Shown here: piece after piece, positions 1 to 64,000 of the stretch
Layout of the letters: every line of letters begins with the position of its first letter
How positions within the stretch are numbered: position 1 is the stretch's first letter
NCBI GenBank assembly: GCA_031291435.1
Contig: JARLJC010000108.1
Coordinates: 6,852 to 70,851, forward strand
Direction: 5' to 3'
From: Alphaproteobacteria bacterium
GTDB lineage: Bacteria > Pseudomonadota > Alphaproteobacteria > UBA9219
DNA: 64,000 nt
Program-made: the position numbers and the translations under genes
Notes under the pieces: model-generated
Databases searched by the model: none
Seen by the model: the letters and a program-made list of their open reading frames with translations, nothing else
What the model was told of the DNA's origin: nothing

Positions 1-1
1 G

Positions 2-136
2 GGCGCGATCGGCTGGAATCTGACTGCCGAACAGGTCGCCGCGCTCGACGCCGCCAGCGCGCGCATGCCGGTTTATCCCTATTGGCACCAGATGGGGTTC
101 GACAGCCGTAATCCCAAGCCGGTGAAATGGGCGTAA
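2..136 (+). CDS. Aldo/keto reductase, C-terminal fragment (5' end outside the window)
   Basis: Frame 2 is open from the window edge: GAIGWNLTAEQVAALDAASARMPVYPYWHQMGFDSRNPKPVKWA*. The LTxEQ..LD...YPYWHQ tail is typical of AKR C-termini as I recall them. Confidence 0.5.
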   Translation, partial: GAIGWNLTAEQVAALDAASARMPVYPYWHQMGFDSRNPKPVKWA

Positions 137-156
137 AGCCGGAGATCAACAAGAGC

Positions 157-232
157 GGTCATTCCGCAAAATTTTCTCTTCGCTCTTACCCGCGTCAGCG
201 GGGAAGGCGAAAGAAAATTTGTCCGGAATGAC
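157..232. terminator. Long imperfect inverted repeat between convergent genes (bidirectional terminator or REP-like element)
   Basis: Arm 157-183 is ggtcattccgcaaaattttctcttcgc. Arm 207-232 is gcgaaagaaaatttgtccggaatgac. The arms are nearly complementary, giving a stem of about 25 bp and a loop of about 23 nt. Confidence 0.4.
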
Positions 233-253
233 AGCTTCTGTTGTGGGCCGCGA

Positions 254-1690
254 CTACTGGTTCCCAGAAGCGTTGCTCTGCCAGCCGCCGCCGAGACTCT
301 TATAAAGCGCGACCAGATTTTGCGATGTCATCGCCTCCGCATCTGTGGCCTGTTTCTGCGCCGTATATAATGTACGTTCCGCATCCAGCACTTCGATGAA
401 GGAAGTCAGGCCCTGCTTGTAACGCTGCCGCGCGATGCCGGCGGCTTCGGCATCTTTGACCACGGCGGTCAGCGCGGATTGCAGGAATTTCTGCTCCTCG
501 GTGTAGGAGGACAGCGATTTATTGACATCCGACAACGATCCCAGAATGGTTTTCTGATAACTCGCCATCGCTTCCTGCTGTTGTGCATTGGCGGTGTCGA
601 GATTGGCCGAGAGCGTGCCGTAATTGAGGATCGGCCATAAAATACCGCCGCTCGCCAGCCACGATTCATTGGCGGGCGAAATCAAACCGGTGGCGCTGGT
701 GTTAAGCGCGCCGAAGAAACCCGACAGCGAAATTTTGGGAAAGAACTGCGCCACCGCGACGCCCTGCTGCGCCGTCGCCGCCGCCAGATTGCGTTCCGCA
801 ACGCGGATATCGGGACGCTGGGCGATCACGGAAGCCGGTGCGGCCAGCGCGACCTGTTTATTGGAAGTGGGAATGGGTGCGTCGGATGTGATGATCTTCT
901 GGGTGGCGCCCGGCTGTTCGCCCAGCAGCACATCCATATCATATTCATCCTGCGCCAGGCGGTCGCGCATCACCGGCAGCTGGGTTTGCGCCTGCTGCAG
1001 CGCGGCTTCGGCTTGCGTCACGTCGAGACCGGGGGCGATACCCGCTTTGACGCGCTGCCCGGCGATATCGAGGGTTTTCCGGTCGGCGGCGACGGTGTCC
1101 TGCGCGATTTTCACCTGCGCCTGCGCCGCGCGGATATCGATATAAGTGCGCGCCACTTCTGCCATCAGGCTGACGCGGACATCGTCGCGGCTGGCTTCCG
1201 AAGCCTGCAATTGCGCCGCGGCGCGTTCTTCGCCGCGCCGGATGCCGCCGAACAGATCGATTTCCCAGCTGGCGTCGAAACCGGCGGTGAAAATATTGAA
1301 GGGTTTGTGCAGCGATTGGCCGAGGGTGCTGCCCTTCTCATCGGGGAAGGCCATCTGGTTGGCTTCGCGCGTGGCGGAACCTTTGACGTCGCCCTGCGGC
1401 AGGAAGGCCGCGTCGGTAAGGGAAACGCCGGCGCGAGCCGCCGCGATGCGCGCTTCGGCGATTTTCAGATCGAAATTCTGCGAAGCGGCCTTGTCGATCA
1501 ATTGAGTCAGAACCGGGTCGTTGAAATTTTTCCACCATTCCTGATCGATGGCGGCTTTGGCATCGGCGGCGGCCTGGCTTTGCGCGTTCCAGTCGGCGGG
1601 CAGCGCAGTTTCGGGCTTTTCGTAATCGGGCCCGACAGCGCATGACGCCAGCGCGAGAAGAAGAAAGGCGGATACGGGGGCGAATTTCAT
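254..1690 (-). CDS. Efflux outer-membrane lipoprotein, NodT/OMF family
   Basis: 478 aa with a lipoprotein signal peptide and lipobox (LLLALASC). OMF-like sequence throughout. It is the last gene of the efflux operon, 8 nt after the MFS gene. Confidence 0.9.
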   Translation of the reverse strand: MKFAPVSAFLLLALASCAVGPDYEKPETALPADWNAQSQAAADAKAAIDQEWWKNFNDPVLTQLIDKAASQNFDLKIAEARIAAARAGVSLTDAAFLPQGDVKGSATREANQMAFPDEKGSTLGQSLHKPFNIFTAGFDASWEIDLFGGIRRGEERAAAQLQASEASRDDVRVSLMAEVARTYIDIRAAQAQVKIAQDTVAADRKTLDIAGQRVKAGIAPGLDVTQAEAALQQAQTQLPVMRDRLAQDEYDMDVLLGEQPGATQKIITSDAPIPTSNKQVALAAPASVIAQRPDIRVAERNLAAATAQQGVAVAQFFPKISLSGFFGALNTSATGLISPANESWLASGGILWPILNYGTLSANLDTANAQQQEAMASYQKTILGSLSDVNKSLSSYTEEQKFLQSALTAVVKDAEAAGIARQRYKQGLTSFIEVLDAERTLYTAQKQATDAEAMTSQNLVALYKSLGGGWQSNASGNQ

Positions 1691-1698
1691 GGTTTCTC

Positions 1699-3237
1699 CT
1701 AATGCGCGGGCGCGGCGTCGGGGGCGGTTTTTTTAACGCGGCAGTTCGGCAGGAACAAAGCCGCGATGGCAAGGAAGGTGACGAGGATAGCCAGCAGCAG
1801 AAATGCGTCGCTGTAACTCAGGATCGTCGCCTGATTGAGAAGCTGGCGGTAAATCTGCCCGGCTGAAGAATGACTTGCGGCGATGCGATAGCCGACATTG
1901 TCGGGCCCGAGATTTTGCGCGAGGTAGGTCTGGTGCTTCTGCTCGTCGCGCGAAATATAGGACAGCAGCATGGCGATACCGAAACTGCCGCCAAGATTGC
2001 GCATCAGCGAATAAAGCGCCGAAGCCTTGCTGGATTTTTCCTTGGGAATGGCGCTGAACGCCATGGTGCTGACCGGAATGAACAGAAACGGCAAACCCGC
2101 GACCTGAAAAATCCGCATCGTCACGAAATGCGCATAATCGGTTTGCGGTGTGAAGTAATGCGTCATCATCATGCCGACGGCGGTAATCGCCATGCCCAGC
2201 GCGATCAGATAGCGGGCCTGTACTTTATTGACCAGCTTGCCGACGATCGGCATCAGGATGATAACCGCGAATCCGCCGGGCGACAGAACGAGGCCCGCCA
2301 AAGTCGCGTCATAACCGAATTGCGATTGCAGCAGGAGCGGCAGCAAAGTGCTGGCGCCGTAAAGGGTAAAGCCGACGAAGAAAATGGCGAGGCAGGCGGG
2401 GCCGAAAGTCGGGCTGGCGAGCAGGCGCAGATCGACGATGGGGTCTTTCTGGCGCAGCAGCCACATCATGCAGGCGGCGAGGCACAGCGCCGAAACCGCG
2501 GCGAAGAAAATGATGAAGTTGCTGTCGAACCAGTCGTCTTCCTGACCTTTATCGAGGAAGATTTGCAGGCAGCCCAGACCGATGGCAAGCAGGCTGAGCC
2601 CGATATAATCGATGCCCTTGCTGCCCTGCGCGCGGGCATGGGGCGGGTCGATGACCAGAGCGCGCACCAGCAGCACCGCCATGATGCCGACCGGCACATT
2701 CATAAAAAAGATCCAGCGCCAGCTGAAATTGTCGGTAATGAAACCGCCCAATGTCGGCCCGAGGATCGGCGCCACGATCATGGTGATACCGGTAATGCCG
2801 AAAGCGGTGCCGCGTTTTTCGGGCGGGAAGGAATCCATGATGATAGCCTGCTGCGTCGGCTGCAACCCGCCGCCCGCAAGGCCCTGCAACAAACGGAAGA
2901 CGATCAGCATCGGAAGGGACGTCGCGATGCCGCAGGCGAAGGACGCGACGGTAAAACCCGCGATGCACATCATAAAAAAGTTTTTGCGCCCCATGACGCC
3001 CGCCAGCCAGCCCGATAGCGGCAGCACGATGCCGTTGGCGACCAGATAGGAAGTCAGCACCCAGGTGCTTTCGTCCTGACTGGCGGCGAGGCTGCCCGCG
3101 ATATGCGACAGCGATACGTTGGTGATGGTGGTGTCCAGCACTTCCATGAAGGCGGCAAGGCTCACCACCATCGCTACCAGCATCGGATGCGCGGGCAGGG
3201 CTTCTTTCGCGGGCGCTGGGCTGGGCGCGTCGCTCAT
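1699..3237 (-). CDS. emrB: DHA2-family MFS multidrug efflux permease (EmrB/QacA type)
   Basis: 512 aa and highly hydrophobic, consistent with 14 TMS. Shows the EmrB-like N-terminus HPMLVAMVVSLAAFMEVLDTTITNVSL. 3-nt gap to the membrane-fusion gene. Confidence 0.88.
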   Translation of the reverse strand: MSDAPSPAPAKEALPAHPMLVAMVVSLAAFMEVLDTTITNVSLSHIAGSLAASQDESTWVLTSYLVANGIVLPLSGWLAGVMGRKNFFMMCIAGFTVASFACGIATSLPMLIVFRLLQGLAGGGLQPTQQAIIMDSFPPEKRGTAFGITGITMIVAPILGPTLGGFITDNFSWRWIFFMNVPVGIMAVLLVRALVIDPPHARAQGSKGIDYIGLSLLAIGLGCLQIFLDKGQEDDWFDSNFIIFFAAVSALCLAACMMWLLRQKDPIVDLRLLASPTFGPACLAIFFVGFTLYGASTLLPLLLQSQFGYDATLAGLVLSPGGFAVIILMPIVGKLVNKVQARYLIALGMAITAVGMMMTHYFTPQTDYAHFVTMRIFQVAGLPFLFIPVSTMAFSAIPKEKSSKASALYSLMRNLGGSFGIAMLLSYISRDEQKHQTYLAQNLGPDNVGYRIAASHSSAGQIYRQLLNQATILSYSDAFLLLAILVTFLAIAALFLPNCRVKKTAPDAAPAH

Positions 3238-3240
3238 GGA

Positions 3241-4329
3241 TTATTCCTTGTTATCGTCGGGTTGGTCGGCGGCGGCGTTATTGTTATTGCCGTCGCTGCC
3301 GGTATCGACGATAGGTTCGACCGACATGCCGGGTCCAAGCGCCAAAGCAGGGTCGGGCAATTTATCGAAGGTGATCTTGACCGGCACGCGCTGCACGATC
3401 TTGACGAAATTGCCGGTGGCGTTTTCAGGCGGGAAGGCCGAGAAGAACGCCCCCGTGCCCGATTGCACGCTGTCCACCTTGCCGGTGAATTTCTGGCCGG
3501 GATAGGCGTCGATGGTGATTGTCGCCTTCTGGCCGGGGCGCATATGCGTCAATTGCGTTTCCTTGAAATTGGCGATTACCCACAGATCGTCGCCCACCAA
3601 TGAACCCAGCGACTGCGCGGCCTTGACGTAATCGCCGCGCTCCACCGCGCGGCGGGTGATGCGGCCATCCATCGGGGCGATGATTTTGGTGTTGGCGAGA
3701 TCGAGTTCCGCCTGATCGAGATCGGCCTGCGCCTGCTTGACCTGCGCCGCCAGTTTGTCGGTATTGGCCTGCGCTTCGGCAATCGTCTTGGGCGCGGTTT
3801 GCGCGGTGCGCAATTTCGCCTGCGCGTCGTCGAGCACCGACTTGGCCGATTTTTCGGCGGCCACGGCTTCGTCGAGCTGCTGGCGGCTACGCGCTTCGTT
3901 GCTCAGGCTCTGCATGCGCTGCAAATCGTTGGCGGCTTTCTGCCAGTTGGCCTGCGCGGCATCGACCTGCGCCTGCGCCCCGGCCAGGTTGGAAGGCGCC
4001 GAAATATCGGTCGTGGCGGCGCTGTTCTGCGCGGCTTCCAGCGCGGCCTGCGCGGCGGCGAGGGAAGCGGCGGCGGCGTCACGGCGCGTGATGTAATCGG
4101 CCGGATCGATTTCCAGCAGTACGTCGCCCGCTTTCACTTCCTGATTATCGTTGATGCCGAGATTTTTGACATAACCCTCGATCTTGGGGCTGATCGTCAC
4201 CGTGCGGCCGTCGATGGCGGCGTCGTCGGTCGATTGTTCGTTGCGGTGGATATAGATATAGGCACCCGCGCCCACGAGGACGGCGATAATGACGAGGGCG
4301 AGGAGAAGGCGCGAAGCGGTCGATTTCAT
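3241..4329 (-). CDS. emrA: HlyD/EmrA-family membrane fusion protein
   Basis: 362 aa with an N-terminal TM anchor, an Ala/Gln-rich coiled-coil hairpin and a C-terminal beta domain. Its start overlaps the tetR stop by 4 nt. Confidence 0.88.
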   Translation of the reverse strand: MKSTASRLLLALVIIAVLVGAGAYIYIHRNEQSTDDAAIDGRTVTISPKIEGYVKNLGINDNQEVKAGDVLLEIDPADYITRRDAAAASLAAAQAALEAAQNSAATTDISAPSNLAGAQAQVDAAQANWQKAANDLQRMQSLSNEARSRQQLDEAVAAEKSAKSVLDDAQAKLRTAQTAPKTIAEAQANTDKLAAQVKQAQADLDQAELDLANTKIIAPMDGRITRRAVERGDYVKAAQSLGSLVGDDLWVIANFKETQLTHMRPGQKATITIDAYPGQKFTGKVDSVQSGTGAFFSAFPPENATGNFVKIVQRVPVKITFDKLPDPALALGPGMSVEPIVDTGSDGNNNNAAADQPDDNKE

Positions 4330-5003
4330 TTTTTATCCGTTTCTTGAGAGGACAGACAGGGGCGATAAGCGGCAAGGAAGAAGGTCACGGTGTTCCGCAC
4401 ATGCGCTGCGATTTCGGCTTCCGTCGGCACCGGCGCCATCAGCAAAAGAGTGCGGATAAGTTTCTCGCCTTTGAGGACGCTGAAAAACTGCTCGGTGGCG
4501 AGGGCGGCGTCGGGAATGGCAAGAGTGCCGCGCTCATCATAGGCGCGCAGCAGATCGGCGAATGCCACGCGGATGCGTTTCGGCCCGCTTTCATAAAAAG
4601 ATTTCACCACTTCGGGATGATGCACGGCCTCGGCATGGATGATGCGCTGCAGGCGGATGGAATCTTCGCGGAAAATGATCGCGGCCACGGTCGCGGCGAT
4701 TTGCGTCAGCGCCTGCTCGGGCGGCAGCGCGGTCAGCTCGGTAAAATCCCGTGGCAGTTTCATCTGGTCGCAGCGATAGGCCATGATCGCGCGGAACAGT
4801 TCCGATTTATCGGCGAAATGGCTGTAGATCGTCAGTTTCGAAACGCCCGCCTGCTTGGCCACCGCTTCCATGCTGGTCAGTTCATAGCCGTTTTGCAGGA
4901 AAAGATGCGTTGCGGCCATCACGATTTCTTCGCGTTTAGCGCCGTCTTTCGGCCGTCCATGGCGGGAAACTATTGTTTCTACAGTCATATTCACGTTTTT
5001 CAT
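4326..5003 (-). CDS. TetR/AcrR-family transcriptional repressor
   Basis: 225 aa. The N-terminal TetR HTH reads REEIVMAATHLFLQNGYELTSMEAVAKQAGVSKLTIYSHFADK. It is the first gene of the efflux operon. Confidence 0.9.
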   Translation of the reverse strand: MKNVNMTVETIVSRHGRPKDGAKREEIVMAATHLFLQNGYELTSMEAVAKQAGVSKLTIYSHFADKSELFRAIMAYRCDQMKLPRDFTELTALPPEQALTQIAATVAAIIFREDSIRLQRIIHAEAVHHPEVVKSFYESGPKRIRVAFADLLRAYDERGTLAIPDAALATEQFFSVLKGEKLIRTLLLMAPVPTEAEIAAHVRNTVTFFLAAYRPCLSSQETDKK

Positions 5004-5006
5004 ACT

Positions 5007-5049
5007 GTACCGATCGGTTTATTATGTAGATTAGTAAACCAACTGGTAC
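5007..5049. promoter_or_regulatory. Candidate TetR operator (43-bp imperfect palindrome)
   Basis: GTACC-gatc-GGTTTA...TAAACC-aact-GGTAC starts 4 nt upstream of the tetR start codon. It contains the perfect 10-bp palindrome ACCGATCGGT at 5009-5018. Confidence 0.4.
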
Positions 5050-5111
5050 TATAAAGGCAAGGCGAATTTTTTCGCAGCGCGTCTTGATAGGGTTTTGAGT
5101 TAAATAACGCT

Positions 5112-7427
5112 ATGGAAATACAGGCGGGGCAGAAAGAGAAACGGCTGTTCGAAGCTGCGGCGGGGCAGGAAACGCTGGGCGGGGGCCTGACTTTTTTGCG
5201 CCTGGTGCCTGCCGATTTCGCCACTACGCTCGAACGCATCCGTCAGGCGCATGACGCCCAACCGGCTTTTGTCACGGTAGTGCCCGATCAGGCGCACGAC
5301 AGAATTCTGTCCTACTGGATCAATCAATGGGGGCTGCGCGCCACCGACCGCACCGATTTTATTCTCAACGATATCACGGCGCTCGTGCGTATGAATGCGG
5401 GGGCGGAACATGCCACCTCGGTGCAGGTGGTGTTTCATAATGTCACCGATCCCGCCAGGCCTTTCCTGCCGCATGCGGGGTTGCGCCTGATTTACGATAT
5501 CTCGCCCAATGAACAAGGCTGGGCGATTGCGCAAATCTCGCCGGGGATGCGCGCGCGTCTCGGGCCGCAGGCGATGTTCGTCGATATCATCGCCATGCAG
5601 ACCATTGCCGATGCGGCGGAGAATGAAACCCAGCGGCATCATGTTTTTCTGGAAAAACTGGAAGCCTACAAAGCCGAACTGCGCACGAAAACGGTGGGGA
5701 TGAGCGAGCTGGCCAGCGACCTGCTCGCCAAGATGGTCGAAATCAATCCCTTCATCCTGAACAAGGATTACGAGCCGCCCTACCAGACCGGCGGCGCGGA
5801 AGTCGAATCGCATCCCCTGCCGCCGCCGCACGAAGGCGAAACCACGCGCGGGACCCATCTTCCCACCCGGGAAGAGCGTCTTCAGGAAAAACTCGAAGCG
5901 CCTCTCGGGGACGCAATGTTCGATCCGCGTCAGGCGGCCGAGGCGCTGGCGGTTTCCGGGCTCGAAGTCGCCGCCAGAAACGAAAGCACCCCGCGTTCCG
6001 ATCTCACCACGCATGAGCTTCACGAGCTGCACGTCGAAGAACGGCACGAAGGGCTGGAATCTCGCGCGGGAGCCGGTCTCGGCACCGCCGAAGCGCTCGA
6101 ACGCCGCCACGAAGCGGGTCGCTATGAAAGCCTGACGCAGGAAGGGCGCGAACCCTACGCCACCGATTATAAAGGCATGGGCCTGCCGACGCCGCTCGGC
6201 ATGCTGCCCGAAGAAAAACAGCAGCACATCATGCATCAGGTTCATCTGCTGTATGACGAGGATAAGAAAGAAGAAGCCTCGGCCATGGGCACGCTGGAAA
6301 TCGCGCGTCAGGGCTATGGGTCGGAACCGCATGCGGCGAGGGAATCCGATCTGCATACCGGCATCGCGGCCGATTTGATGAACGAACACCTGGAGGAGGG
6401 CGCCCGGGAAGGCGCGCCGCGCGCGGAAGCCGAACCGGCAGGGCCGCGCGAAGCAGCCGAAGCGCGGGAACAGACAGGGCCGCGCGAAGAATCCGCGCGT
6501 CAGGAACAGCCTGAACAGCGGGAAGAGCCTGCGGCGCGGCGGGAGGAAGCCGGTCAACGCGAGGAACCCCGTCAGCAGGAGCAGCCCGAGCAGCGTCAGG
6601 AATCGCAGCAGCAGGAACAGCGTCAGGAATCCCAGCGTCAGGAACAGCCCGAGCAGCGCGAAGAGCCTCAACAGCAGGAACAGCGGCAGGAATCGCGGCA
6701 AGAGGAACAGCCCGGTCAACGCGAGGAGCCCCAGCAGCAGGAACAACCCCAGCAACGTGAAGAATCAGGGCGGCAGGAATCTCAACGGCAGGAACAACCC
6801 GAACAACGCGAAGAACCCCGCCAGCAGGAACAGCCCGAACAGCAGGAAAGCCCGCAGCAGCAATCGGAGCGGCAAGGAACGGAGCAGCGCGAAGAGGCCA
6901 CAAGGAGAGAAAGCGAAGAAGCGCCCCAGCGGAACGCGGAAGAAAATCAGCGTCAGGAGCAGGCGGCGCGGGAGCAGGTAAAGCCCGAAACCGCCGAAGA
7001 CCTCAAGGGCAAAGTTGATGAAGCCAAGGAAAAGATGGGCGCGCCCGGAGATAAAATGCAGGAAGAAGCGCGCAGGGCCGCGGAAGAAAAAGACCGTCGC
7101 GACGAACCGGAACGGCCCGAGCAGCGCGCGGCGAACGAACAGGCGGCAGCCGCGGAAGAAACCCGCGCCGCCGCGCCGCCGCCTGATGATCGCCCGAGCT
7201 GGGACGATAACTGGGCCCGGCAGAACCAGTATGATCCCGGCGCTTTCCGCACCGCCGAGGCCGATTACAATTCAGCCGCATCGCAGCAGGAGACAAACCA
7301 GCAGCAAACCGATGCCGCGCGGCAGGCGGCGGACAGCGCCGACGCCAAAGCGCAGAAACATACATTCAGCCCACTTTTCGAAATGTTCAGCAACTTCCAT
7401 TTCCCTACCCCCGAAGGCCCGGAGTAA
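5112..7427 (+). CDS. Hypothetical protein with a long Glu/Gln/Arg/Pro low-complexity repeat region
   Basis: 771 aa with GC-rich third positions in this frame. The N-terminal ~230 aa look globular. The central-to-C-terminal part is extremely acidic and polar (QEQPEQREEPQQQEQRQES...). I recognise no family. Confidence 0.7.
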   Translation: MEIQAGQKEKRLFEAAAGQETLGGGLTFLRLVPADFATTLERIRQAHDAQPAFVTVVPDQAHDRILSYWINQWGLRATDRTDFILNDITALVRMNAGAEHATSVQVVFHNVTDPARPFLPHAGLRLIYDISPNEQGWAIAQISPGMRARLGPQAMFVDIIAMQTIADAAENETQRHHVFLEKLEAYKAELRTKTVGMSELASDLLAKMVEINPFILNKDYEPPYQTGGAEVESHPLPPPHEGETTRGTHLPTREERLQEKLEAPLGDAMFDPRQAAEALAVSGLEVAARNESTPRSDLTTHELHELHVEERHEGLESRAGAGLGTAEALERRHEAGRYESLTQEGREPYATDYKGMGLPTPLGMLPEEKQQHIMHQVHLLYDEDKKEEASAMGTLEIARQGYGSEPHAARESDLHTGIAADLMNEHLEEGAREGAPRAEAEPAGPREAAEAREQTGPREESARQEQPEQREEPAARREEAGQREEPRQQEQPEQRQESQQQEQRQESQRQEQPEQREEPQQQEQRQESRQEEQPGQREEPQQQEQPQQREESGRQESQRQEQPEQREEPRQQEQPEQQESPQQQSERQGTEQREEATRRESEEAPQRNAEENQRQEQAAREQVKPETAEDLKGKVDEAKEKMGAPGDKMQEEARRAAEEKDRRDEPERPEQRAANEQAAAAEETRAAAPPPDDRPSWDDNWARQNQYDPGAFRTAEADYNSAASQQETNQQQTDAARQAADSADAKAQKHTFSPLFEMFSNFHFPTPEGPE
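6480..6900 (+). repeat. Degenerate in-frame tandem repeats encoding (Q/E)-(Q/R)-E-(E/Q)-P/S-type units
   Basis: DNA units such as cagcgcgaagagcc / cagcaggaacagcc recur many times. They translate to REEPxQQEQPEQ-like units and create the long antisense shadow ORF 5100-6755. Confidence 0.7.
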
Positions 7428-7430
7428 AAA

Positions 7431-8339
7431 ATGAAATATCTTATTCACAGCGACTGCCCCGATTTTACTGCCGCCGCGATCATGCCCGGCGGGAAATTCA
7501 ACGGCGGATTCAACCTCGCCGAATATATCAAGGGCAAACTGGCCGTGCTGCTCTTCTATCCGCTCGATTTCAATTATGTGTCGGCTATGGAACTGCGTTC
7601 GGTGCAAAAACGCATCAAACAGTTCGAAGACGCCGGCGCCGTCGTCATCGGCATCAGCTGCGACTCGCACCTCGCGCATCAGACATGGGTCAATCTGCCG
7701 CCTGCCGCCGGCGGGGTCGGGCCGCTCGGTTTTCCTTTGGTGTCGGACATCACGCGCGGCATTTGCCGCTCGTTCGATCTGCTGGTCGCCGACGCCATCG
7801 CCGAATCTTCGAGCGTTATCGTGGACCGTAGCGGTCAGGTCGTGTTTCAGTCGCGCACCGATACGGCGATCGCCCGCAATGTCGATCGGCTGATTAAGGC
7901 GGTGCAATTGCTCGACGACGCCAAGGCGCCCGAAGCCAGCGCCGCGGAACAGATCATCAAACTGGAAGAAAATGCCGAGGCTTTGCGCGCCGCGGGCATG
8001 CATATTATCGCGCAAAGCGTCGATAGCGGCCTCGATGATCCCGCCTGGGACGCGTTATGGAAGAAATACCCGCGCGGCGCCGACGGCCAGCCGGGTCTGT
8101 CGTTCCCCTTCTTCGCCAACAAGCGCGAATGGACCAACACGCCGGGGCTCACTCTGGTGCTGCGCGAGGGGGCGCGGGGCCACGGCACCGGCCTGCTGGG
8201 GCCTGACGGGCAGATGTTGATGGAATTCCATTCCGCACGGCATGTGCCGCGCGATTTCGACGAAGTCATCAGATTGGCGCATGCGGCGCGTCGTCATATC
8301 GATACCGGCGAAGTCGTGTTGTGGGAAGCGGCGGCCTGA
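7431..8339 (+). CDS. Peroxiredoxin-fold (AhpC/TSA-like) protein lacking catalytic residues, with an extra C-terminal domain
   Basis: 302 aa. LLFYPLDFNYVSAMEL aligns with the Prx motif FYPxDFTFVCPTE, but Thr is Asn48 and the peroxidatic Cys is Ser51 (tcg, 7581-7583). The conserved Arg position is Ser126. It starts 3 nt after the preceding stop. Confidence 0.75.
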   Translation: MKYLIHSDCPDFTAAAIMPGGKFNGGFNLAEYIKGKLAVLLFYPLDFNYVSAMELRSVQKRIKQFEDAGAVVIGISCDSHLAHQTWVNLPPAAGGVGPLGFPLVSDITRGICRSFDLLVADAIAESSSVIVDRSGQVVFQSRTDTAIARNVDRLIKAVQLLDDAKAPEASAAEQIIKLEENAEALRAAGMHIIAQSVDSGLDDPAWDALWKKYPRGADGQPGLSFPFFANKREWTNTPGLTLVLREGARGHGTGLLGPDGQMLMEFHSARHVPRDFDEVIRLAHAARRHIDTGEVVLWEAAA

Positions 8340-8342
8340 TTT

Positions 8343-8579
8343 TTACTGCTCACCGGTTTTATCCTTGATCATATCGCCCAGTTTCTGGCCCGGCGTGCGG
8401 TCTTCGAGCTGGCGTTCGGCCTTGTCGGCGCCGTTGGGCAATTCGCGGATGGCGTCGCTGAGCTTGTCGGTAGCCGAACGTTGGTCAGGCATCGTCAGAT
8501 AGCGGTAACCCGCGAAAGCGGCGACGATAACGGCGGCGAGGATGATCAGCGAAAGGGTCGAAGGGCGTTGGGCAGACAT
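8343..8579 (-). CDS. Small membrane-anchored protein
   Basis: I prefer the internal ATG at 8579, preceded by GGAGA. The product is 78 aa (MSAQRPSTLSLIILAAVIVAAFAGY...), with one TM helix and a charged tail. Confidence 0.55.
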   Translation of the reverse strand: MSAQRPSTLSLIILAAVIVAAFAGYRYLTMPDQRSATDKLSDAIRELPNGADKAERQLEDRTPGQKLGDMIKDKTGEQ

Positions 8580-8701
8580 GCGATTCTCCGAAAGTTGATG
8601 CAGACATGCTAGCCGGATTTTGCCTTTCGTCAATTGCGGGAACCGGCTAGAAGGAGAGAGAGAGATTCCCCCCTCCCTTCCCTTTCCCCATGGAGATTCC
8701 A

Positions 8702-9004
8702 ATGACCAAGACCCGCGCCCTTCTGGCTTTCGCCTCGTTGCTCACCGTTATTTCCTGCGCCCCTATTCAGGGTCAGGAAACCGCCGGTCAATATGTCGAT
8801 GACGTCACCATCAGCAACAAGGTGCGCGCTGCTTTGGTCGCCGACAAGAATGTCAGCGCGACCCAGGTGCATGTTGAAACGCTGCAGGGTGTCGTCAATC
8901 TCACCGGCTTCGTGAAATCATCCACCGCCAAGGCGCGCGCCGAACAGCTGGCCGGGCAGGTGGCGGGCGTGAAATCGGTTCAGGACGATATCATCGTCAA
9001 ATAA
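8702..9004 (+). CDS. BON-domain lipoprotein (OsmY-like)
   Basis: ATG at 8702 follows GGAGA. Lipobox LLTVISC. The BON signature reads VDDVTISNKVRAAL...VHVETLQGVVNLTGFV...AGVKSVQDDI. Confidence 0.8.
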   Translation: MTKTRALLAFASLLTVISCAPIQGQETAGQYVDDVTISNKVRAALVADKNVSATQVHVETLQGVVNLTGFVKSSTAKARAEQLAGQVAGVKSVQDDIIVK

Positions 9005-9014
9005 GGCCGTCCGC

Positions 9015-9938
9015 ATGCCGGATCTCAGCGTCATCATCGCCACGCGCAACCGGGCCGCGTTTCTTGAACGCTGCCTGGTCAGCCTGTGCGAACAGACGCT
9101 GGATCCGGCGCATTACGAAATCTGCGTCGTCCATAATGCAGGCAGCGACGATACGCCTGCTGTGGTGGCGCGGATCGCCGGTTGTTACCCCGAACGCCGG
9201 TTGTTTCTGGTCGATGAGCCGGTGGCCGGATTATCGCGCGCGCGCAATCGCGGCCTTGCCGCAACTACCGGCGAATATGTCGCCTATACCGACGATGATG
9301 CGACCGTACCCGCCGACTGGCTGGTGCGGATAGCGGCGCGCTTTGCCGAAGGCGGCGCGGATTGCGCCATTGTCGGCGGCGAGATCGACCCCGTGTGGGG
9401 CGCGCCAAAGCCCGATTGGCTGACGCCAGCGATGCAGAAATATCTGACGGCGGGCACGGGGCTGGGCGATGTTGCGCGCTATCTGAGCGGCGACGAATGC
9501 GTATGCGAATGCAACGCCGTCTATCGCCGCGCGGCGTTGCAGAAAGCGGGCGGATTCCCTGAACAGCTTGGGCGCATCGGCGATCTGCTTCTGTCGGGCG
9601 AAAATGTCGTCGAGTCTGTCATTCGCCAGCAAGGCGGTCGCGCCTTTTTCGATCCCGCTATTCGCGTGCGCCATCATATTCATGCCGACCGGCTGACTCC
9701 GCTCTGGTTCCGGCAGCGTTTTTTCTGGCAGGGCATTACCGGCTATGCGGTGCGGCAATATCAGGCGCGGCACGGCGTGCCGGTGACGCAGGAGGCCTTT
9801 CTCAACCTGCCTTTGAAGAAGGAAGACTGGGGATTTATCAACAAGGACACCTCTGAGAATCTTGAAGACAGTCTGTTTCTGTTTCAGTCATTGGGCTTCG
9901 CGCTGGCATTGACCGGCCTGATGCCGGTGGAGGGATAA
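9015..9938 (+). CDS. Family 2 glycosyltransferase
   Basis: 307 aa with the GT2 N-terminus LSVIIATRNRAAFLERCLVSLCEQT and a DDD motif (YTDDDA). It is a paralog of 10784-11698. Confidence 0.85.
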   Translation: MPDLSVIIATRNRAAFLERCLVSLCEQTLDPAHYEICVVHNAGSDDTPAVVARIAGCYPERRLFLVDEPVAGLSRARNRGLAATTGEYVAYTDDDATVPADWLVRIAARFAEGGADCAIVGGEIDPVWGAPKPDWLTPAMQKYLTAGTGLGDVARYLSGDECVCECNAVYRRAALQKAGGFPEQLGRIGDLLLSGENVVESVIRQQGGRAFFDPAIRVRHHIHADRLTPLWFRQRFFWQGITGYAVRQYQARHGVPVTQEAFLNLPLKKEDWGFINKDTSENLEDSLFLFQSLGFALALTGLMPVEG

Positions 9939-10783
9939 TGGGCAAAAACCTCCTCATCGGCGCGTGCAGCGATTATGACTGGCCCACTCTGGCCCCGTGG
10001 GTGAAATCGGCGAACGCATGCGGATTTCAGGGCGACAAAATTATGATCGCGTTCCGCGCCAGTTACGACACCGTGCTGAAATTATTCGATCACGGCTTTC
10101 AGGTCGTGATGTTCAACCGCGACGAGGAGAAAAAAGTCGTCTGGTATGAATCCCCCAACCGCGTTTATATCGAGCGATTTTTGCAGATATATAATTTCCT
10201 GCGCGACAAGGCATCCTCTTACGATTATGTGATCGCCGCCGATACGCGCGACGTGATTTTCCAGACCGATCCCGCGGCATGGCTGCGCGACAATCTCGGT
10301 GACAAAAAGCTGGTAGTGGCGGGCGAAGGCATTCGTTATCGCGATGAACAATGGAACCGCGATAATCTGGTCGAGACTTACGGCCCGCAGATTTACGATC
10401 TTTACAAGGATAACGAGATTTACAATGTCGGCACCATCGGCGGGCGGGGTGAGGCGATGCGCGATCTGGTGCTCGATCTGTTCACCGGCGGCGTCAACCG
10501 CGTCGCGCCGATTGTCGATCAGGCGGTTTTGAACGTGCTGATTCAATCCGGGCCTTATAAGGATAAAGTGAAATTCACCGGGGCGGGCGATGCTTTCGCC
10601 TGTCAGGCCGCCGTCGGCGCCGACCCCAAAAACGTGCATCTGCGGCCTTTTCTCACCGGCCCGGCGCCTGTGTTCGAAGACGGCGTGGTGAAAAACGCCG
10701 CCGGAAAGGTTTTCAGCATGGTACATCAATATGATCGCGTGCCGGCATGGAAAGAATCCATCCTTCAAAAATACGCGGCGTAA
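9938..10783 (+). CDS. Hypothetical protein (possible nucleotide-sugar transferase fold), compositionally distinct
   Basis: 281 aa. Its ATG overlaps the upstream TAA by 1 nt, and the next gene starts directly after its stop. It has a DxD-like AADTRD. Parts of the gene are much lower in G+C than both flanks. Confidence 0.6.
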   Translation: MGKNLLIGACSDYDWPTLAPWVKSANACGFQGDKIMIAFRASYDTVLKLFDHGFQVVMFNRDEEKKVVWYESPNRVYIERFLQIYNFLRDKASSYDYVIAADTRDVIFQTDPAAWLRDNLGDKKLVVAGEGIRYRDEQWNRDNLVETYGPQIYDLYKDNEIYNVGTIGGRGEAMRDLVLDLFTGGVNRVAPIVDQAVLNVLIQSGPYKDKVKFTGAGDAFACQAAVGADPKNVHLRPFLTGPAPVFEDGVVKNAAGKVFSMVHQYDRVPAWKESILQKYAA

Positions 10784-11698
10784 ATGGAAATCGGCGTCGT
10801 CATCCCTACCCGCAACCGCGCCGCCTTTCTCGGCAAGGCGCTGATGAGCTTGTGCGAACAGACGCTCGCCCCCTCGCGTTACGAAATATGTGTGGTCAAT
10901 AACGGTTCGACCGACGCCACCCCGGAAGTTGTCGCGCTCATCAACGCGCATTATCCGAAGCACCGCGTCTTTATGGTCGATGAAGCGCAGACAGGCGTCG
11001 CCTATGCCCGCAATACCGGCATGCGCGCGACGACTGCGCCCCTTATCGTGCAGGGCGACGACGATGCGACCGCATCGCCCGACTGGCTGGAGAAATTCAT
11101 TGCTGCATTCGCCGCGCAGGGCGGCGATGTCGGTAAAATCGGCGGCGACGTCATTCCGGTGTGGGGGGCACCACGCCCGGATTGGCTCACCGATCCCATG
11201 CTGCCCTTGTTGACGGCGGCCAGCGGGTTCGGCGACCAGCCGCGTTATATGAATGAAGGGCTACTGGAATGCAACGGCTGCTATCGCCGCGAGGCTCTGG
11301 AACAGGCCGGGTTATTCCCCACCACGCTGGGCCGCAAGGGGGCCAATTTATTGTCGGCGGAACATGCCGTCGATCTCGTCATGCATATGCAGGGCTGGAA
11401 ACTTTATTACGATCCTGCGATTGTCATTCATCACCACATTCACGCCGAAAGGCTGAAACCGGTCTGGATGCGGCGGCGTTATTTCTGGCAGGGCATTTCC
11501 GATTACGCCGTGCGCGCTTATCTGAAAAGCAAAGGCTATGAATCGTCGCACGGCGTGGCGGTCGAAATGCCGCTCGACCGTTCTTTCTGGACTTTCATCA
11601 ATAACGCCGACGAAGCGCCGACCGAAGACGGGCTCAACCGCCTGCGCGGCCTCGGCCTCGTGCTGGCGCGCACAGGGTTCATTCCCACCGGCGCTTAA
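10784..11698 (+). CDS. Family 2 glycosyltransferase (paralog of 9015-9938)
   Basis: 304 aa, collinear with the first GT2 over the whole length (VVIPTRNRAAFLGKALMSLCEQT ... HHHIHAERLKPVWMRRRYFWQGISDYAVR). Confidence 0.85.
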   Translation: MEIGVVIPTRNRAAFLGKALMSLCEQTLAPSRYEICVVNNGSTDATPEVVALINAHYPKHRVFMVDEAQTGVAYARNTGMRATTAPLIVQGDDDATASPDWLEKFIAAFAAQGGDVGKIGGDVIPVWGAPRPDWLTDPMLPLLTAASGFGDQPRYMNEGLLECNGCYRREALEQAGLFPTTLGRKGANLLSAEHAVDLVMHMQGWKLYYDPAIVIHHHIHAERLKPVWMRRRYFWQGISDYAVRAYLKSKGYESSHGVAVEMPLDRSFWTFINNADEAPTEDGLNRLRGLGLVLARTGFIPTGA

Positions 11699-11859
11699 TG
11701 CGCGGGCGGGTCGCTGGCCGGGAAACTTTCCTTCAGCGCTTCGTCGATATCGGCCTCGGTTTTGTGCGCCTGCATGTCCTGATCGGCGCGTACTTGTTCG
11801 TCCTGATGCGAAGGCTTGGCAAAATAATGCGCATAGAGACGTTTGATGAAATCCGGCAT
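11695..11859 (-). CDS. Small conserved hypothetical protein (ESFPASDPP C-terminal motif)
   Basis: I prefer the ATG at 11859, preceded by AGGAGG. The product is 54 aa: MPDFIKRLYAHYFAKPSHQDEQ...ALKESFPASDPPAH. Confidence 0.6.
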   Translation of the reverse strand: MPDFIKRLYAHYFAKPSHQDEQVRADQDMQAHKTEADIDEALKESFPASDPPAH

Positions 11860-12019
11860 GACGTCCTCCTTTTGCGTCGAGTGTGAACCCGTCCGCATAA
11901 AAGAGGCGTCGGGAATCCGCGCATTCTTTTATGCGCGGCTTATTTTTCCATCTGTTTTTCGATATCGCCCTTGTTCCCGAAATGTCGCTTAAATCGTTTC
12001 TCCAACAAGGGAGATATAT

Positions 12020-12097
12020 ATGCGCGGCATTTTGCTCTGGCTTCTCGGGCTTCCGATTCCGATCATCATCTTGCTGTATCTGTTCCACGTCATCTGA
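12020..12097 (+). CDS. 25-aa hydrophobic peptide (below the ORF-track cutoff)
   Basis: AAGGGAGA sits 6 nt upstream of the ATG. The product is MRGILLWLLGLPIPIIILLYLFHVI*, a single TM helix. Confidence 0.45.
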   Translation: MRGILLWLLGLPIPIIILLYLFHVI

Positions 12098-12163
12098 ATT
12101 TAAGGATGCGCCCTGCGCTCTTTTATGGCATGATCGGCGTCCCTCCGACGGAGCCATCGTCCG

Positions 12164-13237
12164 ATGAGCGACAAACAACTTAATCTGGCCCTGCAGGGCG
12201 GCGGTTCGCACGGCGCCTATACCTGGGGCGTGCTCGACCGGTTGTTCGACGAAGAAGATATCGTCCTGACCGGCATCAGCGGCACCAGCGCCGGGGCCAT
12301 GAACGCCGCCGTCGCCTCCAGCGGATTCCGCGCCGGGCGGCATAGGGGCGCCAAGGCGGCGTTGGCGGAGTTCTGGGGCGCGGTCAGCGCGGCGGGGGCC
12401 TTCAGCCCGCTTAAAACCACGCCGTTCGAGCATTGGCGCGACGGCTGGAATCTCGACGGGTCGATGAGTTACGAATTATTCGATCTCGCCACCCGCATGT
12501 TCTCGCCCTATCAGCTCAATCCGTTCAATCTCAACCCCTTGCGCGAAATTCTGGCGCGCGTCATCGACTGGAAACTGATCAATGACGGCGGCGATATCCC
12601 GCTTTTCATTACCGCCACGTCGGTGCGCACCGGGCGGCCGCGGGTTTTTACCTGCGGCGAGATCACGCCTGACGTGCTGCTGGCTTCTTCCTGTATCCCC
12701 ATGTATTTCCAGACCGTCGAAGTCGGCGGCGAGGCTTACTGGGACGGCGGCTATATGGGCAACCCCAGCATATGGCCGTTGATTTACAATACCGATCCCC
12801 GCGACGTTCTTCTGGTGCAGATCAATCCCCTGGTGCGCGACGAAGTGCCGAAGAAGGCCAGCGACATCGTCAACCGCCTCAACGAAATCACCTTCAATTC
12901 CAGCCTTATCGCCGAAATGCGCGCGATCAATTTCGCGGCCAAACTGCTCGATGAAAATCACCTCGACGACAAGAAATACAAACGCATTTTGATGCATATG
13001 ATCCCGGCACCCGGCGCCGCCTATAATCTCAACGCGTCGAGCAAGCTCAATACCGATATGCGTTTTCTGGAATCGCTGCGCGATATCGGGCGCGGCAATG
13101 CCGATATCTGGATCAAGGAAAACAAAGAGAGTATCGGCGCCAAAGCGACTGTCGATATCGAAGCGGTTTTCCTCGGCACCGGAAAAGCCGCCACGCCGCC
13201 GAAACGCGCCGTCAAGAAGGCTTCACGCCCCCGCTGA
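12164..13237 (+). CDS. Patatin-like phospholipase
   Basis: 357 aa with the oxyanion motif GGGSHG, the nucleophile elbow GTSAGA and a DGG motif (YWDGGY). Confidence 0.88.
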   Translation: MSDKQLNLALQGGGSHGAYTWGVLDRLFDEEDIVLTGISGTSAGAMNAAVASSGFRAGRHRGAKAALAEFWGAVSAAGAFSPLKTTPFEHWRDGWNLDGSMSYELFDLATRMFSPYQLNPFNLNPLREILARVIDWKLINDGGDIPLFITATSVRTGRPRVFTCGEITPDVLLASSCIPMYFQTVEVGGEAYWDGGYMGNPSIWPLIYNTDPRDVLLVQINPLVRDEVPKKASDIVNRLNEITFNSSLIAEMRAINFAAKLLDENHLDDKKYKRILMHMIPAPGAAYNLNASSKLNTDMRFLESLRDIGRGNADIWIKENKESIGAKATVDIEAVFLGTGKAATPPKRAVKKASRPR

Positions 13238-14110
13238 ATGTTCCGTCATCTGGCGTTGCCGCATGCGGTAACGGGTTTTGTCGGCGTCGTTTGTGGCTGC
13301 AAAACAATGGGCGCAGGACACGCCTTCTTCGTAATGCGGGTGGGCTTTGTCGCTGTCGGCGAGCGGCGCGCCGCAGGTGAAACACATGCCATAGGAACCG
13401 GGGACGAGGCCGTGGCCGACGGCCATGCGCCGGTCGAACACATAGCATTCGCCCTGCCAGCGGCTTTGTTCGGGCGCGACGGTTTCGAGATATTTCAGGA
13501 TGCCGCCCCTGAGGTGATAGACCTCGTCGAACCCTTCGGCGCGCATGAAAGCCGAAGCTTTTTCGCAGCGTATGCCGCCGGTGCAGAACATGGCGATTTT
13601 TTTGTGCCGCGCGGGGTCGAGGTTGGCGCGCACATAATCGGCGAACTGGGTGAAAGTTTCGATCGGCGGAATGGCCGCGCCTTCGAAGCTGCCGATGCCG
13701 GTTTCGTAGCTGTTGCGGGTATCGAGCAGGGTGATTTCCGGATCGTCGAGAAGATTATTCCAGTCACTAGCCTCGACATAAGTTCCGGCCAGCTTCGCAG
13801 GATCGGCAACCGGTTGTTTAAAGGTGATGATCTCGCGCTTGAGACGGATTTTCAGCCGGTTGAAAGGTTTCGCTTCGGCGGCGGAGAATTTCACATCCTC
13901 GCGCGGCAGGCCGGTGCGTTGATGAAGGATGCCGAGCATCGCCTCGATGCTGTCGGCGCTGCCCGCCAGCGTGCCGTTGATGCCTTCCGGCGCGATCAGC
14001 AAAGTGCCGCATAAATCGAGAGGTGCGAAAGCCTGCAGAAATTCCTGCCGCAAAGCGGGCGGATTTTCCAGCGCGACAAAACGATAAAAAGCGGCGATGC
14101 TATAGCTCAT
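13223..14110 (-). CDS. trhO: Rhodanese-domain protein TrhO/YceA (tRNA U34 hydroxylase family, UPF0176)
   Basis: 295 aa. N-terminus AAFYRFVALENP. Rhodanese loop FCTGGIRCEKA. C-terminal Cys cluster CFTCG...CAHC. Confidence 0.85.
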   Translation of the reverse strand: MSYSIAAFYRFVALENPPALRQEFLQAFAPLDLCGTLLIAPEGINGTLAGSADSIEAMLGILHQRTGLPREDVKFSAAEAKPFNRLKIRLKREIITFKQPVADPAKLAGTYVEASDWNNLLDDPEITLLDTRNSYETGIGSFEGAAIPPIETFTQFADYVRANLDPARHKKIAMFCTGGIRCEKASAFMRAEGFDEVYHLRGGILKYLETVAPEQSRWQGECYVFDRRMAVGHGLVPGSYGMCFTCGAPLADSDKAHPHYEEGVSCAHCFAATNDADKTRYRMRQRQMTEHSAGA

Positions 14111-14166
14111 AATGGCTTTATCGCGTAAAAAAGCCGCGAAGGCAAAGCCAAGTTTGAGGGGCGGGC

Positions 14167-14469
14167 GTGGTTAAAAAAACCGGCAAAATCTGGTTCGTCT
14201 ATGTGCTGGAATGTCGCAACAAGCGGCTTTATACCGGCATTACCACCGATCTCGAGGCGCGTTTGCAGAAACATAAAACCGGCAAGGGGGCGATGTTCAC
14301 GCGCCTCAACCCGCCCTCGCATTTCATCGGCGCGGCTGTGTGCGCCGACCGTTCGGCGGCCAGCAGGCAGGAAGCCGCTATTAAAAAACTCAGCGCCGCC
14401 GAAAAACGCGCGCTGGCGGCAACATGGCCCGCGCGGGTTCAGGCCGCGCCGGGCAGCACCACCGTCTGA
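14167..14469 (+). CDS. GIY-YIG domain protein (small, stand-alone)
   Basis: 100 aa with a GTG start. WFVYVLECRNKRLYTGITTDLEARLQKHKTG matches the GIY-YIG core. Confidence 0.8.
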   Translation: MVKKTGKIWFVYVLECRNKRLYTGITTDLEARLQKHKTGKGAMFTRLNPPSHFIGAAVCADRSAASRQEAAIKKLSAAEKRALAATWPARVQAAPGSTTV

Positions 14470-15134
14470 CTCCAATATTGCAAAGTTCTTTTGATGTCTT
14501 CGTAGAATTCGTTGAGATTGGAATTCTTCTGAATGAAACCATTGGCGCCCTGGGCGTAAGATTCCAGCATATCCTTGCGGCGCACGCTGTTGGTCAGCAT
14601 GATGACGCTGAGGGGGCGCGTTTTGGGGTTGTCCTTAAGCTGCCGCAGCAAGGCCAGCCCATTGAGGCGCGGCATGTTGATATCCAGCACCACGAGATCG
14701 GGCGGTTCCGCGCCGCGCCTTGCCTTGATGAAATCGAGGGCTTTTTCCGAATCCTGCACCACATAGATATCGGCGGGCACGTTGCTGTTGGCGACCGCCT
14801 TGCGGAACAGAAGCTCGTCATCAGGACTGTCTTCGATCAAAAGGACGTTAAGCGTGCGGCCCGTTTTGCGGGCGATAACTTCGCGGCCCGTCTCCTCCCG
14901 GGGCGGCAGCGGCGCATCCTGATAAAAGTAATCGAGCCGGGCGTTAAGAATGCCCGCGATCTCCATCAGGCGCGGCATGGCGACGGTATTTTCGCCGCTT
15001 TCGTATCGCTGCACCTGTTGGTAGGATAGGCCGAGGATGTCGGAAAGCTCGGCCTGCGTCATGCCCAGCTGTTTGCGGCGGTCCTTGATTTTCTGTCCGA
15101 CATACTTGTCGAAACGTTTGTCGTCTTTATCCAT
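14439..15134 (-). CDS. Response regulator with reversed architecture: N-terminal HTH_XRE, C-terminal receiver
   Basis: 231 aa. The XRE HTH is KIKDRRKQLGMTQAELSDILGLSYQQVQRYESG. REC residues seen: EDSPDD, the phospho-Asp context LVVLDINMP, and T and K. Confidence 0.85.
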   Translation of the reverse strand: MDKDDKRFDKYVGQKIKDRRKQLGMTQAELSDILGLSYQQVQRYESGENTVAMPRLMEIAGILNARLDYFYQDAPLPPREETGREVIARKTGRTLNVLLIEDSPDDELLFRKAVANSNVPADIYVVQDSEKALDFIKARRGAEPPDLVVLDINMPRLNGLALLRQLKDNPKTRPLSVIMLTNSVRRKDMLESYAQGANGFIQKNSNLNEFYEDIKRTLQYWSQTVVLPGAA

Positions 15135-15146
15135 CTTCGTGCCCGC

Positions 15147-16688
15147 TTGTATGTGATGCCCAGCTCCGCCCGTCTTTCGCAGATATCCGCCGCGCCGCGC
15201 CGCAGCTGGCTCGCGATCGCGGCGCTGCTTTTCATCAGCTTCGTTTACGTGCTGGCGGCGTTGACTTTGCTACGCTCCCAGCATGCCGAAATTGTCTTTA
15301 CCGAGCAAGAGCGGCGTGGTCTCGAAGATTACCGCCGCCTGCTCCCGCTTTACCTCGATTTGCAGCGCAGCGGGAATGTGCAGGACGTCGTGCAAGGTCT
15401 TGCCCCGACGCCGCCCGCGCCCGACGCCGAAATATGGCAAGCGGCGCGGCAGGCTTTGACGGATGCCGATCCTCTCCCCGATGCCGCCGCCGCCACGCTG
15501 ATTCTCAGGCGGCTGATCCGCGATATCGGCGACCGCTCCAATCTCATTCTCGACCCGGGAATGGCGAGTTACTACGCCGTCAGCCTTTTGTTCAACGATG
15601 TCCCGTTGCTGGCGGCGGGTACATTCACCCGCGCCGACAGGGACGGTTTCGATCATGCCGTTGCCATTCTGTCGTCGCGGCAGATGCCCGAGGCCGCCGC
15701 CTTGCGCGCCGAGGCGGCCGCCAGCCCGCCCGATGAAACCGGGCATCGGGATAGTCTCGCCCATGCCGAAAATGTGGCCGCTGCCGCCGAACAAATCCTC
15801 GACCGTCTGCTGTCGGCGCGGCTGGCGCGGCAGCAGCAGCGCTACAGCGATATGGTTTCCATCATCGCCGGCCTTTATTTCTGCCTGCTGGCGCTGATCG
15901 CGGTCGCCGCCCGCAATTATGTCAGCCGCCGCGAAGTGGCGCTGGCCGCCGACCGGCAGGCTTTGATCCGCGATCTGGCATCCAAGAATGATGAGCTGGA
16001 AAAATTCGTCTATGCCGCCGCCCACGATCTGAAAGAGCCGGTGCGCACCATGCATTGCTTCGCCACTTTGCTGAAAAACGAAGCCGGTCCGCAGCTCGAC
16101 GCCGCCGCTGCCGGCTATGTCGAAACCATCGAACATACCGCCGGGCGCGCCGAGCAGATGATCAATGATCTCCTCGGCTATACGCAGGTGAGCGAAGAAG
16201 TTCTGGCGCTCGAAGCCTGCGACTGCGGGCGCGAGGTGGCGGCCGTCCTCGCCGATCTCAAACCTCTGGTGGCGGCGGCGCAAACCCGCGTCCGGGTCGA
16301 AAATATGCCCACCCTGCGCACCGTCCCTTCGATGTTCCGGCGCGTCATGCTCAACCTTATCGATAATGCCGTGAAGTACCGCAAGCCGGGACGGCCTCTT
16401 GACATCCGTATTGCGGCGGCGCGGGGCGAAGAAGGCTGGCTGTTCTCGGTCGAAGATAACGGCATCGGCATCGCCAGGGGTTATTCGGAAACCGTGTTCG
16501 AACCCTTCAAGCGATTGCATGCCGGGGCAGGCCCGGCGGGCAACGGCATCGGGCTGACCTCCTGCAAGAAAATCGTCGAAAGACTGGGCGGAAAAATAAG
16601 CATTCTTTCCGAACCGGGGCAGGGAACCACGGTTTCTTTTACCCTGCCCGATGAGGCCGCGCCGCCTGCCTTTCAGGCGCTTTCCTAA
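15147..16688 (+). CDS. Membrane sensor histidine kinase with a periplasmic sensing domain
   Basis: 513 aa from a TTG; the first ATG is at 15156. Two TM helices flank about 200 aa. H-box AAAHDLKEPVRT, N-box NLIDNAVKY, G-boxes DNGIGI and GNGIGL. Confidence 0.85.
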   Translation: MYVMPSSARLSQISAAPRRSWLAIAALLFISFVYVLAALTLLRSQHAEIVFTEQERRGLEDYRRLLPLYLDLQRSGNVQDVVQGLAPTPPAPDAEIWQAARQALTDADPLPDAAAATLILRRLIRDIGDRSNLILDPGMASYYAVSLLFNDVPLLAAGTFTRADRDGFDHAVAILSSRQMPEAAALRAEAAASPPDETGHRDSLAHAENVAAAAEQILDRLLSARLARQQQRYSDMVSIIAGLYFCLLALIAVAARNYVSRREVALAADRQALIRDLASKNDELEKFVYAAAHDLKEPVRTMHCFATLLKNEAGPQLDAAAAGYVETIEHTAGRAEQMINDLLGYTQVSEEVLALEACDCGREVAAVLADLKPLVAAAQTRVRVENMPTLRTVPSMFRRVMLNLIDNAVKYRKPGRPLDIRIAAARGEEGWLFSVEDNGIGIARGYSETVFEPFKRLHAGAGPAGNGIGLTSCKKIVERLGGKISILSEPGQGTTVSFTLPDEAAPPAFQALS

Positions 16689-16920
16689 ATCTCGTCTGAC
16701 GGGCATTTGGGCGCAAAATACACGTCTCAGGCTCTTCGAATGACCGCCGCATGCGATACAATTGTGGCGCGAACGCTGCTTGATTCGCCCGGAATTCAGA
16801 GCTCTCTTGGTGGAGGGGGAAGGGGCTGGGGTCAAACCCAGCCTCCTTACCAAGATAAACTAGCCGCGCGGCCACAGGCCCGGCATCCCCTTTAAACTCA
16901 ATATCGGTGCGCGTGGCTGC

Positions 16921-18051
16921 TCAGCCGGTTTTTTGCTGGCGCGGCAGGGCCGCCCTTTCTTCCGCCACCAGACCGACAATCTGTTCGACCTCTTCCTCGC
17001 GCATGAAGCCGTGGAAGGGCAGGCCGATGATGGCGTTGTTAAGTGCTTCGGCATGGGGCAGGGCGTCGGCTTTTTCGACGTTTGCAAAATGCGGATGATG
17101 CGGCAAAGGCGGCCAGTAACTGCGATGCGCCGGAATGCCCTGTGCGTCGAGCGCGTCGATCAGATGCTGCGCTTCGGGACGGTCGAGTTTCAGCATCAGG
17201 CTGCTGGTCACCGCGCGGGTGACGTCTTTCTGCAGCCCCGAGGCGAGCCCATGATCTTCCAGCGCCGCGATATAAAAATCGAGCACGCGGCGACGGCGCT
17301 GCTTGATGCCTTGCCAGCGCGCGAATTGGGCCAGCGCCACCGCACCGTGATATTCGCTCAGCTTGGCGTTGGTGCCGCAATCCATGGCGATGCGGTTCTG
17401 CGTGCTGAAATTACTCATCTGCCGCGCGGCGAGAATGAAAGCGGGGTCGCGCGCCGCCAGAATGCCCCCCTCGCCGATACCGAAAGGCTTGGTGGCATGC
17501 ATGCTGTAGGCGACGATGCAGCGTTCCGGCACCGGCTGGGCTTCCAATGCGGCGGCGGCGTCGATGAGAACCGGAATGCCGGTTTCGCGGCTGAATGTAT
17601 CCCATCCCTCGACCGGCACGCCGTAAACCGCGACCGGCATTACCGCGTCGATCTTGCGCCTGGATGCGATGGCGCGCGCGATGGCGGGAGTCAGCGTCCA
17701 GCTGACCGGATCGATATCGGCGAACAAGGGCGTCGCCCCCGCTTCTTCGATGGCAAAGGCGCTCGACGGAAAAGTGACGCAGGGCACCAGCACGGTGGCG
17801 CCCGGACGGAGGCGCAGAAGCCTCATGCCAATCACCAGCGCCTGATGGCACGACGCAAGCGTGGTCAGGGCGATCGGCCCCGCCTGCGGGAAAGGGTCTT
17901 TGACGCTGAGATAGGCCTGCAATTTTTCTTCGAATTCGCAGACCAGCGGGCCGAAATTGGTATACCAGCGCGCCGTGTCGATGCGCCGCAGATAGGGCAG
18001 AAGCTCATCCGCCGAGGGCAAATCCGGTATCATGAAACGCGGCATCGTCAT
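16921..18051 (-). CDS. DegT/DnrJ/EryC1/StrS-family PLP-dependent aminotransferase
   Basis: 376 aa. The N-terminus PDLPSADELLPYLRRIDTARWYTNFGPLVCEFEEKL and overall similarity fit the sugar aminotransferase fold. Confidence 0.8.
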   Translation of the reverse strand: MTMPRFMIPDLPSADELLPYLRRIDTARWYTNFGPLVCEFEEKLQAYLSVKDPFPQAGPIALTTLASCHQALVIGMRLLRLRPGATVLVPCVTFPSSAFAIEEAGATPLFADIDPVSWTLTPAIARAIASRRKIDAVMPVAVYGVPVEGWDTFSRETGIPVLIDAAAALEAQPVPERCIVAYSMHATKPFGIGEGGILAARDPAFILAARQMSNFSTQNRIAMDCGTNAKLSEYHGAVALAQFARWQGIKQRRRRVLDFYIAALEDHGLASGLQKDVTRAVTSSLMLKLDRPEAQHLIDALDAQGIPAHRSYWPPLPHHPHFANVEKADALPHAEALNNAIIGLPFHGFMREEEVEQIVGLVAEERAALPRQQKTG

Positions 18052-18501
18052 GGGGGAAGGCTTTCGGACAAAGGCAAAGGGGTACCGGCAATTCGTTTGT
18101 GCGCCCCCTTTATGCGGCAGGCGGCGCGGTTATTGATAGGAGCGCGGGCACATCCTCCACAGGGAAGGGAACCGCGCCATTTCTTATGACAGATTTACAT
18201 ATCGACGGCTATGCGGCCATTTAGGCGTAATTTCTTAGTCCGATCAAGGGCTAACTTGCCGGCGTCGGGGGTTTCCGAAATTCCCGCCCATTGGCGCGCC
18301 TGGCTCAGGCGAATCGCCCCGTGCGCTCCCTAAAATTTGCGAGGATAAGCCCTGCGGAATTTTGAATATCGCGATGCTGAACTTGACCAGGCTTTGATGC
18401 GATACATGTGTATTCAAAAAAGCGGTTTTTGATGACGCGCCGGATTTTACATCTATATTTAGTTATCGATTTTTCGCGTCAAAATCCCGCAGGTTCTCCC
18501 C

Positions 18502-19116
18502 GTGATCCACCCGGAACAGATAAGAGCGGCGCGCGCCATGCTGAGCCTTAGCCAGCGGCAACTGGCGAAAAAAGCCGGCGTTTCGGTGGCCACGCTCAAC
18601 AATATCGAACGTGGCGCGCAGACCGACCCCAAGATCAGCACGATTACCGCCATTCAGCAGGCGCTGGAATCGCGCGGCGTCGAATTTACCAATGCCTATG
18701 AAGGCGCCGGGGTGTTGCTCAAACCGATGCGCAACGGCGACGCCGGCGCCACCGTCCTGATCGTCGATGACAGCCGCGAGGACCGCCTGCTGTATAAAAA
18801 CTGGCTCGGCAAATCGGCGCATAAAAAATACCGCGTGGTCGAGGCCGACAATGCCCGCTCCGGATACGGCGCCTTCATCGAAAGCCATCCCGATTGCATC
18901 GTTCTCGATTTCAAGATGTATGGCAGCGACGGTTTCCAGATGCTCGCCGAAATGAAGAAAGATCATGTCCGTTTGCCGCCCATCGTGTTTGTCACCGGGC
19001 TGCATAACGACGTGCTGAAGGAAAGCGCGGAACGTCAGGGCGTCGCCGCCTATCTCGAGAAAAAGAACCTGACGAAAGAAAGGTTTCATGAGGCCATTGA
19101 GCGAGCGCTCGCCTGA
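18502..19116 (+). CDS. Response regulator with reversed architecture: HTH_XRE then REC (second copy)
   Basis: 204 aa with a GTG start. HTH: IRAARAMLSLSQRQLAKKAGVSVATLNNIERG. REC: LIVDDSRED, IVLDFKMYG, FVTG, LEKK. Confidence 0.85.
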   Translation: MIHPEQIRAARAMLSLSQRQLAKKAGVSVATLNNIERGAQTDPKISTITAIQQALESRGVEFTNAYEGAGVLLKPMRNGDAGATVLIVDDSREDRLLYKNWLGKSAHKKYRVVEADNARSGYGAFIESHPDCIVLDFKMYGSDGFQMLAEMKKDHVRLPPIVFVTGLHNDVLKESAERQGVAAYLEKKNLTKERFHEAIERALA

Positions 19117-20605
19117 ATCCAGCCGCGACCGGCTGCAGGCGATAGTCGACAACGCTTTGGATGGATTGATCACCATCGATAAGCGCGGCCTTATAGAAAC
19201 GTTCAACCCGGCATGCGGGCGTATTTTTGGCTATACCGCCGAAGAGGTGGTGGGGCAGAACGTCAAAATGCTGATGCCCGAGCCCTATCACAGCGAGCAT
19301 GACGGCTATCTGCATAATTACCAGACCACCGGCCAGCCCAAGATCATCGGCACGCCGGGACGCGAAGTTTCCGGGCGCCGCAAGGACGGCACGGTTTTTC
19401 CGCTCGATCTTTCCGTCAGCAGTTTCGAGCTTGAAGACGGCGCGCATTATTGCGGCATCATCCGTGATGTCAGCCTGCGCCAGCTATCGGCCCAGCATCT
19501 GAAGGACGAGAGCGAGCGCGTGCTGGCGATCATGAAAACGGTGCTCGACGGCGTCATCACCATCAGCGACCGCGGCCTGATCCAAAGCTTTAACCCGGCG
19601 GCGGTGCGTATTTTCGGGTATGAGCCGGAAGAAGTCATCGGTCAGAATGTCAAAATCCTGATGCCCGAACCCTACCATTCCGGGCACGACAATTATCTGC
19701 ATAATTATCTGACGACCGGCGAGAAAAAGGTCATCGGCATCGGCCGCGAAGTCAGCGCCAAGCGCAAGGACGGCTCGATTTTCCCGATGGAGCTCGGCGT
19801 CAACGAAATGAGCATTCAGGGCGAACGCATGTTCGTCGGCACCATTCGCGATATCACCGAACGCAAAAAAGCGGAACTCGAGATCAAGCGTTACCTCGCC
19901 TCGCTCAAGCGCAGCAATCAGGAACTCGACGATTTTGCTCATATCGCTTCGCATGATTTGAAAGAACCGCTACGCGGCCTCAGCAACAACGCCATGTTTC
20001 TAAAGGAAGATGTCGGCGACAGGCTCGACCAGGCCTGCGTCAAGCGCCTTGATCGCATGGTGTTCCTGTGTGAGCGGATGGAACGTCTCGTCAACGACCT
20101 GCTTTATTTCTCGCGTCTCGGGCGGCAGGAACTCGCGGTGCAGCGTACCGATCTCAACGAGGTCGTCAGGGATATCGAATCCATGATGGAAAATACGCTG
20201 CATGAAACACACACAACCATCGTTATCGACCTGGAATTGCCGGTCATTACCTGCGATTTGCCGCGTGTAACCGAGGCTTTCCGCAACCTGATCACCAACG
20301 CCATCAAATATAACGACAAGCCCGAGAAACGGATTGCCATCGGCTATGAATTTATCAATGGCGAACGCGCTTATTACGTGCGCGATAACGGCATCGGCAT
20401 CTCCGAACAATTTCATAGCGACGTGTTCCGCATCTTCAAGCGCCTGAACGACGAAGATGACAGCGTCAAGGGCACCGGCGTTGGCCTGACCTTCGTCAAG
20501 AAAATCGTCGAACGCCATGACGGCCGCATCTGGATCGACTCGAAAGTCGGCGAAGGCACCACTTTCTATTTCACCATCAACCAGCCCCGGGAGCATGATT
20601 TATGA
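19088..20605 (+). CDS. Histidine kinase with two tandem FixL-type heme-binding PAS domains
   Basis: 505 aa. PAS1 is LMPEPYHSEHDGYLHNYQTTGQPKIIGTPGREVSGRRKDGTVFPL. PAS2 is LMPEPYHSGHDNYLHNYLTTGEKKVIGIGREVSAKRKDGSIFPM. Both match the FixL heme-pocket signature. H-box SHDLKEPLRGL, then HATPase_c. Confidence 0.85.
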   Translation: MRPLSERSPESSRDRLQAIVDNALDGLITIDKRGLIETFNPACGRIFGYTAEEVVGQNVKMLMPEPYHSEHDGYLHNYQTTGQPKIIGTPGREVSGRRKDGTVFPLDLSVSSFELEDGAHYCGIIRDVSLRQLSAQHLKDESERVLAIMKTVLDGVITISDRGLIQSFNPAAVRIFGYEPEEVIGQNVKILMPEPYHSGHDNYLHNYLTTGEKKVIGIGREVSAKRKDGSIFPMELGVNEMSIQGERMFVGTIRDITERKKAELEIKRYLASLKRSNQELDDFAHIASHDLKEPLRGLSNNAMFLKEDVGDRLDQACVKRLDRMVFLCERMERLVNDLLYFSRLGRQELAVQRTDLNEVVRDIESMMENTLHETHTTIVIDLELPVITCDLPRVTEAFRNLITNAIKYNDKPEKRIAIGYEFINGERAYYVRDNGIGISEQFHSDVFRIFKRLNDEDDSVKGTGVGLTFVKKIVERHDGRIWIDSKVGEGTTFYFTINQPREHDL

Positions 20606-21045
20606 ACGCTTTGGCCAATATTCTTCTGGTGGAAGACAATCCCGATGATTTCGAGGCGACGTCGCGCAGCCTGCAGAGAAATCATTTCGTCAATCCGGTG
20701 CGCTGGTGCCGCACCGGCAGGGACGCCATCGACTATCTGCGCCACGGGGGCGTTTACGCCGGCGACGCCAAGGTTTTGCGGCCCGATCTGATCCTACTCG
20801 ACCTCAATATGCCGGGCATCGACGGGCGCAAGGTTCTGGAGATTATCAAATCCGACGACGATCTGAAATCGATCCCGGTCGTTGTTCTGACCACCTCGCG
20901 CGACTCCAAGGATGTCGATCAATGCTACGCCATCGGCGCTAATACCTATATCCAGAAGCCGGTCAGTTTCGAAGGGCTGACGCAGGCGATCGGCGCCATG
21001 AAGGATTACTGGTTCGGCATTGCCATCCTTCCCCGCACGGAATGA
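20602..21045 (+). CDS. Single-domain response regulator (CheY/Rcp1-like)
   Basis: 147 aa (ILLVEDNPDDFE, LILLDLNMPG, VLTTS, YIQKP). ATGA overlap with the upstream kinase. Confidence 0.9.
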   Translation: MNALANILLVEDNPDDFEATSRSLQRNHFVNPVRWCRTGRDAIDYLRHGGVYAGDAKVLRPDLILLDLNMPGIDGRKVLEIIKSDDDLKSIPVVVLTTSRDSKDVDQCYAIGANTYIQKPVSFEGLTQAIGAMKDYWFGIAILPRTE

Positions 21046-21052
21046 GGAAATC

Positions 21053-22585
21053 ATGATCGATCAGCCCATCAGTATCCTCATCATCGACGACAGTCCCGAC
21101 GACCGTGAAAATTATATCAGGCTCCTCAAGAAAAATGCCGAAGTGGCTTTTCGCTGCCACGAAACCGGCGAAGGGCAGGCGGGCCTTGCCGCCGTCAATG
21201 AATTGAGGCCCGATTGCGTGCTGCTCGATTATTCCCTGCCCGGCGCCAACGGGCTCGAGGTTTTAAAGACGATCAAGGCGCAGAAACATGTCGTGCCGGT
21301 TATCCTGCTGACGGGGCAGGGCAGCGAGGCGATCGCCGTGCAGGCGATCAAGCTGGGCGCCGACGATTACCTCGCCAAATCGGCGATGACGGTGGAAAGC
21401 CTGTGCCGCTCGATCCGCATCGCCATCGAACATAATTATCTGCAGGGCAGGATCGACGAACAGACCGCGCTGCTGCTGAAAAATGAAACCCGTTATCAGC
21501 AATTGATCGACGGACTGCACGATCATTCTTTTTGCTGGATCGACAAAGAAGGCCGCGTCGAAAGCTGGAACAGCGGGGCCGAAAGAATGATGGGCTATAG
21601 CGAAAAGGAAATCATCGGCCAGCCGGTGTCCCTCTTCTATACCGAAGAAGACCGCCGCGCCGGCAAGGATGCCGCCGCGCTCGCCAACGCCCTCACCACG
21701 GGCAAATTCACCTGCGACCGCTGGCACATGCGCAAGGATGGCAGCCAGTTCTGGTGCAACGTTCAGGTCGATGCCCTGCGCGACAATGAGGGGGCGATCG
21801 TCGGATTCATCAAGGTGACGCACGACATCACCGAACGCCGCGAGGCCGAACTGGAACGCAACGCGCTGATGGAAAAACTGATGCGGTCCAACACGGAACT
21901 GGAACGCTTCGCCTATGTCGCGTCGCACGATATGCAGGAACCCGTGCGCATGGTGATGAATTTCAGCCGCATCATCGCCCGCGATTACGCGGATAAATTC
22001 GACGAAGAAGGCCGCGAATATCTGCAATTCGTGACCGAATCCGCCGACCGTATTCACGATATGATCGACGACCTGCTCGACTACGCCCGCATGGGCAGCG
22101 AGGATACCGGCATGAGCCTGGTCGACGGCGATGGCGAGCTCGGCCATGTTCTCGACAATCTCGCCGAACTTATCCGCGAGACCGGGGCCGAAGTGACGCA
22201 TGATGTTTTGCCGTCCTTTCACGGGAATCCCGTGCAGTTCATGCGCCTGATGCAGAACCTGATTTCCAACGCCATCAAATACCAGCCGCCCGGGAACAAG
22301 CCGGTGGTGCGCATCGGCGTCGAGGATCAGGGCGACAGCTGGCGCCTCTCGGTGGCCGACAATGGACTTGGCGTCGACGAGGCGTTCGCCGAGAAAATTT
22401 TCGAACCCTTCCGCCGCCTGCATAGCTGGGAACAGATCAAGGGCACCGGCCTCGGCCTCGCGGTATGCCGACGGATCGTCGAAAATCACGGGGGCAGGAT
22501 CGAGATGAAATCGGCGCCGGGGCGGGGCAGCACTTTCTTCGTCATCCTGCCCAAACAACACCTCAACAGGCAGATGGTCGCATGA
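21053..22585 (+). CDS. Hybrid REC-PAS-histidine kinase
   Basis: I prefer the ATG at 21053 (MIDQPISILIIDDSPDD), preceded by GAGGAAA. REC, then a generic PAS, then H-box SHDMQEPVRM and HATPase_c. Confidence 0.85.
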   Translation: MIDQPISILIIDDSPDDRENYIRLLKKNAEVAFRCHETGEGQAGLAAVNELRPDCVLLDYSLPGANGLEVLKTIKAQKHVVPVILLTGQGSEAIAVQAIKLGADDYLAKSAMTVESLCRSIRIAIEHNYLQGRIDEQTALLLKNETRYQQLIDGLHDHSFCWIDKEGRVESWNSGAERMMGYSEKEIIGQPVSLFYTEEDRRAGKDAAALANALTTGKFTCDRWHMRKDGSQFWCNVQVDALRDNEGAIVGFIKVTHDITERREAELERNALMEKLMRSNTELERFAYVASHDMQEPVRMVMNFSRIIARDYADKFDEEGREYLQFVTESADRIHDMIDDLLDYARMGSEDTGMSLVDGDGELGHVLDNLAELIRETGAEVTHDVLPSFHGNPVQFMRLMQNLISNAIKYQPPGNKPVVRIGVEDQGDSWRLSVADNGLGVDEAFAEKIFEPFRRLHSWEQIKGTGLGLAVCRRIVENHGGRIEMKSAPGRGSTFFVILPKQHLNRQMVA

Positions 22586-23067
22586 GCCTCAGTCCCGTCG
22601 CCAGCAAGAAACGCAGCGCCGAAATCCTTCTGATCGAGGATAATCGCGGCGACGCGGTCCTGGCCGCGCGTGCTTTCCGCGAGGCGCATGTGCCCACGCA
22701 TATGAGCCTGGCGGCCAGCGCCGAGGAGGCGCTCGGCATGCTGCGCCACGAAGACGGTTATGAAGCCTGTGCGCCGCCCGACCTGATTTTGCTCGACCTC
22801 AATCTGATGCGCATGCACGGCCACGATTTTCTGAAAATCGTCAAGGCGGACGCCCGGCTGCGGCACATTCCGGTGGTCGTGCTGTCGAGTTCGCGCGCGC
22901 TGCACGACGTCATCGCCAGTTACGATGGTTATGCCAGCGGTTATATCGTCAAGCCCCTCGGGCTTGAGCCTTACAGGGAGCTGGTCACGGCGGTCGAGCA
23001 GTTCTTCTTCCGGCAGGCCACGCTGCCCGATGCCGCCGATCTCGAACCGAACGGAGGGTTGCTATGA
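22582..23067 (+). CDS. Single-domain response regulator
   Basis: ATG at 22582 in an ATGA overlap with the kinase stop. Product MSLSPVASKKRSAEILLIEDNRGD..., LILLDLNLMRMHG, VLSSS, YIVKP. Confidence 0.85.
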   Translation: MSLSPVASKKRSAEILLIEDNRGDAVLAARAFREAHVPTHMSLAASAEEALGMLRHEDGYEACAPPDLILLDLNLMRMHGHDFLKIVKADARLRHIPVVVLSSSRALHDVIASYDGYASGYIVKPLGLEPYRELVTAVEQFFFRQATLPDAADLEPNGGLL

Positions 23068-23780
23068 ACAGGATGCAAAGCGAACCGGAAATCGCCAGCG
23101 AATTCCGAGATTATGTTTACGGCGTTTCGCACGATGTCAGCGCGCCGGTGCGGGCGATGGTCGAATTTTCCCGTCTTTTGACCGGCGACCATGTCAGCCA
23201 TCTTGACGAAGAAGGCCGTCTCTATCTGTCACTCATCATCGATAATGGCGAGAAATTGCAAAAAATGATGGCGGGCTTGCTCGATTATTCGCGCCTCAAT
23301 ACCGAAGCGCGGCCTTTCGCCCCCGTCGATTGCGACGCGGCGGTGAAGGACGCGCTGTTGTCGCTCGACGACATTATCCGCGCCAAGCAGGCGCGGATCG
23401 AATGCGGGCCGATGCCCGTGATTATCGGCGACGCTACTCAAATCTGGCAGTTGTTTGTGGCGTTGATCGACAACGCGCTCAAATTCCAGCAGGCCGGATC
23501 GATTCCGCACATCAAGATTGCGGCGGAGAAGCATAAGGATATGTGGCAATTTTCCGTGAGCGACAACGGCATCGGCATCGACGAGCGTTTTCGCGAGAAA
23601 ATTTTCACCGTCTTCCAGCGCTTGCATTCAGGCGATGATTTTCCCGGTATCGGCATCGGCCTCACGCTGGCGCGCAAGATTGTGCGCCGTCATGGCGGCG
23701 AGATCCGGGCCGAATCGCATCCCGGTCCCGGTGTTACGTTGCTTTTCACTCTCCCGGTTCAGGGCATCGTCGCCGGATAG
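23064..23780 (+). CDS. Sensor-less histidine kinase core (HisKA + HATPase_c only)
   Basis: 238 aa with an ATGA overlap with the upstream REC gene. H-box VSHDVSAPVRAM. N and G boxes are present. There is no TM or PAS domain. Confidence 0.85.
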   Translation: MNRMQSEPEIASEFRDYVYGVSHDVSAPVRAMVEFSRLLTGDHVSHLDEEGRLYLSLIIDNGEKLQKMMAGLLDYSRLNTEARPFAPVDCDAAVKDALLSLDDIIRAKQARIECGPMPVIIGDATQIWQLFVALIDNALKFQQAGSIPHIKIAAEKHKDMWQFSVSDNGIGIDERFREKIFTVFQRLHSGDDFPGIGIGLTLARKIVRRHGGEIRAESHPGPGVTLLFTLPVQGIVAG

Positions 23781-23894
23781 GCATAAAACCTACGCGCGCG
23801 CCTTATTCCAACACCGCCGTATGCCGCGTTTTTAAGGTTGGGTAAGGGCTTGGTGGGATACTGCGACGGTAACTCGAATCAAGGTCGATGAGCC

Positions 23895-24899
23895 ATGAAA
23901 GCTTCTTCCGCCTTACACATTCTTCTGGTGGATGATTCCAGAGGCGATGCTCTGATGATCGACCGCGCCATTCATCAGGTGATGCCTGAAGCGTGCGACG
24001 TGCAGCGCGCCGAGACTTTGGCCGGAACTTTGAGACTATTGTCCCAGCATCATTTCGATGTCGCCCTGCTCGATCGCTCGCTGCCCGACGTCGTCGGCAA
24101 CAGCGGCCTGCAAAGCATCCAGAACATGGCGCCCGATTTGCCGGTGGTGTTCCTGACCGCCTATAAAAGCGAGAATGCGGCGCTGGAGGCGATCGAGCAG
24201 GGCGCGCAGGATTACCTGTTCAAGGACAAGATCGACGGCCCCGCCATCAAGCGCGCCATTCAGTTCGCCATCATTCGCAAGCATTTCGAAAGCACCCTGC
24301 AGATGCAGGCTAATTTCGATCCTTTGACGGGACTTGCCAACCGCATGTCGTTCGAAGGCAGGCTCGAGATGGCGCTGGAACGGATGAAGCGCCGCGAAGG
24401 CAGCATCGGCGTCCTGTTTCTCGATCTCAACCGGTTCAAGCCGGTCAACGATACATATGGGCACGCGATGGGCGACCGGCTGCTGGTGGAAATCGGGTCG
24501 CGCATCAAATCGTGCCTGCGGCCCTATGATGCCGCAGCGCGCTTCGGCGGCGACGAATTCGCGGTGCTGATCGAGGATATCGCCGCGCCCGAACAATGCG
24601 CCGGCATTGCCCGCAAAATGATCAATGCCATCGAACAGCCTTTCGCGAGTTCTGGCATCGATCTTAAAGTAGGGGTCAGTATCGGCGTCGCCATCTGCGG
24701 CGCGCCCCTCACCTGCGGCCGCGAGGAACTGATACGCCGCGCCGACGCCGCCATGTATGCGGCCAAAGCCATGCCAGAAAGCGCCTGCCGGTTCTGGGAT
24801 GGGTCGTCGCCGGTCGCGTCTCAGGCCCTGAAGTTCGAGACGCGCGACAAAATCGGATTGATCTCGCCGATGTCGAGCGGTTTGGCCAGGCATCCGTAA
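23895..24899 (+). CDS. REC-GGDEF diguanylate cyclase
   Basis: 334 aa. REC: ILLVDDSRGD, ALLDRSLPD. The active site is an intact GGDEF, with an RxxD I-site (RPYD) five residues upstream. Confidence 0.88.
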   Translation: MKASSALHILLVDDSRGDALMIDRAIHQVMPEACDVQRAETLAGTLRLLSQHHFDVALLDRSLPDVVGNSGLQSIQNMAPDLPVVFLTAYKSENAALEAIEQGAQDYLFKDKIDGPAIKRAIQFAIIRKHFESTLQMQANFDPLTGLANRMSFEGRLEMALERMKRREGSIGVLFLDLNRFKPVNDTYGHAMGDRLLVEIGSRIKSCLRPYDAAARFGGDEFAVLIEDIAAPEQCAGIARKMINAIEQPFASSGIDLKVGVSIGVAICGAPLTCGREELIRRADAAMYAAKAMPESACRFWDGSSPVASQALKFETRDKIGLISPMSSGLARHP

Positions 24900-25297
24900 A
24901 TCGGCAAACCCCGGTAATCCGTTTTCAGTTTGTCGGAAGGCCGCACCCCGCTGATGATGGCGATGGGAATCGTCTGCATCGGCCCCGGCGCATGCGCGAG
25001 ATATTCCAGAATCGCGAGCCCGTTCGTGCCCGGCAACCCCATATCGAGCAGGAGCAGATCGGGCATCCGCGTCTGCATGCAGTTGCCGAGATAGGGCATG
25101 ACGTCGTCGCCATGCGTGATGCGGTCGAGGTTATAGGGAATCTGCGTGGCGTTGATGCGCTGGATGGTGAGGAGCGTATCGCTGTAATCATCCTCGACGA
25201 GAAGGATGTTGAGCATGCCGTCATCGTCAGTCATGTAGGGAACGCTGAAAGGCAGTAATTCCTGCCGGTAAGCCCGGTTGTCGTAAAGCTGGGACAT
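24821..25297 (-). CDS. Single-domain response regulator
   Basis: I prefer the ATG at 25297, preceded by GGAGG. Product MSQLYDNRAY...ILLVEDDYSD, LLLLDMGLPG, LAKP. Its 3' end overlaps the GGDEF gene by 79 nt. Confidence 0.75.
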   Translation of the reverse strand: MSQLYDNRAYRQELLPFSVPYMTDDDGMLNILLVEDDYSDTLLTIQRINATQIPYNLDRITHGDDVMPYLGNCMQTRMPDLLLLDMGLPGTNGLAILEYLAHAPGPMQTIPIAIISGVRPSDKLKTDYRGLPIYGCLAKPLDIGEINPILSRVSNFRA

Positions 25298-25385
25298 TAT
25301 AGCCTCCGCGCCAATGAGTCGGTTTTGAATAGACCTGAGTCTAAGCGCGCAGGGCGAAGGGAGTGCTAAGAGAAACGGCACAAAG

Positions 25386-25401
25386 GCCTATCGCGATAGG
25401 C
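25386..25401 (-). terminator. Perfect 16-bp palindrome downstream of the 448-aa ORF (weak terminator candidate)
   Basis: gcctatcgcgataggc lies about 25 nt after the stop at 25426. On the minus strand it is followed by a T-containing tract (ctttgtgccgtttctctt). Confidence 0.3.
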
Positions 25402-25425
25402 TTTCGTCGCCGGAAGCAGGAAAGG

Positions 25426-26772
25426 TTAGACCGAAGGCTTTTCGCGCGGCCCGGTGAATTTGGGCGCGGGTACCAGATCGTCGACGGCCCCGGGGGCCAT
25501 TGCCTGCATCGCCTTCAGCGACGGCACGGCACCGCCAGCCGGTCCGGCAAGAGCAGGGCCGTTTTCGTGCGAGAGCGTTTGCACAGCCAGTTTGTCCGCC
25601 ATATCTTTAGGGACGCCACTTTGCTGTAGGATGAGCGATAACGTATCCGATTTGACGCCGCCCTGAATAAGTTCCTGGACAGCACCCTGACCTTCTGGCG
25701 AGTTGATGAACTCGATGGCCTGCTGGCCGGTCATAGTCAGCTGATAGACTGCATTGAGGCGCTGCGCCCCGCGCCCCATCTCAGCGGCCTTGACGACCAT
25801 ATCTGCTGTTTTCTCGCTATCCACAGTTTTTTGGACGACTTCCGCAACTTTGGTGACACCGCGCATTGCCTTCAATGAGGCTACGCCCCCTTCGATAAGA
25901 ACGTCGCCTGCACCGGCCGTCGGTATGGCTACAAGGACGTCACCAACCAAGGAGACGGCGTCAACTGCACCCCACATGGCGGCCCAGCCGAAATGACTCA
26001 TATCGCCGGTCTTGAGGCCTTCCTGAATTTCTTCATAGGAGGTGACGCCGGGTGCCAGCGTCGCAGCCGCGCTCACAACCGCGCCGCCGACATTCTGGAA
26101 GAAGGAGGATGTGCCGGCAGCTGCTGCATCGGACTGACTTCCAACCTGCCCGGTTGTCAGAAGAGACCCATAACGTTTTGCCATATAAGTGCTTGCTGCG
26201 GTGATAAATGAATTTACAGCAGCACTTCCTACCATCAGGCCGACGCCGGGCATGCGGTCTTTTGCGAATTGTCCGAGACCACGGCCTAGTCCGCTGCCAG
26301 TAACTTCGCCCATTTCTTCGGAAGCTGCCATAACAGGCGCTTTTTCCGGAGCAGGCGTTTTAAGTACCTCGTTGCTTGCCTCAGGTCTGGCAGCGTTGGT
26401 ATTTGTCGCATTTTCTGGTGTGCCGGCCGCCTTCATTTTTTCTTGTTCTGCCAATTTTGCTTCGGCTGCATCTTGGGCACGGTCGGCGATTCTTCGGCCA
26501 CGACCGTGCATCATCATATATTGGGACGCGGAAAGTCCGGCCATGCCATTGGGGCCATATGGATTTCCAGCGTTATTAAAATCATTCAGATCAGATTTCT
26601 TGCCGGATTCCAGTAGCCCCAGCAACGCCAGAGGGGCTGTATCGTCTTTATCCTTGGCCCGATTTTGCTCGTCGTCGCTGTTGTTTCGCGCGACAATGGC
26701 AAGCACTTTTTGTTCCAGCGCGGCATTGAGCTGCTCCGGAGTTCCCCCCAACATGTCATCAGGCGATGGCAT
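25426..26772 (-). CDS. Orphan hypothetical protein A (charged N-terminal half, Gly/Ala-rich hydrophobic centre)
   Basis: 448 aa with GGGAGGG 8 nt before the ATG. No signal peptide. The central stretch GVGLMVGSAAVNSFITAAS...GGAVVSAAATLAPG...WAAMWGAVDAVSLVGDVLVAIPTAGAG looks membrane-active. I recognise no family. Confidence 0.65.
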   Translation of the reverse strand: MPSPDDMLGGTPEQLNAALEQKVLAIVARNNSDDEQNRAKDKDDTAPLALLGLLESGKKSDLNDFNNAGNPYGPNGMAGLSASQYMMMHGRGRRIADRAQDAAEAKLAEQEKMKAAGTPENATNTNAARPEASNEVLKTPAPEKAPVMAASEEMGEVTGSGLGRGLGQFAKDRMPGVGLMVGSAAVNSFITAASTYMAKRYGSLLTTGQVGSQSDAAAAGTSSFFQNVGGAVVSAAATLAPGVTSYEEIQEGLKTGDMSHFGWAAMWGAVDAVSLVGDVLVAIPTAGAGDVLIEGGVASLKAMRGVTKVAEVVQKTVDSEKTADMVVKAAEMGRGAQRLNAVYQLTMTGQQAIEFINSPEGQGAVQELIQGGVKSDTLSLILQQSGVPKDMADKLAVQTLSHENGPALAGPAGGAVPSLKAMQAMAPGAVDDLVPAPKFTGPREKPSV

Positions 26773-27071
26773 AGAAAAACCCTCCCAAAAGGGGCAGCAG
26801 GAACAACAAGTGGTTTGCGGTCAGGCCGCGGACCGGCACGGCAGATACCGATTTCCCGCTGTTAAAATAAGTCCGCGCCATAAAATGCCTTTACAATTAT
26901 TATGTAGGGCCAGATTATCATCCTTTGATTAATGATTCAATAAATGTAAAAAGCGATATAGTTTCAAATACTCAATAAAATGGCCGGTTTGGCCGTCGGG
27001 CACACCCGGTAAATTAATGAATGGTTCACGAATAAAAGCTATATCATTGAAGATAAAGGAGAGGCCTTTTT

Positions 27072-29999
27072 ATGATGTTTTTTAAGAAATCTGCCGCCAC
27101 GGCCCCTGCAGAACCCAAACGGCGCTCGACCTTAGGGCTCCTGTTTAACCCCGAAATCGGTGCTTCCGTTCGCCCGTTGGCTCAGGCCGTCGAGATGTTT
27201 TCGACGCTGGTTGCCATGGTTCTGGCGATGAATGGGCTGTTTCCGAAGGATCATCCTAACCTGACCGGTGCGCCTGAAGGGCGCCTTGGTCTTAAGCAGG
27301 TAATGGTTGTCGCGTATCGCCGTTTGTCTTTCACGCGCGCTGGCCTGCCCAAAGTGGTGTTGTTTTTCGCCGTCGCCGGCATGATGGTTTTCTCGGCGCT
27401 TGCGCTGCTGACTTTTGCACTGACTTTGTTCGTCGGCCATGCTCACGCGCAGGCCGCCACTTGCGATACCGGCAGTATGTTCGCCGCCTGCAGCCAGGGA
27501 ACCGATCTGGCGCAAGGCTGGATGGATTTTCTGTTCAAGGGCAAACCGCTGCCTATATTCGTCGACACGAACGGTATTGCCGCTAATTATAGTAACGGCA
27601 TACAAGGCGCTCTGATTACGGCACTGGGTTTTTACAGCAGCGCCATTCTTGTGCTGGCGGCCATCATTCTCTTCTATCACTTGACCGTGATGATCGTGCA
27701 GACGGCCCATAGCGGCGTGCCCATGGGTCAGGCCAGCAAGCAGATCTGGGTTCCCATCCGTCTGGTGTTCGCCATTGGCCTTCTGGTGCCGATTAATAAC
27801 GGTCTCAGCAGCGGCCAGTTTATGGCGATTCAAATCGCCGAATGGGGTTCGGGGCTGGGCGATCAGGTCTGGAACCGCTTCGTCGACAATTTCGTAAAAG
27901 ATTCTTATGCAGCACCGCCCGCGCCGATACAGTTGGGACTGGCCAACGGCTTGGTCGAAAGTGCCGCTTGCATGAAGATGTTCAACGCTATAACCGACCG
28001 CGCGGCGGGGGCAAGTGGTCCTGCTTTTTCCGCTAATCACATTACACCCGTCCATTTCGGGCAAGCGCCCGGTGTCGAAGGCTATAATTTTGAATCGCAA
28101 ATCGGCGAAGAGCATGAATGCGGCGGTTATCAGGTAGGCCCTGCCGTCAATGGAACCGGCGTAGCGGCTACCTTAGGCAGTGCTGTGCATGCGGCGCAAA
28201 TGGCCGCGATGCAGGCCGCCTTCACCAAAGCGAAAGAAGATGTTGATGCCGCCATGGTTCCGGGGCCGGCTGATGCCGATGGAAATCCTACCTACGCGTT
28301 TCTTGACTCAGGCGCATCCAAACCAGCCTACATGAACGTCTTGGACGACGTCGCAAATACCTACCAGGACAGCATCAACAAGGGGCTGCTGGCGGCTACC
28401 CAGAATAGCTTCAAGGCGTCCGACAACACGGACTGGACAGCAATGGGGTGGGTATCTGCGGGTGCTTATCTGAACAGGGTAGCTGGAGACGAAGCTGCTA
28501 TTAACGACAGTGTGCGGGCGAGTGGTACGCCCAGTACCATTCCGGCGACCCTCAAATCCTTTCGTGGCAGTTGGAGCGATCCGGCGAGTAACTACAAGTC
28601 GGCGCAAAAGGGGATTACTGGCCTTATGGATTGGGCTCATCTGGCATCGGGCTATGTTACAGCCAATACCCAGGTTACCGGTTCGGCATCGTGCAACAAT
28701 AATGTGTTTGAGCAGTTCATGAATGCCAAGGCTCATTTCGGCACCTCCATGGTCGACGATATGTTCATGATCGCCGATTATGAAGCGGCAGCCAATTGCG
28801 TCTGGCGACCCTATGTCGAAGGCAGCACGTCACCTCAGTTAGGGCTGCAATTGACCAGCGGCGATCCTTTTACAGAAATGGTTCGTCTTGGCCATGCAAA
28901 TCTGAATACGGCCTATGATATTCTTAACAGCGTGATAGCTATTGAACTAGTTGCCGGTGGCTCAGACGGCATGGGAGAATTCTTGCAGCAATCCGTGGCC
29001 AACGATAAGGGATTTGGGCCCTTTGTCGGGACCGTAACGGGTGGTACCTTTAAATTGGCCGGCGCGGCCGCCAGGGTAATCGGCGGGGTGCTGAGCTTTC
29101 TCGGTCTGGTTTTCTTTGTCGCCGGATTTACGCTGGCCTATTTTCTGCCGCTTATTCCGTTTATACGTTTCTTTTTCGGCACCCTGACCTGGGTCGTTAT
29201 GGTTATGGAATCGGTCGTGATGATTCCTCTCGTGGCGCTCGCTCATTTAAGCCCGGAAGGCGAAGGCTTGCCCGGGGCCAATGCCAAAGCTTCTTATTAC
29301 TTCCTTTTCAATATCATGCTGCGCCCGGCTTTGATGGTGTTCGGCCTGATCTGTGGGTTGTTGGTATTCATGGCAGCGGTGTTCTTTATGAACAAACTCT
29401 ATGGCCTAGCGATTACCCCGACCACTGTGGGTGATGTGCATCCCTTCATGTCGCATCTGGTTTTCAGTGTCCTGTATGTCGCGCTGCTTTATATTGCGGC
29501 AAATAATTCGTTTAAACTTGTGAATACTTTCTCTGATCACGCAATGTCCTGGATGGGTGGGCAGGCCGCGCCCAAGGAATCGATCGGCGAAGCCGAACAT
29601 CTGGGGCAGTCTATCTCGCTGGTATCCGGCTATGCTGGCCAGCAGATGTTCACCCAGCTTACGCAGGGTGCGCAAGCCGGGGGTAAGGCATTGGGCGGCG
29701 TATTAGGTGGTACTGGCAAAGTGATTGGCAAACACAGGGGTAACGTACAGAGCGGCAACGCAGCTCTTTCAGCTTTTAATGGTGCTGAATTTGAATCGCA
29801 GATGAAGGGTTATACACATTGGGGCGCGAACGGAAAGAAGCTACCGAATAATACGGTCCGCCCCATTCCTCCTGCGAGTGCGACGGACGATGGTTTCTAT
29901 AAATCTGGAAAAAGCATGCTAGGCGATAGCTCAGCGGCCCCTGCGACGGGTTCGCCGCCCGCATCGACTCCCGATGAGGGTGGGGATGCCGGTACCTGA
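27072..29999 (+). CDS. Polytopic membrane protein, tentatively DotA/TraY family
   Basis: 975 aa with AAGGAGAGG before the ATG. It has an N-terminal TM cluster, a soluble central domain of about 370 aa and a C-terminal TM cluster. The motif MIVQTAHSGVPMGQASKQIWVPIRLVFAIGLLVP resembles the DotA/TraY signature as I remember it. Confidence 0.5.
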   Translation: MMFFKKSAATAPAEPKRRSTLGLLFNPEIGASVRPLAQAVEMFSTLVAMVLAMNGLFPKDHPNLTGAPEGRLGLKQVMVVAYRRLSFTRAGLPKVVLFFAVAGMMVFSALALLTFALTLFVGHAHAQAATCDTGSMFAACSQGTDLAQGWMDFLFKGKPLPIFVDTNGIAANYSNGIQGALITALGFYSSAILVLAAIILFYHLTVMIVQTAHSGVPMGQASKQIWVPIRLVFAIGLLVPINNGLSSGQFMAIQIAEWGSGLGDQVWNRFVDNFVKDSYAAPPAPIQLGLANGLVESAACMKMFNAITDRAAGASGPAFSANHITPVHFGQAPGVEGYNFESQIGEEHECGGYQVGPAVNGTGVAATLGSAVHAAQMAAMQAAFTKAKEDVDAAMVPGPADADGNPTYAFLDSGASKPAYMNVLDDVANTYQDSINKGLLAATQNSFKASDNTDWTAMGWVSAGAYLNRVAGDEAAINDSVRASGTPSTIPATLKSFRGSWSDPASNYKSAQKGITGLMDWAHLASGYVTANTQVTGSASCNNNVFEQFMNAKAHFGTSMVDDMFMIADYEAAANCVWRPYVEGSTSPQLGLQLTSGDPFTEMVRLGHANLNTAYDILNSVIAIELVAGGSDGMGEFLQQSVANDKGFGPFVGTVTGGTFKLAGAAARVIGGVLSFLGLVFFVAGFTLAYFLPLIPFIRFFFGTLTWVVMVMESVVMIPLVALAHLSPEGEGLPGANAKASYYFLFNIMLRPALMVFGLICGLLVFMAAVFFMNKLYGLAITPTTVGDVHPFMSHLVFSVLYVALLYIAANNSFKLVNTFSDHAMSWMGGQAAPKESIGEAEHLGQSISLVSGYAGQQMFTQLTQGAQAGGKALGGVLGGTGKVIGKHRGNVQSGNAALSAFNGAEFESQMKGYTHWGANGKKLPNNTVRPIPPASATDDGFYKSGKSMLGDSSAAPATGSPPASTPDEGGDAGT

Positions 30000-30081
30000 G
30001 CGGAATAGCTGAGATTTGTTACTGTCCCCGTTCAACTCTTTTAATGCGTGATTGTCTGTCGTACTCAGGCAAAACGCAGTT

Positions 30082-31716
30082 CTAGCCGCCCGGAGTGAAA
30101 GCTGGTGCTGTCGCATAGACGGTTTGCGTGTTATTCTGCTGGGCTCGCGGAAGGGGACCCACGGCGCCTACTGGAACATAACCGCTTTGTGTAGTGACCT
30201 GACCATCACTGCCATAAGTCAGAAATGATACGGCGCAGAATGGCGCGGCGCAGCTCTCGACGTGAACCATTGTATTTTTCAGAAGTGTAAAGGCCCTATG
30301 CTGAGGGCTGCTGTCTCCGAAAACAGCGGTATCATCAAGGAGCGTTGCATAGCTGTTGTTGACGACCTTTGTCTTGCCGTGCAGGTCACGCTTCAGATTA
30401 TCGCTTGCGGCTGTTTGCAGATCGTTGGAGACCTGAGTCAATTCAGCTTGCGCCGTCATAAGTCTCTCATCATCAACTTTGCTTAGCCAGCCAGAAACGG
30501 TTTTGCCGTTTTGCAGATAGGTAACGCCCATATAGCCATTCTTTTCCACGAGTGTTCGGGTAGCGGCATCAGCGGTTTCTATCTGGCACACAGCATTGCC
30601 CCCTGGTGCCGCTAGAAGAGCAATCGGCACTGCAGGACTAACATAAGCAGTGACGCCCAGAGCCGGGCTTTGCCGCACGAATAGGGCCGCATTGGTTGGC
30701 TGGATGGCGCAGTTAGGCAGCGACTCTACAGAGATGGCGACAGGCGCCGCTATAGCTGAAGCAGCGGGAATTGAAACCGTCGATGGCTTGGTCGCTGCCG
30801 CGGGGGCCGGCGTAACCGGCGCGGCCACGGGTGCCGTTGTTGTCGATATCGCCGGAGTTGGGGAATTATCAGGAGCTTTGACGGGCTGGTTTTGTGGGAT
30901 CGTGCTGGCAGCACCAAGCATTAATAACCCAGCGCCCAAGCTGCCGAATGCGGCTTTAGGGCCTAGTTCCCAAACGCCTTTGGCGAATAGCGCGCTAATC
31001 CCAAGGGTACCCCAGATAGCTGCCGGAGCCGGAATGGCCCAACCTGCATAGCCAAAAAAAGACCCCAGGGGACCGACACTCTGCCCGACCAGATTGACGA
31101 GAGCAAAGCCACACACACCAGCGGCAGCGACTTCAAAAACTCTCAAGATAGGGGTTTTGAGGTCCACTTTTGTTGCGCGCGGAGCCGGAGCCTTGCCGCC
31201 TATCGAACCCGCGGGGCGCTGCTGTGGGCTGGCTTGCTGGGGGCCCGGTTGCGCGGCTGGTTGTTGTGGCGTAGTGCCTGGCTGTGCGCCTGATGTGCCG
31301 GGACCAGGCGCAGGGGTCGCGGGTTGCGCCGGTTGTGCTCCCTGCTTCTGTTCTTCCGCGATGATGTAGTTCGCGGCCCGATCAGGCATTGGTTGCAGGC
31401 GATCTCGAAGTCTCTCCATGTATTTAAGAGCCCCGGGCACGTCGTTAATCGTGGCATTTGGAGCGACAATGCGTTGGCGAACATTATCAGATTCTATTTT
31501 AAGCTTACCGGCAATTTGGTCGGCGAGAGGTTGCGGGTATTTCTGGCGCTCGTTTTTCTGTATTGTCTGCGCAAGAGCATCCATATCATTGACGAGGACT
31601 GTAGTGTTTGCGCGGACGGTATCCATATTGGAGAGGCGTTGAATAACGTCAATCTTGGTCAGGATGATCGTCAAATCGATGCTCAATCGTCCTTTGATTT
31701 TATCGCTCTCCGCCAT
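30082..31716 (-). CDS. Orphan membrane protein C (cytoplasmic N-domain, Pro/Gln linker, TM bundle, two SH3b-like C-terminal modules)
   Basis: 544 aa. TM region VAAAGVCGFALVNLVG...WAIPAPAAIWGTLGISALFA...LGAGLLMLGAA. Pro/Ala/Thr linker. SH3b-like endings ...YLQNGKTVSGWLSKV and ...GQVTTQSGYVPVGAV. Confidence 0.65.
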   Translation of the reverse strand: MAESDKIKGRLSIDLTIILTKIDVIQRLSNMDTVRANTTVLVNDMDALAQTIQKNERQKYPQPLADQIAGKLKIESDNVRQRIVAPNATINDVPGALKYMERLRDRLQPMPDRAANYIIAEEQKQGAQPAQPATPAPGPGTSGAQPGTTPQQPAAQPGPQQASPQQRPAGSIGGKAPAPRATKVDLKTPILRVFEVAAAGVCGFALVNLVGQSVGPLGSFFGYAGWAIPAPAAIWGTLGISALFAKGVWELGPKAAFGSLGAGLLMLGAASTIPQNQPVKAPDNSPTPAISTTTAPVAAPVTPAPAAATKPSTVSIPAASAIAAPVAISVESLPNCAIQPTNAALFVRQSPALGVTAYVSPAVPIALLAAPGGNAVCQIETADAATRTLVEKNGYMGVTYLQNGKTVSGWLSKVDDERLMTAQAELTQVSNDLQTAASDNLKRDLHGKTKVVNNSYATLLDDTAVFGDSSPQHRAFTLLKNTMVHVESCAAPFCAVSFLTYGSDGQVTTQSGYVPVGAVGPLPRAQQNNTQTVYATAPAFTPGG

Positions 31717-31742
31717 ATGAAAAACCTCTCCGCCATATGAAA
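31706..31742. repeat. 17-bp direct repeat, period 20, spanning the start codon of the 544-aa gene
   Basis: ctctccgccatatgaaa occurs at 31706-31722 and again at 31726-31742. On the coding strand, the upstream copy supplies GGAGAGG 10 nt before the used ATG. Confidence 0.8.
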
Positions 31743-31954
31743 TATGCTTAAATTGTTGGGGGATTTTAACCGATGGGTCTTTAATTATCCATTACGTATT
31801 TAGTTTCTCTTTGATTTCACGGTTCATCGCCATGCCGTCATTCTTTCTTAACCATAAACGGCCTGCTCAAGACCCATGTCCTTAAGAGCTTATTAATCGT
31901 GCCCCTGCATAGGCGGCTGGCCAAAATGCCACAGCCTCGAAATCTATCGGCCAC

Positions 31955-31968
31955 TTGATCTGGATCAT
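31955..31968. promoter_or_regulatory. FNR/FixK-type box upstream of ompW (one mismatch)
   Basis: TTGATctggATCAt, centred about 62 nt upstream of the ompW ATG. Confidence 0.5.
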
Positions 31969-32023
31969 CCCGCGCCGCGCGGCCGCTCCCTAGGGTGAAA
32001 AAAATAACTCAGGGAGAAAGATC

Positions 32024-32674
32024 ATGCGCGTTAACAAAGCAATTCTGGTGGCAGGCGTCATGGCGGTTGCATCCATCGCCCCCGTTCATGCCGATGAAGC
32101 CTATAAAGGCTTTCAGGCCGGCGATATCATGGTGCGCGGGCGCATGCTGGCGGTGATACCGGATGTCAGCAGCTCGGTCTCGGGTATCGGCGGCAGCGTC
32201 GATGCGTCGAACTCGCTGGTGCCGGAAGTCGATGCCAGTTATTTCTTCACGCCCAATTTCGCGGTCGAAGGCATCGCCGCCGTGACGCGCCACCATCTGC
32301 GCGACAAAGGGTCGAGCGCGGGCGATGTCGATCTCGGCCATGTCAGCCTGTTGCCGCCGACCCTCACCGGCCAATGGCACTTCATGCCCGATCAGGCTTT
32401 CAGCCCCTATGTCGGCGCGGGCGTGAATTACACGGTCTTCTTCGATGCCCAGACGGCGCCGGGCAGCATCGCGCACACGGTCAAATATCGCGACGGTTTC
32501 GGCGGCGCGGTTCAGGCCGGCTTCGACTATCATCTGGCGGGCAACTGGTACGCCAATGTCGACGTCAAGCATCTGTTTCTGTCGACCAAGGCCAAGATCA
32601 ATGGCGGCGCGGTCGAGAGCAACGTATCGCTCGACCCCACCATTGTCGGCGTTGGCATCGGTTACAAATTCTGA
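32024..32674 (+). CDS. ompW: OmpW-family outer membrane protein
   Basis: 216 aa. Signal peptide ...IAPVHA|DE, an 8-strand barrel pattern and the terminal GIGYKF. Confidence 0.88.
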   Translation: MRVNKAILVAGVMAVASIAPVHADEAYKGFQAGDIMVRGRMLAVIPDVSSSVSGIGGSVDASNSLVPEVDASYFFTPNFAVEGIAAVTRHHLRDKGSSAGDVDLGHVSLLPPTLTGQWHFMPDQAFSPYVGAGVNYTVFFDAQTAPGSIAHTVKYRDGFGGAVQAGFDYHLAGNWYANVDVKHLFLSTKAKINGGAVESNVSLDPTIVGVGIGYKF

Positions 32675-32706
32675 GGGATGAGGTTGCGGCGGTCTGGGTG
32701 AAAAAC

Positions 32707-34050
32707 CTAGGCCGCCCGTGACGCCAGCATCGGCGAACCGGGCGTGTAAGCATCGAACAGCGAACATATAACGCGTACCGCCATGCGATGCGGCGTGGTC
32801 AGGCATAACGCATAACCGTCGCGCGCGACGATGCCGCCTTTCTCGAAGGGCTTCATTTTTTCCAGCGTCGCTGCGAAAGTTTCGACCGGATAATCGAAGG
32901 CGCGGCATATCGCTTCGATATCGCAGGACAGGCTGCACATCAGCTGTCCGATGATGGCGCGGCGCACGCGGTCTTCGCGCGAAAGAAGAAAGCCGCGATG
33001 CACCGGCAGATCGCCCCCGGCGACAGCGGATTGATAGGCACGTTCGTCGCGTTCGTTCTGGAAATAGCCCGCTTCCGTCTGGCTGATCGACGAAGCGCCG
33101 AAACCGAGCAGCGTTCCCGCCTCTTCCATATAACCCTGGAACCCGCGATGCAGATGCCCGGCGCGCCAGGCCTGCGCCAGACTGTCGCCGTAACGCGCGA
33201 AATGGTCGATGCCGATGGCTTCATAGCCCCGGCTGACAAGGATGCCGCGCGCGGCCTGATCCATCGCCAGACGCTGGCCCATATCGGGGATGCCGTGCGG
33301 CTCAAGGGCTTTCTGATGTTTCTTAAGGGCGGGCACATGGGCATAGGCGAATAACGCGATGCGGTCAGGGGAAAGATCGGCGGCGCGCCGACAGGTATCG
33401 GTGAGGATCCCCACCGTCTGTCTGGGCAGGCCATAAAGAAGATCGAAATTGATGTGATGTATGCCCGCCGCGCGCAACTGGGCGCATAAAGCCGCGACCA
33501 TTTCATAAGGCTGCACACGACCGATGGCGGCCTGCACGCCGGGATCGAAATCCTGCACGCCGAGGCTGACGCGGGTGACGCCGCAGGCCGCCAGATTTGC
33601 GACCTGTTCGCGCGAAGCCAGGCGCGGGTCGAGTTCCATGGCGATTTCGCGGATGGCGGAGAAATCGAATTGCGCGCGCAAATGCTCGAACAGCCCGAGC
33701 ATATCGGATGCGGGCAGGGCATTGGGTGTGCCGCCGCCGAAATGCAGGCTGGACAAAGCGCGCCGTCCGGTAATCGCCGCGACAAGGGATATTTCGCGTT
33801 TCAGCGCCTCCATATAAGCGTGGATGCGTTGCGGGCGGTTGGTAATCAGGGTGTTGCAGCCGCAATAGAGGCATAGATGGCGGCAGAAAGGGATGTGGAT
33901 ATAGACGGAAACCGCCTGTCCCGCTGGGATTTCCTGCAGGGAGCGGCGGTAATCCGCGGCGCCTGCCTCGGCATGGAAAAAGGGCGCGGGCGGATAGCTG
34001 GTATAACGCGGCGCGGGCTTGCCGAGCCAGAGGGCGGTGGAGGCTTGCAT
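32707..34050 (-). CDS. hemN: Oxygen-independent coproporphyrinogen III oxidase (radical SAM)
   Basis: 447 aa. PRYTSYPPAPFF N-terminus, CxxxCxxC (CRHLCLYC) and HemN-length C-terminal domains. Confidence 0.9.
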   Translation of the reverse strand: MQASTALWLGKPAPRYTSYPPAPFFHAEAGAADYRRSLQEIPAGQAVSVYIHIPFCRHLCLYCGCNTLITNRPQRIHAYMEALKREISLVAAITGRRALSSLHFGGGTPNALPASDMLGLFEHLRAQFDFSAIREIAMELDPRLASREQVANLAACGVTRVSLGVQDFDPGVQAAIGRVQPYEMVAALCAQLRAAGIHHINFDLLYGLPRQTVGILTDTCRRAADLSPDRIALFAYAHVPALKKHQKALEPHGIPDMGQRLAMDQAARGILVSRGYEAIGIDHFARYGDSLAQAWRAGHLHRGFQGYMEEAGTLLGFGASSISQTEAGYFQNERDERAYQSAVAGGDLPVHRGFLLSREDRVRRAIIGQLMCSLSCDIEAICRAFDYPVETFAATLEKMKPFEKGGIVARDGYALCLTTPHRMAVRVICSLFDAYTPGSPMLASRAA

Positions 34051-34085
34051 GCTGCGGTCTTTACCAGCATCGACAGGATTTGCGT

Positions 34086-34099
34086 TTGAGCCAGATCAA
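34086..34099. promoter_or_regulatory. FNR/FixK-type box in the hemN / crp-fnr divergent region (one mismatch)
   Basis: TTGAGccagATCAA, about 42 nt upstream of the hemN ATG and about 47 nt upstream of the regulator ATG. Confidence 0.5.
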
Positions 34100-34139
34100 G
34101 TCTTAGGTTACATAAAGGTCAACCTGTGGCGGACCCGAT

Positions 34140-34901
34140 ATGGATTTGGACGTTTCCTCGATTGATGCGCTTGCCGCATTGCCCCTGTTTCAGGGGGTTG
34201 AACCTGCTTTGCTGCAGGGCTTGCTGGCGACCGCGCGTTTCGTCCGCCATGAGAAAGGCGCCGTTTTTCTGGCGCAGGATCAGCCGGTGACGCGCTTCTA
34301 TGTGGTCGTCGAAGGCTGGTGCGCAGCCGCCAAGGGTAATGCCGAAGGACAGGAAACCATCCTGCAGATTTTCCGGCGCGGCGATTTCCTGCCCGAACCC
34401 GACCGCGACGCCGGCGACGAACCCAGCCCGCTCAATCTGCTGGCGCTGACGCCCTGCGTGCTGCTGATGCTGCCGCCCAGCATCGTTCGCAACGCCCTTG
34501 ATCGCTCGCCCGCTTTCGCGGCCAATATGCTGGCGGCCGCGGTGCGGCGGTCGCAGGAATTGCGCGACCATATCGAGCAATTGACGCTGCGCAACGCCGA
34601 GCAGCGCATCGGGCGCTTTCTGCTTCAGGTGCGGTTCGGCGCCGATCAGGAAGGCAAGGATATCGTTCTGCCGTTCGACAAATCGCATATCGCGTCCTAT
34701 CTCGGCATCAAGCCGGAGACTTTGTCGCGCACCTTGCAGTTCTTCAAGGAAAACGGCTTCGTGGTCGAGCGCAACCACCTCATCATCCCCGACCGGCAGG
34801 CTTTGTGCGATTACTGCGATTCTACGACCATGAAAATCTGCCGCTTCGCCCATGGCGAAGATTGCGTGCATTCGTCCCATGGCGACGCCGCGACCCTTTA
34901 A
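34140..34901 (+). CDS. Crp/Fnr-family transcriptional regulator (no N-terminal Cys cluster; C-terminal Cys-rich tail)
   Basis: 253 aa with a cNMP-binding-like barrel. HTH: SHIASYLGIKPETLSRTLQFF. The C-terminal extension ALCDYCDSTTMKICRFAHGEDCVHSSHG carries 4 Cys. Confidence 0.85.
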   Translation: MDLDVSSIDALAALPLFQGVEPALLQGLLATARFVRHEKGAVFLAQDQPVTRFYVVVEGWCAAAKGNAEGQETILQIFRRGDFLPEPDRDAGDEPSPLNLLALTPCVLLMLPPSIVRNALDRSPAFAANMLAAAVRRSQELRDHIEQLTLRNAEQRIGRFLLQVRFGADQEGKDIVLPFDKSHIASYLGIKPETLSRTLQFFKENGFVVERNHLIIPDRQALCDYCDSTTMKICRFAHGEDCVHSSHGDAATL

Positions 34902-34924
34902 TTCGCACCGAGAATCGCCAGGGT

Positions 34925-34938
34925 TTGATCTAAATCAA
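34925..34938. promoter_or_regulatory. Perfect FNR/FixK box TTGAT-N4-ATCAA
   Basis: TTGATctaaATCAA lies 17 nt upstream of the first ATG (34955) and 62 nt upstream of the alternative TTG start (35000) of the first 2OG-oxygenase gene. Confidence 0.65.
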
Positions 34939-34954
34939 GGCGCGGCCGCCGCGA

Positions 34955-35626
34955 ATGGCGTTTGTAAGATGTCAGGAAAACGCATCTCACGGGGACGCCT
35001 TGCTCAATCTCGATGCCTTGAAAGCAGCGCCGGTCACGACCGAGCCCTTCCCTTACATGGCGGCGTCGAACGCCGTCGAGTCCGGAGCTTTACGCGCCAT
35101 CTCCGCCGATTTTCCCCCTATCGACAAACCGGGCGTCTTTCCGCTGTCGGAAATCGATTACGGCGGCGCATTCGCGCAATTGATTGAAGATGTGCAGGGG
35201 GCGGATCTGGAAGTACTGCTGGAAGAAAAATTCGGCATGTCTTTGTCGGACAAACCGCTGATGATCACCGTGCGCGGCATGTGCCAGAAAAAAGACGGGC
35301 GCATCCATACCGACTCGAAAGATAAAATTCTCACCTGCCTTCTCTATCTTAATGATGCTGGATGGAGCGCCGAAGGCGGGCGGCTGCGTCTGCTGCGCGA
35401 CGGGCGCGATCTTGACAGCACGATCGCCGAGATACCGCCCGACGGCGGCAATTTCGTCGCTTTCAAACGTACCGATCATTCGTGGCACGGCCATGCGCCG
35501 TTCGAAGGGCCGCGCCGCTATATCATGTTCAACTGGGTGCGGTCCGATCTGGCGCTCGCCAAAAATATCGGACGGCACAAACTTTCCGCGGCTTTCAAAC
35601 GCATGGGGATTTTCGATGGCTATTAA
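34955..35626 (+). CDS. 2OG-Fe(II) oxygenase superfamily protein
   Basis: 223 aa. The true start may be the TTG at 35000, after GGGGA. HxD (HTD in GRIHTDSKD) plus a distal His (HSWHGH), as expected for a jelly-roll oxygenase. Confidence 0.75.
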   Translation: MAFVRCQENASHGDALLNLDALKAAPVTTEPFPYMAASNAVESGALRAISADFPPIDKPGVFPLSEIDYGGAFAQLIEDVQGADLEVLLEEKFGMSLSDKPLMITVRGMCQKKDGRIHTDSKDKILTCLLYLNDAGWSAEGGRLRLLRDGRDLDSTIAEIPPDGGNFVAFKRTDHSWHGHAPFEGPRRYIMFNWVRSDLALAKNIGRHKLSAAFKRMGIFDGY

Positions 35627-36308
35627 TTTTGGGGCTATGAACGCGGCCACCGCGCGGCGGCAACCGCCGCTCTCGCCGACATCGGGACATTTTCTCGCCA
35701 GTCTTGGAAGGGCCGCGCATCAAACGGCGCCGTTCGATTACTGGCTGCTCGATGACGCGTTTCCGGAAGATGTGGTCGATAGGGTGGCCGATCTGCCGTT
35801 TCTGCCGCCGGAAAATCCGTTGTTCGAAGGGCGGCGCGAATGCAACAATTCGACGCGGGTTTATTTCTCGCCCGAGAATCAGGACAAATTCCCGGTCTGC
35901 CGCGATCTCGTTGAGACGTTCAGCAACCCGTCGATTCTCGCGGCGATCGAGCGCATGACACACGCCGATGTGTCGAAAGGGCAGCTGCGCATCGAATATT
36001 GCCAGGATGTCGACGGTTTCTGGCTGGAGCCGCATCTCGACATTTCCGTCAAGCTTTTCACGATGTTAGTCTATCTGTCCGACGATCCGAACCTGTTCGA
36101 CGCCGGCACCGATATTTATGATTCCACCCCCGAGCATCGACTGGTGGCGTCCGCCCCCTATGAAAAAAACAAGGGTTTGATATTCGTTCCCGGCACGAAT
36201 ACATGGCACGGTTTCACTAAACGTCCTATAAAGGGGCTGCGTAAATCCATCATCATCAATTACGTATCGCCGGAATGGCGCAATAAAGACGAATTGGCCT
36301 ATCGGTGA
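35616..36308 (+). CDS. 2OG-Fe(II) oxygenase superfamily protein (second, divergent copy)
   Basis: I prefer the ATG at 35616 (MAINFGAMNAAT...), an 11-nt overlap with the upstream gene. HxD (PHLD) and a distal His (NTWHGF). Confidence 0.7.
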   Translation: MAINFGAMNAATARRQPPLSPTSGHFLASLGRAAHQTAPFDYWLLDDAFPEDVVDRVADLPFLPPENPLFEGRRECNNSTRVYFSPENQDKFPVCRDLVETFSNPSILAAIERMTHADVSKGQLRIEYCQDVDGFWLEPHLDISVKLFTMLVYLSDDPNLFDAGTDIYDSTPEHRLVASAPYEKNKGLIFVPGTNTWHGFTKRPIKGLRKSIIINYVSPEWRNKDELAYR

Positions 36309-36325
36309 TGCGGGGAGTTTGCGTC

Positions 36326-36493
36326 ATGTCACGTTCTTCGCTGCGCCGGGAGATTACCGGCATTCTCGTTATCAAGATCGCTATCATCCTTCTGGCCGGC
36401 TTCACGATTTTCGGCGCGGCGCACCGGCTGCATGTCGATAACGCGTTGATGACCCGCCACCTGCTTGGCCCTTCTTCTGAACCCGCGAGGTAA
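36326..36493 (+). CDS. cydP: Small membrane protein upstream of cydA (CydP-like)
   Basis: ATG at 36326 follows GGGGAG. Product MSRSSLRREITGILVIKIAIILLAGFTIF..., with one TM. Position and sequence resemble the putative small subunit CydP as I recall it. Confidence 0.5.
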   Translation: MSRSSLRREITGILVIKIAIILLAGFTIFGAAHRLHVDNALMTRHLLGPSSEPAR

Positions 36494-36497
36494 CTTT

Positions 36498-38036
36498 ATG
36501 CACACGCTCGATGTCGTTTCCCTGTCCCGCCTGCAATTCGCGCTGACGGCGCTGTATCATTTTCTGTTCGTGCCGTTGACGCTCGGTATGTCGTTCCTGC
36601 TGGCGATCATGGAAAGCGTGTGGGTGATGACCGGCCGCACCATCTGGCGCGACATGGTCAAATTCTGGGGCACTTTGTTCGGCATTAATTTTGCGATGGG
36701 GGTGGCGACCGGCATCACGATGGAATTTCAGTTCGGCACCAACTGGGCCTATTACTCGCATTATGTCGGGGATATTTTCGGCGCGCCCCTCGCCATCGAA
36801 GGGCTGATGGCGTTTTTCCTCGAAGCGACTTTCGTCGGCCTGTTTTTCTTCGGCTGGGATAAAATGTCGCGGTTGCAGCATCTGGTCTGCACCTGGCTGC
36901 TGGCTCTCGGCGCCAATCTGTCGGCTTTGTGGATCCTGATCGCCAATGGCTGGATGCAAAATCCGGTCGGCGCGCATTTCAATGTCGATACCATGCGCAT
37001 GGAAGTTTCCAACTTCGGCGACGTGCTGTTCAACCCGGTGGCGCAGGCGAAATTCGTGCATACGGTCAGCGCCGGTTACGTCACCGGCTCGGTTTTCATC
37101 ATGGCGATCAGCGCGTGGTATCTGCTGAAGGGCCGCCATATCGAAATCGCCAAACGCTCGATGACGGTGGCGGCGTGCTTCGGCCTCGCCTCGGCCTTGT
37201 CGGTCGTGGTTCTCGGCGACGAGAGCGGCTATACCGCCAGCCAGAACCAGAAAATGAAAATCGCCGCGATCGAGGCGGTGTGGCACACGGAAGCGGCGCC
37301 CGCCGGATTGACCCTGTTCGGCTTTCCCGATCCTGCCAAAGGCGTCACGCATTTCGAAATCAAGCTGCCCTGGGTGCTGGGGCTGATTGCCACCCGTTCG
37401 GCGGATACCGCGGTGCCGGGCATCGCCGATCTCGTGGAACGCAACAAGCAGCGCGTGCGCAGCGGGATGATCGCCTATGAAGCGCTCGACGGTTTGCGGC
37501 GCGACCGCGGCGACGCGCGGCTGATGGGTCTTTTTAACGAACATCAGGGCGATCTTGGCTATGCGCTTCTGCTGAAACGCTATACCGACGACGTCGCGCA
37601 CGCCGACGACCGTATGATCGCGTCGGCGGCCAACGATACCGTTCCCGATGTTCCCACGCTGTTCTGGAGTTTCCGCGGCATGGCCGCGCTGGGCTTCTAT
37701 TTCATCGGGTTATTTGTTTGCGCTTTCTATTTCGCGGCGCGCCGTGAATTGCACAAGCGCAAGGGATTCCTCCGGCTGGTGGTGGCGACTTTGCCGCTGC
37801 CGTGGCTGGCGGCGGAGCTGGGCTGGGTGGTGGCCGAGATGGGACGCCAGCCCTGGACGATCGACGGCGTGCTGCCGACCTTCCTGTCGGCCTCGTCGAC
37901 CCCGGCCAGCAATGTGCTGCTGTCGCTGATCGGCTTCGTGCTGTTTTATTCGGCGCTTCTGGTGGTCGAATTGTTCCTGATGGTAAAATACGTCAAACTG
38001 GGGCCGCCTGCCGCGCCCGCAAAAGGGGAGGCCTGA
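36498..38036 (+). CDS. cydA: Cytochrome bd ubiquinol oxidase subunit I
   Basis: I prefer the ATG at 36498: MHTLDVVSLSRLQFALTALYHFLFVPLTLG is the canonical CydA N-terminus. 512 aa. Confidence 0.92.
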   Translation: MHTLDVVSLSRLQFALTALYHFLFVPLTLGMSFLLAIMESVWVMTGRTIWRDMVKFWGTLFGINFAMGVATGITMEFQFGTNWAYYSHYVGDIFGAPLAIEGLMAFFLEATFVGLFFFGWDKMSRLQHLVCTWLLALGANLSALWILIANGWMQNPVGAHFNVDTMRMEVSNFGDVLFNPVAQAKFVHTVSAGYVTGSVFIMAISAWYLLKGRHIEIAKRSMTVAACFGLASALSVVVLGDESGYTASQNQKMKIAAIEAVWHTEAAPAGLTLFGFPDPAKGVTHFEIKLPWVLGLIATRSADTAVPGIADLVERNKQRVRSGMIAYEALDGLRRDRGDARLMGLFNEHQGDLGYALLLKRYTDDVAHADDRMIASAANDTVPDVPTLFWSFRGMAALGFYFIGLFVCAFYFAARRELHKRKGFLRLVVATLPLPWLAAELGWVVAEMGRQPWTIDGVLPTFLSASSTPASNVLLSLIGFVLFYSALLVVELFLMVKYVKLGPPAAPAKGEA

Positions 38037-38039
38037 GCC

Positions 38040-39179
38040 ATGTTCGATTATGAAATTTTCCGTCTGATCTGGTGGGGGCTGCTCGGAATCCTCCTGATAG
38101 GGTTCGCGGTCATGGACGGCTTCGATTTCGGAGTCGGCGCTTTGATGCCTTTCCTCGGCAAAAACGACGAAGAACGCCGCATCATCATCAATACCGTCGG
38201 CCCCGTATGGGAAGGCAATCAGGTGTGGCTGATCCTCGGCGGCGGCGCGATCTTTGCCGCATGGCCTTATATCTATGCCGTGGCTTTCTCGGGCTTTTAT
38301 CTGGCGATGTTCCTCGTGCTGTGCACGCTCATCCTGCGCCCGGTTTCGTTCAAGTTCCGCAGCAAGATGCCGGGCAAAGGCTGGCGCAGTTTCTGGGACT
38401 GGTGCCTGTTCACGACGGGTGCGGTGGCGCCGGTAATTTTCGGCGTCGCGGTCGGCAATGCGCTGGAAGGGGTGCCTTTCACGCTCGATGACACCATGCG
38501 CATGACCTATACCGGCAATCTGTTCGGCCTCCTCAATCCGTTCGCGCTCCTGACGGGGATCATCAGCCTGTCGATGGTGCTGACGCAGGGGGCGGTCTGG
38601 CTGGGACTGAAAACCGAAGGCGATATTGAAAAGCGCGCGCGGGGGGTGGCGACTTTCTTCGGCCTCGCTACGCTCGCCCTGTTCGTGGTGGCGGGGTTGT
38701 GGGTCGATCTCGGCATCGACGGCTATCGCATCACCAGCGTTATCGATCCCAACGGACCTTCCAATCCGCTCTTGAAAACGGTGACGCGCGCGACGGGTGC
38801 CTGGTTCGACAATTACCGCAAATTGCCGGTCAGCATGCTGGCCCCGGCGCTGGCGATCATCGGTACGCTGATCGTCCTGCCGGCGGTTGCCGGGCGGCGT
38901 TACCTGCTGGCCTTTGTCGGCAATTCGCTGACCATCGCCGGTATCGTCTCTACCGCGGGCGTCGCCATGTTCCCGTTCCTGCTGCCTTCGTCGCTTAACC
39001 CCAACGCCAGCCTGACGGTGTGGGATGCGTCGTCGAGCCGCACGACGCTCATTATCATGACGGTGGTGGCCGCCGTGTTCGTTCCCATCATCCTGGCCTA
39101 TACCGGCTGGGTTTACAGCGTCCTGCGCGGCAAGGTCACCAAGGCCTATATCCGTGAGCAGGGCGGCAGCGTTTACTGA
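38040..39179 (+). CDS. cydB: Cytochrome bd ubiquinol oxidase subunit II
   Basis: 379 aa. [33 protein letters not shown] is the canonical CydB start. 3-nt gap after cydA. Confidence 0.92.
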
Positions 39180-39192
39180 GGAGGAAAGTCGC

Positions 39193-39321
39193 ATGTGGTA
39201 TTTCAGCTGGATTCTCGGTATCGGCCTTGCCTGCGCCTTTGCCATTCTCAACGCGCTGTGGTTCGAGCTCGACGCCGACAAAAGCGCCGACAAACTGGCC
39301 GATAAAAATCCGAAGATCTAA
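39193..39321 (+). CDS. cydX: Cytochrome bd small subunit CydX (below the ORF-track cutoff)
   Basis: GAGGAAAG precedes the ATG at 39193. The 42-aa product MWYFSWILGIGLACAFAILNALWFELDADKSADKLADKNPKI* has the MWYFxWILG CydX/YbgT motif. Confidence 0.8.
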   Translation: MWYFSWILGIGLACAFAILNALWFELDADKSADKLADKNPKI

Positions 39322-39408
39322 GCCGCCCTGTTTTGTTCTTGAGAAAAGAGCATCGGGCCGATAGATCTGAGCCCGCCCTTGCGGCGGGAATCGGATGGCG
39401 CGGAACAG

Positions 39409-40134
39409 ATGGCTCTTGTCAAAAAATTCGAAAGCGATTTTGGCGTCATCAGCGTGCTGCGTTCGTCTCATGACGGCGGCATGGCCTACTATCAGAATGG
39501 CTGTTTCCACAGCCAGTCCACGCGACAGGGCATCAGCGTCTGCGCCTATGTTCACGCCCTCCACGAAATGATCAGGCAGGCGCGGGCGCGGCGCGTGCTG
39601 ATTATCGGCTGCGGCGGCGGCACATTGGCGACCATGCTGCGGCGGCTGAATTGCAGGGTAACCGTTGTCGATATCAATCCCGTCTCCTTCATCGTCGCCC
39701 GCGCTTATTTCCGCCTGCCCGACGATGTGCGCTGCATCTGCCGCGACGGCATCGCCTATCTGCGCACCACCTGCAAAAAATACGATGCTGTGGTGATCGA
39801 TGTGTTCGGTTCCCACAATAATGTGCCGCCGATGTTTACCACCGAGGCTTTTTTTCGCGCGGTCGCCCGCGTGCTGTCGCCCTCCGGCCTGATGGCGATG
39901 AATGTCATCACCGCGAATGATCGCGACAAGCGCGCCGCGATTATCGCCCAGCGTGCCGAGGCGGCGGGCATGGGCATCGCGCTTTTCGACTGGCCGGGGC
40001 AGAAGGATCGCAACAGTCTGATCACCGGCAACGCGCCGCGCCGCCTGCGCCTGCCTTCGGGGCGCGAACCGGCCTGGATGCGTGAGGATATGCGCGGCCT
40101 TACCCGCCTCGGCCTCCGCAAGCGCCTGCCCTGA
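39409..40134 (+). CDS. Class I SAM-dependent methyltransferase / spermidine synthase-like protein
   Basis: I prefer the ATG at 39409. Motif I is VLIIGCGGGTLATML. VVDINP and a DAVVIDVF acidic loop follow. Confidence 0.6.
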   Translation: MALVKKFESDFGVISVLRSSHDGGMAYYQNGCFHSQSTRQGISVCAYVHALHEMIRQARARRVLIIGCGGGTLATMLRRLNCRVTVVDINPVSFIVARAYFRLPDDVRCICRDGIAYLRTTCKKYDAVVIDVFGSHNNVPPMFTTEAFFRAVARVLSPSGLMAMNVITANDRDKRAAIIAQRAEAAGMGIALFDWPGQKDRNSLITGNAPRRLRLPSGREPAWMREDMRGLTRLGLRKRLP

Positions 40135-40138
40135 AAAA

Positions 40139-41485
40139 TTATGTGGCGAGGTTGCGGGCAACGGCGGCGGCCTGCTCGCGCAGTTCCGGCACCGCGACCG
40201 ACTCGTAGAGCCGTCCTTTAAGAACGCTGCCGAGGGCATAAAGCCCTTCCACGCGCGCGCCCTTTGCATCGAGCACGGTATAATCCTCCGCTGTGGCGAG
40301 GCCGAGCTGCAATGCGTCGGCCGCGACCAATCCGCTTTGCAGCATGTTCTGGATCAGCGGGTCGTCGAGCTTGCGAAAATCCGCCTGCGGCCCCGTGCAG
40401 CGCAGAATATGCCGCACATCGAAACTTTTGGCCTCGGTCGTGCCGCGTGGCCGCCATGTGACGCGCCAGCCGTTGTCGGTGCGCGTCTGCGACAGGATCG
40501 GGCCGTAATGCAGCGTCAGCCGCCCGGCTTGTTCCAGCGCGCGATAGCCATCCATGATTTGCGGCGCGCAGCGATGGCGATGCACATCCCAATAAGCGCG
40601 TAGATGCCGCAGAAAACGCCGTTTCTCGACGGTGGGCAGCGCCTGCCACAAAGACTGGTTCAGCGGGCGCAGGGCATCGATCACGCTGCGCCACGAAACG
40701 CCAAGCGCGGCGGCGCTTGTTATCTCCCCGCGCACAATGCGGCATAGCGCTAAGGCTGTGCGCGGAAGATTGTCCGCCTGCAAACTGAGCGTATAAGACG
40801 CGGTATCCGCATGCTCGCGCGGCAGCAACCCGTGGCGCGACAGCAAATGTATGTGGCCGGTTTTTTTTGTGCGCGCCAGCGTGGCCACCATGTCGAGGCT
40901 GGTGAGGCCGGTGCCGACAATCAGGATATCGCCGTCATCCGCGAGTTCTTCCGCCGTTTGCGGGGCGTAGGGATTTTGCGCGGGCGCGCGTTCCGCCTGT
41001 TCCGGCGGGAAGTTGCCCAGCGCCAGAACGACTTTCCGCGCCATGAGGCTCGAACCGTCATCGGCGGTAAGCGTAAAACCGACAGGCGTTCGCTGCAAAC
41101 CTGTTATGCGCCGTTTCAGAAGGGTAAGAGAGGGGCTGGCCGCGCAGGCTTCCTGCAATAAATGGCGCAGATAGGCGCCGTAAAGTCGTCGCGGCACGAA
41201 ATCGCGGCGCCCAAAGGAACCCTGCTGCCCGGACATTTCCAGCCAGCACCAGAAATCGCCGGGCGCATCGGCGAAAGCCCCCATTTGCTCGGCGCGGACA
41301 TTGAGAAGGTGATCGGCGTCGGATGTGCCATAGGCAAGGCCCGGCCCAGGGATGTCGTTGCGTTCGATCAGGGCGATTTTTGCCGTGGGCGATAGGTGCG
41401 CGAGAGTGACGGCGGCCATGGTGCCGCAGAATCCCGAACCGACAAGGACGACATCGTAATCTGGCATGAATAGCCGCGCAGGCAT
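40139..41485 (-). CDS. FAD/NAD(P)-binding oxidoreductase (NAD_binding_9-like)
   Basis: 448 aa with the N-terminal dinucleotide fold YDVVLVGSGFCGTMAAV and a second GxG region ILIVGTGLTSLD. Confidence 0.7.
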   Translation of the reverse strand: MPARLFMPDYDVVLVGSGFCGTMAAVTLAHLSPTAKIALIERNDIPGPGLAYGTSDADHLLNVRAEQMGAFADAPGDFWCWLEMSGQQGSFGRRDFVPRRLYGAYLRHLLQEACAASPSLTLLKRRITGLQRTPVGFTLTADDGSSLMARKVVLALGNFPPEQAERAPAQNPYAPQTAEELADDGDILIVGTGLTSLDMVATLARTKKTGHIHLLSRHGLLPREHADTASYTLSLQADNLPRTALALCRIVRGEITSAAALGVSWRSVIDALRPLNQSLWQALPTVEKRRFLRHLRAYWDVHRHRCAPQIMDGYRALEQAGRLTLHYGPILSQTRTDNGWRVTWRPRGTTEAKSFDVRHILRCTGPQADFRKLDDPLIQNMLQSGLVAADALQLGLATAEDYTVLDAKGARVEGLYALGSVLKGRLYESVAVPELREQAAAVARNLAT

Positions 41486-41740
41486 CTTTCTGTGTGTCGT
41501 GACCCAAAAGCAACTTGAGGGGGATTAAAGACGAAAGCTCATAACTTTCCTTTAACGATTTAAGCCTACCCTTTTCGGCATAATTTCCGCAGGAAAGGGT
41601 GTCATACCCCTGAATGCGGATCCTGAAAACGAATGCAATTCCCTTGTGGAAAAATAAGCGCTGCGCCTAAATGAATGCATGATTCGAGACGGGCCGCTGC
41701 TTGTTAGATAAGGGAGGCCTTTTCTGTCCGGTGAGTTTCC

Positions 41741-44700
41741 ATGTCGCATCCTTTTTTGCCTGTCTGCCACCGTTCGCCCGGTCAAAGGCAAAAGATTCGC
41801 CCCGGTAGAACGGGCATAACTCTTGCGCTCGGCCTTATGCTGGGCGGTGCGGCGCATGCGGCGGCACCGGCATCGAACGCGTTGCCGACCGGCGGCCAGA
41901 TCGTTTCCGGCAGCGGCAGCATCAGCCAGACCGCCAGCAGTCTCACCGTCAATCAGAGCAGCGACAAGCTGGTCGCCAACTGGAGCAGCTTCGATATCGG
42001 CAGCAACGCCAGCGTCAATTTCGTGCAGCCCAGCGCCACGAGCGTCGCGCTCAACCGTATTTCGGGCGGCGCTTCGCAGATTTTCGGGCATCTGACCGCC
42101 AACGGCAAAGTCATCCTCGTCAACCCCAACGGCATCATTTTCGGTGCGGGTTCGCGGGTCGATGTCGGCGGGCTGGTGGCCTCGTCGCTTGATATGTCGG
42201 ATGCCGACTTTGCCGCCGGGAACAATCATTTCGCGGGCTCGGGCACCGGCCCCATCGTCAATAACGGCACTATCACGGTTCCGGCGGGCAGCGTCGTTGC
42301 GATGATCGCGCCGCAGGTCAGCAATAACGGCACTATCAATGCTTCGGGCGGCGGCGTGGCGCTGGCCGCGGGGCAGGATGTAACGCTCGATTTCACCGGC
42401 GATAATCTCGTCAGCGTGACCGTCAGCAGGGCGGCTTTCGACGCTCTGGTGGAAAATAAAGGCATCATCGTTGCCGATGGCGGCGTCGCGATCATGAGCG
42501 CGCAAAGCGCCAACGCTTTGCTTGAAACCGTCGTCAATAATGATGGCATCGTTCAGGCTAACAGCCTGTCGGACAAAAATGGCCGCATCATCCTCGATGG
42601 CGGCGACAGCGGCACCGTTGCGGTAAGCGGCACTTTGCAGGCCGACGGCACGCAGGCGGGCCAGAGCGGCGGCACCATTACCGCCACCGGCAATCAGGTC
42701 AATGTCGCGGCGACCGTGGTGATCGACGCGTCGGGCAATGCGGGTGGCGGCACTATCAAGATCGGCGGCGGCGTGCGCGGACAGGATGCCAGCATCGCCA
42801 ACGCCAAGGACGTCACCGTCGCGGCGGGCGCGCAAATCAAGGCCAACGCCACCGATAACGGCAATGGCGGCACCGTCACGGTATGGTCAGACGGCAAGAC
42901 CGATGTTTCGGGCGCCATGCAGGCCAAAGGCGGCCCCAACGGCGGCGATGGCGGTTATGTCGAAACTTCGGGCGCAAGCCTCACGCTGGAAAAATATCTG
43001 TTCGTCAATACGGGCGCCGCCAAAGGCAGCGGCGGCCTGTGGCTGCTCGACCCCACCACCGAAACCTATCAGACCATCGGCGGTACCGAAGCATCGGCCA
43101 TCGAGACCGCCCTTGCCAGCGGCGAAGTCAACGATGTCACCAGCGGCGGTATTCATATCACCTCCAGCATCGTCAGCGGCGCGGGCAATAAGCTGACCTT
43201 CCAGTCGGCCAATCAGATTCTGGTCGATGCGGTGACGGTATCGACCGGCGGCGGCGCTCTTTATTTTGGCGGCGAGGCGGGCGGCACCTCCTATGCTACC
43301 GGCGCGGCGTCGGGCCAGGCGGGTGTGGTGCTGAACGGATCGACGCTGAACGCGGGCGCGGGCCTGCTCACCATTCGTGGGCAGGGTTATACGCCGGGGC
43401 TGCTTACCGGCACCGGCAGTCTTTCCGCCAATGAATCCGCCGGCATCGGCGTCGATTTTCAGGGCACGGTTTCGCTGACCGGCGGCACTATCAACGTGAC
43501 CGGCGTCGGCGGTACCGGGCAGGCAGTTGAAAACACCACGGCCACCGGGCCGCTGGTCACCGGCACCGGCTATTTCTGGAGCACCAACACCCATGTCGGC
43601 GGCAACAACGGCGCCAGCGCCTCGGCCGGCGATGGTGCGGTCGGCGTGGATGTCGAATCAGGTGCCAGCGTAACGGTTACAGGATCGACCGCGGCCACCA
43701 TCAATGCGACCGGCGGTGATGGCGGGGATGCCAGCATCGATAATCTTGGCGGCAGCGGATCCTGGGGCGGCAATGGCGCGATCGGTTACTATCAGCAGGG
43801 CGCCGTGGCTTTCAATACGCCGACGGCGACCATTAGTGCTTCGCGCGGCTATAGCGGGTATGGCAGCAGCCCCGGATACTATGTCGACGAAGCTGTCGGC
43901 CCCCAATGCAACGGCGACTGCAATTACGATGCTTATGATTCCGGTAACGGGCTCTATGATGCCTATGGCGGCGGCACCGAAGAATATGGGACCACGCCGC
44001 AAATATCCTATAACGACGGTAGCGGCAGCGACGCCAGCTACGCTCTCTATATCAACGGCAATCTCAGCAATACCAACGGCGTCGGCAGTATTCTGAATAT
44101 CGAAGGCAATTATGACGCCTATCAGAACAGCGGCGCTTTGACCGCTTCGCATGTGATGATGGAGGGTCTCGACAGCGAGAATCCCGTTTTCAATTTCAGC
44201 CAGGCCAACAACGCCATCGACATGCTGGCGTCACAGAGCGTCGGCACCCTCTATTTCAACGATAAGGATAGCGGCACGCAATCGCTCCATATCGGCACCG
44301 TCAGCGGCGTCGCGGGCGTCAATACCGCCAGCGAGACCAACATTCAGGTTCAGGGCGGCAACGGCGCCAGCGCCTCGCTCATCGTCGATAATGGCGCGGG
44401 CGTCGCCGCCGGAACCTATGGCACCCTGACCGCCAACACCATTCTGTTCAACAGCGGCGACAGCAGCATCAGCGGCACCTATTTCGCCGTCCGTCCCTAC
44501 AGCACCAGCCAGAATTTCGTGATGGCCGCCGCCGATCCCAACGCGGGCGGCGATCTTTATATTCCCGTCGGCAATATCTCGAAATTCAACAGTTCAAGCC
44601 TGACTTTCGGCGATTCCGCCGACACCGGCAACGTCACCGTCAGCAGCAACGCCGATTTCGGCAGCACCAACATGGCCTTCCTGACCGGCAGCGGCGGCAT

Positions 44701-46900
44701 CACTTTGTCCGGCAATATCACCACCACCGGCAATATGGCTTTGCGAAGCGGCGGCACCGTCAACGCCACCGGCGCGCTGACCGTCAATACGCTCGGCCTC
44801 GACGGCGCGGGCGGCGTCTTCAATCTCGACAATTCGGCGAACGTCGTCAGCAATCTTCTGACCACCGATTCGGTCGGCACGGTCGATTTCCTCGACAACC
44901 ATGCTCTCAATATTTCCGATACCTATCTGAACGAAGGCGCCAACGCCTGGAACAATCCGCCGGACGATAATGTCGGCTTTGCCGGCGTACATGCCAGCAA
45001 CCGCGTTTATATCAATGCGGCAGGCAATGTTACCATAGCTTCGGGTGATACGGTAACGGCGCAGGGTTCTTATACCGGTTCGGCCACCTACAGCAGCCCC
45101 GCCAACAAGAACGTGCAGGAAGCGGCCTCGGTGGTGCTGGTCTCGGGCGGCATCTTCACCAATAACGAGGGCAGCGACGCGATTTCGACCGCGGCCAGCA
45201 ACCGTTTCCTGGTTTACGCTTCGGCGCCCAAGAACAATACCAGCGGCAGCGGTTCGGGCGAGAACATGTCGTACGATTTCAAGATGTACGCCTTCGATTT
45301 CTACAACAGCGGCCACACCGGTAATGGCAATAACGGTTTCGATTACGACAATGGCGGTTTCGGCCGCAGCCTTCCCGCCAGCACCGTCGGCAGCGGCTTC
45401 ATCTATTCCAGCCAGCCGACTTTGACCGTCACGCCCAAGGCGCAGAGCGGCACCTACGGCAACAGCCCAAGCCTCAGCACAGTTTACAACACCGGTTATC
45501 AGCTGGGCGGTTTCGTCGACGGCGACAGCCAGAGCAACGATACCGGCACGCCCGCCTTCACCACGACGGCGACCAGCGCTTCGGCGGTCGGCACTTACGA
45601 TATTTCCTACACGGCGGCTACAGCGGGCGACGCCACTCACGGTCTCGTGCCCAAATATAACGGCGTCGTGATGGGCTACAGCGTCGTCAACAGCACGCGC
45701 GCCAATGGCTATACCGTCGGCCAACGTCCGATCACCGTCACCGCCACCGGCGGCCAGAGCATGGTTTATGGCGACAGCGTTCCGACGCTTGCTTACACCG
45801 TAAGCAGCGGCACACTCGTCAACACCGGCACCAGCGGCAATGGCAGCCTGTCGGGCAACCTCGCCACCAATGCCACGTCCGCGTCGAATGTCGGCAACGG
45901 CTACAACATTACGCAAGGCACGCTCGCCAATGCCAATTACCTTATCACGTATAACGGCACCACTTTCAGCATCACCAAGCGTCCGGTCACCATCACCGCC
46001 ACCGCCGATCAAAGCAAAATCGTCGGCACCGCCGATCCTGTCTTCACTTATTCGCCGTCTTATACCGGCAACGGCGGCAAACCCGCACTCGTCAACGGCA
46101 ATACATTCACGGGCCTTCTGACCCGCGACAGCGGCGAGCTGGTCGGCAGCTACAACATCAATCAGGGCAGTCTCGCTATTTCCGACGGGAACAGCGGCAA
46201 TAATTATCAAATCACCTATGTGACGAATCCGTTCAAGGTCAATCCGATTATCTCCGTTCCTGCCACAGACCCGCAAACCGGCGTCAACGGCACCGGATCG
46301 ACCGTGGCTGCGGATACGGCGGCGAACAATGTTGGCCCCGGCACCGGTTCCGGCACCATCACCACCAACGCCAACACACAACTGGTCTCCGATAACCAGA
46401 CGCATGCGCCCGCAACCGGCGGCATGACTCTGACATCGGGCGGCGGCACCGGCCCCGTTTCCGTCACGCAGTCTGGCCCCACCGTGACCTTCACCTTCCC
46501 CGCTGGCGCTACCGTGCCGCCGGTGCCGCCTGCCGCGCAATCGGGCCTGCCGCTGTTCGTCGCCGGCAGCGGGCAGGGCACCACTTACAGCCTGACGCAA
46601 AAAGGTTCGGCGCTCAGCGCCACCACGGTCGGCGCCGCGACAACGCCGCAACCCACCAACACCGTGTTCGCCAGCACACCCGCGCAGGCAAGCCTCACCC
46701 AATCCGACGGTTCCAGCCTGACGATTTCGGTGGGCATTTCCTCGACCGGGGTTTTGGTGGTAGAAGTTCCCGCCGGGTCGATATCCACCCTTGATCCTCA
46801 AACGACGATGCTGCTCGCCTGGACGGTTGCCAGCCAGAATTTCGGCGCTAATGTAGGAAGCATCACCTCCGTCGTGATTACCCCGGCTAAAGAATCCTGA
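41741..46900 (+). CDS. Two-partner-secretion exoprotein (TpsA, filamentous haemagglutinin family) with MBG-type repeats
   Basis: 1719 aa. Extended signal peptide. The TPS domain reads LPTGGQIVSGSGSI...VNQSS.KLVANWSSFDIG...VNFVQPS...ALNRI...LTANGKVILVNPNGIIFG. A beta-helix Gly/Asn/Thr-rich body follows. Three MBG-like units (...YGDSVPTLAYTV...NYLITYNGTTFSITKRPVTITAT...). Confidence 0.9.
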   Translation: MSHPFLPVCHRSPGQRQKIRPGRTGITLALGLMLGGAAHAAAPASNALPTGGQIVSGSGSISQTASSLTVNQSSDKLVANWSSFDIGSNASVNFVQPSATSVALNRISGGASQIFGHLTANGKVILVNPNGIIFGAGSRVDVGGLVASSLDMSDADFAAGNNHFAGSGTGPIVNNGTITVPAGSVVAMIAPQVSNNGTINASGGGVALAAGQDVTLDFTGDNLVSVTVSRAAFDALVENKGIIVADGGVAIMSAQSANALLETVVNNDGIVQANSLSDKNGRIILDGGDSGTVAVSGTLQADGTQAGQSGGTITATGNQVNVAATVVIDASGNAGGGTIKIGGGVRGQDASIANAKDVTVAAGAQIKANATDNGNGGTVTVWSDGKTDVSGAMQAKGGPNGGDGGYVETSGASLTLEKYLFVNTGAAKGSGGLWLLDPTTETYQTIGGTEASAIETALASGEVNDVTSGGIHITSSIVSGAGNKLTFQSANQILVDAVTVSTGGGALYFGGEAGGTSYATGAASGQAGVVLNGSTLNAGAGLLTIRGQGYTPGLLTGTGSLSANESAGIGVDFQGTVSLTGGTINVTGVGGTGQAVENTTATGPLVTGTGYFWSTNTHVGGNNGASASAGDGAVGVDVESGASVTVTGSTAATINATGGDGGDASIDNLGGSGSWGGNGAIGYYQQGAVAFNTPTATISASRGYSGYGSSPGYYVDEAVGPQCNGDCNYDAYDSGNGLYDAYGGGTEEYGTTPQISYNDGSGSDASYALYINGNLSNTNGVGSILNIEGNYDAYQNSGALTASHVMMEGLDSENPVFNFSQANNAIDMLASQSVGTLYFNDKDSGTQSLHIGTVSGVAGVNTASETNIQVQGGNGASASLIVDNGAGVAAGTYGTLTANTILFNSGDSSISGTYFAVRPYSTSQNFVMAAADPNAGGDLYIPVGNISKFNSSSLTFGDSADTGNVTVSSNADFGSTNMAFLTGSGGITLSGNITTTGNMALRSGGTVNATGALTVNTLGLDGAGGVFNLDNSANVVSNLLTTDSVGTVDFLDNHALNISDTYLNEGANAWNNPPDDNVGFAGVHASNRVYINAAGNVTIASGDTVTAQGSYTGSATYSSPANKNVQEAASVVLVSGGIFTNNEGSDAISTAASNRFLVYASAPKNNTSGSGSGENMSYDFKMYAFDFYNSGHTGNGNNGFDYDNGGFGRSLPASTVGSGFIYSSQPTLTVTPKAQSGTYGNSPSLSTVYNTGYQLGGFVDGDSQSNDTGTPAFTTTATSASAVGTYDISYTAATAGDATHGLVPKYNGVVMGYSVVNSTRANGYTVGQRPITVTATGGQSMVYGDSVPTLAYTVSSGTLVNTGTSGNGSLSGNLATNATSASNVGNGYNITQGTLANANYLITYNGTTFSITKRPVTITATADQSKIVGTADPVFTYSPSYTGNGGKPALVNGNTFTGLLTRDSGELVGSYNINQGSLAISDGNSGNNYQITYVTNPFKVNPIISVPATDPQTGVNGTGSTVAADTAANNVGPGTGSGTITTNANTQLVSDNQTHAPATGGMTLTSGGGTGPVSVTQSGPTVTFTFPAGATVPPVPPAAQSGLPLFVAGSGQGTTYSLTQKGSALSATTVGAATTPQPTNTVFASTPAQASLTQSDGSSLTISVGISSTGVLVVEVPAGSISTLDPQTTMLLAWTVASQNFGANVGSITSVVITPAKES

Positions 46901-46929
46901 GGCCGTTCAGATAAAAGGTCCCGCTTTTC

Positions 46930-48693
46930 ATGCTGACAACAAAACCGGTTTTTCGCTTCCACATCTCGCATCTCGCGATGATTGCAAGTCTGGCCGCGGC
47001 GCCCGCTTTCGCCGCGCCCGCCGATAACCTTCCTGGCGCCGGGCAATTGCTCAACCAACAGCAGCAGCTGCGCCAGCAATTACCGCAACGTCTGCCGCAG
47101 GGCGAAGGCGAGGCGCAGGCGCCAGCCGTCAGTCCCCAGGCCGGGCCGCAGGTTCTGGTGCAGGATTTCCATTTCACCGGTGCCGACGGCCTTGCCGGCG
47201 ACGCCGATCTGCAGGCGGTGGTGGCGTCTTCGGTCGGGCAGAAGCTCAATTTCGCGCAATTACAGGCGGTGGCGGCCCGCGTCACCGATTATCTGAAACA
47301 GAAGGGCTGGCCTTTGGCGCACGCCTATCTGCCAAAGCAGGATGTCACCGACGGCCATATCGAAATCGCCATCCTGCAGGGTCATGTCGAAAGCAAGGGC
47401 GCGACCATCGTGGCCCATGACGATGTGCGCCTGTCGCCCGACATCATCAAGGGTACGGTCGATGGCGCGCTGCCCGGCGGCGCGCAGTCGCCGAGCCAGG
47501 AAGATCTCGAGCGCGGCGTATTGTTGCTGAACGACATGCCCGGTATGTCGGCCCATTCGACGCTGGAACGCGGCAGCGAACCCGAATCCACCCGCGTCGT
47601 CGTCGATACCAGCGAAGGCCCGTGGGTCAGCGGCTCATTATCCGCCGACAATTACGGCAACCGCTATACCGGCGCGCCGCAGCTTAATCCCGAGGCCAGC
47701 CTCAACGATCCGCTCGGCATCGGCGATCAGTTGACCGCGGGCGGCACCGCTTCGACCACCGGCGGCCTCGAACTTTTTCAGGCCGGCTACAGCCTGCCCA
47801 TCGGTGTTGACGGGTTGCGCTTCGCCGCCAGTTACGATCATCTGAAATATACGCTCGACCCCTCGATGGCGGGAACCGACGCCAACGGTACCGCGCAGAC
47901 TATCGATGCGAAATTGACCTATCCCCTGATCCGCACCCGCGCCACCAGCGTGTGGGGCGGCGTCGAATATTCCTATAAAACGCTGATGGATAACGTCGCG
48001 GGCACCACTATCAGCAACCGCACGATCCATGACGGCAGCGTCAACATCACCGCCACCGACAATGACGATTTCGGCGGCGGCGGCATGAACACTTTGCTGC
48101 TGTCGGCCACCACCGGCAATCTCGACCGCGGCGCGGTCGCTTCCGATCTGCAAACCGACAGCACCACAGCGCACAGCAATGGCCGGTTTGAAAAAGCCAC
48201 CGGCTCGGTCGCGCGTCTGCAGCATCTGACCGACGATTTCTCGTTCTTCGGCGCGGTGCGTGGGCAATTGGCCGATAAAAATCTCGATTCGTCCGAGAAA
48301 TTCATCCTCGGCGGCCCCACCGGCGTGCGCGCTTATCCCATCGGCGAAGGCACCGGCGACGAAGGCTGGGTCAGCAATCTCGAAGTGCGTTACGACGTGC
48401 CGCAGGAATTACCGATCGGCAAATTGCAGCTGATCGCGTTCGGCGACGCGGGCGGCGTGTGGCTGAACCATGATGCGTGGAGCGGCGCCGTCGATACCGC
48501 CACCGACAAGAACACTTATATGCTGGCGGGTGCCGGCATCGGGGCCAACCTGACGATGGCCGATGCCTATACCGTGCGCGCCTCCTGGGCGATCGCCATC
48601 GGCGATAATCCGGGCCGCAGCACGACCGGCGAGAACAGCGACGGCCTCAATCGCGGCAACGCTTTCTGGCTGCAGGCCGCCGCGCAGTTTTAA
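46930..48693 (+). CDS. TpsB outer-membrane transporter (ShlB/FhaC/HecB family)
   Basis: 587 aa. Signal peptide ...AAPAFA|AP, a POTRA region, a beta-barrel and the aromatic terminus ...WLQAAAQF. 29 nt after tpsA. Confidence 0.88.
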   Translation: MLTTKPVFRFHISHLAMIASLAAAPAFAAPADNLPGAGQLLNQQQQLRQQLPQRLPQGEGEAQAPAVSPQAGPQVLVQDFHFTGADGLAGDADLQAVVASSVGQKLNFAQLQAVAARVTDYLKQKGWPLAHAYLPKQDVTDGHIEIAILQGHVESKGATIVAHDDVRLSPDIIKGTVDGALPGGAQSPSQEDLERGVLLLNDMPGMSAHSTLERGSEPESTRVVVDTSEGPWVSGSLSADNYGNRYTGAPQLNPEASLNDPLGIGDQLTAGGTASTTGGLELFQAGYSLPIGVDGLRFAASYDHLKYTLDPSMAGTDANGTAQTIDAKLTYPLIRTRATSVWGGVEYSYKTLMDNVAGTTISNRTIHDGSVNITATDNDDFGGGGMNTLLLSATTGNLDRGAVASDLQTDSTTAHSNGRFEKATGSVARLQHLTDDFSFFGAVRGQLADKNLDSSEKFILGGPTGVRAYPIGEGTGDEGWVSNLEVRYDVPQELPIGKLQLIAFGDAGGVWLNHDAWSGAVDTATDKNTYMLAGAGIGANLTMADAYTVRASWAIAIGDNPGRSTTGENSDGLNRGNAFWLQAAAQF

Positions 48694-48914
48694 GCGAATT
48701 GATTATGAATCGGGTGGTGGCATACGTCTGTATCGCCTGACGACGAAATGTTGTGTATGGCCGCGCGCCGCCATAAATTGAGGGCGGTGTTTGACAACGT
48801 TTCTCTCTCCCGCAATCCCAAAAACATGCCGAGAGTCGATGGCAACCGAGGGCTCGTTCCGTTCCGCGCCGTTTTTCGCATGGCACGGCTTGCCTGGCGC
48901 CCGGAGAAAAACCG

Positions 48915-50147
48915 ATGATGCAAAGGCTGCGGGATTTTTTTGATTCCGACAATTTCATGCCGCACGGGCATTGTTTCCTGTGGCAGCCCGATATTTTGTG
49001 GCTGCATATCCTGTCGGATGCAATGATCGTCTCCGCCTATTATTCCATTCCCGGCGCGCTGCTTTATTTCGTGTGGAAACGAAAAGACCTGCCGTTCGGC
49101 ATCATTCTCTGGCTGTTCGGGGCTTTCATTCTTTTGTGCGGAACCACCCATTTGATGAGTATATGGGTGCTGTGGCATCCCGATTATGCGATCGAGGGCC
49201 TGTTTAAAGCCGCGACCGGCATCGTTTCCATCATCACTTTTTTCGTCACCGTGCGCCTTATCCCGCACGCGCTGCAACTGGCCAGCCCGGCGCAACTGGC
49301 GGCGCTGAACGAGACGCTGCGGCAGAATATCAGCGAGCGCGAAATTGCGCAGCAAGATCTGCAGCGCGCCTATCGCGAGATGGAAAAGAAAGTCGAGGAA
49401 CGCACCGCCGCCCTCAACGCGTCGCTCGAGCAGCTTTCCAAGTCGAATGACGAGCTCGACGAATTCGCCCATATCGTTTCCCACGATCTTAAGGAACCTT
49501 TGCGCGGCCTGCATAACAACGCTCTTTTTCTCCTCGATGATTATAAGGACAAACTCGATGCCAAAGGCGCCGGCTATCTTGACCGGCTGGTTCATCTTTC
49601 CGACCGCATGCAGAATCTGATCGAAGATCTTCTGTATTTCTCCCGCCTTGGCCATGCCGAGCTCGCGATACAGGAGACGGATCCCAATCTTGTCGTCGAT
49701 GAGATCGGGCAAATGATGGAATCTTTCCTCAAGGAACATAACGCCCGTATCGTCGTGCCGCGCCCGATGCCGCATGTCGTATGCGACAAACCGCGCATAA
49801 CGGAAGTTTTTCGCAACCTTATCACCAACGCCGTCAAATATAACGACAAGCCGGAACGGCTGGTGGAAGTGGGATTTCTAAAAAGTATGGACACGCCCCA
49901 GGGGCCCGCGCGCGACGTCTTTTATGTGCGCGACAACGGGATCGGCATCGATCCCCAGTTTCACGAAGAAATTTTCGGCATCTTTAAACGGCTCGATGCC
50001 GCCAGCGAAGATAAGGGCACCGGCGTGGGGCTGACATTCGTCCGCAGGATCATCACGCGCCACGGCGGACGCGTATGGGTGGAATCCGCTCCGGGCAAGG
50101 GCTCCACTTTCTATTTTGTCTTCTCGCAGAAGCCCGTGAAACCATGA
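48915..50147 (+). CDS. Histidine kinase with an N-terminal ETR1-like (ethylene-binding-domain-like) membrane module
   Basis: 410 aa. LSDAMIVSAYYSIPGALLYFVWKRKDLPFGIILWLFGAFILLCGTTHLMSIWVL parallels ETR1 [54 protein letters not shown], including the Cu-ligand Cys and His. A coiled coil, H-box SHDLKEPLRGL and HATPase_c follow. Confidence 0.75.
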   Translation: MMQRLRDFFDSDNFMPHGHCFLWQPDILWLHILSDAMIVSAYYSIPGALLYFVWKRKDLPFGIILWLFGAFILLCGTTHLMSIWVLWHPDYAIEGLFKAATGIVSIITFFVTVRLIPHALQLASPAQLAALNETLRQNISEREIAQQDLQRAYREMEKKVEERTAALNASLEQLSKSNDELDEFAHIVSHDLKEPLRGLHNNALFLLDDYKDKLDAKGAGYLDRLVHLSDRMQNLIEDLLYFSRLGHAELAIQETDPNLVVDEIGQMMESFLKEHNARIVVPRPMPHVVCDKPRITEVFRNLITNAVKYNDKPERLVEVGFLKSMDTPQGPARDVFYVRDNGIGIDPQFHEEIFGIFKRLDAASEDKGTGVGLTFVRRIITRHGGRVWVESAPGKGSTFYFVFSQKPVKP

Positions 50148-50188
50148 TCCGGTGGATTTAGGGGGCGGTATTCGTCTAGACTGGCCGG

Positions 50189-52372
50189 ATGGAACATTCG
50201 CCTCACCCCCATGATTGTTGCGCTACGCATCAGACGGTAACCGCGGTTGCCCCCGACGAGGCCGCTATCTATACATGCCCCATGCATCCGCAGGTGCGGC
50301 AAGCGGGGCCGGGACATTGCCCGATTTGCGGCATGACGCTGGAGCCGGTGGCGCTGGCCCTATCCGATCAGCCCGATCCTGAGCTTGCCAGTATGACCCG
50401 CCGCCTGTGGGTCGCCGTTATTCTGTCGGTGCCGCTGGTGGCCAAGGTTATGGGCGGGCATCTCGCCGCCCCCATGGATCAGACTATGGGCGGCGATGCC
50501 GGGCGCTGGTTTCAGCTCGCTCTGGCGACGCCGGTTGTCCTGTGGTGCGCGTGGCCTTTTTTCGCGCGCGGCTGGCAATCGATCGTCAATCGCAACCTCA
50601 ATATGTTCACGCTGATCGCGCTCGGCGTCGGCATGGCCTATGGCTACAGCCTCGCCGTTACTTTGTTTCCGGACTGGTTCCGGGCTTTTACCGGCGGCGG
50701 CGACATGCCGGACGTCTATTTTGAATCGGCCTCCGTCATCACGGCTCTGGTGCTGCTGGGGCAGGTGCTGGAATTGCGGGCGCGGTCGCAGACCAACAGC
50801 GCTTTACGGGCTTTGTTCGATCTGGCGCCCAAGATGGCGCGCCTGATCGCCGGCGACGGCAGCGAAAGCGATGTCGCGGTCAGCGACGTGAAGGCAGGCG
50901 ATCTGTTGCGGGTTCGCCCCGGCGAGAAAATTCCCGTCGACGGGGCGGTGACCGAGGGCGCGAGTTTCGTCGATCAGTCGATGCTGACCGGCGAATCCAT
51001 GCCGGTCGAGAAAAAGCCTGGCGACAAAGTGACCGGCGCGACGCTGAACGGCGCGGGCGGGTTCGTGATGCGCGCCGAACGGGTCGGCCTCGACACCATG
51101 CTGTCGCAGATCGTGGCGATGGTGGCGAAGGCGCAGCGCAGCCGCGCGCCGATTCAGCGCATGGCCGATATCGTCTCCGGCTATTTCGTGCCCGCTGTGG
51201 TCGCCGCCGCCATCCTGACCGCCGCCGCATGGGGATTGTTCGGGCCGTCGCCCCGCATGGCCCATGCGGTTCTGAACGCCATCGCCGTGCTTATCATCGC
51301 CTGCCCCTGCGCGCTCGGCCTCGCCACGCCGATGTCGATCATGGCGGGGACAGGGCGGGCGGCGCGCGCCGGTATCCTGATCCGCGACGCGGCGGCGCTC
51401 GAAACTTTCGAAAAGGTCGATACGCTGGTGATCGACAAGACCGGCACCCTGACTGAGGGCAAACCCAAGCTGATCGACCTCGTGACCGTGGGGGGATTCG
51501 ATATCCTGACCCTGCTGCGCCTTGCCGCAAGCATCGAGCGCGGCAGCGAGCACCCGTTGGCCGCCGCCATCACGCGCGGCGCCGCTGACAGGAGGGTGCA
51601 GGTGATGGAGGTTAAGGATTTCCAGTCCCTCACCGGCAAGGGCGTTACCGGTGTGGTCGAGGGCGCGCCTGTGGCGCTCGGCAACGCGGCCCTGATGCAG
51701 GCGATGAATGTCGATATCGAAGAGCTTGAAAAGCTTGCTCTTCCTTACCGCGACGCGGGGCAGACCGCCATGCTGCTGGCGGTCGATGGATTGCCTGCGG
51801 GGCTGATCGTGGTCGCCGATCCGGTCAAGGAAACGACGCCCGAAGCGATCCGGCTCCTGCGGCAGGAGGGGCTGCGCATCGTCATGCTGACCGGCGATAA
51901 TCGGGCCACGGCGCGGGCGGTGGCCAAAAAACTCGGCATCGACGAGGTCGAAGCCGATATGCTGCCCGCCCGCAAGGCCGAGATTATCGAGGCGCTGCAG
52001 AAGGCAGGGCGCAAGGTGGCGATGGCCGGCGACGGGGTCAATGACGCGCCCGCTCTGGCCGCCGCCGAGATCGGCATCGCGATGGGCAACGGCACCGATG
52101 TCGCGATGGAAAGTGCTGGCATCACCCTTATCAAAGGCGATCTGATGGGCATCGTGCGGGCGCGGCGGCTGAGCCGCGCGGTGATGGGCAATATCCGGCA
52201 GAATTTGTTCTTCGCCTTCGTCTATAACGTGCTGGGCGTGCCGGTGGCGGCGGGCGCGCTCTATCCGTTTTTCGGAATCCTGCTCAGCCCCATCATCGCC
52301 AGCGCGGCGATGGCGTTCAGCTCGGTATCGGTGATTAGCAACGCGCTGCGGCTGCGGCGAACGGAACTTTAA
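50189..52372 (+). CDS. copA: Copper-translocating P1B-type ATPase
   Basis: 727 aa. The N-terminal metal-binding module is [27 protein letters not shown] motif (IACPCALG), [15 protein letters not shown]. Confidence 0.9.
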
Positions 52373-52387
52373 GACAGCGACGTTCCC

Positions 52388-53524
52388 TTAATCCAGCGTT
52401 TGGCGGTAACGCTTCAGCGCAATGCCGCACATCACCAGAAGGAACAGCAGCATCGGCCAGATATTCGGCAGGATGTCGGCCACGCCATTACCCTTGAGGA
52501 CGATGCCGCGAATGATGCGCAAGGCGTAAGTGAGCGGGAATATGTTGCCGATAGCCTCCGCCCAATGCGGCATGCCGCGGAACGGATACATAAAGCCCGA
52601 CAGCAGCATCGCGGGCAGGAAATAGAAAGTCGCCATCTGCATCGCCTGTAACTGATTGCGGGCGAAAGTCGAGACGGTAAAGCCGATGGAAAGATTGGCG
52701 GCGATATAGACGCTGAGCGCCAATGAGAGCAGCAGCGGACTTCCGACGATGGGAATATTGAAGAGAATCTTGGCGACCACGAGGATAACCAGCACCTGCA
52801 TATAACCGATGATGATGAAGGGCGCGATTTTGCCGATCATCACTTCGATAGGCCGCGCGGGCGTGGCGAGAAGCGATTCCAGCGTGCCGCGTTCGCGCTC
52901 GCGCGTCATGGCGATGGCGGTCATGACGATAAGCGTCATGTTCAGAACCATGCCGATCATCCCCGGCACGATGTTATAGGAGGTGATGCCTTCGGGATTA
53001 TAGCGGTTATGCACGCGGATTTCGAAAGGCGGCAGGCGCGGTGCGAGGTCAGGCGAGGCGTCCGACAGATCGCGCGTCAGCGCCGTCATGTTGATGTGGC
53101 TGAGCGAGGCGATGGCGGGCCCGGTGGCGACGGGGTCGGTGGCGTCGGCCTCGACCAGCAAGGCGGGCCGCTCGCCGCGCAGAAGATCATGTGCGAAATT
53201 GGCGGGGAAACGCACGATGAACTGCACCTTGCCGCGCGCGATCAGTTTCTCGGCTTCGGCCTCGCTGGCGGGATAATCGGTGATCCGGAAATAGCCGGTA
53301 TTTTCCATGGCGGCGGTGATGCTGCGGACATAAGGCGACTGATCCGCCGTTATCATCGCGGTCGGCAGCAGCTTGGGGTCGGAATTGATGGCATAGCCGA
53401 ACAAAACCAGCTGCACGATGGGAACGATGAAAATCATGCCGAAGGTGGGGCGGTCGCGCAGAATCTGGATGAATTCCTTGGTCACGATCGCGCGGAGGCG
53501 CGTGGGGGAGAAGGATAAGTTCAT
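52388..53524 (-). CDS. ABC-2 type transporter permease
   Basis: 378 aa with an N-terminal TM, a large extracytoplasmic loop and a C-terminal 5-TM ABC-2 core. 4-nt overlap with the ATPase gene. Confidence 0.85.
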   Translation of the reverse strand: MNLSFSPTRLRAIVTKEFIQILRDRPTFGMIFIVPIVQLVLFGYAINSDPKLLPTAMITADQSPYVRSITAAMENTGYFRITDYPASEAEAEKLIARGKVQFIVRFPANFAHDLLRGERPALLVEADATDPVATGPAIASLSHINMTALTRDLSDASPDLAPRLPPFEIRVHNRYNPEGITSYNIVPGMIGMVLNMTLIVMTAIAMTRERERGTLESLLATPARPIEVMIGKIAPFIIIGYMQVLVILVVAKILFNIPIVGSPLLLSLALSVYIAANLSIGFTVSTFARNQLQAMQMATFYFLPAMLLSGFMYPFRGMPHWAEAIGNIFPLTYALRIIRGIVLKGNGVADILPNIWPMLLFLLVMCGIALKRYRQTLD

Positions 53525-54465
53525 TGCTCGGCCCCCAGATTGGCCTTTGTCATCGTATGGATGAAAATATCTTCCAGCGTCGGCGTCATCGGTTCGGCTT
53601 TCGCGCCCTGCTGCGCCGTGATTTCGGTGACGGTGGCGGACAAGGCCGACGCGTCTGTCCCCGCGACATGCAGTTCGGCGCCGAAACTCGAAACCATCTC
53701 GACGCCCGGACGGCCTTCGAGCCGTTTTTTCAGCCCGACCGGATCATCGGTGGCGATGCGCCATGTCACCAGACCCGATTGCGCGATGATATCCGCCGCG
53801 CGCCCATGCACCAGAAGCCGCCCATTGAGCAGATAGCCGATCATATGGCAGCGTTCCGCTTCGTCCATATAATGCGTGCTGGCGAGAATGGTGACGCCCT
53901 GCGCCGCGAAAGCGTGGATTTCGTCCCAGAATTCGCGCCGCGCCTTGGGATCGACGCCCGCCGTCGCCTCGTCGAGCAGCAAAAGCCGCGGCGCGTGCAG
54001 AATGCAGGAGGCCAGCGACAATCTTTGTTTCCATCCGCCCGATAATTCCCCTGCCAGCTGGTTCTGCCTTTGTTCGAGGCCGAGGCGATGCAGCGCATCC
54101 TGCGCGGTTTTGGCGGGGGCGGGCATTTCATAAAGCCGCGCCACGAATTCGAGATTCTCGCGTATCGTCAGATCTTCATACAGGCCGAATTTCTGCGGCA
54201 TATAGCCGGTCTGCCTTTTGATGAGCGCCGACTGCGTGCGGATATTGTAGCCGAGGCAGGTGCCTTCGCCGCCATCGGGCGTCAGAAGGCCGCACAGCAT
54301 GCGGATGGTGGTGGTCTTGCCGGTGCCGTTGGGGCCGAGAAAGCCGTAGATGGTGCCGTAAGGCACGTCGATGGAACAATCATGCACGACTTCGCGCCCG
54401 GCGAATTTTTTGGTCAGCCCATGAACGGAAATCGCAAGTCCGGCGGGGGCGGCTGGCGCGGTCAT
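53521..54465 (-). CDS. ABC transporter ATP-binding protein
   Basis: 314 aa. Walker A GPNGTGKTT, signature LSGGWKQRL, Walker B LLLLDEAT. Confidence 0.9.
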   Translation of the reverse strand: MTAPAAPAGLAISVHGLTKKFAGREVVHDCSIDVPYGTIYGFLGPNGTGKTTTIRMLCGLLTPDGGEGTCLGYNIRTQSALIKRQTGYMPQKFGLYEDLTIRENLEFVARLYEMPAPAKTAQDALHRLGLEQRQNQLAGELSGGWKQRLSLASCILHAPRLLLLDEATAGVDPKARREFWDEIHAFAAQGVTILASTHYMDEAERCHMIGYLLNGRLLVHGRAADIIAQSGLVTWRIATDDPVGLKKRLEGRPGVEMVSSFGAELHVAGTDASALSATVTEITAQQGAKAEPMTPTLEDIFIHTMTKANLGAEQ

Positions 54466-55421
54466 GTGCCGTCGCCGACCGTGACATCGACCGGCTGGCC
54501 CGGATGAATGAGTTCGGGCGAAGAATCCGGCGTCGCTTCGAGCATATAAAGAAGCCGTTCGCGGTTATTGCGGTTGTAAAGTTGCGGCGGGCTGTATTCG
54601 GCCTGCGGCGCTACATAGGTGACATGCGCGGGAATAAGTTCGGCGCAGCCGTCGCAATGAATCTGCACCGCCGTACCCGCCGGAAGGCTGGCGAGATCGG
54701 GTTCCGGCACGAAGAAACGCGCCCTTATATTGAGTGCGGGCAGCAGGGATACGACGGCCTGTCCGGCGGCGATGAATTCGCCGGGGCGATAGAGTGTGTC
54801 GAATACAAAGGCGTCGCCGGGCGCCGCGGCGCTTTTCTGGTCGAGCCGCCATTGCGCCGAAGTTACGGTGGCCTGCGCGGCGGCGACATCGGCGGCGGCC
54901 GCCTTGATGGCGTCGTCGCGGCCGGTGCTGAGCAAACCGGTGGCGAGATCGGCTTCGGTTCCCGCGAGATGCGCCTGCGCCTGATCGAGTGCGGATTTGT
55001 CGTTATCGAGTGTGGCGCGGCTGATCGCCTCGGCCTTAAGCTGCTTCTGGTCGCGGTCAAAGGTAATTTTGGCGATTTCGAGGGCGGCGCGGGCCTGATC
55101 GCGCTGCGCCGTCAGCGTTTCTATTTCCGGCGCGCGCTTGCCTTTCAGAAGATCGGCCAATGTCGCTTCGGCATGTTCAGCCTGAGCTTTGGCCTGATCG
55201 AGCGCCGCGGTTTCGTCGGCATGGTCGAGCGCGAACAGCGCCTCGCCTTTATGCACCTGCTGCCCCCGCGCGACATTCAGCGTTTCGAGATTGCCCGCGA
55301 TCTGCGGCGCCACCAGCACATATTCGCCTTCGCCATAACCCTGATAGGTGACGGGGCCCGGCTGGGCAAGCCCAACCATAACCAGAAACGACAGGAACGC
55401 TTGATGCAATACGTCCAACAT
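54462..55421 (-). CDS. HlyD-family secretion / membrane-fusion protein
   Basis: 319 aa with an N-terminal anchor, a coiled-coil and barrel domains. 4-nt overlap with the ABC ATPase gene. Confidence 0.85.
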   Translation of the reverse strand: MLDVLHQAFLSFLVMVGLAQPGPVTYQGYGEGEYVLVAPQIAGNLETLNVARGQQVHKGEALFALDHADETAALDQAKAQAEHAEATLADLLKGKRAPEIETLTAQRDQARAALEIAKITFDRDQKQLKAEAISRATLDNDKSALDQAQAHLAGTEADLATGLLSTGRDDAIKAAAADVAAAQATVTSAQWRLDQKSAAAPGDAFVFDTLYRPGEFIAAGQAVVSLLPALNIRARFFVPEPDLASLPAGTAVQIHCDGCAELIPAHVTYVAPQAEYSPPQLYNRNNRERLLYMLEATPDSSPELIHPGQPVDVTVGDGT

Positions 55422-55481
55422 GGGGGCAGATACAGGGGGCTGGAGAATAAAAGGAAAGGGTAGGGGGTTTGGCGGTGAAGA

Positions 55482-56507
55482 TCAATTCCCCGCGCGCTGG
55501 GGGGACGGGTTGACGATATTTTGCGGCCGATTTTCGAGGAAAGCCGAGATATTTTCCGCCGTGGTGCCGATGATTTTGTCCAGCGCTTCCTTGGTGTAAA
55601 ACGCGCTATGCGGCGTCACGATGACGTTTCTGTGATGCATCAGGGCATGGTCGATCAAGAGGGTTTGCAAATCGCGGTTTCCGGCCGAAGGCTGGCGCAA
55701 TAATTCGGTTTCTTCACGGATGGCCGGTTCTTCCGGCAGGACATCGAGCCCTGCTGCGCCGACCTTGCCACTCGCCAGAGCCTGCAAAAGAGCCTTCACA
55801 TCGATCGCCACGCCGCGCGCGGTGTTGATGATAACGACGCCCTGTTTCATTGCCGCGAATTCCTTGTCGGAAAGCAGGTGCCTTGTTTGCGGCGTGGCGG
55901 GCACATGCAGCGAGATGATATCGGATTCCGCCAGCAACCGGCTGAAATCGACATAGGCGAAGCCGATGGCCTCCGCCTCCGCCGGTTGCGGGCGCATGTC
56001 GAAGGCGATGACCTTCATGCCGAAACCTTTGGCGATTTGCGCGGCGCGGCGGCCGATATGGCCGGTGCCGATGATGCCGAAGGTCTTGCCATAGAGATCG
56101 AAGCCCTGCAGCCCGTGGAAATTGAAATTGCCGTCACGCGTGCGTTGCGCGGCTTCGGGAATATGGCGGCTCAGGGCCAGCAGTAACGCGAAAACATGCT
56201 CGGCCACCGTATGTTCGCCATAAGCGGGAACGTTGGCCACGGCGATGTTGTGCGCGTTGCAGTAATCGAGATCGATATGATCGAAACCGGTCGAACGGGT
56301 GGCGATCAGGCGGAGCTTCGGCAGTTTTTCGAGAATGGTGCGGTCGAGGCTCGACGAAATAAACGACGAGATAACTTCCGCGCCGGCATAGTCGGCTGCG
56401 TTGCCGGCGGTCAGCGGCGCCTGCACCAGAACGGCGCCGCCGCCGCCGAACAATTTCTGCAGGGGTTCGCGTTCCCATTCCTCGATTTCGAAAAGGACGA
56501 TTTTCAT
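55482..56507 (-). CDS. D-isomer-specific 2-hydroxyacid dehydrogenase family protein
   Basis: 341 aa. NAD fold GIIGTGHIGRRAAQIAKGFGMKVIAFD. Conserved R/E/H-type C-terminal region (VTPHSAFYT). Confidence 0.85.
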   Translation of the reverse strand: MKIVLFEIEEWEREPLQKLFGGGGAVLVQAPLTAGNAADYAGAEVISSFISSSLDRTILEKLPKLRLIATRSTGFDHIDLDYCNAHNIAVANVPAYGEHTVAEHVFALLLALSRHIPEAAQRTRDGNFNFHGLQGFDLYGKTFGIIGTGHIGRRAAQIAKGFGMKVIAFDMRPQPAEAEAIGFAYVDFSRLLAESDIISLHVPATPQTRHLLSDKEFAAMKQGVVIINTARGVAIDVKALLQALASGKVGAAGLDVLPEEPAIREETELLRQPSAGNRDLQTLLIDHALMHHRNVIVTPHSAFYTKEALDKIIGTTAENISAFLENRPQNIVNPSPQRAGN

Positions 56508-56535
56508 TTTGCTTCAGCCAATCCGGGAGGGGCGC

Positions 56536-57108
56536 TCAAGGGGCTGCTTTCCATACCAGCATCAGCAGGGACAGGCCATAAAATACGAGATTAATGGAGA
56601 TCATACAGCCGAGATACAAAACATCGAGCGTGGGGAAGCCGATCCACAGGATAGCGGCCAGAGCGAGCGTGACGATGCCGGAAAAAAGCATCCAGCCCCA
56701 GCCGCGCGCGGGATGGAACTGGATGGCGAGCATCAGTTCCATGAAACCCTCGGCCGTCATGAAGATCGCCAGCAGCGTCACGAACGCCAGCAGAATGGGC
56801 AAGGGCTGCCACAGCATGATGACACCCATGACGATCGAGAGGCAGGCCGACGCAAGCGACCACCAATGCATCTTCGCCCGCAGCGTAAGGATAAGCTGAA
56901 ACGCGCCCGTCAGCAGCAAGGCGGCGCCGACAATCAGTTCGACATTGAGGGCGGTGGCGGCGGGAAAGGCGCCCGCCAGAATGCCCGCAATAACGAAGAG
57001 GGTGCCCTGCAAGATATATTTGCCCCTATGGGCTTGCAATTCTTGGCGGATGCGCGCGCCCAGAGCTTCGAAACCCTCTGTCGTCATTCCGGTTTTTGTG
57101 AACGGCAT
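56536..57108 (-). CDS. hdeD: HdeD-family (DUF308) membrane protein
   Basis: 190 aa with six TM helices and the repeated GxxxxxxG pattern typical of HdeD (LQGTLFVIAGILAGAFP...). Confidence 0.7.
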   Translation of the reverse strand: MPFTKTGMTTEGFEALGARIRQELQAHRGKYILQGTLFVIAGILAGAFPAATALNVELIVGAALLLTGAFQLILTLRAKMHWWSLASACLSIVMGVIMLWQPLPILLAFVTLLAIFMTAEGFMELMLAIQFHPARGWGWMLFSGIVTLALAAILWIGFPTLDVLYLGCMISINLVFYGLSLLMLVWKAAP

Positions 57109-57165
57109 AGTATGTATCCTTCCGATGCATTAAACTTAATCTATGTTATAGACAGGTTAAATCAC

Positions 57166-57179
57166 TTGATCCTAGTCAA
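57166..57179. promoter_or_regulatory. FNR/FixK-like box (one mismatch) between hdeD and the VIT1 gene
   Basis: TTGATcctaGTCAA, centred about 64 nt upstream of the hdeD ATG. Confidence 0.35.
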
Positions 57180-57332
57180 GGAGCTGTTGTGGGCGCCTGA
57201 TTATAAGCGGTCAATAGCGTTAGGGACGGGGAATCTCATGCAAAAAACCTTATCCGCACCTGAGGGCGGCATCTATGCCATAATCCGTCGAAACCGCTGC
57301 TTTCCGTTTTGTCCTGTGTTTGAGAATAGATC

Positions 57333-58028
57333 ATGACCCGATTGAAGGCGCATGCCGAATCCCATCTGGTCAAGCGCGTCGGCTGGCTACGGGCCGCGGT
57401 TCTGGGTGCCAATGACGGCATTCTATCGACCGCCAGCATCGTCAGCGGCGTCGCGGCGGGCGGCATGCCGCGCAGCGCCATTCTGCTGGCAGGCCTTGCG
57501 GGGCTGATGGCGGGCGCGACTTCGATGGCGACCGGCGAATATGTCTCCGTCAGTTCGCAGGCGGATACGGAGCAAGCCGATCTGGCGCGCGAAAAGCGCG
57601 AGATCGCCCATAACAATCAATTCGAACATGAGGAGCTGGCGCAGATTTACGTTTCGAGAGGGCTCGATCCCGCTCTCGCAAAAGAAGTGGCCAATCAGCT
57701 TATGGCGCATGACGCCCTCGGCGCGCATGCCCGCGACGAACTGGGCATATCCGAAATAACCGCGGCAAGGCCGGTGCAGGCCGCGCTGACATCGGCGGCC
57801 TGTTTCACCTGCGGCGCGCTGCTGCCCTTGCTGGTTGTGTTTTTCGTGCCCCCCGCCGCCATTCTTTGGGCCGTCATTACAGGGTCGCTGGCGGCTCTGG
57901 CCATCCTCGGTGCTTTGGGGGCCGGAATGGGCGGGGTCAAAATGCTTCGGCCCGCTTTGCGCGTGCTGTTGTGGGGCGCTTTGTCGCTGGGGCTTACGAC
58001 CCTTGTGGGCATTTTCTTCAAAGTCTGA
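57333..58028 (+). CDS. VIT1/CCC1-family iron/manganese transporter
   Basis: 231 aa. LRAAVLGANDGILSTASIVSGVA, a metal-binding acidic loop (GEYVSVSSQADTEQAD...E) and C-terminal TMs. Confidence 0.85.
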   Translation: MTRLKAHAESHLVKRVGWLRAAVLGANDGILSTASIVSGVAAGGMPRSAILLAGLAGLMAGATSMATGEYVSVSSQADTEQADLAREKREIAHNNQFEHEELAQIYVSRGLDPALAKEVANQLMAHDALGAHARDELGISEITAARPVQAALTSAACFTCGALLPLLVVFFVPPAAILWAVITGSLAALAILGALGAGMGGVKMLRPALRVLLWGALSLGLTTLVGIFFKV

Positions 58029-58030
58029 TT

Positions 58031-58648
58031 TCAGGCGGCAGGCGGGGAAGGCGGGGTTTCCGGGGATTCTTTTTGATTATCCTTGCGATATTCCTTCAGC
58101 CTGGCGCGAAAGCCTTCGGCGTCGCCATATTCCAGAAATTTGAAATAACGTTCATGCGGGTCGCGGATGCGCAAGGCATGCTTGATCGGGCACCAATGCT
58201 GCTCGGTGCGGCTGGCGATCTCGCGCACATAGGCGATAAGGCCGTTGGCGTAACCGCAGAAAACGCAATTCACCGCCTCGATGGCGTTAAGATAGGAAAG
58301 GTGCTGCCGGTCGATAACGATATAATCGCCGCGCCGGACGCGGGCGATACCATAGGCGCGAAAACAGATATGCTGGTAAAAAGTGACCCAGATATCGGTG
58401 ATGACCAGCGGCACGAGCAAGGAATAGATAACCGGCGAGGTGAGAATATTGAGAAGGCCGGATTCGCGGAAAAACTGGATCAGCCCCATGCGGAAACGAC
58501 GGTGCCTGGCGACGACGTCCTGCTCGAACGCCGCCACTTTTCCTTTCACCTCGAGGCCATAAAGAGCGCGGCCTTTTTCGAGTTCCAGCTCCAGCTTCTC
58601 CTCCATCGCGTGGATGTTGGCGAGGATCGCGGCGATCTGTTCATTCAT
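58031..58648 (-). CDS. Conserved hypothetical membrane-associated protein with Cys/His motifs
   Basis: 205 aa. N-terminal coiled coil, one hydrophobic helix (LLNILTSPVIYSLLVPLVITDIWVTFY), then NCVFCGY...HWCPIKH. I recognise no family. Confidence 0.55.
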   Translation of the reverse strand: MNEQIAAILANIHAMEEKLELELEKGRALYGLEVKGKVAAFEQDVVARHRRFRMGLIQFFRESGLLNILTSPVIYSLLVPLVITDIWVTFYQHICFRAYGIARVRRGDYIVIDRQHLSYLNAIEAVNCVFCGYANGLIAYVREIASRTEQHWCPIKHALRIRDPHERYFKFLEYGDAEGFRARLKEYRKDNQKESPETPPSPPAA

Positions 58649-58838
58649 GGACGAGGGCTTTCAAACCGGAGGAACCACCATGCTAGACCATAGGTTCACG
58701 GAATCACTTATTTATTCGCGCTGCTTTGCAGGAAAACGGTCAATCCGGCATGGACGGCGTTGATGGCGGTGCCGTCCGAGCCGATGACGATATCGAGCGT
58801 GAGCAGCTGCGCCAGCGACTACCGCGGCGCAGGCCGCC

Positions 58839-59372
58839 TCACGCCGCCATATGAGCCTCGTTCAGCGTATCGTATAGATGCGGCAATAAATCGTGGCCGC
58901 TGTAATGCGTCAGGTCTTTCGGCAGGACAGCGGTCACGCAATGCTGAACGGCGGCGGGCAATTGCTCCCTTAACTCGCCGATCATCTTGGCCGGAGCCAC
59001 CAGCACAAGCCTGTCGAAAAGTTTTTCCTCGCGGGCCCGTGCCAGCTTGACGGCAATCGCCTTGGTAAAATGCCGTTTGAGTTCTTCCCTGATGTCGCCA
59101 TGCGGCTCGTAGCCTTGATGGGCCGGGCTGTTGGCGTTCGCTGAGGTATGCCCCAACTGATGATCGTTGATGGATTCCGCGCGCAGCGCGCCATTCGGCA
59201 CCGGCGCCAGCTCATACGCCCATTTCTCGTCATAAAGGCCTTGCCTGGTGGCGTTCCCTAACGGGACTATTTTGGCGGCTTTGCGGCATTCATAGACCTG
59301 CGCCTGCTTACCGTCGGCGACGACGACCCATATCGTTACAGGTTGCGGGGATTCTGTGGTGCGTTCATGCAT
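58839..59372 (-). CDS. Host-attachment-protein family protein
   Basis: 177 aa. TIWVVVADGKQAQVYE ... HFTKAIAVKLARAREEKLFDRLVLVAPAKMIGELR matches the family pattern as I recall it. Confidence 0.65.
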   Translation of the reverse strand: MHERTTESPQPVTIWVVVADGKQAQVYECRKAAKIVPLGNATRQGLYDEKWAYELAPVPNGALRAESINDHQLGHTSANANSPAHQGYEPHGDIREELKRHFTKAIAVKLARAREEKLFDRLVLVAPAKMIGELREQLPAAVQHCVTAVLPKDLTHYSGHDLLPHLYDTLNEAHMAA

Positions 59373-59430
59373 GGCTATCTCTCCTAATGAAATCGATAGC
59401 GAATTCTAGGACGGCATTGGTCCCCGGGCT

Positions 59431-59444
59431 TTGACCAAGATCAA
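59431..59444. promoter_or_regulatory. FNR/FixK-type box upstream of the host-attachment-family gene (one mismatch)
   Basis: TTGACcaagATCAA, centred about 65 nt upstream of the ATG at 59372. Confidence 0.5.
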
Positions 59445-59706
59445 GCTTCCGGGGGATTCCAGGGCTGCTTGATTATGCGGACGCCGTGCGGGGAACGGGC
59501 CCGCGTCCGGCTGACCGCCAACCGGGCCCTGATTGCTGTTGCTGTGAAACAGGTGACTGCGAGCCCGGCGGAAGATATGATCGCCCCACTCTTTTGCTTC
59601 CAACATATGGTTAAATCGCTAGTACCGACGGGCGGGGCGGCCCTTGCTTGAACTCTTCCAGTTTGCATCTCTGAAACGGCTATTTACGCGACCACCCGCT
59701 GTGATG

Positions 59707-60216
59707 CTAGCGCCGGTTTTCCTTGCCAAGCATGCTTTGCGCGAATTTTTGGCGATCTTCCGGCGACATCGCGCTGATCTTGTCGGCGGCTCTCGTCTGG
59801 GCCTCCTTCTTGACCGTATTCATCACTTGGTCAATGTCGGAAAAATGTTTCAGCACATCATCCTTGCTGATGGGCCCGGTCTCCAGTTGCGTGGCGAAGT
59901 CCTTGCGCAACCCCTCGATCTTGGCGAAATCTTCGCGCATACGCAGTTCGTCGGCGCGCACTTCATCTGGCGTGAACAAATCGCCAGGGCCAAAGAGGGG
60001 CGACGGAGGCGGCATGAAGTCGCCTGACTCTCCGAAAGGCGGCGGTCCGGCATGCATGCCGGGGAGAAACATCATGGCATGACCGCCGAAGCCAGGCGGC
60101 GGCATAAAGCCCGGCGTGCTGAAGCGCCCCAAGGTAAAAGCGACTAGAAATATATTGGCGGCCACCGAAACAAACAGAGCGGCGCCGCCTTTCTTGCCCG
60201 AACAGTTATCGGTCAT
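59707..60216 (-). CDS. Periplasmic Spy/CpxP/ZraP-like (heavy-metal-sensor family) protein
   Basis: I prefer the ATG at 60216, in an ATGA overlap with the anti-sigma stop. TM anchor, Pro/Gly/Met-rich linker, and a helical LTPDQ-like region (LFTPDEVRADELRMRED...MSPEDRQKFAQ). Confidence 0.6.
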   Translation of the reverse strand: MTDNCSGKKGGAALFVSVAANIFLVAFTLGRFSTPGFMPPPGFGGHAMMFLPGMHAGPPPFGESGDFMPPPSPLFGPGDLFTPDEVRADELRMREDFAKIEGLRKDFATQLETGPISKDDVLKHFSDIDQVMNTVKKEAQTRAADKISAMSPEDRQKFAQSMLGKENRR

Positions 60217-60524
60217 AAACTTACCTCTTGCCATGTTTTAGGGCCAAAAATAATTTTATTCAAATAAGACTTACCGGACAAAAAACTTTGTTGCGACGAA
60301 AGAGTACTCACGGGCTTTGACAATGAGGCGTTGCCAAACCAGAAGCCAAGCACGGCAACGGCAGCAAGCGCGGTGGCATAGGAGCCCCATGACCGTGAGT
60401 CAATTTGCTCGGTTTGCTGCGGCGTTGCGGCAGCCCTGGCGACAATGCGGTCGAGCAGCGCAGAATCGGCGTCGGCGACCTTATAGCTGTCGAGCCAGTC
60501 TTTCAGTTTACGTTCCTGTTCCAT
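60213..60524 (-). CDS. Anti-sigma factor (single-pass)
   Basis: 103 aa. The N-terminal helix LKDWLDSYKVADADSALLDRIV and one TM (YATALAAVAVLGFWFG). It overlaps the ECF sigma gene by 17 nt. Confidence 0.6.
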   Translation of the reverse strand: MEQERKLKDWLDSYKVADADSALLDRIVARAAATPQQTEQIDSRSWGSYATALAAVAVLGFWFGNASLSKPVSTLSSQQSFLSGKSYLNKIIFGPKTWQEVSL

Positions 60525-61122
60525 TTTTCATCCCTCCTGGATTTTCTATCTCTCCTAGATAGATCTTTAAATTCTGCTTGGCGCGAAACAGAAGCTGCTG
60601 AAACGCGCCAAGCGCCACTCCCATAGAATCCGATGCCCCCTGATTGCTCATCTCCTCATAGTAACTCAAAATGATGGCAGCCCGTTGACGGTCGGGTAAC
60701 TGTAACAATCCCTGTTTGACCGCTTCGGAACGCTGGAAGTCGATCAGCCTTTCCTCCGCCATCGGCTGCGTATCTGGAATTTCATCCAGTTCTTCGCTCA
60801 TCAAAGGAGCCGCGCGGCGTTTACGGTCGAGGCAGGCATTCAATATGACCCGGTAGAGCCAGGTCGTAAATTTTGCCCTTGGTTGCCAGCGAGGCGCTTC
60901 CTTCCAGATTTTTAGGCACACCTCTTGCATGACATCTTCCGCATCCTGCCGGTTGCCGAGCATCCGCTCGGCAACCTTCACGCCCCTCGTCAGGTGCCTA
61001 TCGACAAGCTTGCGATAGGCGCGCATGTCCCCTTGCGCGACACGCTGCAATAGCTCGTAGTCGGAATCACAAGTTTCCAAGGCGATGGGGCTTTCATATT
61101 CTACATAAACTTCAACGCTCAT
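60508..61122 (-). CDS. ECF-type RNA polymerase sigma-70 factor
   Basis: 204 aa. Region 2: AEDVMQEVCLKIWKEAPRW...FTTWLYRVILNACLD. Region 4: LPDRQRAAIILSYYEEMSNQGASDSMGVALGAFQQLLFRAKQNL. Confidence 0.88.
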   Translation of the reverse strand: MSVEVYVEYESPIALETCDSDYELLQRVAQGDMRAYRKLVDRHLTRGVKVAERMLGNRQDAEDVMQEVCLKIWKEAPRWQPRAKFTTWLYRVILNACLDRKRRAAPLMSEELDEIPDTQPMAEERLIDFQRSEAVKQGLLQLPDRQRAAIILSYYEEMSNQGASDSMGVALGAFQQLLFRAKQNLKIYLGEIENPGGMKNGTGT

Positions 61123-61291
61123 ATCGCCAAATCCTTACGGTTCACCCGGCAGAATCTTCCTTCCGGCATAGGCAAAATATGCCGCAAAATTATCGCGTAA
61201 GTTTTGGAAATTCAAGACGTTATAGAGTTAAGGCGCGTGAAGAGGCGGGATGCAAACAACCTCACCACAAACCCCCAAAGGAGTTTTTCCC

Positions 61292-62395
61292 ATGACATCC
61301 GTTTCCAGCAGCACCAGCCTGTCATCGCAGCAAATCGCGGCGATGCTTCAGCGTCTTTCCGCCGAACGCATGGCAGCCAATGCCAAAAACAACGGCGAAA
61401 CGGCATCTTCGACCTCGACGGGCACAACGTCAACCGATACATCGACAACCTCGGCCGCGACGGGTTTAACCGATGGATCGCCGCAGTTAGGCCAGTCGCT
61501 GATGGCGTATTTGTTTAATCTGCAAGGAGTGACCAATACGTCTTCGACCGGCACGACATCGTCCGATTCCGGCTCAGGCACATCGGCCAGTTCGACGATT
61601 GACCAAATATTTAACCAGATCAGCGGCGGCAGCAGTTCGATCAGCGAGTCGCAGTTCGCGTCGGCGGAAAGCTCTTCCGGTCTTTCCACCAGCCAAAGCG
61701 ATGCGCTGTTCAGCTCTATCGCCGGAAGCGACGGCAGCATCAGCGAAAGCGAGTTTGCATCGGCACTCCAAAATGCCGCGCCGCCGCCCCCACCGCCCCC
61801 GCCGCAGGCTTCTGCCTCGTCCACTTCCTCGACTTCGACCGACAGTACATCAAGCAGCGATAATTCGTCCGCGATTCAGGCGCTGTTGAAGCAGATCGAA
61901 CAGGATGTGCAAACGCTGGTGAGTGACCTTAATGGCGGTAATTCGTCCTCGACGAGTTCCGGTACCTCAAGCACCTCGGATGCCACCGGCTCCACAACCG
62001 GAGCGACGTCGAACTCGGACTTTGCTTCCAACCTCTTCAAAAAAATCGATAGTGATGGCGACGGCACCATTACCAAAGCGGAATGGGAAGCCTCCAAACC
62101 GCCGGGCATGTCAACGACGCAGGCGGACGCGCTGTTCAGCAAAATCGACACGACGGGAAGCGGCAGCATTACAGAAAGCCAGATGCAGACGGCCTTCAAT
62201 GACGGCACCCTTGGAACGCCGCCATCGGGTCAAGCCAACGGCTCGACCGCAAGCTCGACGACTGCTAGTGCGGCCTCCGGCACCGACGCCATCACGACCG
62301 ATATGGCCGCGCTTCTTCAGGCCATTGACTCTTACCTTTCTTCCTCGGCAAGCAGCAATAATTTGAACGCGAGCGGCCTTTCTTCCCTGGCCTGA
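61292..62395 (+). CDS. Ser/Thr-rich acidic protein with two EF-hand pairs and a poly-Pro tract
   Basis: I prefer the ATG at 61292, after AAAGGAG. Canonical loops DSDGDGTITKAE and DTTGSGSITESQ. Degenerate loops SGGSSSISESQ and GSDGSISESE. PPPPPPPP. No signal peptide. Confidence 0.7.
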   Translation: MTSVSSSTSLSSQQIAAMLQRLSAERMAANAKNNGETASSTSTGTTSTDTSTTSAATGLTDGSPQLGQSLMAYLFNLQGVTNTSSTGTTSSDSGSGTSASSTIDQIFNQISGGSSSISESQFASAESSSGLSTSQSDALFSSIAGSDGSISESEFASALQNAAPPPPPPPPQASASSTSSTSTDSTSSSDNSSAIQALLKQIEQDVQTLVSDLNGGNSSSTSSGTSSTSDATGSTTGATSNSDFASNLFKKIDSDGDGTITKAEWEASKPPGMSTTQADALFSKIDTTGSGSITESQMQTAFNDGTLGTPPSGQANGSTASSTTASAASGTDAITTDMAALLQAIDSYLSSSASSNNLNASGLSSLA

Positions 62396-62407
62396 TCATT
62401 CATAACC

Positions 62408-62436
62408 CCGGATGGAATCCTGCGGATTCCATCCGG
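62408..62436 (+). terminator. Perfect 13-bp stem / 3-nt loop hairpin after the EF-hand gene
   Basis: ccggatggaatcc-tgc-ggattccatccgg starts 13 nt after the stop. A T-run (tattttt) follows about 15 nt later. Confidence 0.55.
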
Positions 62437-62466
62437 GAATGACTGTCGATTATTTTTAGTGAGATT

Positions 62467-63120
62467 ATGATGGACAATTATCCTGTCGTTTTGACTCAAA
62501 CCAAGATCGAACACCTGTTTGCGACGCCTCTTATTATTTCCGAGTTGCCTGCCGACATCGCAGCTGAAATCAATCCCAGGCTTAAAGAGTTAATTCTCGC
62601 CAGGGAAAAAGAGACGCCGAGCCAGAAGGCCAGCAACAATGGCGGCTGGCAGTCGGACGACAAGATTACCGCATGGGGCGGCGACGAAACCGGCACCGTA
62701 GTTTCCGCGATATGCCAGATGCTCGACCAGATCACCGTTCATTTTAACCGCACCGGCACTTATCGGGGAGGCGTCGCATGGAAAATCAATGGCTGGGCGA
62801 ACATCAATCGCAAAAACAACTCTAATGTCGCCCATATCCATCCCGGCTCTTTCTGGAGCGCGGTTTATTATGTGGCAACTGACGATGACGAAAAAAGCGG
62901 CGGCGTGTTTCAAGCCTTCGATCCGCGCGCTGGTCTACCTTTGATGTATTGCCCTGTACTGCGCATTGGCCTCGCAGGCTATATGACGGCGGGCAATAGC
63001 GAAATCCACCGTCCGCGCGAGGGGCAATGCCTCATCTTCCCCTCGTGGCTCTCTCATGCCGTCACCCCCTATACCGGGGAAGGGACGCGTATTTCTCTCG
63101 CTTTCAATTTCTCGGTTTAA
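62467..63120 (+). CDS. TIGR02466-like putative 2OG-Fe(II) oxygenase
   Basis: 217 aa. LFATPLIISELP N-terminus, NGGWQS, NVAHIHPGSFWSAVYYV and FPSWLSHAV motifs. Confidence 0.7.
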   Translation: MMDNYPVVLTQTKIEHLFATPLIISELPADIAAEINPRLKELILAREKETPSQKASNNGGWQSDDKITAWGGDETGTVVSAICQMLDQITVHFNRTGTYRGGVAWKINGWANINRKNNSNVAHIHPGSFWSAVYYVATDDDEKSGGVFQAFDPRAGLPLMYCPVLRIGLAGYMTAGNSEIHRPREGQCLIFPSWLSHAVTPYTGEGTRISLAFNFSV

Positions 63121-63227
63121 AAAGCGTGCCTGGCGACCTCTAAGTCGATATATATTTGAAGGTGGCGTAAGTAATGTTTCGTCTGGCCGTTTAACCGTGT
63201 GTACCGTTTTTTCAGGGAGTGTCCTCT

Positions 63228-63587
63228 ATGTCTTCCATCAGCGATGTATCATCCGCCTCGTCCGGTTATTTCACGCAACAAACCGGGCAAAAACAAACTG
63301 ACGGTTCGGCTTCGGGTGGGGCATCGGCCAGCGGCAGTACGTCCACAAGCAGCGCCTCAACTTCCGCCGGTTCTTCCGCCAGCTCTTCGGGTAGTTCGAG
63401 CAGCTCCTCGACAGCCATTAAAACCGACATCACTAAAACCAACAGCGACGGATCGGTAACTACCACCATCACTTATGAGGATGGTACTGTAAAAACCACC
63501 ACGACCGCGCCTAATCCTAAGCTGGCGAGCGACAGTTCTCACAAGAAGTCCGATACACAAGCGGGCGAGATCGATCAATTAGCTTAG
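63228..63587 (+). CDS. Small Ser-rich protein
   Basis: ATG at 63228, 8 nt after AGGGAG. Product MSSISDVSSASSGYF...SSSGSSSSSS...DGSVTTTITYEDGTVKTTTT. Its N-terminus resembles that of the 61292 protein. Confidence 0.55.
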   Translation: MSSISDVSSASSGYFTQQTGQKQTDGSASGGASASGSTSTSSASTSAGSSASSSGSSSSSSTAIKTDITKTNSDGSVTTTITYEDGTVKTTTTAPNPKLASDSSHKKSDTQAGEIDQLA

Positions 63588-63858
63588 GCCATATTGCTGC
63601 CGATTGCGGAGACTTGATGCGACTATTAACTTTCTATGCGCATCAAAGATTTGCCCCAAAAGCGCATGAGCTGTCTTAGGAAATCCTTATGCCGCCATTG
63701 TCATTTCTTTGATAATTTCGCGGACATGAACCACGCACATATCGTTTCCAATACGGCAACGTTGATCGACGTCACTTGATTTGCGTCTATATGATCACTT
63801 TGTCTCATATGGAGCTGTTTTGTGGTCGTTTGGCACGACAGTTCCATGAATTCTGTAG

Positions 63859-64000
63859 TCACGGAGATGGTGGTTTGGAGTGTCTAAGCTCGTCGCGCAC
63901 ATGGGCGATAACGCTTTCCCAATCGCCGAAACGCGGCTGACGGAACAGGCGCAGCGTTGGATACCACGGGCTATGCTCGCCTTCCCGAAACCAGCGCCAG
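63859..64000 (-). CDS. C-terminal fragment of a protein continuing beyond the window (TPR / glycosyltransferase-like C-terminus)
   Basis: The minus-strand frame is open from the window edge: WRWFREGEHSPWYPTLRLFRQPRFGDWESVIAHVRDELRHSKPPSP*. I associate the SPWYPTxRLFRQ...GDW tail with TPR/GT-type proteins. This is from memory only. Confidence 0.4.
   Translation of the reverse strand, partial: WRWFREGEHSPWYPTLRLFRQPRFGDWESVIAHVRDELRHSKPPSP

What the first reader, a model, noticed from the sequence alone, without database searches (positions are those of the whole stretch)
25426..31742. Orphan DotA/TraY-like membrane protein flanked by two large unknown proteins in a lower-G+C islet
Three large ORFs sit between the two-component cluster and the low-oxygen block: 448 aa (minus strand), 975 aa (plus) and 544 aa (minus). 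This segment is visibly less G+C-rich than its surroundings. My hand counts of single 60-nt lines are 29/60 at 28921, 34/60 at 29401, 31/60 at 30301 and 37/60 at 28381. That compares with 39/60 at 33001 and 47/60 at 9301. The divergent promoter region at 26.85-27.07 kb is strongly AT-rich. The 975-aa protein has the DotA/TraY layout: an N-terminal TM cluster, a soluble central domain of about 370 aa, and a C-terminal TM cluster. It also carries QTAHSGVPMGQ...IWVPIRLV, which resembles the family signature as I remember it. DotA/TraY normally belongs to type IVB secretion or IncI conjugation loci. This window has no DotB/DotO-type ATPase, coupling protein, relaxase, DotC/D/G/H, integrase or tRNA. 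The two partners have no recognisable family. Protein A has a charged N-terminal half and a Gly/Ala-rich, membrane-active-looking core. Protein C has a cytoplasmic helical domain, a Pro/Gln linker, a TM bundle, a Pro/Ala/Thr linker and two SH3b-like modules. This could be a stand-alone DotA-based membrane module of unknown function.
Basis: partly seen in the sequence, partly recalled or inferred. Interest (0 to 1): 0.82.

Follow-up and report, generated by a model that had tools for sequence, protein, structure and literature searches.

The report
Unlinked chromosomal DotA-like channel gene islet
A true relative of DotA, the channel protein of type IVB secretion systems, sits in a small, compositionally foreign three-gene islet with no other secretion-system gene within 64 kb, and it belongs to a large, unstudied group of such genes in uncultured Alphaproteobacteria whose way of working is unknown.

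Summary
Three ORFs lie at the stated coordinates: A 448 aa, DotA-like 975 aa, C 544 aa. The 975-aa protein is a clear DotA/TraY member: TIGR04346 313 bits against a cutoff of 100, a family profile that hits Legionella DotA 9ngy at E 3e-61, and DotA as the only significant Foldseek hit. The three genes share atypical codon usage (GC3 0.54-0.61 against 0.66-0.81 for 31 other window genes). No T4BSS gene or tRNA was found in the 64 kb.

New points:
- The protein belongs to a large alphaproteobacterial MAG clade, with at least 150 clusters at 50% identity.
- The clade has a conserved N-terminal two-helix module that is a separate small gene in some genomes. An invariant A-H-A motif follows it, aligned to DotA's signal-peptide end.
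- Of 34 relatives with at least 7 kb on both flanks, 4 lie near Dot genes. The others lie among housekeeping genes or beside a type IVb-pilus-like operon.
- A and C have no detectable homologs in 5.8 billion proteins. C has one weak homolog next to the closest DotA relative. A shares only its architecture with DotA neighbours elsewhere.

Best reading (about 0.45): the DotA chamber of a dispersed chromosomal T4BSS-derived machine. A stand-alone module (about 0.25) is not excluded. The SH3b claim is unsupported.

The parts
25426..26772 (-). Protein A, 448 aa. It has no signal peptide, a charged and probably disordered N-terminal part of about 150 aa, a Gly/Ala-rich hydrophobic core (residues about 160-300, strongest hydrophobic segment 265-293), and a helical C-terminal part. 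A strong Shine-Dalgarno sequence (GGGAGGG) precedes it.
   Evidence: ORF. No Pfam, NCBIfam, PADLOC or PDB hit. No homolog in 5.8e9 proteins. GC3 0.566. Hydropathy. Weak similarity to DotA-adjacent genes L039_538 (z 7.1), L021_526 (5.9), L038_504 (5.1) and L002_538 (3.6). RBS read.
26773..27071 (.). AT-rich (GC 0.42) divergent intergenic region between A and the DotA-like gene. It presumably holds both promoters. AAGGAG lies 8-10 nt before the DotA-like ATG.
   Evidence: Sigma-70-like matches are no more frequent than in shuffles. No Rfam match.
27072..27449 (+). N-terminal module of the DotA-like protein (residues 1-126). It carries the FNPxxGxS motif, two hydrophobic helices (about 39-57 and 95-121), and then the near-invariant A124-H125-A126. 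It is absent from Legionella DotA and from plasmid TraY. In other genomes it occurs as a separate ORF of 124-153 aa.
   Evidence: Profile coverage and stand-alone ORFs in L030, L032, L035, L036, L041, L042 and L050. Further small ORFs with a DotA-profile match (125-129 aa) lie between tandem paralogs in L101, L105 and L106. A-H-A is conserved in 51, 47 and 53 of 54 sequences and aligns with the end of DotA's signal peptide...ALA|EN. Plasmid TraY proteins match only residues about 165-855.
27597..27806 (+). Conserved TM pair carrying the family signature (residues 176-245; QTAHSGVPMGQ...IWVPIRLV). This is the most conserved part, with median 67% identity to relatives.
27807..29051 (+). Variable soluble domain, presumably periplasmic (residues 246-660). 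Median identity to relatives is 22%. C300 and C350 are invariant. It is the counterpart of DotA's 'extended domain'.
   Evidence: The description of the DotA domain comes from PMC12501162.
29052..29999 (+). C-terminal cluster of hydrophobic helices (residues 661-830), the counterpart of DotA HH1-HH5, followed by a low-confidence Gly/Ser/Ala-rich tail (831-975) and the stop codon.
30082..31716 (-). Protein C, 544 aa, convergent with the DotA-like gene. It has an N-terminal helical bundle (1-125), a Pro/Gln linker, about 3 hydrophobic helices (189-267), a Pro/Ala/Thr linker, and a C-terminal part with predicted beta-hairpins at low confidence.
   Evidence: ORF. No family or PDB hit. No homolog in 5.8e9 proteins. 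It is homologous to L002:12930-14687(-), directly downstream of the closest DotA relative. AF2 gives pLDDT 48.9 overall and 60-89 only in residues 1-125. Foldseek finds only generic helical bundles. GC3 0.538.
31706..31742 (-). Exact 17-nt tandem duplication (TTTCATATGGCGGAGAG twice, 20-nt period) across the start of C. The upstream copy gives an out-of-frame ATG, and its GGAGAGG lies 8 nt before the real start codon.

Best explanation
Shown: the 975-aa gene encodes a genuine DotA/TraY-family polytopic inner-membrane protein.

Inferred by homology with Legionella DotA: it should assemble into an oligomeric chamber, pentameric in Legionella, anchored in the inner membrane with a variable domain facing the periplasm.

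The protein carries a lineage-specific N-terminal two-helix module that is a separate small protein in some relatives. The invariant A-H-A after the second helix aligns to the end of DotA's signal peptide. I therefore infer that signal peptidase may cut there and release the module.

The gene sits with two fast-evolving membrane proteins, A and C, in a 6.3-kb unit whose codon usage is foreign to its surroundings. This points to a jointly acquired or jointly evolving module.

I commit to this reading: it is the DotA-type channel subunit of a chromosomal, type-IVB-derived secretion apparatus whose ATPases and outer-membrane core are encoded elsewhere in the genome, in a dispersed arrangement. 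A and C would be lineage-specific accessory or substrate proteins. C would span the inner membrane and reach into the periplasm. A would be a membrane-inserting or translocated partner.

Confidence by step: DotA/TraY identity about 0.97, a functional and not decaying gene about 0.85, dependence on a T4BSS encoded elsewhere about 0.45.
For: Identity:
- TIGR04346 313.5 bits against a cutoff of 100.
- The family profile hits DotA 9ngy at E 3e-61 in three stretches that cover both TM clusters.
- AF2 pLDDT 74, and DotA is the only significant Foldseek hit (E 4.8e-10, probability 1.0).

Functional gene:
- The ORF is intact and has a good RBS.
- All family-invariant residues are present.
- Conservation is strong in the membrane parts (46-67%) and weak in the soluble domain (22%).

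Link to T4BSS:
- Clade members with the same N-terminal module lie within 10 kb of DotB, DotC-like, DotD, IcmT, DotG or DotH in L011, L013, L027, L048 and L061.
- That is 4 of 34 loci with at least 7 kb on both flanks, which by my own rough estimate is well above what random placement would give. In a neighbour-joining tree they are interleaved with unlinked members and do not form their own clade.
- Those T4BSS genes are themselves chromosomal and interspersed with housekeeping genes such as SBP, DnaJ, TruB and PNPase. A dispersed layout is therefore real in this group.

Unit of three genes:
- Shared low GC3 and shared codon deviation.
- C is conserved next to the closest relative.
- The same low-GC3 pattern, a DotA-like gene plus unknown neighbours, recurs in L028, L024, L021 and L002.
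Against: - The 64-kb window has no Dot/Tra gene other than the DotA-like gene, and no IcmX/TraW-like partner.
- 27 of the 34 loci with at least 7 kb on both flanks have neither a T4BSS marker nor a pilus-type ATPase nearby.
- Many relatives sit in conserved housekeeping synteny. Examples are acetyltransferase-M16 peptidase-ThrC-cox in L004, L060, L068 and L069, FtsH-DotA-PPDK in L008 and L062, and RlmH-GpmI-EnvC in L051 and L054.
- Several genomes carry 2-3 paralogs, some in tandem.
- The low GC3 argues against an ancient resident component in this particular genome.
- The NF033886 T4SS_DotA equivalog cutoff is not reached (188 against 500).
- No whole genome could be inspected.
Confidence: 0.45

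Rival explanations
1. Stand-alone (exapted) DotA-based envelope module. The DotA-like chamber works without a T4BSS, together with fast-evolving A-like and C-like membrane proteins. In some lineages it may work with a type IVb-pilus-like secretin, ATPase and platform operon. It might act as a conduit or membrane-insertion device in cell-cell interaction.
For: - No T4BSS gene in the 64-kb window.
- 27 of the 34 loci with at least 7 kb on both flanks have neither a T4BSS marker nor a pilus-type ATPase nearby.
- Positions among housekeeping genes are conserved over DotA divergence of 35-40% identity.
- Paralog expansion and tandem arrays occur in 9 loci.
- DotA-like lies beside a secretin-ASH-T2SSE-T2SSF operon in L009, L021, L039, L044, L059 and L080. 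Adjacency is kept in an inverted arrangement in L037.
- The A-like architecture recurs beside DotA-like genes in 7 loci.
- The C homolog lies beside the closest relative.
- MAG titles include Micavibrio. The M. aeruginosavorus ARL-13 genome paper reports no T4SS (PMC3189940).
Against: - T4BSS-linked members are interleaved with unlinked ones in the tree and share every family feature, including the N-terminal module.
- DotA is known only as part of a T4BSS, and its assembly in Legionella needs DotG and IcmX (PMC12501162).
- Whether ARL-13 carries a member of this clade is unknown.
- The similarity among A-like proteins is marginal, and the architecture enrichment test used thresholds tuned after the fact.
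- MPF_I plasmids also carry type IVb pilus genes next to their T4BSS (pGOX1), so the pilus link may only reflect that ancestry.
Confidence: 0.25
2. Remnant of a degraded integrative conjugative element or T4BSS island. The three genes are what survives of a horizontally acquired MPF_I-type element and no longer form a working machine.
For: - Codon usage of exactly these three genes is foreign.
- The closest relative, L002, lies in an accessory region with an IS66 transposase and a HigB/HigA pair.
- No partner genes lie nearby.
- A and C have no detectable homologs elsewhere.
Against: - All three ORFs are long and intact and have good ribosome-binding sites.
- Family-invariant residues are kept, and the membrane parts are conserved.
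- Orthologs at 39-46% identity are also full length and also unlinked, which indicates long-term purifying selection.
- No integrase, tRNA or flanking direct repeats.
Confidence: 0.12
3. A vertically inherited core envelope protein of this alphaproteobacterial group whose role is unrelated to secretion, for example membrane homeostasis or cell-envelope biogenesis. Only the fold would come from DotA.
For: - Placement is conserved next to core genes such as ThrC/cox, FtsH/PPDK, RlmH/GpmI/EnvC, AlaRS/SucC and RecQ in many lineages.
- The family is very large.
Against: - In this window the gene is compositionally foreign and not in any of those conserved contexts.
- The soluble domain is highly variable, and the neighbours vary between lineages. 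Both are typical of interaction or secretion proteins and not of housekeeping ones.
- Some members are linked to T4BSS genes.
Confidence: 0.08

Closest known systems
[quoted passage not shown]
   Same: Homologous over the signal-peptide-like helix, the TM pair with the TAHxG...W.P.R signature, part of the soluble domain, and the C-terminal hydrophobic helices. It is the only significant structural match. The overall layout is the same: a large variable domain with cysteines between two membrane clusters.
   Different: - Sequence identity is about 16-25%, and the DotA equivalog cutoff is not reached.
- The window protein has an extra N-terminal two-helix module of about 120 aa.
- Its soluble domain is shorter (about 415 aa against about 530), with six Cys upstream of the C-terminal helix cluster against 5 disulfides per monomer in DotA.
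- No IcmX, DotG or any other Dot/Icm gene lies nearby, whereas dotA lies in a dot/icm region.
- The Foldseek TM-score is low (0.24-0.27), so the global conformation of the monomer model differs.
TraY of IncI1/MPF_I conjugative plasmids (TIGR04346 DotA/TraY; examples: Lichenicola plasmid NZ_CP053709, Gluconobacter pGOX1)
   Same: Same family HMM. About 25% identity over residues about 165-855.
   Different: Plasmid TraY proteins are shorter (about 750-780 aa), lack the N-terminal module and the C-terminal tail, and lay inside a full tra/trb (Dot-like) cluster in both plasmids inspected. None of 2753 plasmid matches covers at least 80% of the query.
Dispersed T4SS genes and VirB6 paralog expansion in Rickettsiales (rvh system).
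   Same: It is a precedent for a chromosomal type IV system split over several loci, with several large, tandem paralogs of the inner-membrane channel subunit. VirB6 is the distant counterpart of DotA (PMC12501162).
   Different: That system is type IVA, not IVB. Its remaining components are known to be present in the same genomes, which is not shown here.
DotF/IcmG-TraP-type bitopic T4BSS proteins (comparison for protein C only)
   Same: Architecture only: a cytoplasmic N-terminus, a membrane segment, a Pro/Ala-rich linker and a small C-terminal domain. The positional equivalent in pGOX1 (hyp400, after DotG) gave a Smith-Waterman z of 6.1.
   Different: The alignment is driven by the low-complexity linker. 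The L002 homolog of C does not match, and the Lichenicola equivalent matches only in the linker. There is no evidence of homology.

Membership tests
DotA/TraY family (TIGR04346 / IPR027628) | Whole-protein HMM score above the curated cutoff | tested here: met
   313.5 bits against a cutoff of 100, E 3.3e-93, residues 176-829 on profile positions 22-656 of 656.
DotA/TraY family (TIGR04346 / IPR027628) | Conserved signature in the second TM pair (TAHxG...W.P.R.) | tested here: met
   QTAHSGVPMGQASKQIWVPIRLV at residues 210-232. T211, A212, G215, W226, P228 and R230 are invariant in 25 relatives. The stretch aligns to the DotA residues.
DotA/TraY family (TIGR04346 / IPR027628) | Topology: N-terminal membrane helices, large soluble domain, C-terminal hydrophobic helix cluster | tested here: met
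   Hydropathy and the AF2 secondary structure.
DotA/TraY family (TIGR04346 / IPR027628) | Fold similarity to solved DotA | tested here: inconclusive
   9ngy is the only significant Foldseek hit (E 4.8e-10, probability 1.0), but the TM-score is only 0.24-0.27. The comparison is a monomer model against a protomer of an in situ pentamer.
T4SS_DotA equivalog (NF033886, Legionella-type DotA) | Score above the equivalog cutoff | tested here: not met
   187.7 bits against a cutoff of 500.
Type IVB secretion / MPF_I conjugation system | Co-located ATPases (DotB/TraJ, DotO/TraU, DotL/TrbC) | tested here: not met
   phmmer with the Lichenicola and Gluconobacter DotB/TraJ and DotO/TraU proteins found nothing in the window. 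No DotL/TrbC reference sequence was in either set, so the coupling protein was covered only by the Pfam scans. No T2SSE-family hit in the scanned ORFs. The test covers only the 64-kb window.
Type IVB secretion / MPF_I conjugation system | Outer-membrane core (DotC, DotD, DotH, DotG) and DotI or IcmT nearby | tested here: not met
   No hits in the window. The same queries did detect these genes in L011, L013, L048 and L061.
Type IVB secretion / MPF_I conjugation system | IcmX/TraW-type periplasmic partner of DotA | tested here: not met
   A and C have no signal peptide, no NCBIfam TraW or IcmX hit, and no PDB hit to the IcmX chain. A secreted Cys-rich family that accompanies the T4BSS-linked relatives (alignment A3) is absent from the window.
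Type IVB secretion / MPF_I conjugation system | Complete gene set somewhere in the same genome | not testable with these tools
   The exact-sequence look-up found no record of the contig. A 60-nt pattern from the window end had no match in metagenome contigs.
Type IVB secretion / MPF_I conjugation system | Relaxase or coupling protein (conjugation) | tested here: inconclusive
   None seen among about 45 Pfam-scanned window ORFs, but a few small ORFs were not scanned and no relaxase-specific search was run.
Genomic island | Atypical composition relative to the flanks | tested here: met
   GC3 and the codon score deviate for exactly these three genes. The islet GC lies in the lowest 2% of windows of the same size.
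Genomic island | Integrase, tRNA target, flanking direct repeats | tested here: not met
   No tRNA. No convincing flanking direct repeats. No integrase among the scanned neighbours.
SH3b domain (claimed for protein C) | Match to an SH3-type Pfam model or a confident SH3-like fold | tested here: not met
   No Pfam family at E<=1. The AF2 C-terminal part has pLDDT 26-58. No significant Foldseek match.

The most novel reading that the evidence does not exclude
A large group of uncultured Alphaproteobacteria, including MAGs labelled Micavibrio, may have turned the DotA channel subunit into an autonomous envelope device. In this reading it works without a type IVB secretion system. Its partners would be fast-evolving A-like membrane-inserting proteins and C-like bitopic proteins, and in some lineages a type IVb-pilus-like secretin, ATPase and platform operon. 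The window islet would be a horizontally moved copy of that minimal module.
Probability: 0.25. Interest if true: 0.8.

Novelty: new variant of a known kind. Interest (0 to 1): 0.55.

Why it matters
DotA was an enigmatic T4BSS component until the 2025 in situ structure showed it as the pentameric protochannel that gates effector translocation (PMC12501162).

A big, diverse, chromosomal clade of DotA-like proteins that is mostly unlinked to other Dot genes raises a clear question. Either type-IVB-derived machines are common and dispersed in a poorly known part of the Alphaproteobacteria, or the channel subunit has a life of its own. This clade also has its own fused module, tandem paralogs, and hypervariable neighbours.

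Either answer would extend the known range of type IV secretion. The N-terminal module and the invariant A-H-A site give a concrete, testable processing hypothesis. My literature searches found no paper that mentions DotA together with Micavibrio and none describing this clade.

Tried and rejected
1. N-terminal module as an IcmV fusion. icmV precedes dotA in Legionella (from my own knowledge). There was no NCBIfam hit at E<=1 for the module or for five stand-alone versions. An HMM of the module found nothing in two plasmid T4BSS loci. The idea is unsupported.

2. The secreted Cys-rich family beside T4BSS-linked relatives (A3) as IcmX/TraW. There was no PDB profile hit and no hhalign match to the TraW-like plasmid protein. 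It remains only a positional analogue.

3. C as DotF/TraP. The alignment is driven by low-complexity sequence.

4. SH3b domains in C. Not supported.

5. Defence-system or phage origin. No PADLOC hit, and only one insignificant PHROG hit.

6. Riboswitch or sRNA in the AT-rich spacer. No Rfam hit at E<=1. Promoter-like sites are no more frequent than in shuffles.

7. Retrieving the rest of the 93-kb contig. The exact-protein look-up found no record and the 60-nt pattern had no match.

8. Iterative HMM search to unite the A-like proteins. It did not extend beyond L021 and L039. A feature-based enrichment test gave 4 near against 0 far, p=0.01, but the thresholds were tuned on the known examples, so I do not rely on it.

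9. L110, at 64% identity over the N-terminus, looked like a closer relative. It is a frameshifted, low-quality contig.

10. GGDEF synteny with L004. This is only generic domain similarity.

Full report
**1. Observation**

The three ORFs exist as described: A 25426-26772(-) 448 aa, the DotA-like gene 27072-29999(+) 975 aa, and C 30082-31716(-) 544 aa.

Five of the six hand GC counts are exact. The islet has GC 0.548 against 0.590 for the window, which puts it in the lowest 2% of windows of the same size.

The decisive compositional signal is at third codon positions. GC3 is 0.566, 0.605 and 0.538 for A, DotA-like and C. It is 0.66-0.81 for 31 other genes of the window. A codon-usage score is zero or negative only for these three. 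The three genes are therefore one compositional unit bounded at about 25.4 and 32.0 kb. The 299-nt spacer between A and the DotA-like gene has GC 0.42. Both genes have strong ribosome-binding sites.

**2. Identity of the 975-aa protein**

- Pfam has no model that hits it.
- NCBIfam TIGR04346 (DotA/TraY) scores 313.5 bits against a cutoff of 100. The Legionella-type equivalog NF033886 scores 188 bits against 500 and is not reached.
- A profile of 54 relatives hits Legionella DotA (PDB 9ngy) at E 3e-61 in three stretches.
- An AF2 model built on that alignment has pLDDT 74.4 and pTM 0.68. DotA is its only significant PDB match (E 4.8e-10, probability 1.0). The TM-score is low (0.24-0.27), as might be expected when a monomer model is compared with a protomer of the in situ pentamer.
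- The remembered signature is real. QTAHSGVPMGQ...IWVPIRLV contains six residues that are invariant in 25 relatives.

**3. What the window does not contain**

- No tRNA.
- phmmer with all genes of two annotated MPF_I/T4BSS loci, from the Lichenicola plasmid and Gluconobacter pGOX1, found only the DotA-like gene in the window. The same queries did detect Dot genes in other loci.
- The flanks encode histidine kinases and response regulators, OmpW, HemN, a Crp/Fnr regulator, cytochrome bd, an efflux operon, a two-partner secretion pair, and a copper ATPase. This is ordinary chromosome.
- There are no flanking direct repeats. No integrase was seen among the scanned ORFs.

**4. The family**

The closest protein in 5.8 billion is only 46% identical. 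An exhaustive HMMER search found 6419 clusters at 50% identity with E<=1e-3. All of the best 150 score above 538 bits. Scans of GTDB genomes and JGI metagenomes gave 84 non-redundant loci. In the genome scan all 50 loci come from MAGs titled Alphaproteobacteria, Rhodospirillaceae, Micavibrio, 'Bdellovibrionales' or Rickettsiales.

The clade has a conserved N-terminal module of about 120 aa. It carries the motif FNPxxGxS...R(E/A)GLP(Q/K) and two hydrophobic helices. Legionella DotA and plasmid TraY lack it. The module occurs as a separate ORF of 124-153 aa in L030, L032, L035, L036, L041, L042 and L050, and similar small ORFs of 125-129 aa with a DotA-profile match lie between the tandem paralogs in L101, L105 and L106.

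Directly after it comes A124-H125-A126, conserved in 51, 47 and 53 of 54 sequences. It aligns to the ...ALA|EN end of DotA's signal peptide. The signal peptide itself is described in PMC12501162. I infer a possible signal-peptidase site that would release the module. This is not shown.

Conservation is uneven along the protein:

| Region | Median identity to the window protein |
|---|---|
| Signature TM pair (176-245) | 67% |
| C-terminal helix cluster (661-830) | 46% |
| N-terminal module (1-125) | 44% |
| Soluble domain (246-660) | 22% |
| Tail (831-975) | 17% |

**5. Genomic contexts of relatives**

Among 34 non-redundant loci with at least 7 kb on both sides:

- 4 have T4BSS markers within the flanks. 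These are L011 and L061 (DotC-like; Pfam also shows DotD and a DotB-type T2SSE gene in L061), L013 (IcmT, DotB, DotC-like) and L048 (DotG, DotH). L027 has one marker but shorter flanks.
- 3 have a pilus-type ATPase.
- 27 have neither.

The linked members carry the same N-terminal module and are scattered among unlinked ones in a neighbour-joining tree. In L061 the Dot genes are chromosomal and sit between SBP, DnaJ, TruB and PNPase genes.

Unlinked members often occupy conserved housekeeping positions:

- acetyltransferase-M16 peptidase-ThrC-cox in L004, L025, L060, L068 and L069;
- FtsH-DotA-PPDK in L008 and L062;
- RlmH-GpmI-EnvC in L051 and L054;
- AlaRS on one side and SucC on the other in L035, L036 and L042.

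A sub-clade (L009, L021, L039, L044, L059, L080) has the gene at the end of a secretin-ASH-T2SSE-T2SSF operon with three further unknown genes. In L037 the same genes are adjacent but inverted. MPF_I plasmids also carry type IVb pilus genes, so this link may reflect common ancestry.

Nine loci have tandem paralogs, up to three in L032. Several MAGs have 2-3 copies on different contigs.

**6. Proteins A and C**

Neither has any hit in Pfam, NCBIfam, PADLOC or PDB sequences, and there is only one insignificant PHROG hit. Neither has a homolog in the 5.8-billion-protein search.

C is nevertheless homologous to the gene that lies convergent and directly downstream of the closest DotA relative (L002). 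The match is 24% identity over 362 aa at BLASTP E 5e-6, with a Smith-Waterman z of 23 against shuffles and the same architecture.

AF2 on the single sequence of C is poor (pLDDT 48.9). Only an N-terminal helical bundle is moderately confident. The claimed SH3b modules are not supported.

A has no signal peptide, a charged N-terminal part and a Gly/Ala-rich hydrophobic core. Proteins of the same build lie next to DotA-like genes in these positions:

- L001 and L038, divergent upstream, as in the window;
- L002, L021, L039 and L058/L079, second gene downstream.

Similarity to A is marginal, with z of 7.1, 5.9, 5.1 and 3.6. I treat this as a lead and not as homology.

In several relatives the DotA-like gene and its unknown neighbours also have lower GC3 than their flanks (L028, L024, L021, L002). 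The association 'DotA-like plus fast-evolving, compositionally atypical neighbours' therefore recurs.

**7. Interpretation**

Shown:

- This is a real DotA/TraY homolog.
- It is intact and constrained in its membrane parts.
- It sits in a three-gene, compositionally foreign unit.
- It is unlinked to T4BSS genes over 64 kb.
- It is a member of a large chromosomal alphaproteobacterial clade with a distinctive N-terminal module.

Inferred: by homology with the DotA pentamer (PMC12501162), it forms an inner-membrane and periplasmic chamber.

The open question is what it works with. T4BSS-linked and unlinked members are interleaved and indistinguishable in their family features, and Dot genes in this group are themselves dispersed among housekeeping genes. 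I therefore rank 'DotA subunit of a dispersed, chromosomal, T4BSS-derived apparatus' first (0.45).

| Rank | Reading | Confidence | Main support |
|---|---|---|---|
| 2 | Autonomous or exapted module | 0.25 | Most well-flanked loci are unlinked to Dot genes, positions among housekeeping genes are conserved, paralog arrays exist, and there is the pilus-operon link |
| 3 | Decaying remnant | 0.12 | Disfavoured by the intact ORFs and by full-length orthologs at 39-46% identity |
| 4 | Non-secretory housekeeping role | 0.08 | Conserved placement next to core genes |

**8. Limits**

No complete genome could be inspected. The contig is not retrievable. The tree is a simple neighbour-joining tree. 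T4BSS detection in the flanks used phmmer with two reference sets plus precomputed Pfam hits, so very divergent components could be missed. Taxon labels are those in the record titles.

**9. Novelty**

The family assignment itself is already made by NCBI and JGI annotation of some relatives, which are named 'DotA/TraY family protein'. My literature searches found no paper that mentions DotA together with Micavibrio and none describing this clade.

What appears undescribed:

- the clade's size;
- its mostly unlinked chromosomal placement;
- the separable N-terminal module with the conserved A-H-A;
- the tandem paralogs;
- the recurrent hypervariable neighbours.

I rate it a new variant of a known kind, with interest 0.55.

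Noticed in passing
window 41741-48693: A 1719-aa ORF (41741-46900, +) is followed by a ShlB/FhaC-type transporter with a POTRA_2 domain (46930-48693). This looks like a two-partner (type Vb) secretion pair. The overlapping minus-strand ORFs have no Pfam hits. GC skew is strongly negative across 44-47 kb.
   Followed up: partly
window 5112-7427: A 771-aa ORF with no Pfam hit carries a long Glu/Gln/Arg-rich repeat region (EQPEQREEPQQQEQRQES...). TRF finds a 63-nt-period array at 6562-6745. AT skew reaches 0.57 at 6-7 kb.
   Followed up: partly
window 31706-31742: An exact 17-nt tandem duplication (20-nt period) lies at the start codon of C. The upstream copy creates an out-of-frame ATG (17-codon ORF), and its GGAGAGG lies 8 nt before the real start.
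   Followed up: partly
window 254-5003 and L001:12849-17603: The OEP-MFS-adaptor-TetR efflux operon at the left end of the window is 53-71% identical and collinear with the operon that lies directly downstream of the DotA-like gene in L001. The two organisms are therefore related, and the DotA neighbourhood has been rearranged.
   Followed up: partly
window 48915-52372: A histidine kinase with an ethylene-receptor-like N-terminal (ETR1_N) domain lies next to a heavy-metal P-type ATPase.
   Followed up: no
window 59000-64000: There is a second low-GC stretch (GC 0.52-0.55). It holds an ORF that reads like an ECF sigma factor from its translation (no family search was run), small ORFs downstream of it, a Ser/Thr-rich EF-hand protein (61250-62395), and another Ser-rich ORF.
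   Followed up: no
L021:1222-15921, also L009, L039, L044, L059, L080; inverted in L037: In one sub-clade the DotA-like gene ends an operon of secretin, ASH/Ig-domain protein, T2SSE ATPase, T2SSF platform and three unknown genes. It is followed by an A-like protein of 526-538 aa.
   Followed up: partly
L032:6993-15812; L041, L101, L105, L106; L035, L036, L042: These loci hold tandem arrays of two or three DotA-like paralogs, with a stand-alone copy of the N-terminal module between or after them. In L035, L036 and L042 the two paralogs lack the module.
   Followed up: partly
L011:17079-18323, L012:2192-3418, L013:8292-9833, L027:14541-15854, L061:5142-6473: A secreted, Cys-rich family of 408-513 aa (motif GFCQN...CW...GRSxLQAxHDxAYR) occurs only in the T4BSS-linked relatives. 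It has no match to IcmX/TraW or to anything in PDB.
   Followed up: partly
L058:18237-23219 and L079:17724 onward: A giant ORF of more than 2100 aa lies a few genes downstream of the DotA-like gene in one lineage.
   Followed up: no

Follow-up and report, generated by a model that had tools for sequence, protein, structure and literature searches.

In Alphaproteobacteria, class II promoters of the FNR/FixK/FnrL type, such as those of fixNOQP/ccoNOQP and hemN, combine a TTGAT-N4-ATCAA box with a regulator carrying an E--SR recognition helix, and their targets include hemN, ompW and genes for high-affinity oxidases. A Crp/Fnr-family protein is also involved in the cydABX operons of Escherichia coli and Azotobacter, where FNR and CydR are repressors. 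In this study, we examined an alphaproteobacterial locus that shares box, helix and targets with the former systems and the genes cydA, cydB and cydX with the latter. It differs from the former in that two oxygenase genes stand between the box and the oxidase genes, and in that the regulator encoded nearby has four invariant C-terminal cysteines instead of an N-terminal cysteine cluster. In contrast to the latter operons, the box occupies a predicted activating position some 1.4 kb 5' of cydP, before other genes, and cydP itself is present.

The two oxygenase genes, here named oxyA and oxyB, are paralogues on the plus strand of the window, i.e., the whole 64-kb stretch of DNA that was analysed. 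OxyA (35000..35626) reached the gathering score of the 2OG-Fe(II) oxygenase family PF13640 (E = 3.4e-12, 47.6 bits, cut-off 27), and the divergent OxyB (35616..36308; 27% identity to OxyA, E = 9e-7) stayed below it (E = 0.01, 17.2 bits). The open frame of oxyA extends back to ATG 34955, a start that was rejected because it lies only 17 nt past the box and homologues begin (MLNL/LLNY...) at the position of TTG 35000. This TTG, preceded by GGGGA, is most likely the start codon, as judged from the alignment. For oxyB, the alternative start ATG 35616 gives an overlap of 11 nt with oxyA.

Downstream follow, all on the plus strand, cydP for a small membrane protein (36326..36493; NF045611, 33.7 bits, cut-off 29.6), cydA for cytochrome bd subunit I (36498..38036; PF01654, E = 3e-170), cydB for subunit II (38040..39179; TIGR00203, 470.6 bits, cut-off 117) and cydX for the small subunit (39193..39321; TIGR02106, 65.9 bits, cut-off 31.6), with CydP, CydB and CydX all above curated cut-offs. 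The oxyB stop codon and the cydP ATG are 17 nt apart, with GGGGAG 8 nt 5' of the latter, and the following gaps measure 4 nt (cydP-cydA), 3 nt (cydA-cydB) and 13 nt (cydB-cydX). This confirms the layout given by an earlier, sequence-only reading, namely overlapping tandem oxygenase genes that end 17 nt before cydP and are followed by cydABX at distances of 3 to 13 nt. A pattern scan of the plus strand found no terminator-like site in the gaps from oxyA to cydX, every match lying within coding sequence. With tight gaps and no terminator found in them, the six-gene low-oxygen operon proposed in that reading is plausible, and oxyA-oxyB-cydPABX is likely to be co-transcribed from the box promoter; analogous fusions occur in the genomes or loci G037, G006 and L051 (see below).

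The perfect FNR/FixK box TTGATCTAAATCAA lies at positions 34925..34938, with its centre 68.5 nt 5' of TTG 35000. A pattern scan verified it as the sole perfect match to TTGAT-N4-ATCAA in the 64-kb window, as the sequence-only reading had stated for the match itself. Shuffled windows contained 0.13 perfect boxes on average and at least one in 11 of 100 shuffles, so that the box, judged within the window alone, is not significant. Its support comes from the excess over the whole genome (9 perfect boxes observed against 0.8 expected from base composition) and from conservation at homologous loci. Since the box recurs upstream of oxygenase homologues at a fixed distance, it is very probably a functional FNR/FixK site for these genes. 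In the window and at 3 of 16 relatives' loci, a perfect box precedes the oxyA start by 63 to 69 nt, and this spacing, seen at the four closest loci, is compatible with centring at -41.5 and a short leader. The best -10-like hexamer, TAAGAT at 34965-34970, would shift the centre of the box from -41.5 to near -45, and the hexamer at the canonical distance from the box, TTTGTA, is poor. A consensus promoter scan of 33900-39700 returned no sigma-70-like site, which is expected for an activator-dependent promoter yet gives no positive support either.

Furthermore, we analyzed whether the box and the gene neighbourhood are conserved. The OxyB family comprises 2398 database proteins, with 324 homologous stretches in species-representative genomes; the wider comparison covered the best 80 of these 324, of which 79 were assessable for the box. 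A perfect box occurred within 250 nt upstream at 14 of the 79 loci (about 0.5 expected) and a box with at most one mismatch at 24 (about 1.4 expected), based on a background of 0.007 and 0.018 per 310 nt, respectively. At 11 of the 24 boxed loci, it was located at -62 to -72. Sorted by gene order, the box was present at 18 of 30 loci with oxyA before oxyB, at none of 22 with the reverse order (mostly Azospirillum) and at 6 of 27 with a solo oxyB; at three further loci with the order hemN, oxyA, oxyB, it lies upstream of hemN. With oxyB lacking an adjacent oxyA at 27 of 80 loci and a box with at most one mismatch missing at 55 of 79, neither pairing nor FNR control is universal.

The linkage to cyd proved to be rare. 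The fusion of oxyAB to cyd turned up once among 18 relatives' loci and once among the 80 loci of the wider set, in both cases in G037, which has the identical oxyA-oxyB-cydPABX layout and a perfect box. Given this rarity and the recurrence of the box upstream of oxygenase homologues, the comparative data assign the box to the oxygenase genes and not to cyd. Besides cyd, the oxygenase unit abuts genes of the cbb3 oxidase, hemN or ompW. In the closest relative, the sister genome G006, one box stands between divergent hemN and fnr genes and a second one, matching that of the window, precedes oxyA, oxyB, an open reading frame and ccoNOQP with gaps of 12 and 0 nt. No other box with at most one mismatch was found there before ccoO, and the matching box heads a predicted transcript that includes ccoNOQP. 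In locus L051, hemN overlaps the end of oxyB. Conversely, oxyAB is present in genomes in which no cydA was found (e.g., G004, G011, G012, G029 and G033), and cydPABX orthologues lacking oxyAB had no box with at most one mismatch 5' of cydP (6 of 6 relatives' loci). The sequence-only reading had considered that the enzymes could modify a component of the oxidase. For a function directed at the bd oxidase in particular, these comparisons offer no support; a cyd-specific role of OxyA and OxyB appears unlikely.

Since cydPABX stands alone and without a box in six relatives, cyd is able to use a separate promoter, which in the window might be situated within oxyB. The box might then drive oxyA and oxyB only, with cydPABX transcribed mainly from a promoter in the 3' part of oxyB and the adjacency reflecting a recent rearrangement of no regulatory meaning. 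The varied genes upstream of cydP at these unboxed loci, the restriction of the oxyAB-cyd fusion to two genomes and the dissimilar oxyB-cydP junction sequences of G000 and G037 would all fit. However, the 17-nt gap with its Shine-Dalgarno sequence and without a terminator, the negative sigma-70 scan of the region and the equally tight fusions of oxyAB to ccoN (G006) and hemN (L051), which suggest that read-through is used, argue against it, and we consider this arrangement rather unlikely, if still a serious competitor.

We favor, with somewhat better than even confidence for the whole chain of steps, a portable oxygenase unit whose promoter extends into cyd. An FNR/FixK-type activator, either the adjacent Crp/Fnr protein or a FixK-like paralogue encoded on contig C166, would bind 34925-34938 at the head of a class II-type promoter whose leader is short, at some 20 to 30 nt. 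When oxygen is scarce, this promoter would turn on oxyA and oxyB, and in the source genome the transcript would most likely run on into cydP-cydA-cydB-cydX. The bd oxidase would thereby receive its low-oxygen control from the oxygenase promoter. The unit itself would belong to the alphaproteobacterial low-oxygen regulon and would have been fused, depending on the lineage, to bd, cbb3 or hemN genes. For the enzymes, a compensatory logic is most likely, in which more enzyme sustains the oxygen-dependent hydroxylation of some substrate at low oxygen and hydroxylase output is kept in step with the high-affinity oxidases. The sequence-only reading had called it counter-intuitive that oxygen-consuming hydroxylases are placed under an anaerobic-type activator. 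Their co-location with the box and the oxidase genes holds, but the paradox shrinks in view of hemF of Pseudomonas aeruginosa, an oxygen-consuming enzyme of another family and of known function that is induced at low oxygen by the FNR-type activator Anr.

The properties of the two proteins are in line with active enzymes. The intact HxD...H triads noted in the sequence-only reading were borne out in 60 sequences each: in OxyA (numbered from TTG), H103 and H163 are invariant and D105 is present in at least 90%, and in OxyB (numbered from ATG 35637), H133, D135 and H191 are all invariant. A putative 2OG-binding arginine (R172 and R202, respectively) is likewise invariant or nearly so. AlphaFold2 models (pLDDT 92.5 for OxyA and 91.2 for OxyB) showed the double-stranded beta-helix fold, with a Foldseek probability of 1.00 against many 2OG oxygenases. 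For both proteins, the best matches were the nucleoside antibiotic 2OG oxygenases PolD (9blq) and PasI (9ei6/9ei7), with TM scores of about 0.7 (0.66-0.76) and a similar size of about 210 to 235 amino acids. Sequence searches, too, retrieved no PDB sequences other than these (E = 6e-9 for OxyA and 0.013 for the OxyB profile). OxyA and OxyB are best explained as soluble 2OG/Fe(II) oxygenases that are capable of catalysis and have a prolyl-hydroxylase-like fold of the PolD/PasI kind. They differ from PolD and PasI in that identity is only 15 to 24%, no biosynthetic gene cluster was found around oxyAB and control by low oxygen is predicted.

Next in the Foldseek ranking were Tpa1, OGFOD1, the Pseudomonas prolyl hydroxylase PPHD (4iw3/4j25) and PHD2, all of which have this fold and an HxD...H triad and fall within the Pfam clan family of OxyA (PF13640). 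A likeness to prolyl-hydroxylase-type enzymes, as the sequence-only reading had proposed, is thus found for both predicted structures. For the protein prolyl 4-hydroxylase class it amounts to a resemblance of fold (TM 0.5-0.65, identity 10-18%), the small-molecule enzymes PolD and PasI being closer, and in a further difference oxyA and oxyB paralogues usually lie side by side. It appears doubtful that OxyA and OxyB are a bacterial counterpart of the hypoxia prolyl hydroxylases, i.e., a pair induced by micro-oxia whose oxygen-limited reaction modifies some protein or cofactor required for respiration at low oxygen, although this would explain the repeated welding to bd, cbb3 and hemN operons behind one FNR/FixK box.

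Slightly less probable still is that both enzymes act on the high-affinity oxidases or a factor shared by them, such as a subunit, an assembly factor or haem and its precursors, the linkage then reflecting a common pathway. Within 8 kb of oxyB, cco was found at 7, hemN at 12 and cydPABX at 1 of the 80 loci, compared to about 0.3 expected by our estimate for any single-copy gene; the arrangements vary between lineages, and each of the 11 relatives in which the identity of OxyB reaches 44% or more also has a long-type cydA or ccoN. However, G004, G011 and G012, which carry an oxyAB pair of about 40% identity, yielded no cydA and no ccoN, about 60 of the 80 loci have none of these neighbours, and bd oxidase is made in organisms without oxyAB, such as E. 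coli. Moreover, cco, hemN and cyd are all classic FNR/FixK targets, so that shared regulation accounts for the clustering without a shared pathway. Least probable is a function as oxygen sensors that hydroxylate a regulator or translation factor according to oxygen tension, as HIF prolyl hydroxylases do: the fold resembles PHD2, the EF-Tu-binding Pseudomonas enzyme and Tpa1/OGFOD1, and the predicted low-oxygen induction parallels that of PHD2/3 by HIF, but the closest structures are small-molecule enzymes (TM about 0.7 versus 0.5-0.65), identity to prolyl hydroxylases is 10 to 18%, and no candidate target gene is conserved beside the oxyA-oxyB pair, the downstream genes being heterogeneous.

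Neither the FNR box nor the bd oxidase genes are unusual in themselves. As far as we searched, however, no description exists of a widespread unit that comprises one or two PolD/prolyl-hydroxylase-like 2OG oxygenases with predicted FNR/FixK control and that in several lineages is built into high-affinity oxidase or hemN operons. Literature searches outside subscription journals found nothing on 2OG-Fe oxygenases in FixK/Fnr regulons or with terminal oxidases and, for CydP, nothing on an oxygenase-cyd unit. From the comparisons, oxyAB emerges as a general component of the low-oxygen regulon that has so far escaped study. Should its products modify a protein or cofactor used in respiration at low oxygen, or serve as oxygen sensors, bacterial oxygen biology would gain a new branch; if they merely sustain an oxygen-dependent housekeeping step, the unit would still reliably mark the micro-oxic regulon, as a marker that annotation has missed. 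The locus would also present a case of a terminal oxidase operon that gained oxygen control through fusion behind the promoter of another gene.

Upstream of oxyA lies a local low-oxygen gene cluster. It includes ompW for an outer membrane protein (32024..32674, plus strand; PF03922), preceded by the one-mismatch box TTGATCTGGATCAT (31955..31968) with its centre 62.5 nt 5' of the start, and hemN for oxygen-independent coproporphyrinogen III oxidase (32707..34050, minus strand; TIGR00538, 415.8 bits, cut-off 325). Another one-mismatch box, TTGAGCCAGATCAA (34086..34099), is located between hemN and the divergent crp/fnr gene (34140..34901, plus strand), and G006 has a one-mismatch box at the matching position. 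The encoded regulator has an FNR-type PETLSR recognition helix that is invariant among all 30 family members compared; its C-terminal cysteines are C223, C226, C234 and C242, and its top NCBIfam match, FtrB, is far under the cut-off (87 versus 211 bits). With PEALSR in the C166 paralogue, the genome encodes two candidate E--SR-helix regulators. The window contains six boxes with at most one mismatch, and four of them, namely those of ompW, oxyA, a DUF308 gene and a Host_attach gene, sit 62.5 to 68.5 nt 5' of a start codon. Elsewhere in the genome, boxes adjoin a cytochrome c gene and the genes of a FixJ-like regulator, a CBS protein and two further Crp/Fnr paralogues. At the far end of the locus, a SAM-methyltransferase-like gene (39397..40134, plus strand) begins 75 nt 3' of cydX and is possibly a further member of the unit. 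In locus L021, a homologue with 55% identity lies between oxyAB and ccoN, and ompW was also found near oxyAB in L021 and L051.

The region around the perfect FNR/FixK box (TTGAT-N4-ATCAA) comprises ompW (32024 to 32674, forward strand), hemN (32707 to 34050, reverse strand) and a gene of the Crp/Fnr family (34140 to 34901, forward strand), followed by the palindrome TTGATCTAAATCAA itself at positions 34925 to 34938. Next come two paralogous genes for 2OG-Fe(II) oxygenases, here named oxyA (probable start codon TTG at 35000; PF13640, 47.6 bits against a cut-off of 27) and oxyB (possible start ATG at 35616; sub-threshold PF13640 match of 17.2 bits), and the bd oxidase genes cydP (36326 to 36493), cydA (36498 to 38036; PF01654, E = 3e-170), cydB (38040 to 39179) and cydX (39193 to 39321), of which cydP, cydB and cydX passed their NCBIfam cut-offs. 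This confirms the run of box, oxygenase pair and cydP-cydABX described in the sequence-only reading; its gaps of 17, 4, 3 and 13 nt from oxyB through cydX were re-read and are correct, and the overlap of oxyA and oxyB holds if ATG 35616 is the start of oxyB. A terminator scan of the gaps was empty, as had been claimed for the stretch before cydA, and a scan of positions 33900 to 39700 for the sigma-70 consensus gave no site.

The position of the box relative to oxyA depends on the start codon. The longest open frame begins at ATG 34955, only 17 nt 3' of the box, so that a box-dependent transcription start would fall within the gene. The N termini of homologues (MLNL.., LLNY..) align at TTG 35000, which is preceded by GGGGA and lies 68.5 nt downstream of the box center. 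The equivalent spacing is 66, 63, and 69 nt in the three nearest loci with a perfect box of their own. These spacings are compatible with a leader of 20 to 30 nt behind a box near -41.5; the -10 region downstream of the box is unconvincing. The box could be bound by either of two candidate regulators. The protein encoded next to it has an FNR-type PETLSR helix without the N-terminal Cys cluster of FNR, and its best named match is FtrB, far below cut-off. Its family is small, with 89 database proteins that all come from uncultured Alphaproteobacteria, and in it the helix and a C-terminal cysteine motif (C223-x2-C226-x7-C234-x7-C242; 30 of 30 aligned members) are invariant; this motif brings to mind the Fe-S site at the C terminus of Bacillus Fnr. 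The other candidate is a FixK-like paralogue on contig C166 of the same genome (G000), whose helix is EALSR and whose gene is preceded by two perfect boxes.

On the window alone, one perfect box (0.13 expected; at least one in 11 of 100 shuffles) is not beyond chance, but in context it is. The whole genome holds nine perfect boxes versus 0.8 expected, and these adjoin a FixJ-like regulator, a CBS protein, further Crp/Fnr genes and a cytochrome c gene. Furthermore, four of the six window boxes with at most one mismatch lie 62.5 to 68.5 nt before a start codon. Besides the one at oxyA, these are one-mismatch boxes 62.5 nt before ompW (within 31955 to 34099), at 57166 to 57179, 64.5 nt before a DUF308 gene (56536 to 57108, reverse strand), and at 59431 to 59444, 65.5 nt before a Host_attach/baeRF gene (58839 to 59372, reverse strand), the last two matching the spacing at oxyA and ompW. 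The divergent hemN and Crp/Fnr genes have another one-mismatch box between them, at distances of 42.5 and 47.5 nt to the two start codons, a spacing at which the leader would be almost nil; the sister genome (G006) has a one-mismatch box at the same position.

The strongest evidence for the box comes from comparative counts, in which kinship among the loci overstates their independence. Genomic stretches that encode an OxyB relative numbered 324; of the best 80, 79 were assessable (L041, at a contig end, was left out), and the 250 nt before the first oxygenase gene contained a box in 14 of 79 (perfect) or 24 of 79 (at most one mismatch), against a background of 0.007 and 0.018 per 310 nt, respectively. 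By gene order, 18 of 30 loci with oxyA before oxyB were boxed, compared with none of 22 in the reverse order (mostly Azospirillum) and 6 of 27 with oxyB alone. Boxed loci stem from Rhizomicrobium, Acidocella, Stellaceae, Kiloniellaceae and several other lineages, and in three additional loci the box stands at the head of hemN-oxyA-oxyB. One boxed locus, with oxyA before oxyB and a one-mismatch box, is from the cultured Acidocella aminolytica DSM 11237 (L097). By their length and gene layout, the contigs of L038, L039, L040, L045, L049, and L054 are apparently those of L013, L016, L015, L017, L018, and L019; the two locus sets thus overlap and are not independent. Loci of genus g12 (L015, L018, L019, L030) have no FNR box upstream of oxyA and share a conserved motif, approximately CTGCGCTGTTwTGTCATACTG, 50 to 70 nt before the gene; their oxyAB pair has YceI-cytochrome b561-YceI and Tad pilus genes as neighbors.

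Across genomes, sequence comparison indicates that the box accompanies the oxygenase genes, not cyd. The two oxygenase genes adjoin in 17 of 18 relatives' loci and in 53 of the 80 wider loci, the other 27 having oxyB without adjoining oxyA. The proposed linkage of the pair to cyd was found, as cydPABX directly 3', only in this genome and one relative (G037) over both sets, and in six relatives whose cydPABX is separate from the pair, the stretch upstream of cydP, where the genes vary, showed no box with at most one mismatch. A dedication of the oxygenases to the bd oxidase is thus unsupported. In the closest relative, G006, the same block of hemN, box, Crp/Fnr gene, box, oxyA and oxyB continues into a small Cys-rich open reading frame and then ccoNOQP-ccoG; the gaps measure 12 and 0 nt, and no additional box occurs. 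In G006, ccoNOQP thus occupies exactly the place that cydPABX has in G000, and its own cydPABX lies on another short contig; G000 (99% complete, 373 contigs) yielded no ccoN, ccoO, ccoP, or ccoG. The small frame (L013, 6689 to 6936; about 82 amino acids, hydrophobic) could be a relict of, or related to, the DsbD_2 gene at the same place in L020 and L021.

Elsewhere, the oxygenase unit follows ccoNOQP-GHI (Rhizomicrobium), precedes DsbD_2-ccoN (genus g6) or lies before, after or overlapping hemN (other lineages). Within 8 kb, cco genes occur in 7, hemN in 12 and cydPABX in 1 of the 80 loci. Neighbor clustering over these loci and Pfam scans found no third gene conserved beside the pair; clustered neighbors were lineage specific only (GreA, CarB, Lrp, a dehydrogenase and others), and the genes 3' of the pair are heterogeneous. 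A linkage to ubiTUV was not general among the loci sampled: G000 has its U32 peptidase pairs on other contigs, and an SCP2 gene follows oxyB in one locus (L084). Since cyd, cco, and hemN are all typical targets of FNR/FixK, the most economical interpretation is a common regulon, with a tendency of its genes to be fused into joint transcripts. This makes a box-driven transcript of all six genes from oxyA to cydX likely in the window, and we would favor it with some reserve. The earlier proposal of such an operon as plausible is therefore upheld and is strengthened by the analogous fusions in other genomes. Metatranscriptomes from the same study (three runs) contained almost none of the sampled words.

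A role of OxyAB in heme d synthesis was rejected because some genomes that carry the pair gave no cydA match and other organisms make bd oxidase without it. The two enzymes are 27% identical; OxyA retains H103, D105, and H163, and the H133-x-D135...H191 triad of OxyB is invariant across 60 sequences (L055 and L056 were excluded from alignments A2/A3 for an in-frame or terminal stop). AF2 models were confident (pLDDT of 92.5 for OxyA and 91.2 for OxyB). The suggested likeness to prolyl hydroxylases holds for the fold, with Tpa1/OGFOD1, the Pseudomonas prolyl hydroxylase that binds EF-Tu, and PHD2 as the next structural matches (TM of 0.5 to 0.65), but not for the nearest relatives. The closest solved structures to both enzymes (TM of about 0.7), and the only PDB matches by sequence, are PolD and PasI, small-molecule 2OG oxygenases that act on phosphorylated nucleoside sugars. 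A literature search on 9BLQ, 9EI6, and PolD/PasI found nothing relevant, and database names of the family are "2OG-Fe(II) oxygenase" or "hypothetical." One complex prediction for OxyA and OxyB with both alignments scored 0.00 and 0.00, which is uninformative either way. The lasting interest lies in a widespread, unstudied oxygenase unit that is predicted to be induced at low oxygen.

Two further homologues deserve mention. Neither the HxD motif nor the distal His survives (PSSDL, ALKG) in an OxyB homologue of G008 (L028, 6004 to 6579; no adjoining oxyA), which is probably inactive. G000 itself has a second oxyA-like gene (contig C158, 14946 to 15545; 46% identical) with no oxyB match adjoining. 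Downstream of cydX, a GC-rich hairpin without a T-tract precedes a methyltransferase-like gene (Methyltransf_25/spermine-synthase-like; 39397 to 40134), which begins 75 nt 3' of cydX and has a homologue (55% identical) between oxyAB and DsbD_2-ccoN in L021 (G033). Farther downstream, positions 41741 to 46900 encode a 1,719-amino-acid protein of the two-partner-secretion exoprotein type, with a TPS secretion domain and MBG repeats.

Follow-up and report, generated by a model that had tools for sequence, protein, structure and literature searches.

AzoEtr1 of Azospirillum brasilense Sp7 (PMC11819568) is, like the protein described here, an alphaproteobacterial histidine kinase that joins an ethylene-binding domain (EBD) to a HisKA-type output. 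Ethylene binding has been reported for it, and its residues D35, C75, H79 and K98 correspond to D25, C65, H69 and K91 of plant ETR1 (PMC11819568, PMC10266040); roles have been described for the EBD Asp and Lys, D35 and K98 (PMC10266040). SynEtr1 (slr1212) of Synechocystis PCC 6803 is also a bacterial EBD receptor; it autophosphorylates on a histidine and signals to a response regulator (PMC11819568, PMC6682694). Unlike our kinase, it is described as a bifunctional ethylene and light receptor with a downstream regulator, slr1213. Arabidopsis ETR1 belongs to the same EBD fold family and has the same Cu(I)-ligating residues as our kinase, but it also has GAF and receiver domains, and its signaling is for the most part independent of kinase activity.

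ETR1 is tied by genetic and biochemical evidence to the copper ATPase RAN1/HMA7. Contact between the two requires an ATX1-like N-terminal region of RAN1, yet yeast Ccc2 or added copper can replace RAN1 (PMC6656775), so that in principle a receptor can do without a supplier of its own. How receptors obtain copper has been partly answered in plants; for bacteria the question is not addressed in the literature we found, where we also met no report of a link between bacterial EBD proteins and copper ATPases.

We analyzed a 64-kb stretch of alphaproteobacterial DNA (the window) in which a gene for an EBD kinase is followed directly by one for a copper ATPase. We consider it probable that this is an intact ethylene-type receptor kinase with an ordinary efflux pump placed beside it by lineage-specific juxtaposition, the two forming no conserved functional unit. 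The features discussed below are as follows.

19088..24899, + strand: candidate downstream phosphorelay, from Pfam matches; its link to the EBD kinase is putative
48915..50147, + strand: sensor histidine kinase, 410 aa, from the ORF, Pfam ETR1_N, HisKA and HATPase_c, and full-length homologs
48960..48983, + strand: PHGHCFLW motif, kinase residues 16-23, in the N-terminal tail before the Pfam domain, from alignments
48993..49280, + strand: EBD, kinase residues 27-122, with D35, Y42, I45-P46, C75, H79 and K98, from Pfam and alignments
49455..50126, + strand: kinase core (DHp with His190, N box, G1, G2), from Pfam and a motif scan
50148..50188, + strand: 41-nt spacer between kinase and ATPase; no site resembling a terminator or promoter is predicted in it
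50189..52372, + strand: P1B-1 Cu(I)-exporting P-type ATPase, 727 aa, from Pfam, NCBIfam, motifs and homolog names

Ethylene-binding domain and kinase core

The kinase consists of an N-terminal EBD, a coiled linker, HisKA and HATPase_c, in that order. A first-pass annotation, made from the letters alone, had proposed an ethylene-receptor N-terminal domain here, and a profile search bears this out: Pfam ETR1_N (PF25487) matches residues 27-122 with an E-value of 2.9e-37 and 127.3 bits, where the cutoff is 27, covering profile positions 2-97 of 97. On profile score this match is far beyond chance. The same annotation described the resemblance to ETR1 as holding almost residue for residue. The motifs it named are all in register, but the peptide that it compared, kinase residues 33-84, is identical at 27 of 52 positions in a gapless alignment with the ETR1 segment quoted there, so that this wording was too strong.

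Comparison with AzoEtr1 is more informative about individual residues. The two domains align without gaps over 146 aa at 51% identity, and D35, C75, H79 and K98 of the kinase fall in register with the same-numbered AzoEtr1 residues. Through this alignment and the published mapping (PMC11819568), C75 and H79 occupy the positions of ETR1 Cys65 and His69, as had been claimed. These two residues are invariant among 35 diverse bacterial EBDs, as are Y42, I45, P46, F71 and I72, while D35 and K98 are nearly so, at least 90% conserved both in the diverse set and in a closer one. The PHGHCFLW motif ahead of the Pfam domain is conserved in the EBD alignments as well, with C20 and W23 invariant. Together, the ETR1_N match and the residue register give good support to the ETR1-type identity of the domain.

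Homology across the entire domain implies three transmembrane helices. A 19-residue hydropathy scan gave clear hydrophobic spans at approximately 57-87 and 92-122, and values under the chosen threshold for the region of helix I (approximately 27-51, with D35). A PDB search with the EBD as query found no match at E-values up to 1.

The output half of the protein has its full set of kinase boxes. Both HisKA and HATPase_c exceed their Pfam cutoffs, and a motif scan located the H box HDLKEP with phospho-acceptor H190, along with the ATP-binding N box (NAVKY at 305), G1 box (DNGIG at 340) and G2 box (GTGVGL at 368). Full-length homologs were found at 58-74% identity, with alignments spanning 99-100% of the homologs. 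Pfam found no PAS, GAF or receiver domain in the kinase, nor any photosensory module. This sets it apart from AzoEtr1, a 525-aa protein with a PAS domain between EBD and kinase and with an overlapping downstream gene for a single-domain regulator. It is thus well supported from the protein's domains and motifs that we are dealing with an intact bacterial member of the ETR1-type EBD family in minimal form, the EBD being set straight onto the HisKA/HATPase core. The family is known, and the protein adds one more bacterial member to it, in the shortest architecture; its small size could make it a convenient construct for studies of binding or structure.

Two observations of the first-pass annotation on the surroundings of the gene also hold: the kinase lacks a GAF domain and a neighboring response regulator, and a genuine two-partner secretion pair lies upstream, with a TpsA (TPS domain and MBG_2 repeats) and a TpsB (ShlB/POTRA_2) recognized by Pfam. 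The kinase is flanked directly by TpsB and the ATPase, and the receiver domains closest to it are at 20.6-24.9 kb of the window. GC content is 54.7% for the kinase gene vs 65.3% for the pump gene. Their junction recurs in a second, independent assembly.

Copper ATPase and spacer

The open reading frames of kinase and ATPase run as first annotated, and profiles and motifs agree with the assignment of the second gene, 41 nt downstream on the same strand, as a CPC-type copper ATPase. Its product has CPC, YN and MxxSS together with DKTGT, TGES and SEHP, in the expected order and spacing. This combination is the signature of Cu(I) P1B-1 ATPases. The protein scores 582 bits against TIGR01511 (cutoff 397) and exceeds the cutoff of TIGR01525 too, and its homologs carry the name Cu+-exporting ATPase. 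At the N-terminus it has an HMBD (PF19335; CPMH...CPICG, residues 28-54) and no ferredoxin-like HMA domain, there being neither an MxCxxC motif nor a PF00403 match; this HMBD-instead-of-HMA architecture is common among the homologs. RAN1/HMA7 and the window pump are both ATPases of the P1B-1 Cu(I) type and transport copper from the cytoplasm toward the side of the receptor N-terminus, but where RAN1 has its ATX1-like region the window pump has the HMBD, and Pfam found no ATX1-like domain in it.

Because the 41-nt gap contains no predicted terminator or promoter, co-transcription of kinase and ATPase is likely here, and transcription from the kinase may read through into the pump. When the spacer and the 3' end of the kinase gene were searched for a CueR/MerR-type operator or promoter, only unconvincing inverted repeats of 7-9 nt appeared. 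The window contains no other copper genes and no CueR, CsoR or CopRS regulator, which leaves the pump without an obvious local regulator.

Occurrence of the pairing and its interpretation

We examined the pairing from both sides. On the kinase side, relatives were retrieved from public collections by two patterns, one of them [FY][MI]PHGHC[FY], and the locus search was based on 18 closer sequences; of about 600 matches, the genome and metagenome surveys each comprise the best 80. Cyanobacteria dominate the genome set, which makes the sampling of proteobacteria thinner, at about 59 loci with GC above 55% (0.68 Mb). Over genomes and metagenomes, with each survey taken as its best 80 of about 600, a P-type ATPase lay within 10 kb at 3 of 170 EBD loci, and none of the 170 had a directly adjoining ATPase or the same arrangement. 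By survey, the count within 10 kb was 0 of 80 for genomes and 2 of 80 for metagenomes (again the best 80 of about 600 in each), both metagenome ATPases being on the opposite strand, either 9.6 kb away or convergent. AzoEtr1 has no P-type ATPase within 10 kb. Among seven close relatives of the same architecture, not chosen for this feature, only one (L002) has an ATPase within that distance; none was found near the other six (P0003, P0007 at locus L087, P0010, P0011, P0019 and P0023). No copper genes were found near the EBD loci in a search that is weak for small proteins, as it missed a known DUF2933 gene in L002. The adjacency is therefore not conserved among relatives of the kinase.

L002 deserves closer attention as the nearest relative of the kinase, at 74% identity. 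It has an HMBD-type pump 3 kb downstream on the same strand, separated from the kinase by a response regulator and a hybrid kinase and accompanied by its own island-type DUF2933 gene. We rejected as the main reading that L002 and the window share an ancestral kinase-to-pump layout from which genes were later lost in the window, since the two pumps are 65% identical whereas many unlinked pumps are closer to the window pump, at 75-80%, and since the L002 pump has its own DUF2933.

On the pump side, the nearest relatives of the ATPase (77-80% identity, with the same HMBD, E1-E2 and HAD architecture) lie in copper-resistance islands in four distinct contexts. Their neighbors encode multicopper oxidase, CopB, CusF, DUF2933, CopZ-like HMA proteins and CsoR or MerR regulators, none of which is found in the 64 kb examined here. 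Relaxase, MobC or integrase genes occur in three of the four contexts, and an EBD gene in none.

Since relatives of neither the kinase nor the pump share it, the pairing looks like a one-off placement of a mobile copper-resistance gene beside an EBD kinase. The first-pass annotation had drawn a different conclusion, that a receptor and its copper supplier are encoded side by side and that the linkage to copA is the novel aspect. With the adjacency absent on both sides, this reading is not supported and the linkage appears incidental; the ETR1-RAN1 link is genetic and biochemical, whereas that between the window kinase and pump is positional only and is not conserved. In this organism, co-transcription might still tie the expression of one gene to that of the other, and a pairing that proved functional would give a simple bacterial model of copper acquisition by ethylene receptors.

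In that narrower form, the supplier idea would be a lineage-specific coupling, in which a shared transcript yields a pump that brings Cu(I) within reach of the EBD, at the periplasmic face or in the membrane, analogous to RAN1 and ETR1. In its favor, only 41 nt with no predicted terminator separate the two genes, which share a strand; the topology fits, as one membrane would contain both the Cu(I) exporter and a receptor with three predicted helices and an outer N-terminus; the closest kinase relative, L002, also has an HMBD pump downstream; and the literature that we found does not take up the copper route to bacterial EBD proteins. We nonetheless regard this coupling as unlikely, given that 167 of the 170 EBD loci lack the linkage (each survey being its best 80 of about 600), as do all four pump contexts, that the characterized AzoEtr1 functions with no linked pump, that the window pump lacks the ATX1-like domain by which RAN1 contacts ETR1, and that yeast Ccc2 or added copper can stand in for RAN1 (PMC6656775). 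A bolder version strikes us as quite improbable: that in this uncultured lineage a mobile Cu(I) exporter was captured into the transcript of an orphan receptor kinase, coupling receptor synthesis to cofactor delivery as an independently evolved counterpart of RAN1-ETR1, with the loosely similar layout of L002 representing an earlier stage.

A different reason for the pump's position would be that the EBD senses Cu(I) in the membrane and that copper efflux is under the control of the kinase. By homology the EBD would bind Cu(I) through Cys and His, and with CueR, CsoR and CopRS absent throughout the window the pump has no obvious regulator nearby. The known copper-sensing kinases CusS and CopS have a periplasmic domain between two membrane helices and a paired, adjoining OmpR-type regulator. 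Our kinase instead has an intramembrane EBD of three predicted helices and no adjoining OmpR-type or other DNA-binding response regulator, and it scores only 79 bits against the heavy-metal kinase model TIGR01386, for which the cutoff is 293. Moreover, its relatives occur in light- or redox-type PAS kinase relays, beside flagellar genes or in unrelated contexts, and copper genes were not found with them, the L002 pump and its DUF2933 apart, in the search that is weak for small proteins. We consider this the least probable of the readings, and very improbable indeed. We also consider it improbable that the kinase is a stranded remnant, which lost its regulator and hybrid-kinase partners in a rearrangement that brought the pump and is now functionless or decaying. 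L002 and L004, the two closest relatives with context, do have a PAS kinase, EBD kinase, regulator and hybrid kinase in one cassette, and none of these partners is beside the window kinase. However, its reading frame is full length with near-complete homolog coverage and every EBD and kinase motif retained, relatives are commonly orphan EBD kinases with no regulator adjoining them, as P0011, P0019 and P0023 are, and a compatible relay is 28 kb away.

Juxtaposition, our preferred reading, would make the pump an ordinary HMBD-type Cu(I) efflux pump, its closest relatives traveling in mobile copper-resistance islands, that came to lie 41 nt after the kinase in this lineage.

Putative signaling route

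Judging from the homologs AzoEtr1 and SynEtr1, a single Cu(I), positioned by D35, most likely sits between C75 and H79 in each monomer of the receptor, and the ligand bound within the membrane would be ethylene or a similar small unsaturated molecule. The change caused by the ligand would travel over a D35-K98 bridge to helix III and alter autophosphorylation at H190.

The cassette at 19-25 kb, upstream of the kinase within the window, is the likely signaling partner, judging from sequence similarity and from the arrangement in relatives. It encodes three kinases (one PAS-PAS, one REC-PAS hybrid and one short), two regulators, of which the first, at 20602-21045, is a single-domain protein of 147 aa and the second lies at 22465-23067, and a REC-GGDEF protein. 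In gene order, the single-domain regulator stands between the PAS-PAS and hybrid kinases, and the second regulator between the hybrid and the short kinase. Kinase cores compared between the EBD kinase and the relay are 55% identical and share the H-box helix, and the 147-aa regulator shares 61-63% identity with those encoded immediately after the EBD kinase in L002 and L004. Having no regulator of its own, the window kinase most likely feeds the single-domain regulator and the hybrid-kinase relay. As the relay ends in the REC-GGDEF protein, the output would be c-di-GMP and surface behavior. Close relatives often set the kinase in a cassette of PAS kinase, EBD kinase, regulator and hybrid kinase, and the window kinase adds to a picture in which EBD receptors often feed multi-kinase relays rather than simple two-component pairs.

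The receptor kinase and the neighbouring pump

The first-pass annotation had described a 410-aa kinase gene followed, 41 nt further on, by an ATPase gene. Both ORFs were found where it placed them, and the peptide that it quoted is kinase residues 33-84. The kinase-ATPase junction recurs on a short contig of a second, independent assembly.

Kinase and pump features
48915-50147, +: ethylene-binding-domain (EBD) histidine kinase, 410 aa (ORF list)
Kinase residues 16-23 (48960-48983): PHGHC(F/Y)LW motif in the N-terminal tail, ahead of the Pfam ETR1_N model
Kinase residues 27-122: ETR1_N (PF25487; Pfam)
Kinase residues 181-246: HisKA (Pfam)
Kinase residues 291-404: HATPase_c (Pfam)
50189-52372, +: Cu(I) P-type ATPase (the pump), 727 aa (ORF list)
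Pump residues 28-54: HMBD (PF19335; Pfam), then E1-E2 ATPase and HAD domains

To the extent that sequence can tell, the kinase is an ethylene-binding-domain protein. Its N-terminus matched nearly the entire ETR1_N profile (E 2.9e-37), and when 35 diverse bacterial EBDs are aligned, residues Y42, I45, P46, F71, I72, C75 and H79 are invariant, with D35 and K98 conserved in at least 90%. As reference for AzoEtr1, the EBD receptor of Azospirillum brasilense Sp7, which binds ethylene (PMC11819568), we took a 525-aa ORF from replicon p1, whose length agrees with the authors' figure. It aligns with the kinase without gaps (51% identity, 146 residues) and shares D35, C75, H79 and K98 at identical residue numbers. 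Its authors map these four to D25, C65, H69 and K91 of Arabidopsis ETR1 (PMC11819568), and what they do in binding copper and ethylene and in transmitting the signal has been described (PMC10266040). The Cys/His pair, C75/H79, thus lies at the ETR1 Cys65/His69 positions, as had been claimed. The likeness to ETR1 had been called almost residue for residue; the motifs are correct, but the wording was overstated, with 27 of 52 residues identical in a gapless comparison to the ETR1 fragment quoted there. A PDB search with the EBD found no solved EBD structure for comparison.

Pfam found no PAS, GAF or receiver domain in the 410 residues, and the kinase core is complete for the H (H190), N, G1 and G2 boxes (motif scan). 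Judged by these profiles and alignments, the EBD assignment is sound, and the kinase adds a new member, of minimal architecture, to a family already known. The PHGHC(F/Y)LW motif is strongly conserved (C20 and W23 are invariant in the 35 bacterial EBDs), reading PHGVCLFW in AzoEtr1, and the tail that carries it is presumably periplasmic. In ETR1, Cys4 and Cys6 form the dimer disulfide; the motif could be the counterpart of this, or a copper-capture site. No discussion of it was found in the EBD literature examined.

The identification of the next gene as a CPC-type copper ATPase held up as well. The CPC (372), YN (679) and MxxSS (708) motifs of the pump, with DKTGT, TGES and SEHP, make up the signature of Cu(I)/Ag(I) P1B-1 ATPases, and the protein exceeds the NCBIfam thresholds for copper and heavy-metal P1B subfamilies. 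Pfam and a motif scan found no MxCxxC HMA domain in it; the HMBD CxxC motif is present instead. Its named homologs, mostly from unclassified Alphaproteobacteria, are all annotated as Cu+-exporting or copper-translocating ATPases.

Adjacency among kinase and pump relatives

An EBD-only alignment was used to retrieve two sets of 80 loci, one from one-genome-per-species contigs and the other from metagenome contigs, each set being the best 80 of ~600 matches. Flanks of up to 10 kb per locus were searched by tblastn (E 1e-10) with the window pump, a query sensitive to any P1B ATPase. No P-type ATPase was found at the 80 genome loci (1.43 Mb; best 80 of ~600), and two were found at the 80 metagenome loci (0.79 Mb; best 80 of ~600): the L090 pump is encoded on the opposite strand at a distance of 9.6 kb, and that of L092 is convergent, past an NnrU gene. 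The L092 EBD protein differs from the kinase, being a 1014-aa EBD-PAS-PAS-GAF-kinase-receiver hybrid. The AzoEtr1 locus has no pump within 10 kb. Gene contexts were read directly for seven close relatives with the short architecture of the kinase.

Contexts of seven close kinase relatives (identity to the kinase)
P0002 (74%): PAS kinase, EBD kinase, 153-aa regulator, hybrid kinase, two small ORFs, DUF2933, HMBD pump starting 3 kb past the kinase
P0003 (68%): kinase cassette as in P0002, no pump
P0007 (locus L087, 64%): multi-kinase and regulator cluster, no pump
P0010 (62%): multi-kinase and regulator cluster, no pump
P0011 (61%): orphan EBD kinase beside flagellar genes, no pump
P0019 (60%): orphan EBD kinase beside RND-efflux genes, no pump
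P0023 (58%): orphan EBD kinase beside glycogen genes, no pump

P0002 alone shows a loosely similar layout, and one such case in seven close relatives that were not selected for this feature is not significant. Overall, a P-type ATPase occurs in 3 of 170 EBD loci (~2.4 Mb, each survey being the best 80 of ~600 matches), or ~1.25 per Mb. One to a few P1B ATPases can be expected per 4-8 Mb of bacterial genome, and the rate here differs from chance by no more than about a factor of two.

Viewed from the pump side, the contexts of four close relatives (77-80% identity) contain no EBD gene.

Contexts of four close pump relatives
L170: CsoR-type repressor, multicopper oxidase, CopB, DUF2231; with relaxase and MobC
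L171/L172: HMA/MauE, multicopper oxidase, CopB, CusF-like, DUF411, DUF2933, ICMT, HMA chaperone; with integrase
L173: NikA/MobC and integrase nearby
L175: MerR, HMA, CsoR-type repressor, DUF2933, ICMT

DUF2933 and ICMT-like genes recur in these copper-resistance islands, and relaxase, MobC or integrase genes are present in three of the four contexts; the pump thus appears to belong to a family that moves with such islands. These HMBD-type CopA contexts are consistent with horizontal spread of the pump family. An EBD-PAS protein on Rhodovastum atsumiense plasmid RHOApc (L177, 10001-12079) lies amid integrases and IS66, IS6 and IS1595 transposases, so EBD genes themselves can occupy mobile contexts.

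Origin of the gene pair

Among the loci surveyed, the kinase-pump adjacency is essentially unique to the window contig, which leaves unsupported the earlier proposal of a receptor and its cofactor supplier encoded side by side. The best explanation is that a mobile copper-efflux gene came to rest beside an orphan receptor kinase. The pump has a GC content of 65.3% and GC3 of 0.81, well above the 54.7% and 0.68 of the kinase, and many of its relatives, at 75-80% identity, are far closer to it than the pump of the P0002 locus (65%). No island-type copper genes are detectable in the whole 64 kb, where it stands alone.

Co-transcription could instead couple kinase and pump in this lineage specifically, which we consider improbable. 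The 41-nt spacer and its surroundings have no predicted terminator-like or sigma-70-like site, and the only inverted repeats are short and trivial, so read-through from kinase into pump is plausible; this possible read-through is the sole positive argument for coupling. The topology is soundly analogous to that of ETR1 and RAN1, the Arabidopsis copper ATPase that loads it, in placing a Cu(I) exporter in one membrane with a receptor that has its N-terminus on the non-cytoplasmic side. The RAN1-ETR1 interaction needs the N-terminal ATX1-like region of RAN1, and yeast Ccc2 or added copper can replace RAN1 (Hoppen et al., PMC6656775); unlike RAN1, the window pump has no ATX1-like N-terminal domain. 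A literature search turned up no publication describing linkage between an EBD and a copper pump in bacteria.

Proposed signalling partners and flanking genes

In the P0002 and P0003 loci, a PAS kinase precedes the EBD kinase, an overlapping single-domain regulator follows it, and a hybrid kinase comes next. The window has a cluster resembling these cassettes.

19088-24899, +: PAS-PAS kinase, 147-aa regulator (20602-21045), REC-PAS-kinase hybrid, regulator, short kinase without sensor domain, REC-GGDEF diguanylate cyclase (Pfam)

The EBD kinase and the cluster PAS kinase are 55% identical across the DHp and catalytic domains and share the same helix after the phospho-acceptor His (SHDLKEPLRGLxNNA), and the 147-aa single-domain regulator is 61-63% identical to those following the EBD kinase in the two relatives. 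We infer that the orphan EBD kinase probably feeds the relay at 19088-24899, with c-di-GMP as the final output; such an output would fit what has been reported of AzoEtr1 and of SynEtr1, the EBD receptor (slr1212) of Synechocystis PCC 6803, namely biofilm and surface phenotypes (PMC11819568). The orphan P0011 kinase directly follows fliL, fliM and adjoining flagellar genes (L165, 6712-11257), and AzoEtr1-YFP gathers at the flagellum-bearing pole (PMC11819568), so a link between EBDs and motility may recur.

The adhesin-type two-partner secretion pair reported upstream of the kinase is indeed there (41741-48693, +): the gene for a 1719-aa TpsA exoprotein, with a TPS domain and three MBG_2 repeats, precedes that for a ShlB-type TpsB transporter. 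Past the pump, whose stop codon is 15 nt from it, an operon of ABC-2 permease, ABC ATPase and HlyD lies on the opposite strand; the interval between the convergent ATPase and ABC-2 permease gene ends (52372-52388) has no predicted terminator-like site. Elsewhere in the window, a 771-aa ORF (5112-7427, +) contains a long stretch that is rich in Glu, Gln, Arg and Pro and highly repetitive (EQPEQREEPRQQEQ...); it is this stretch that raises the AT skew in the composition profile to a spike of 0.36 at 6-8 kb.
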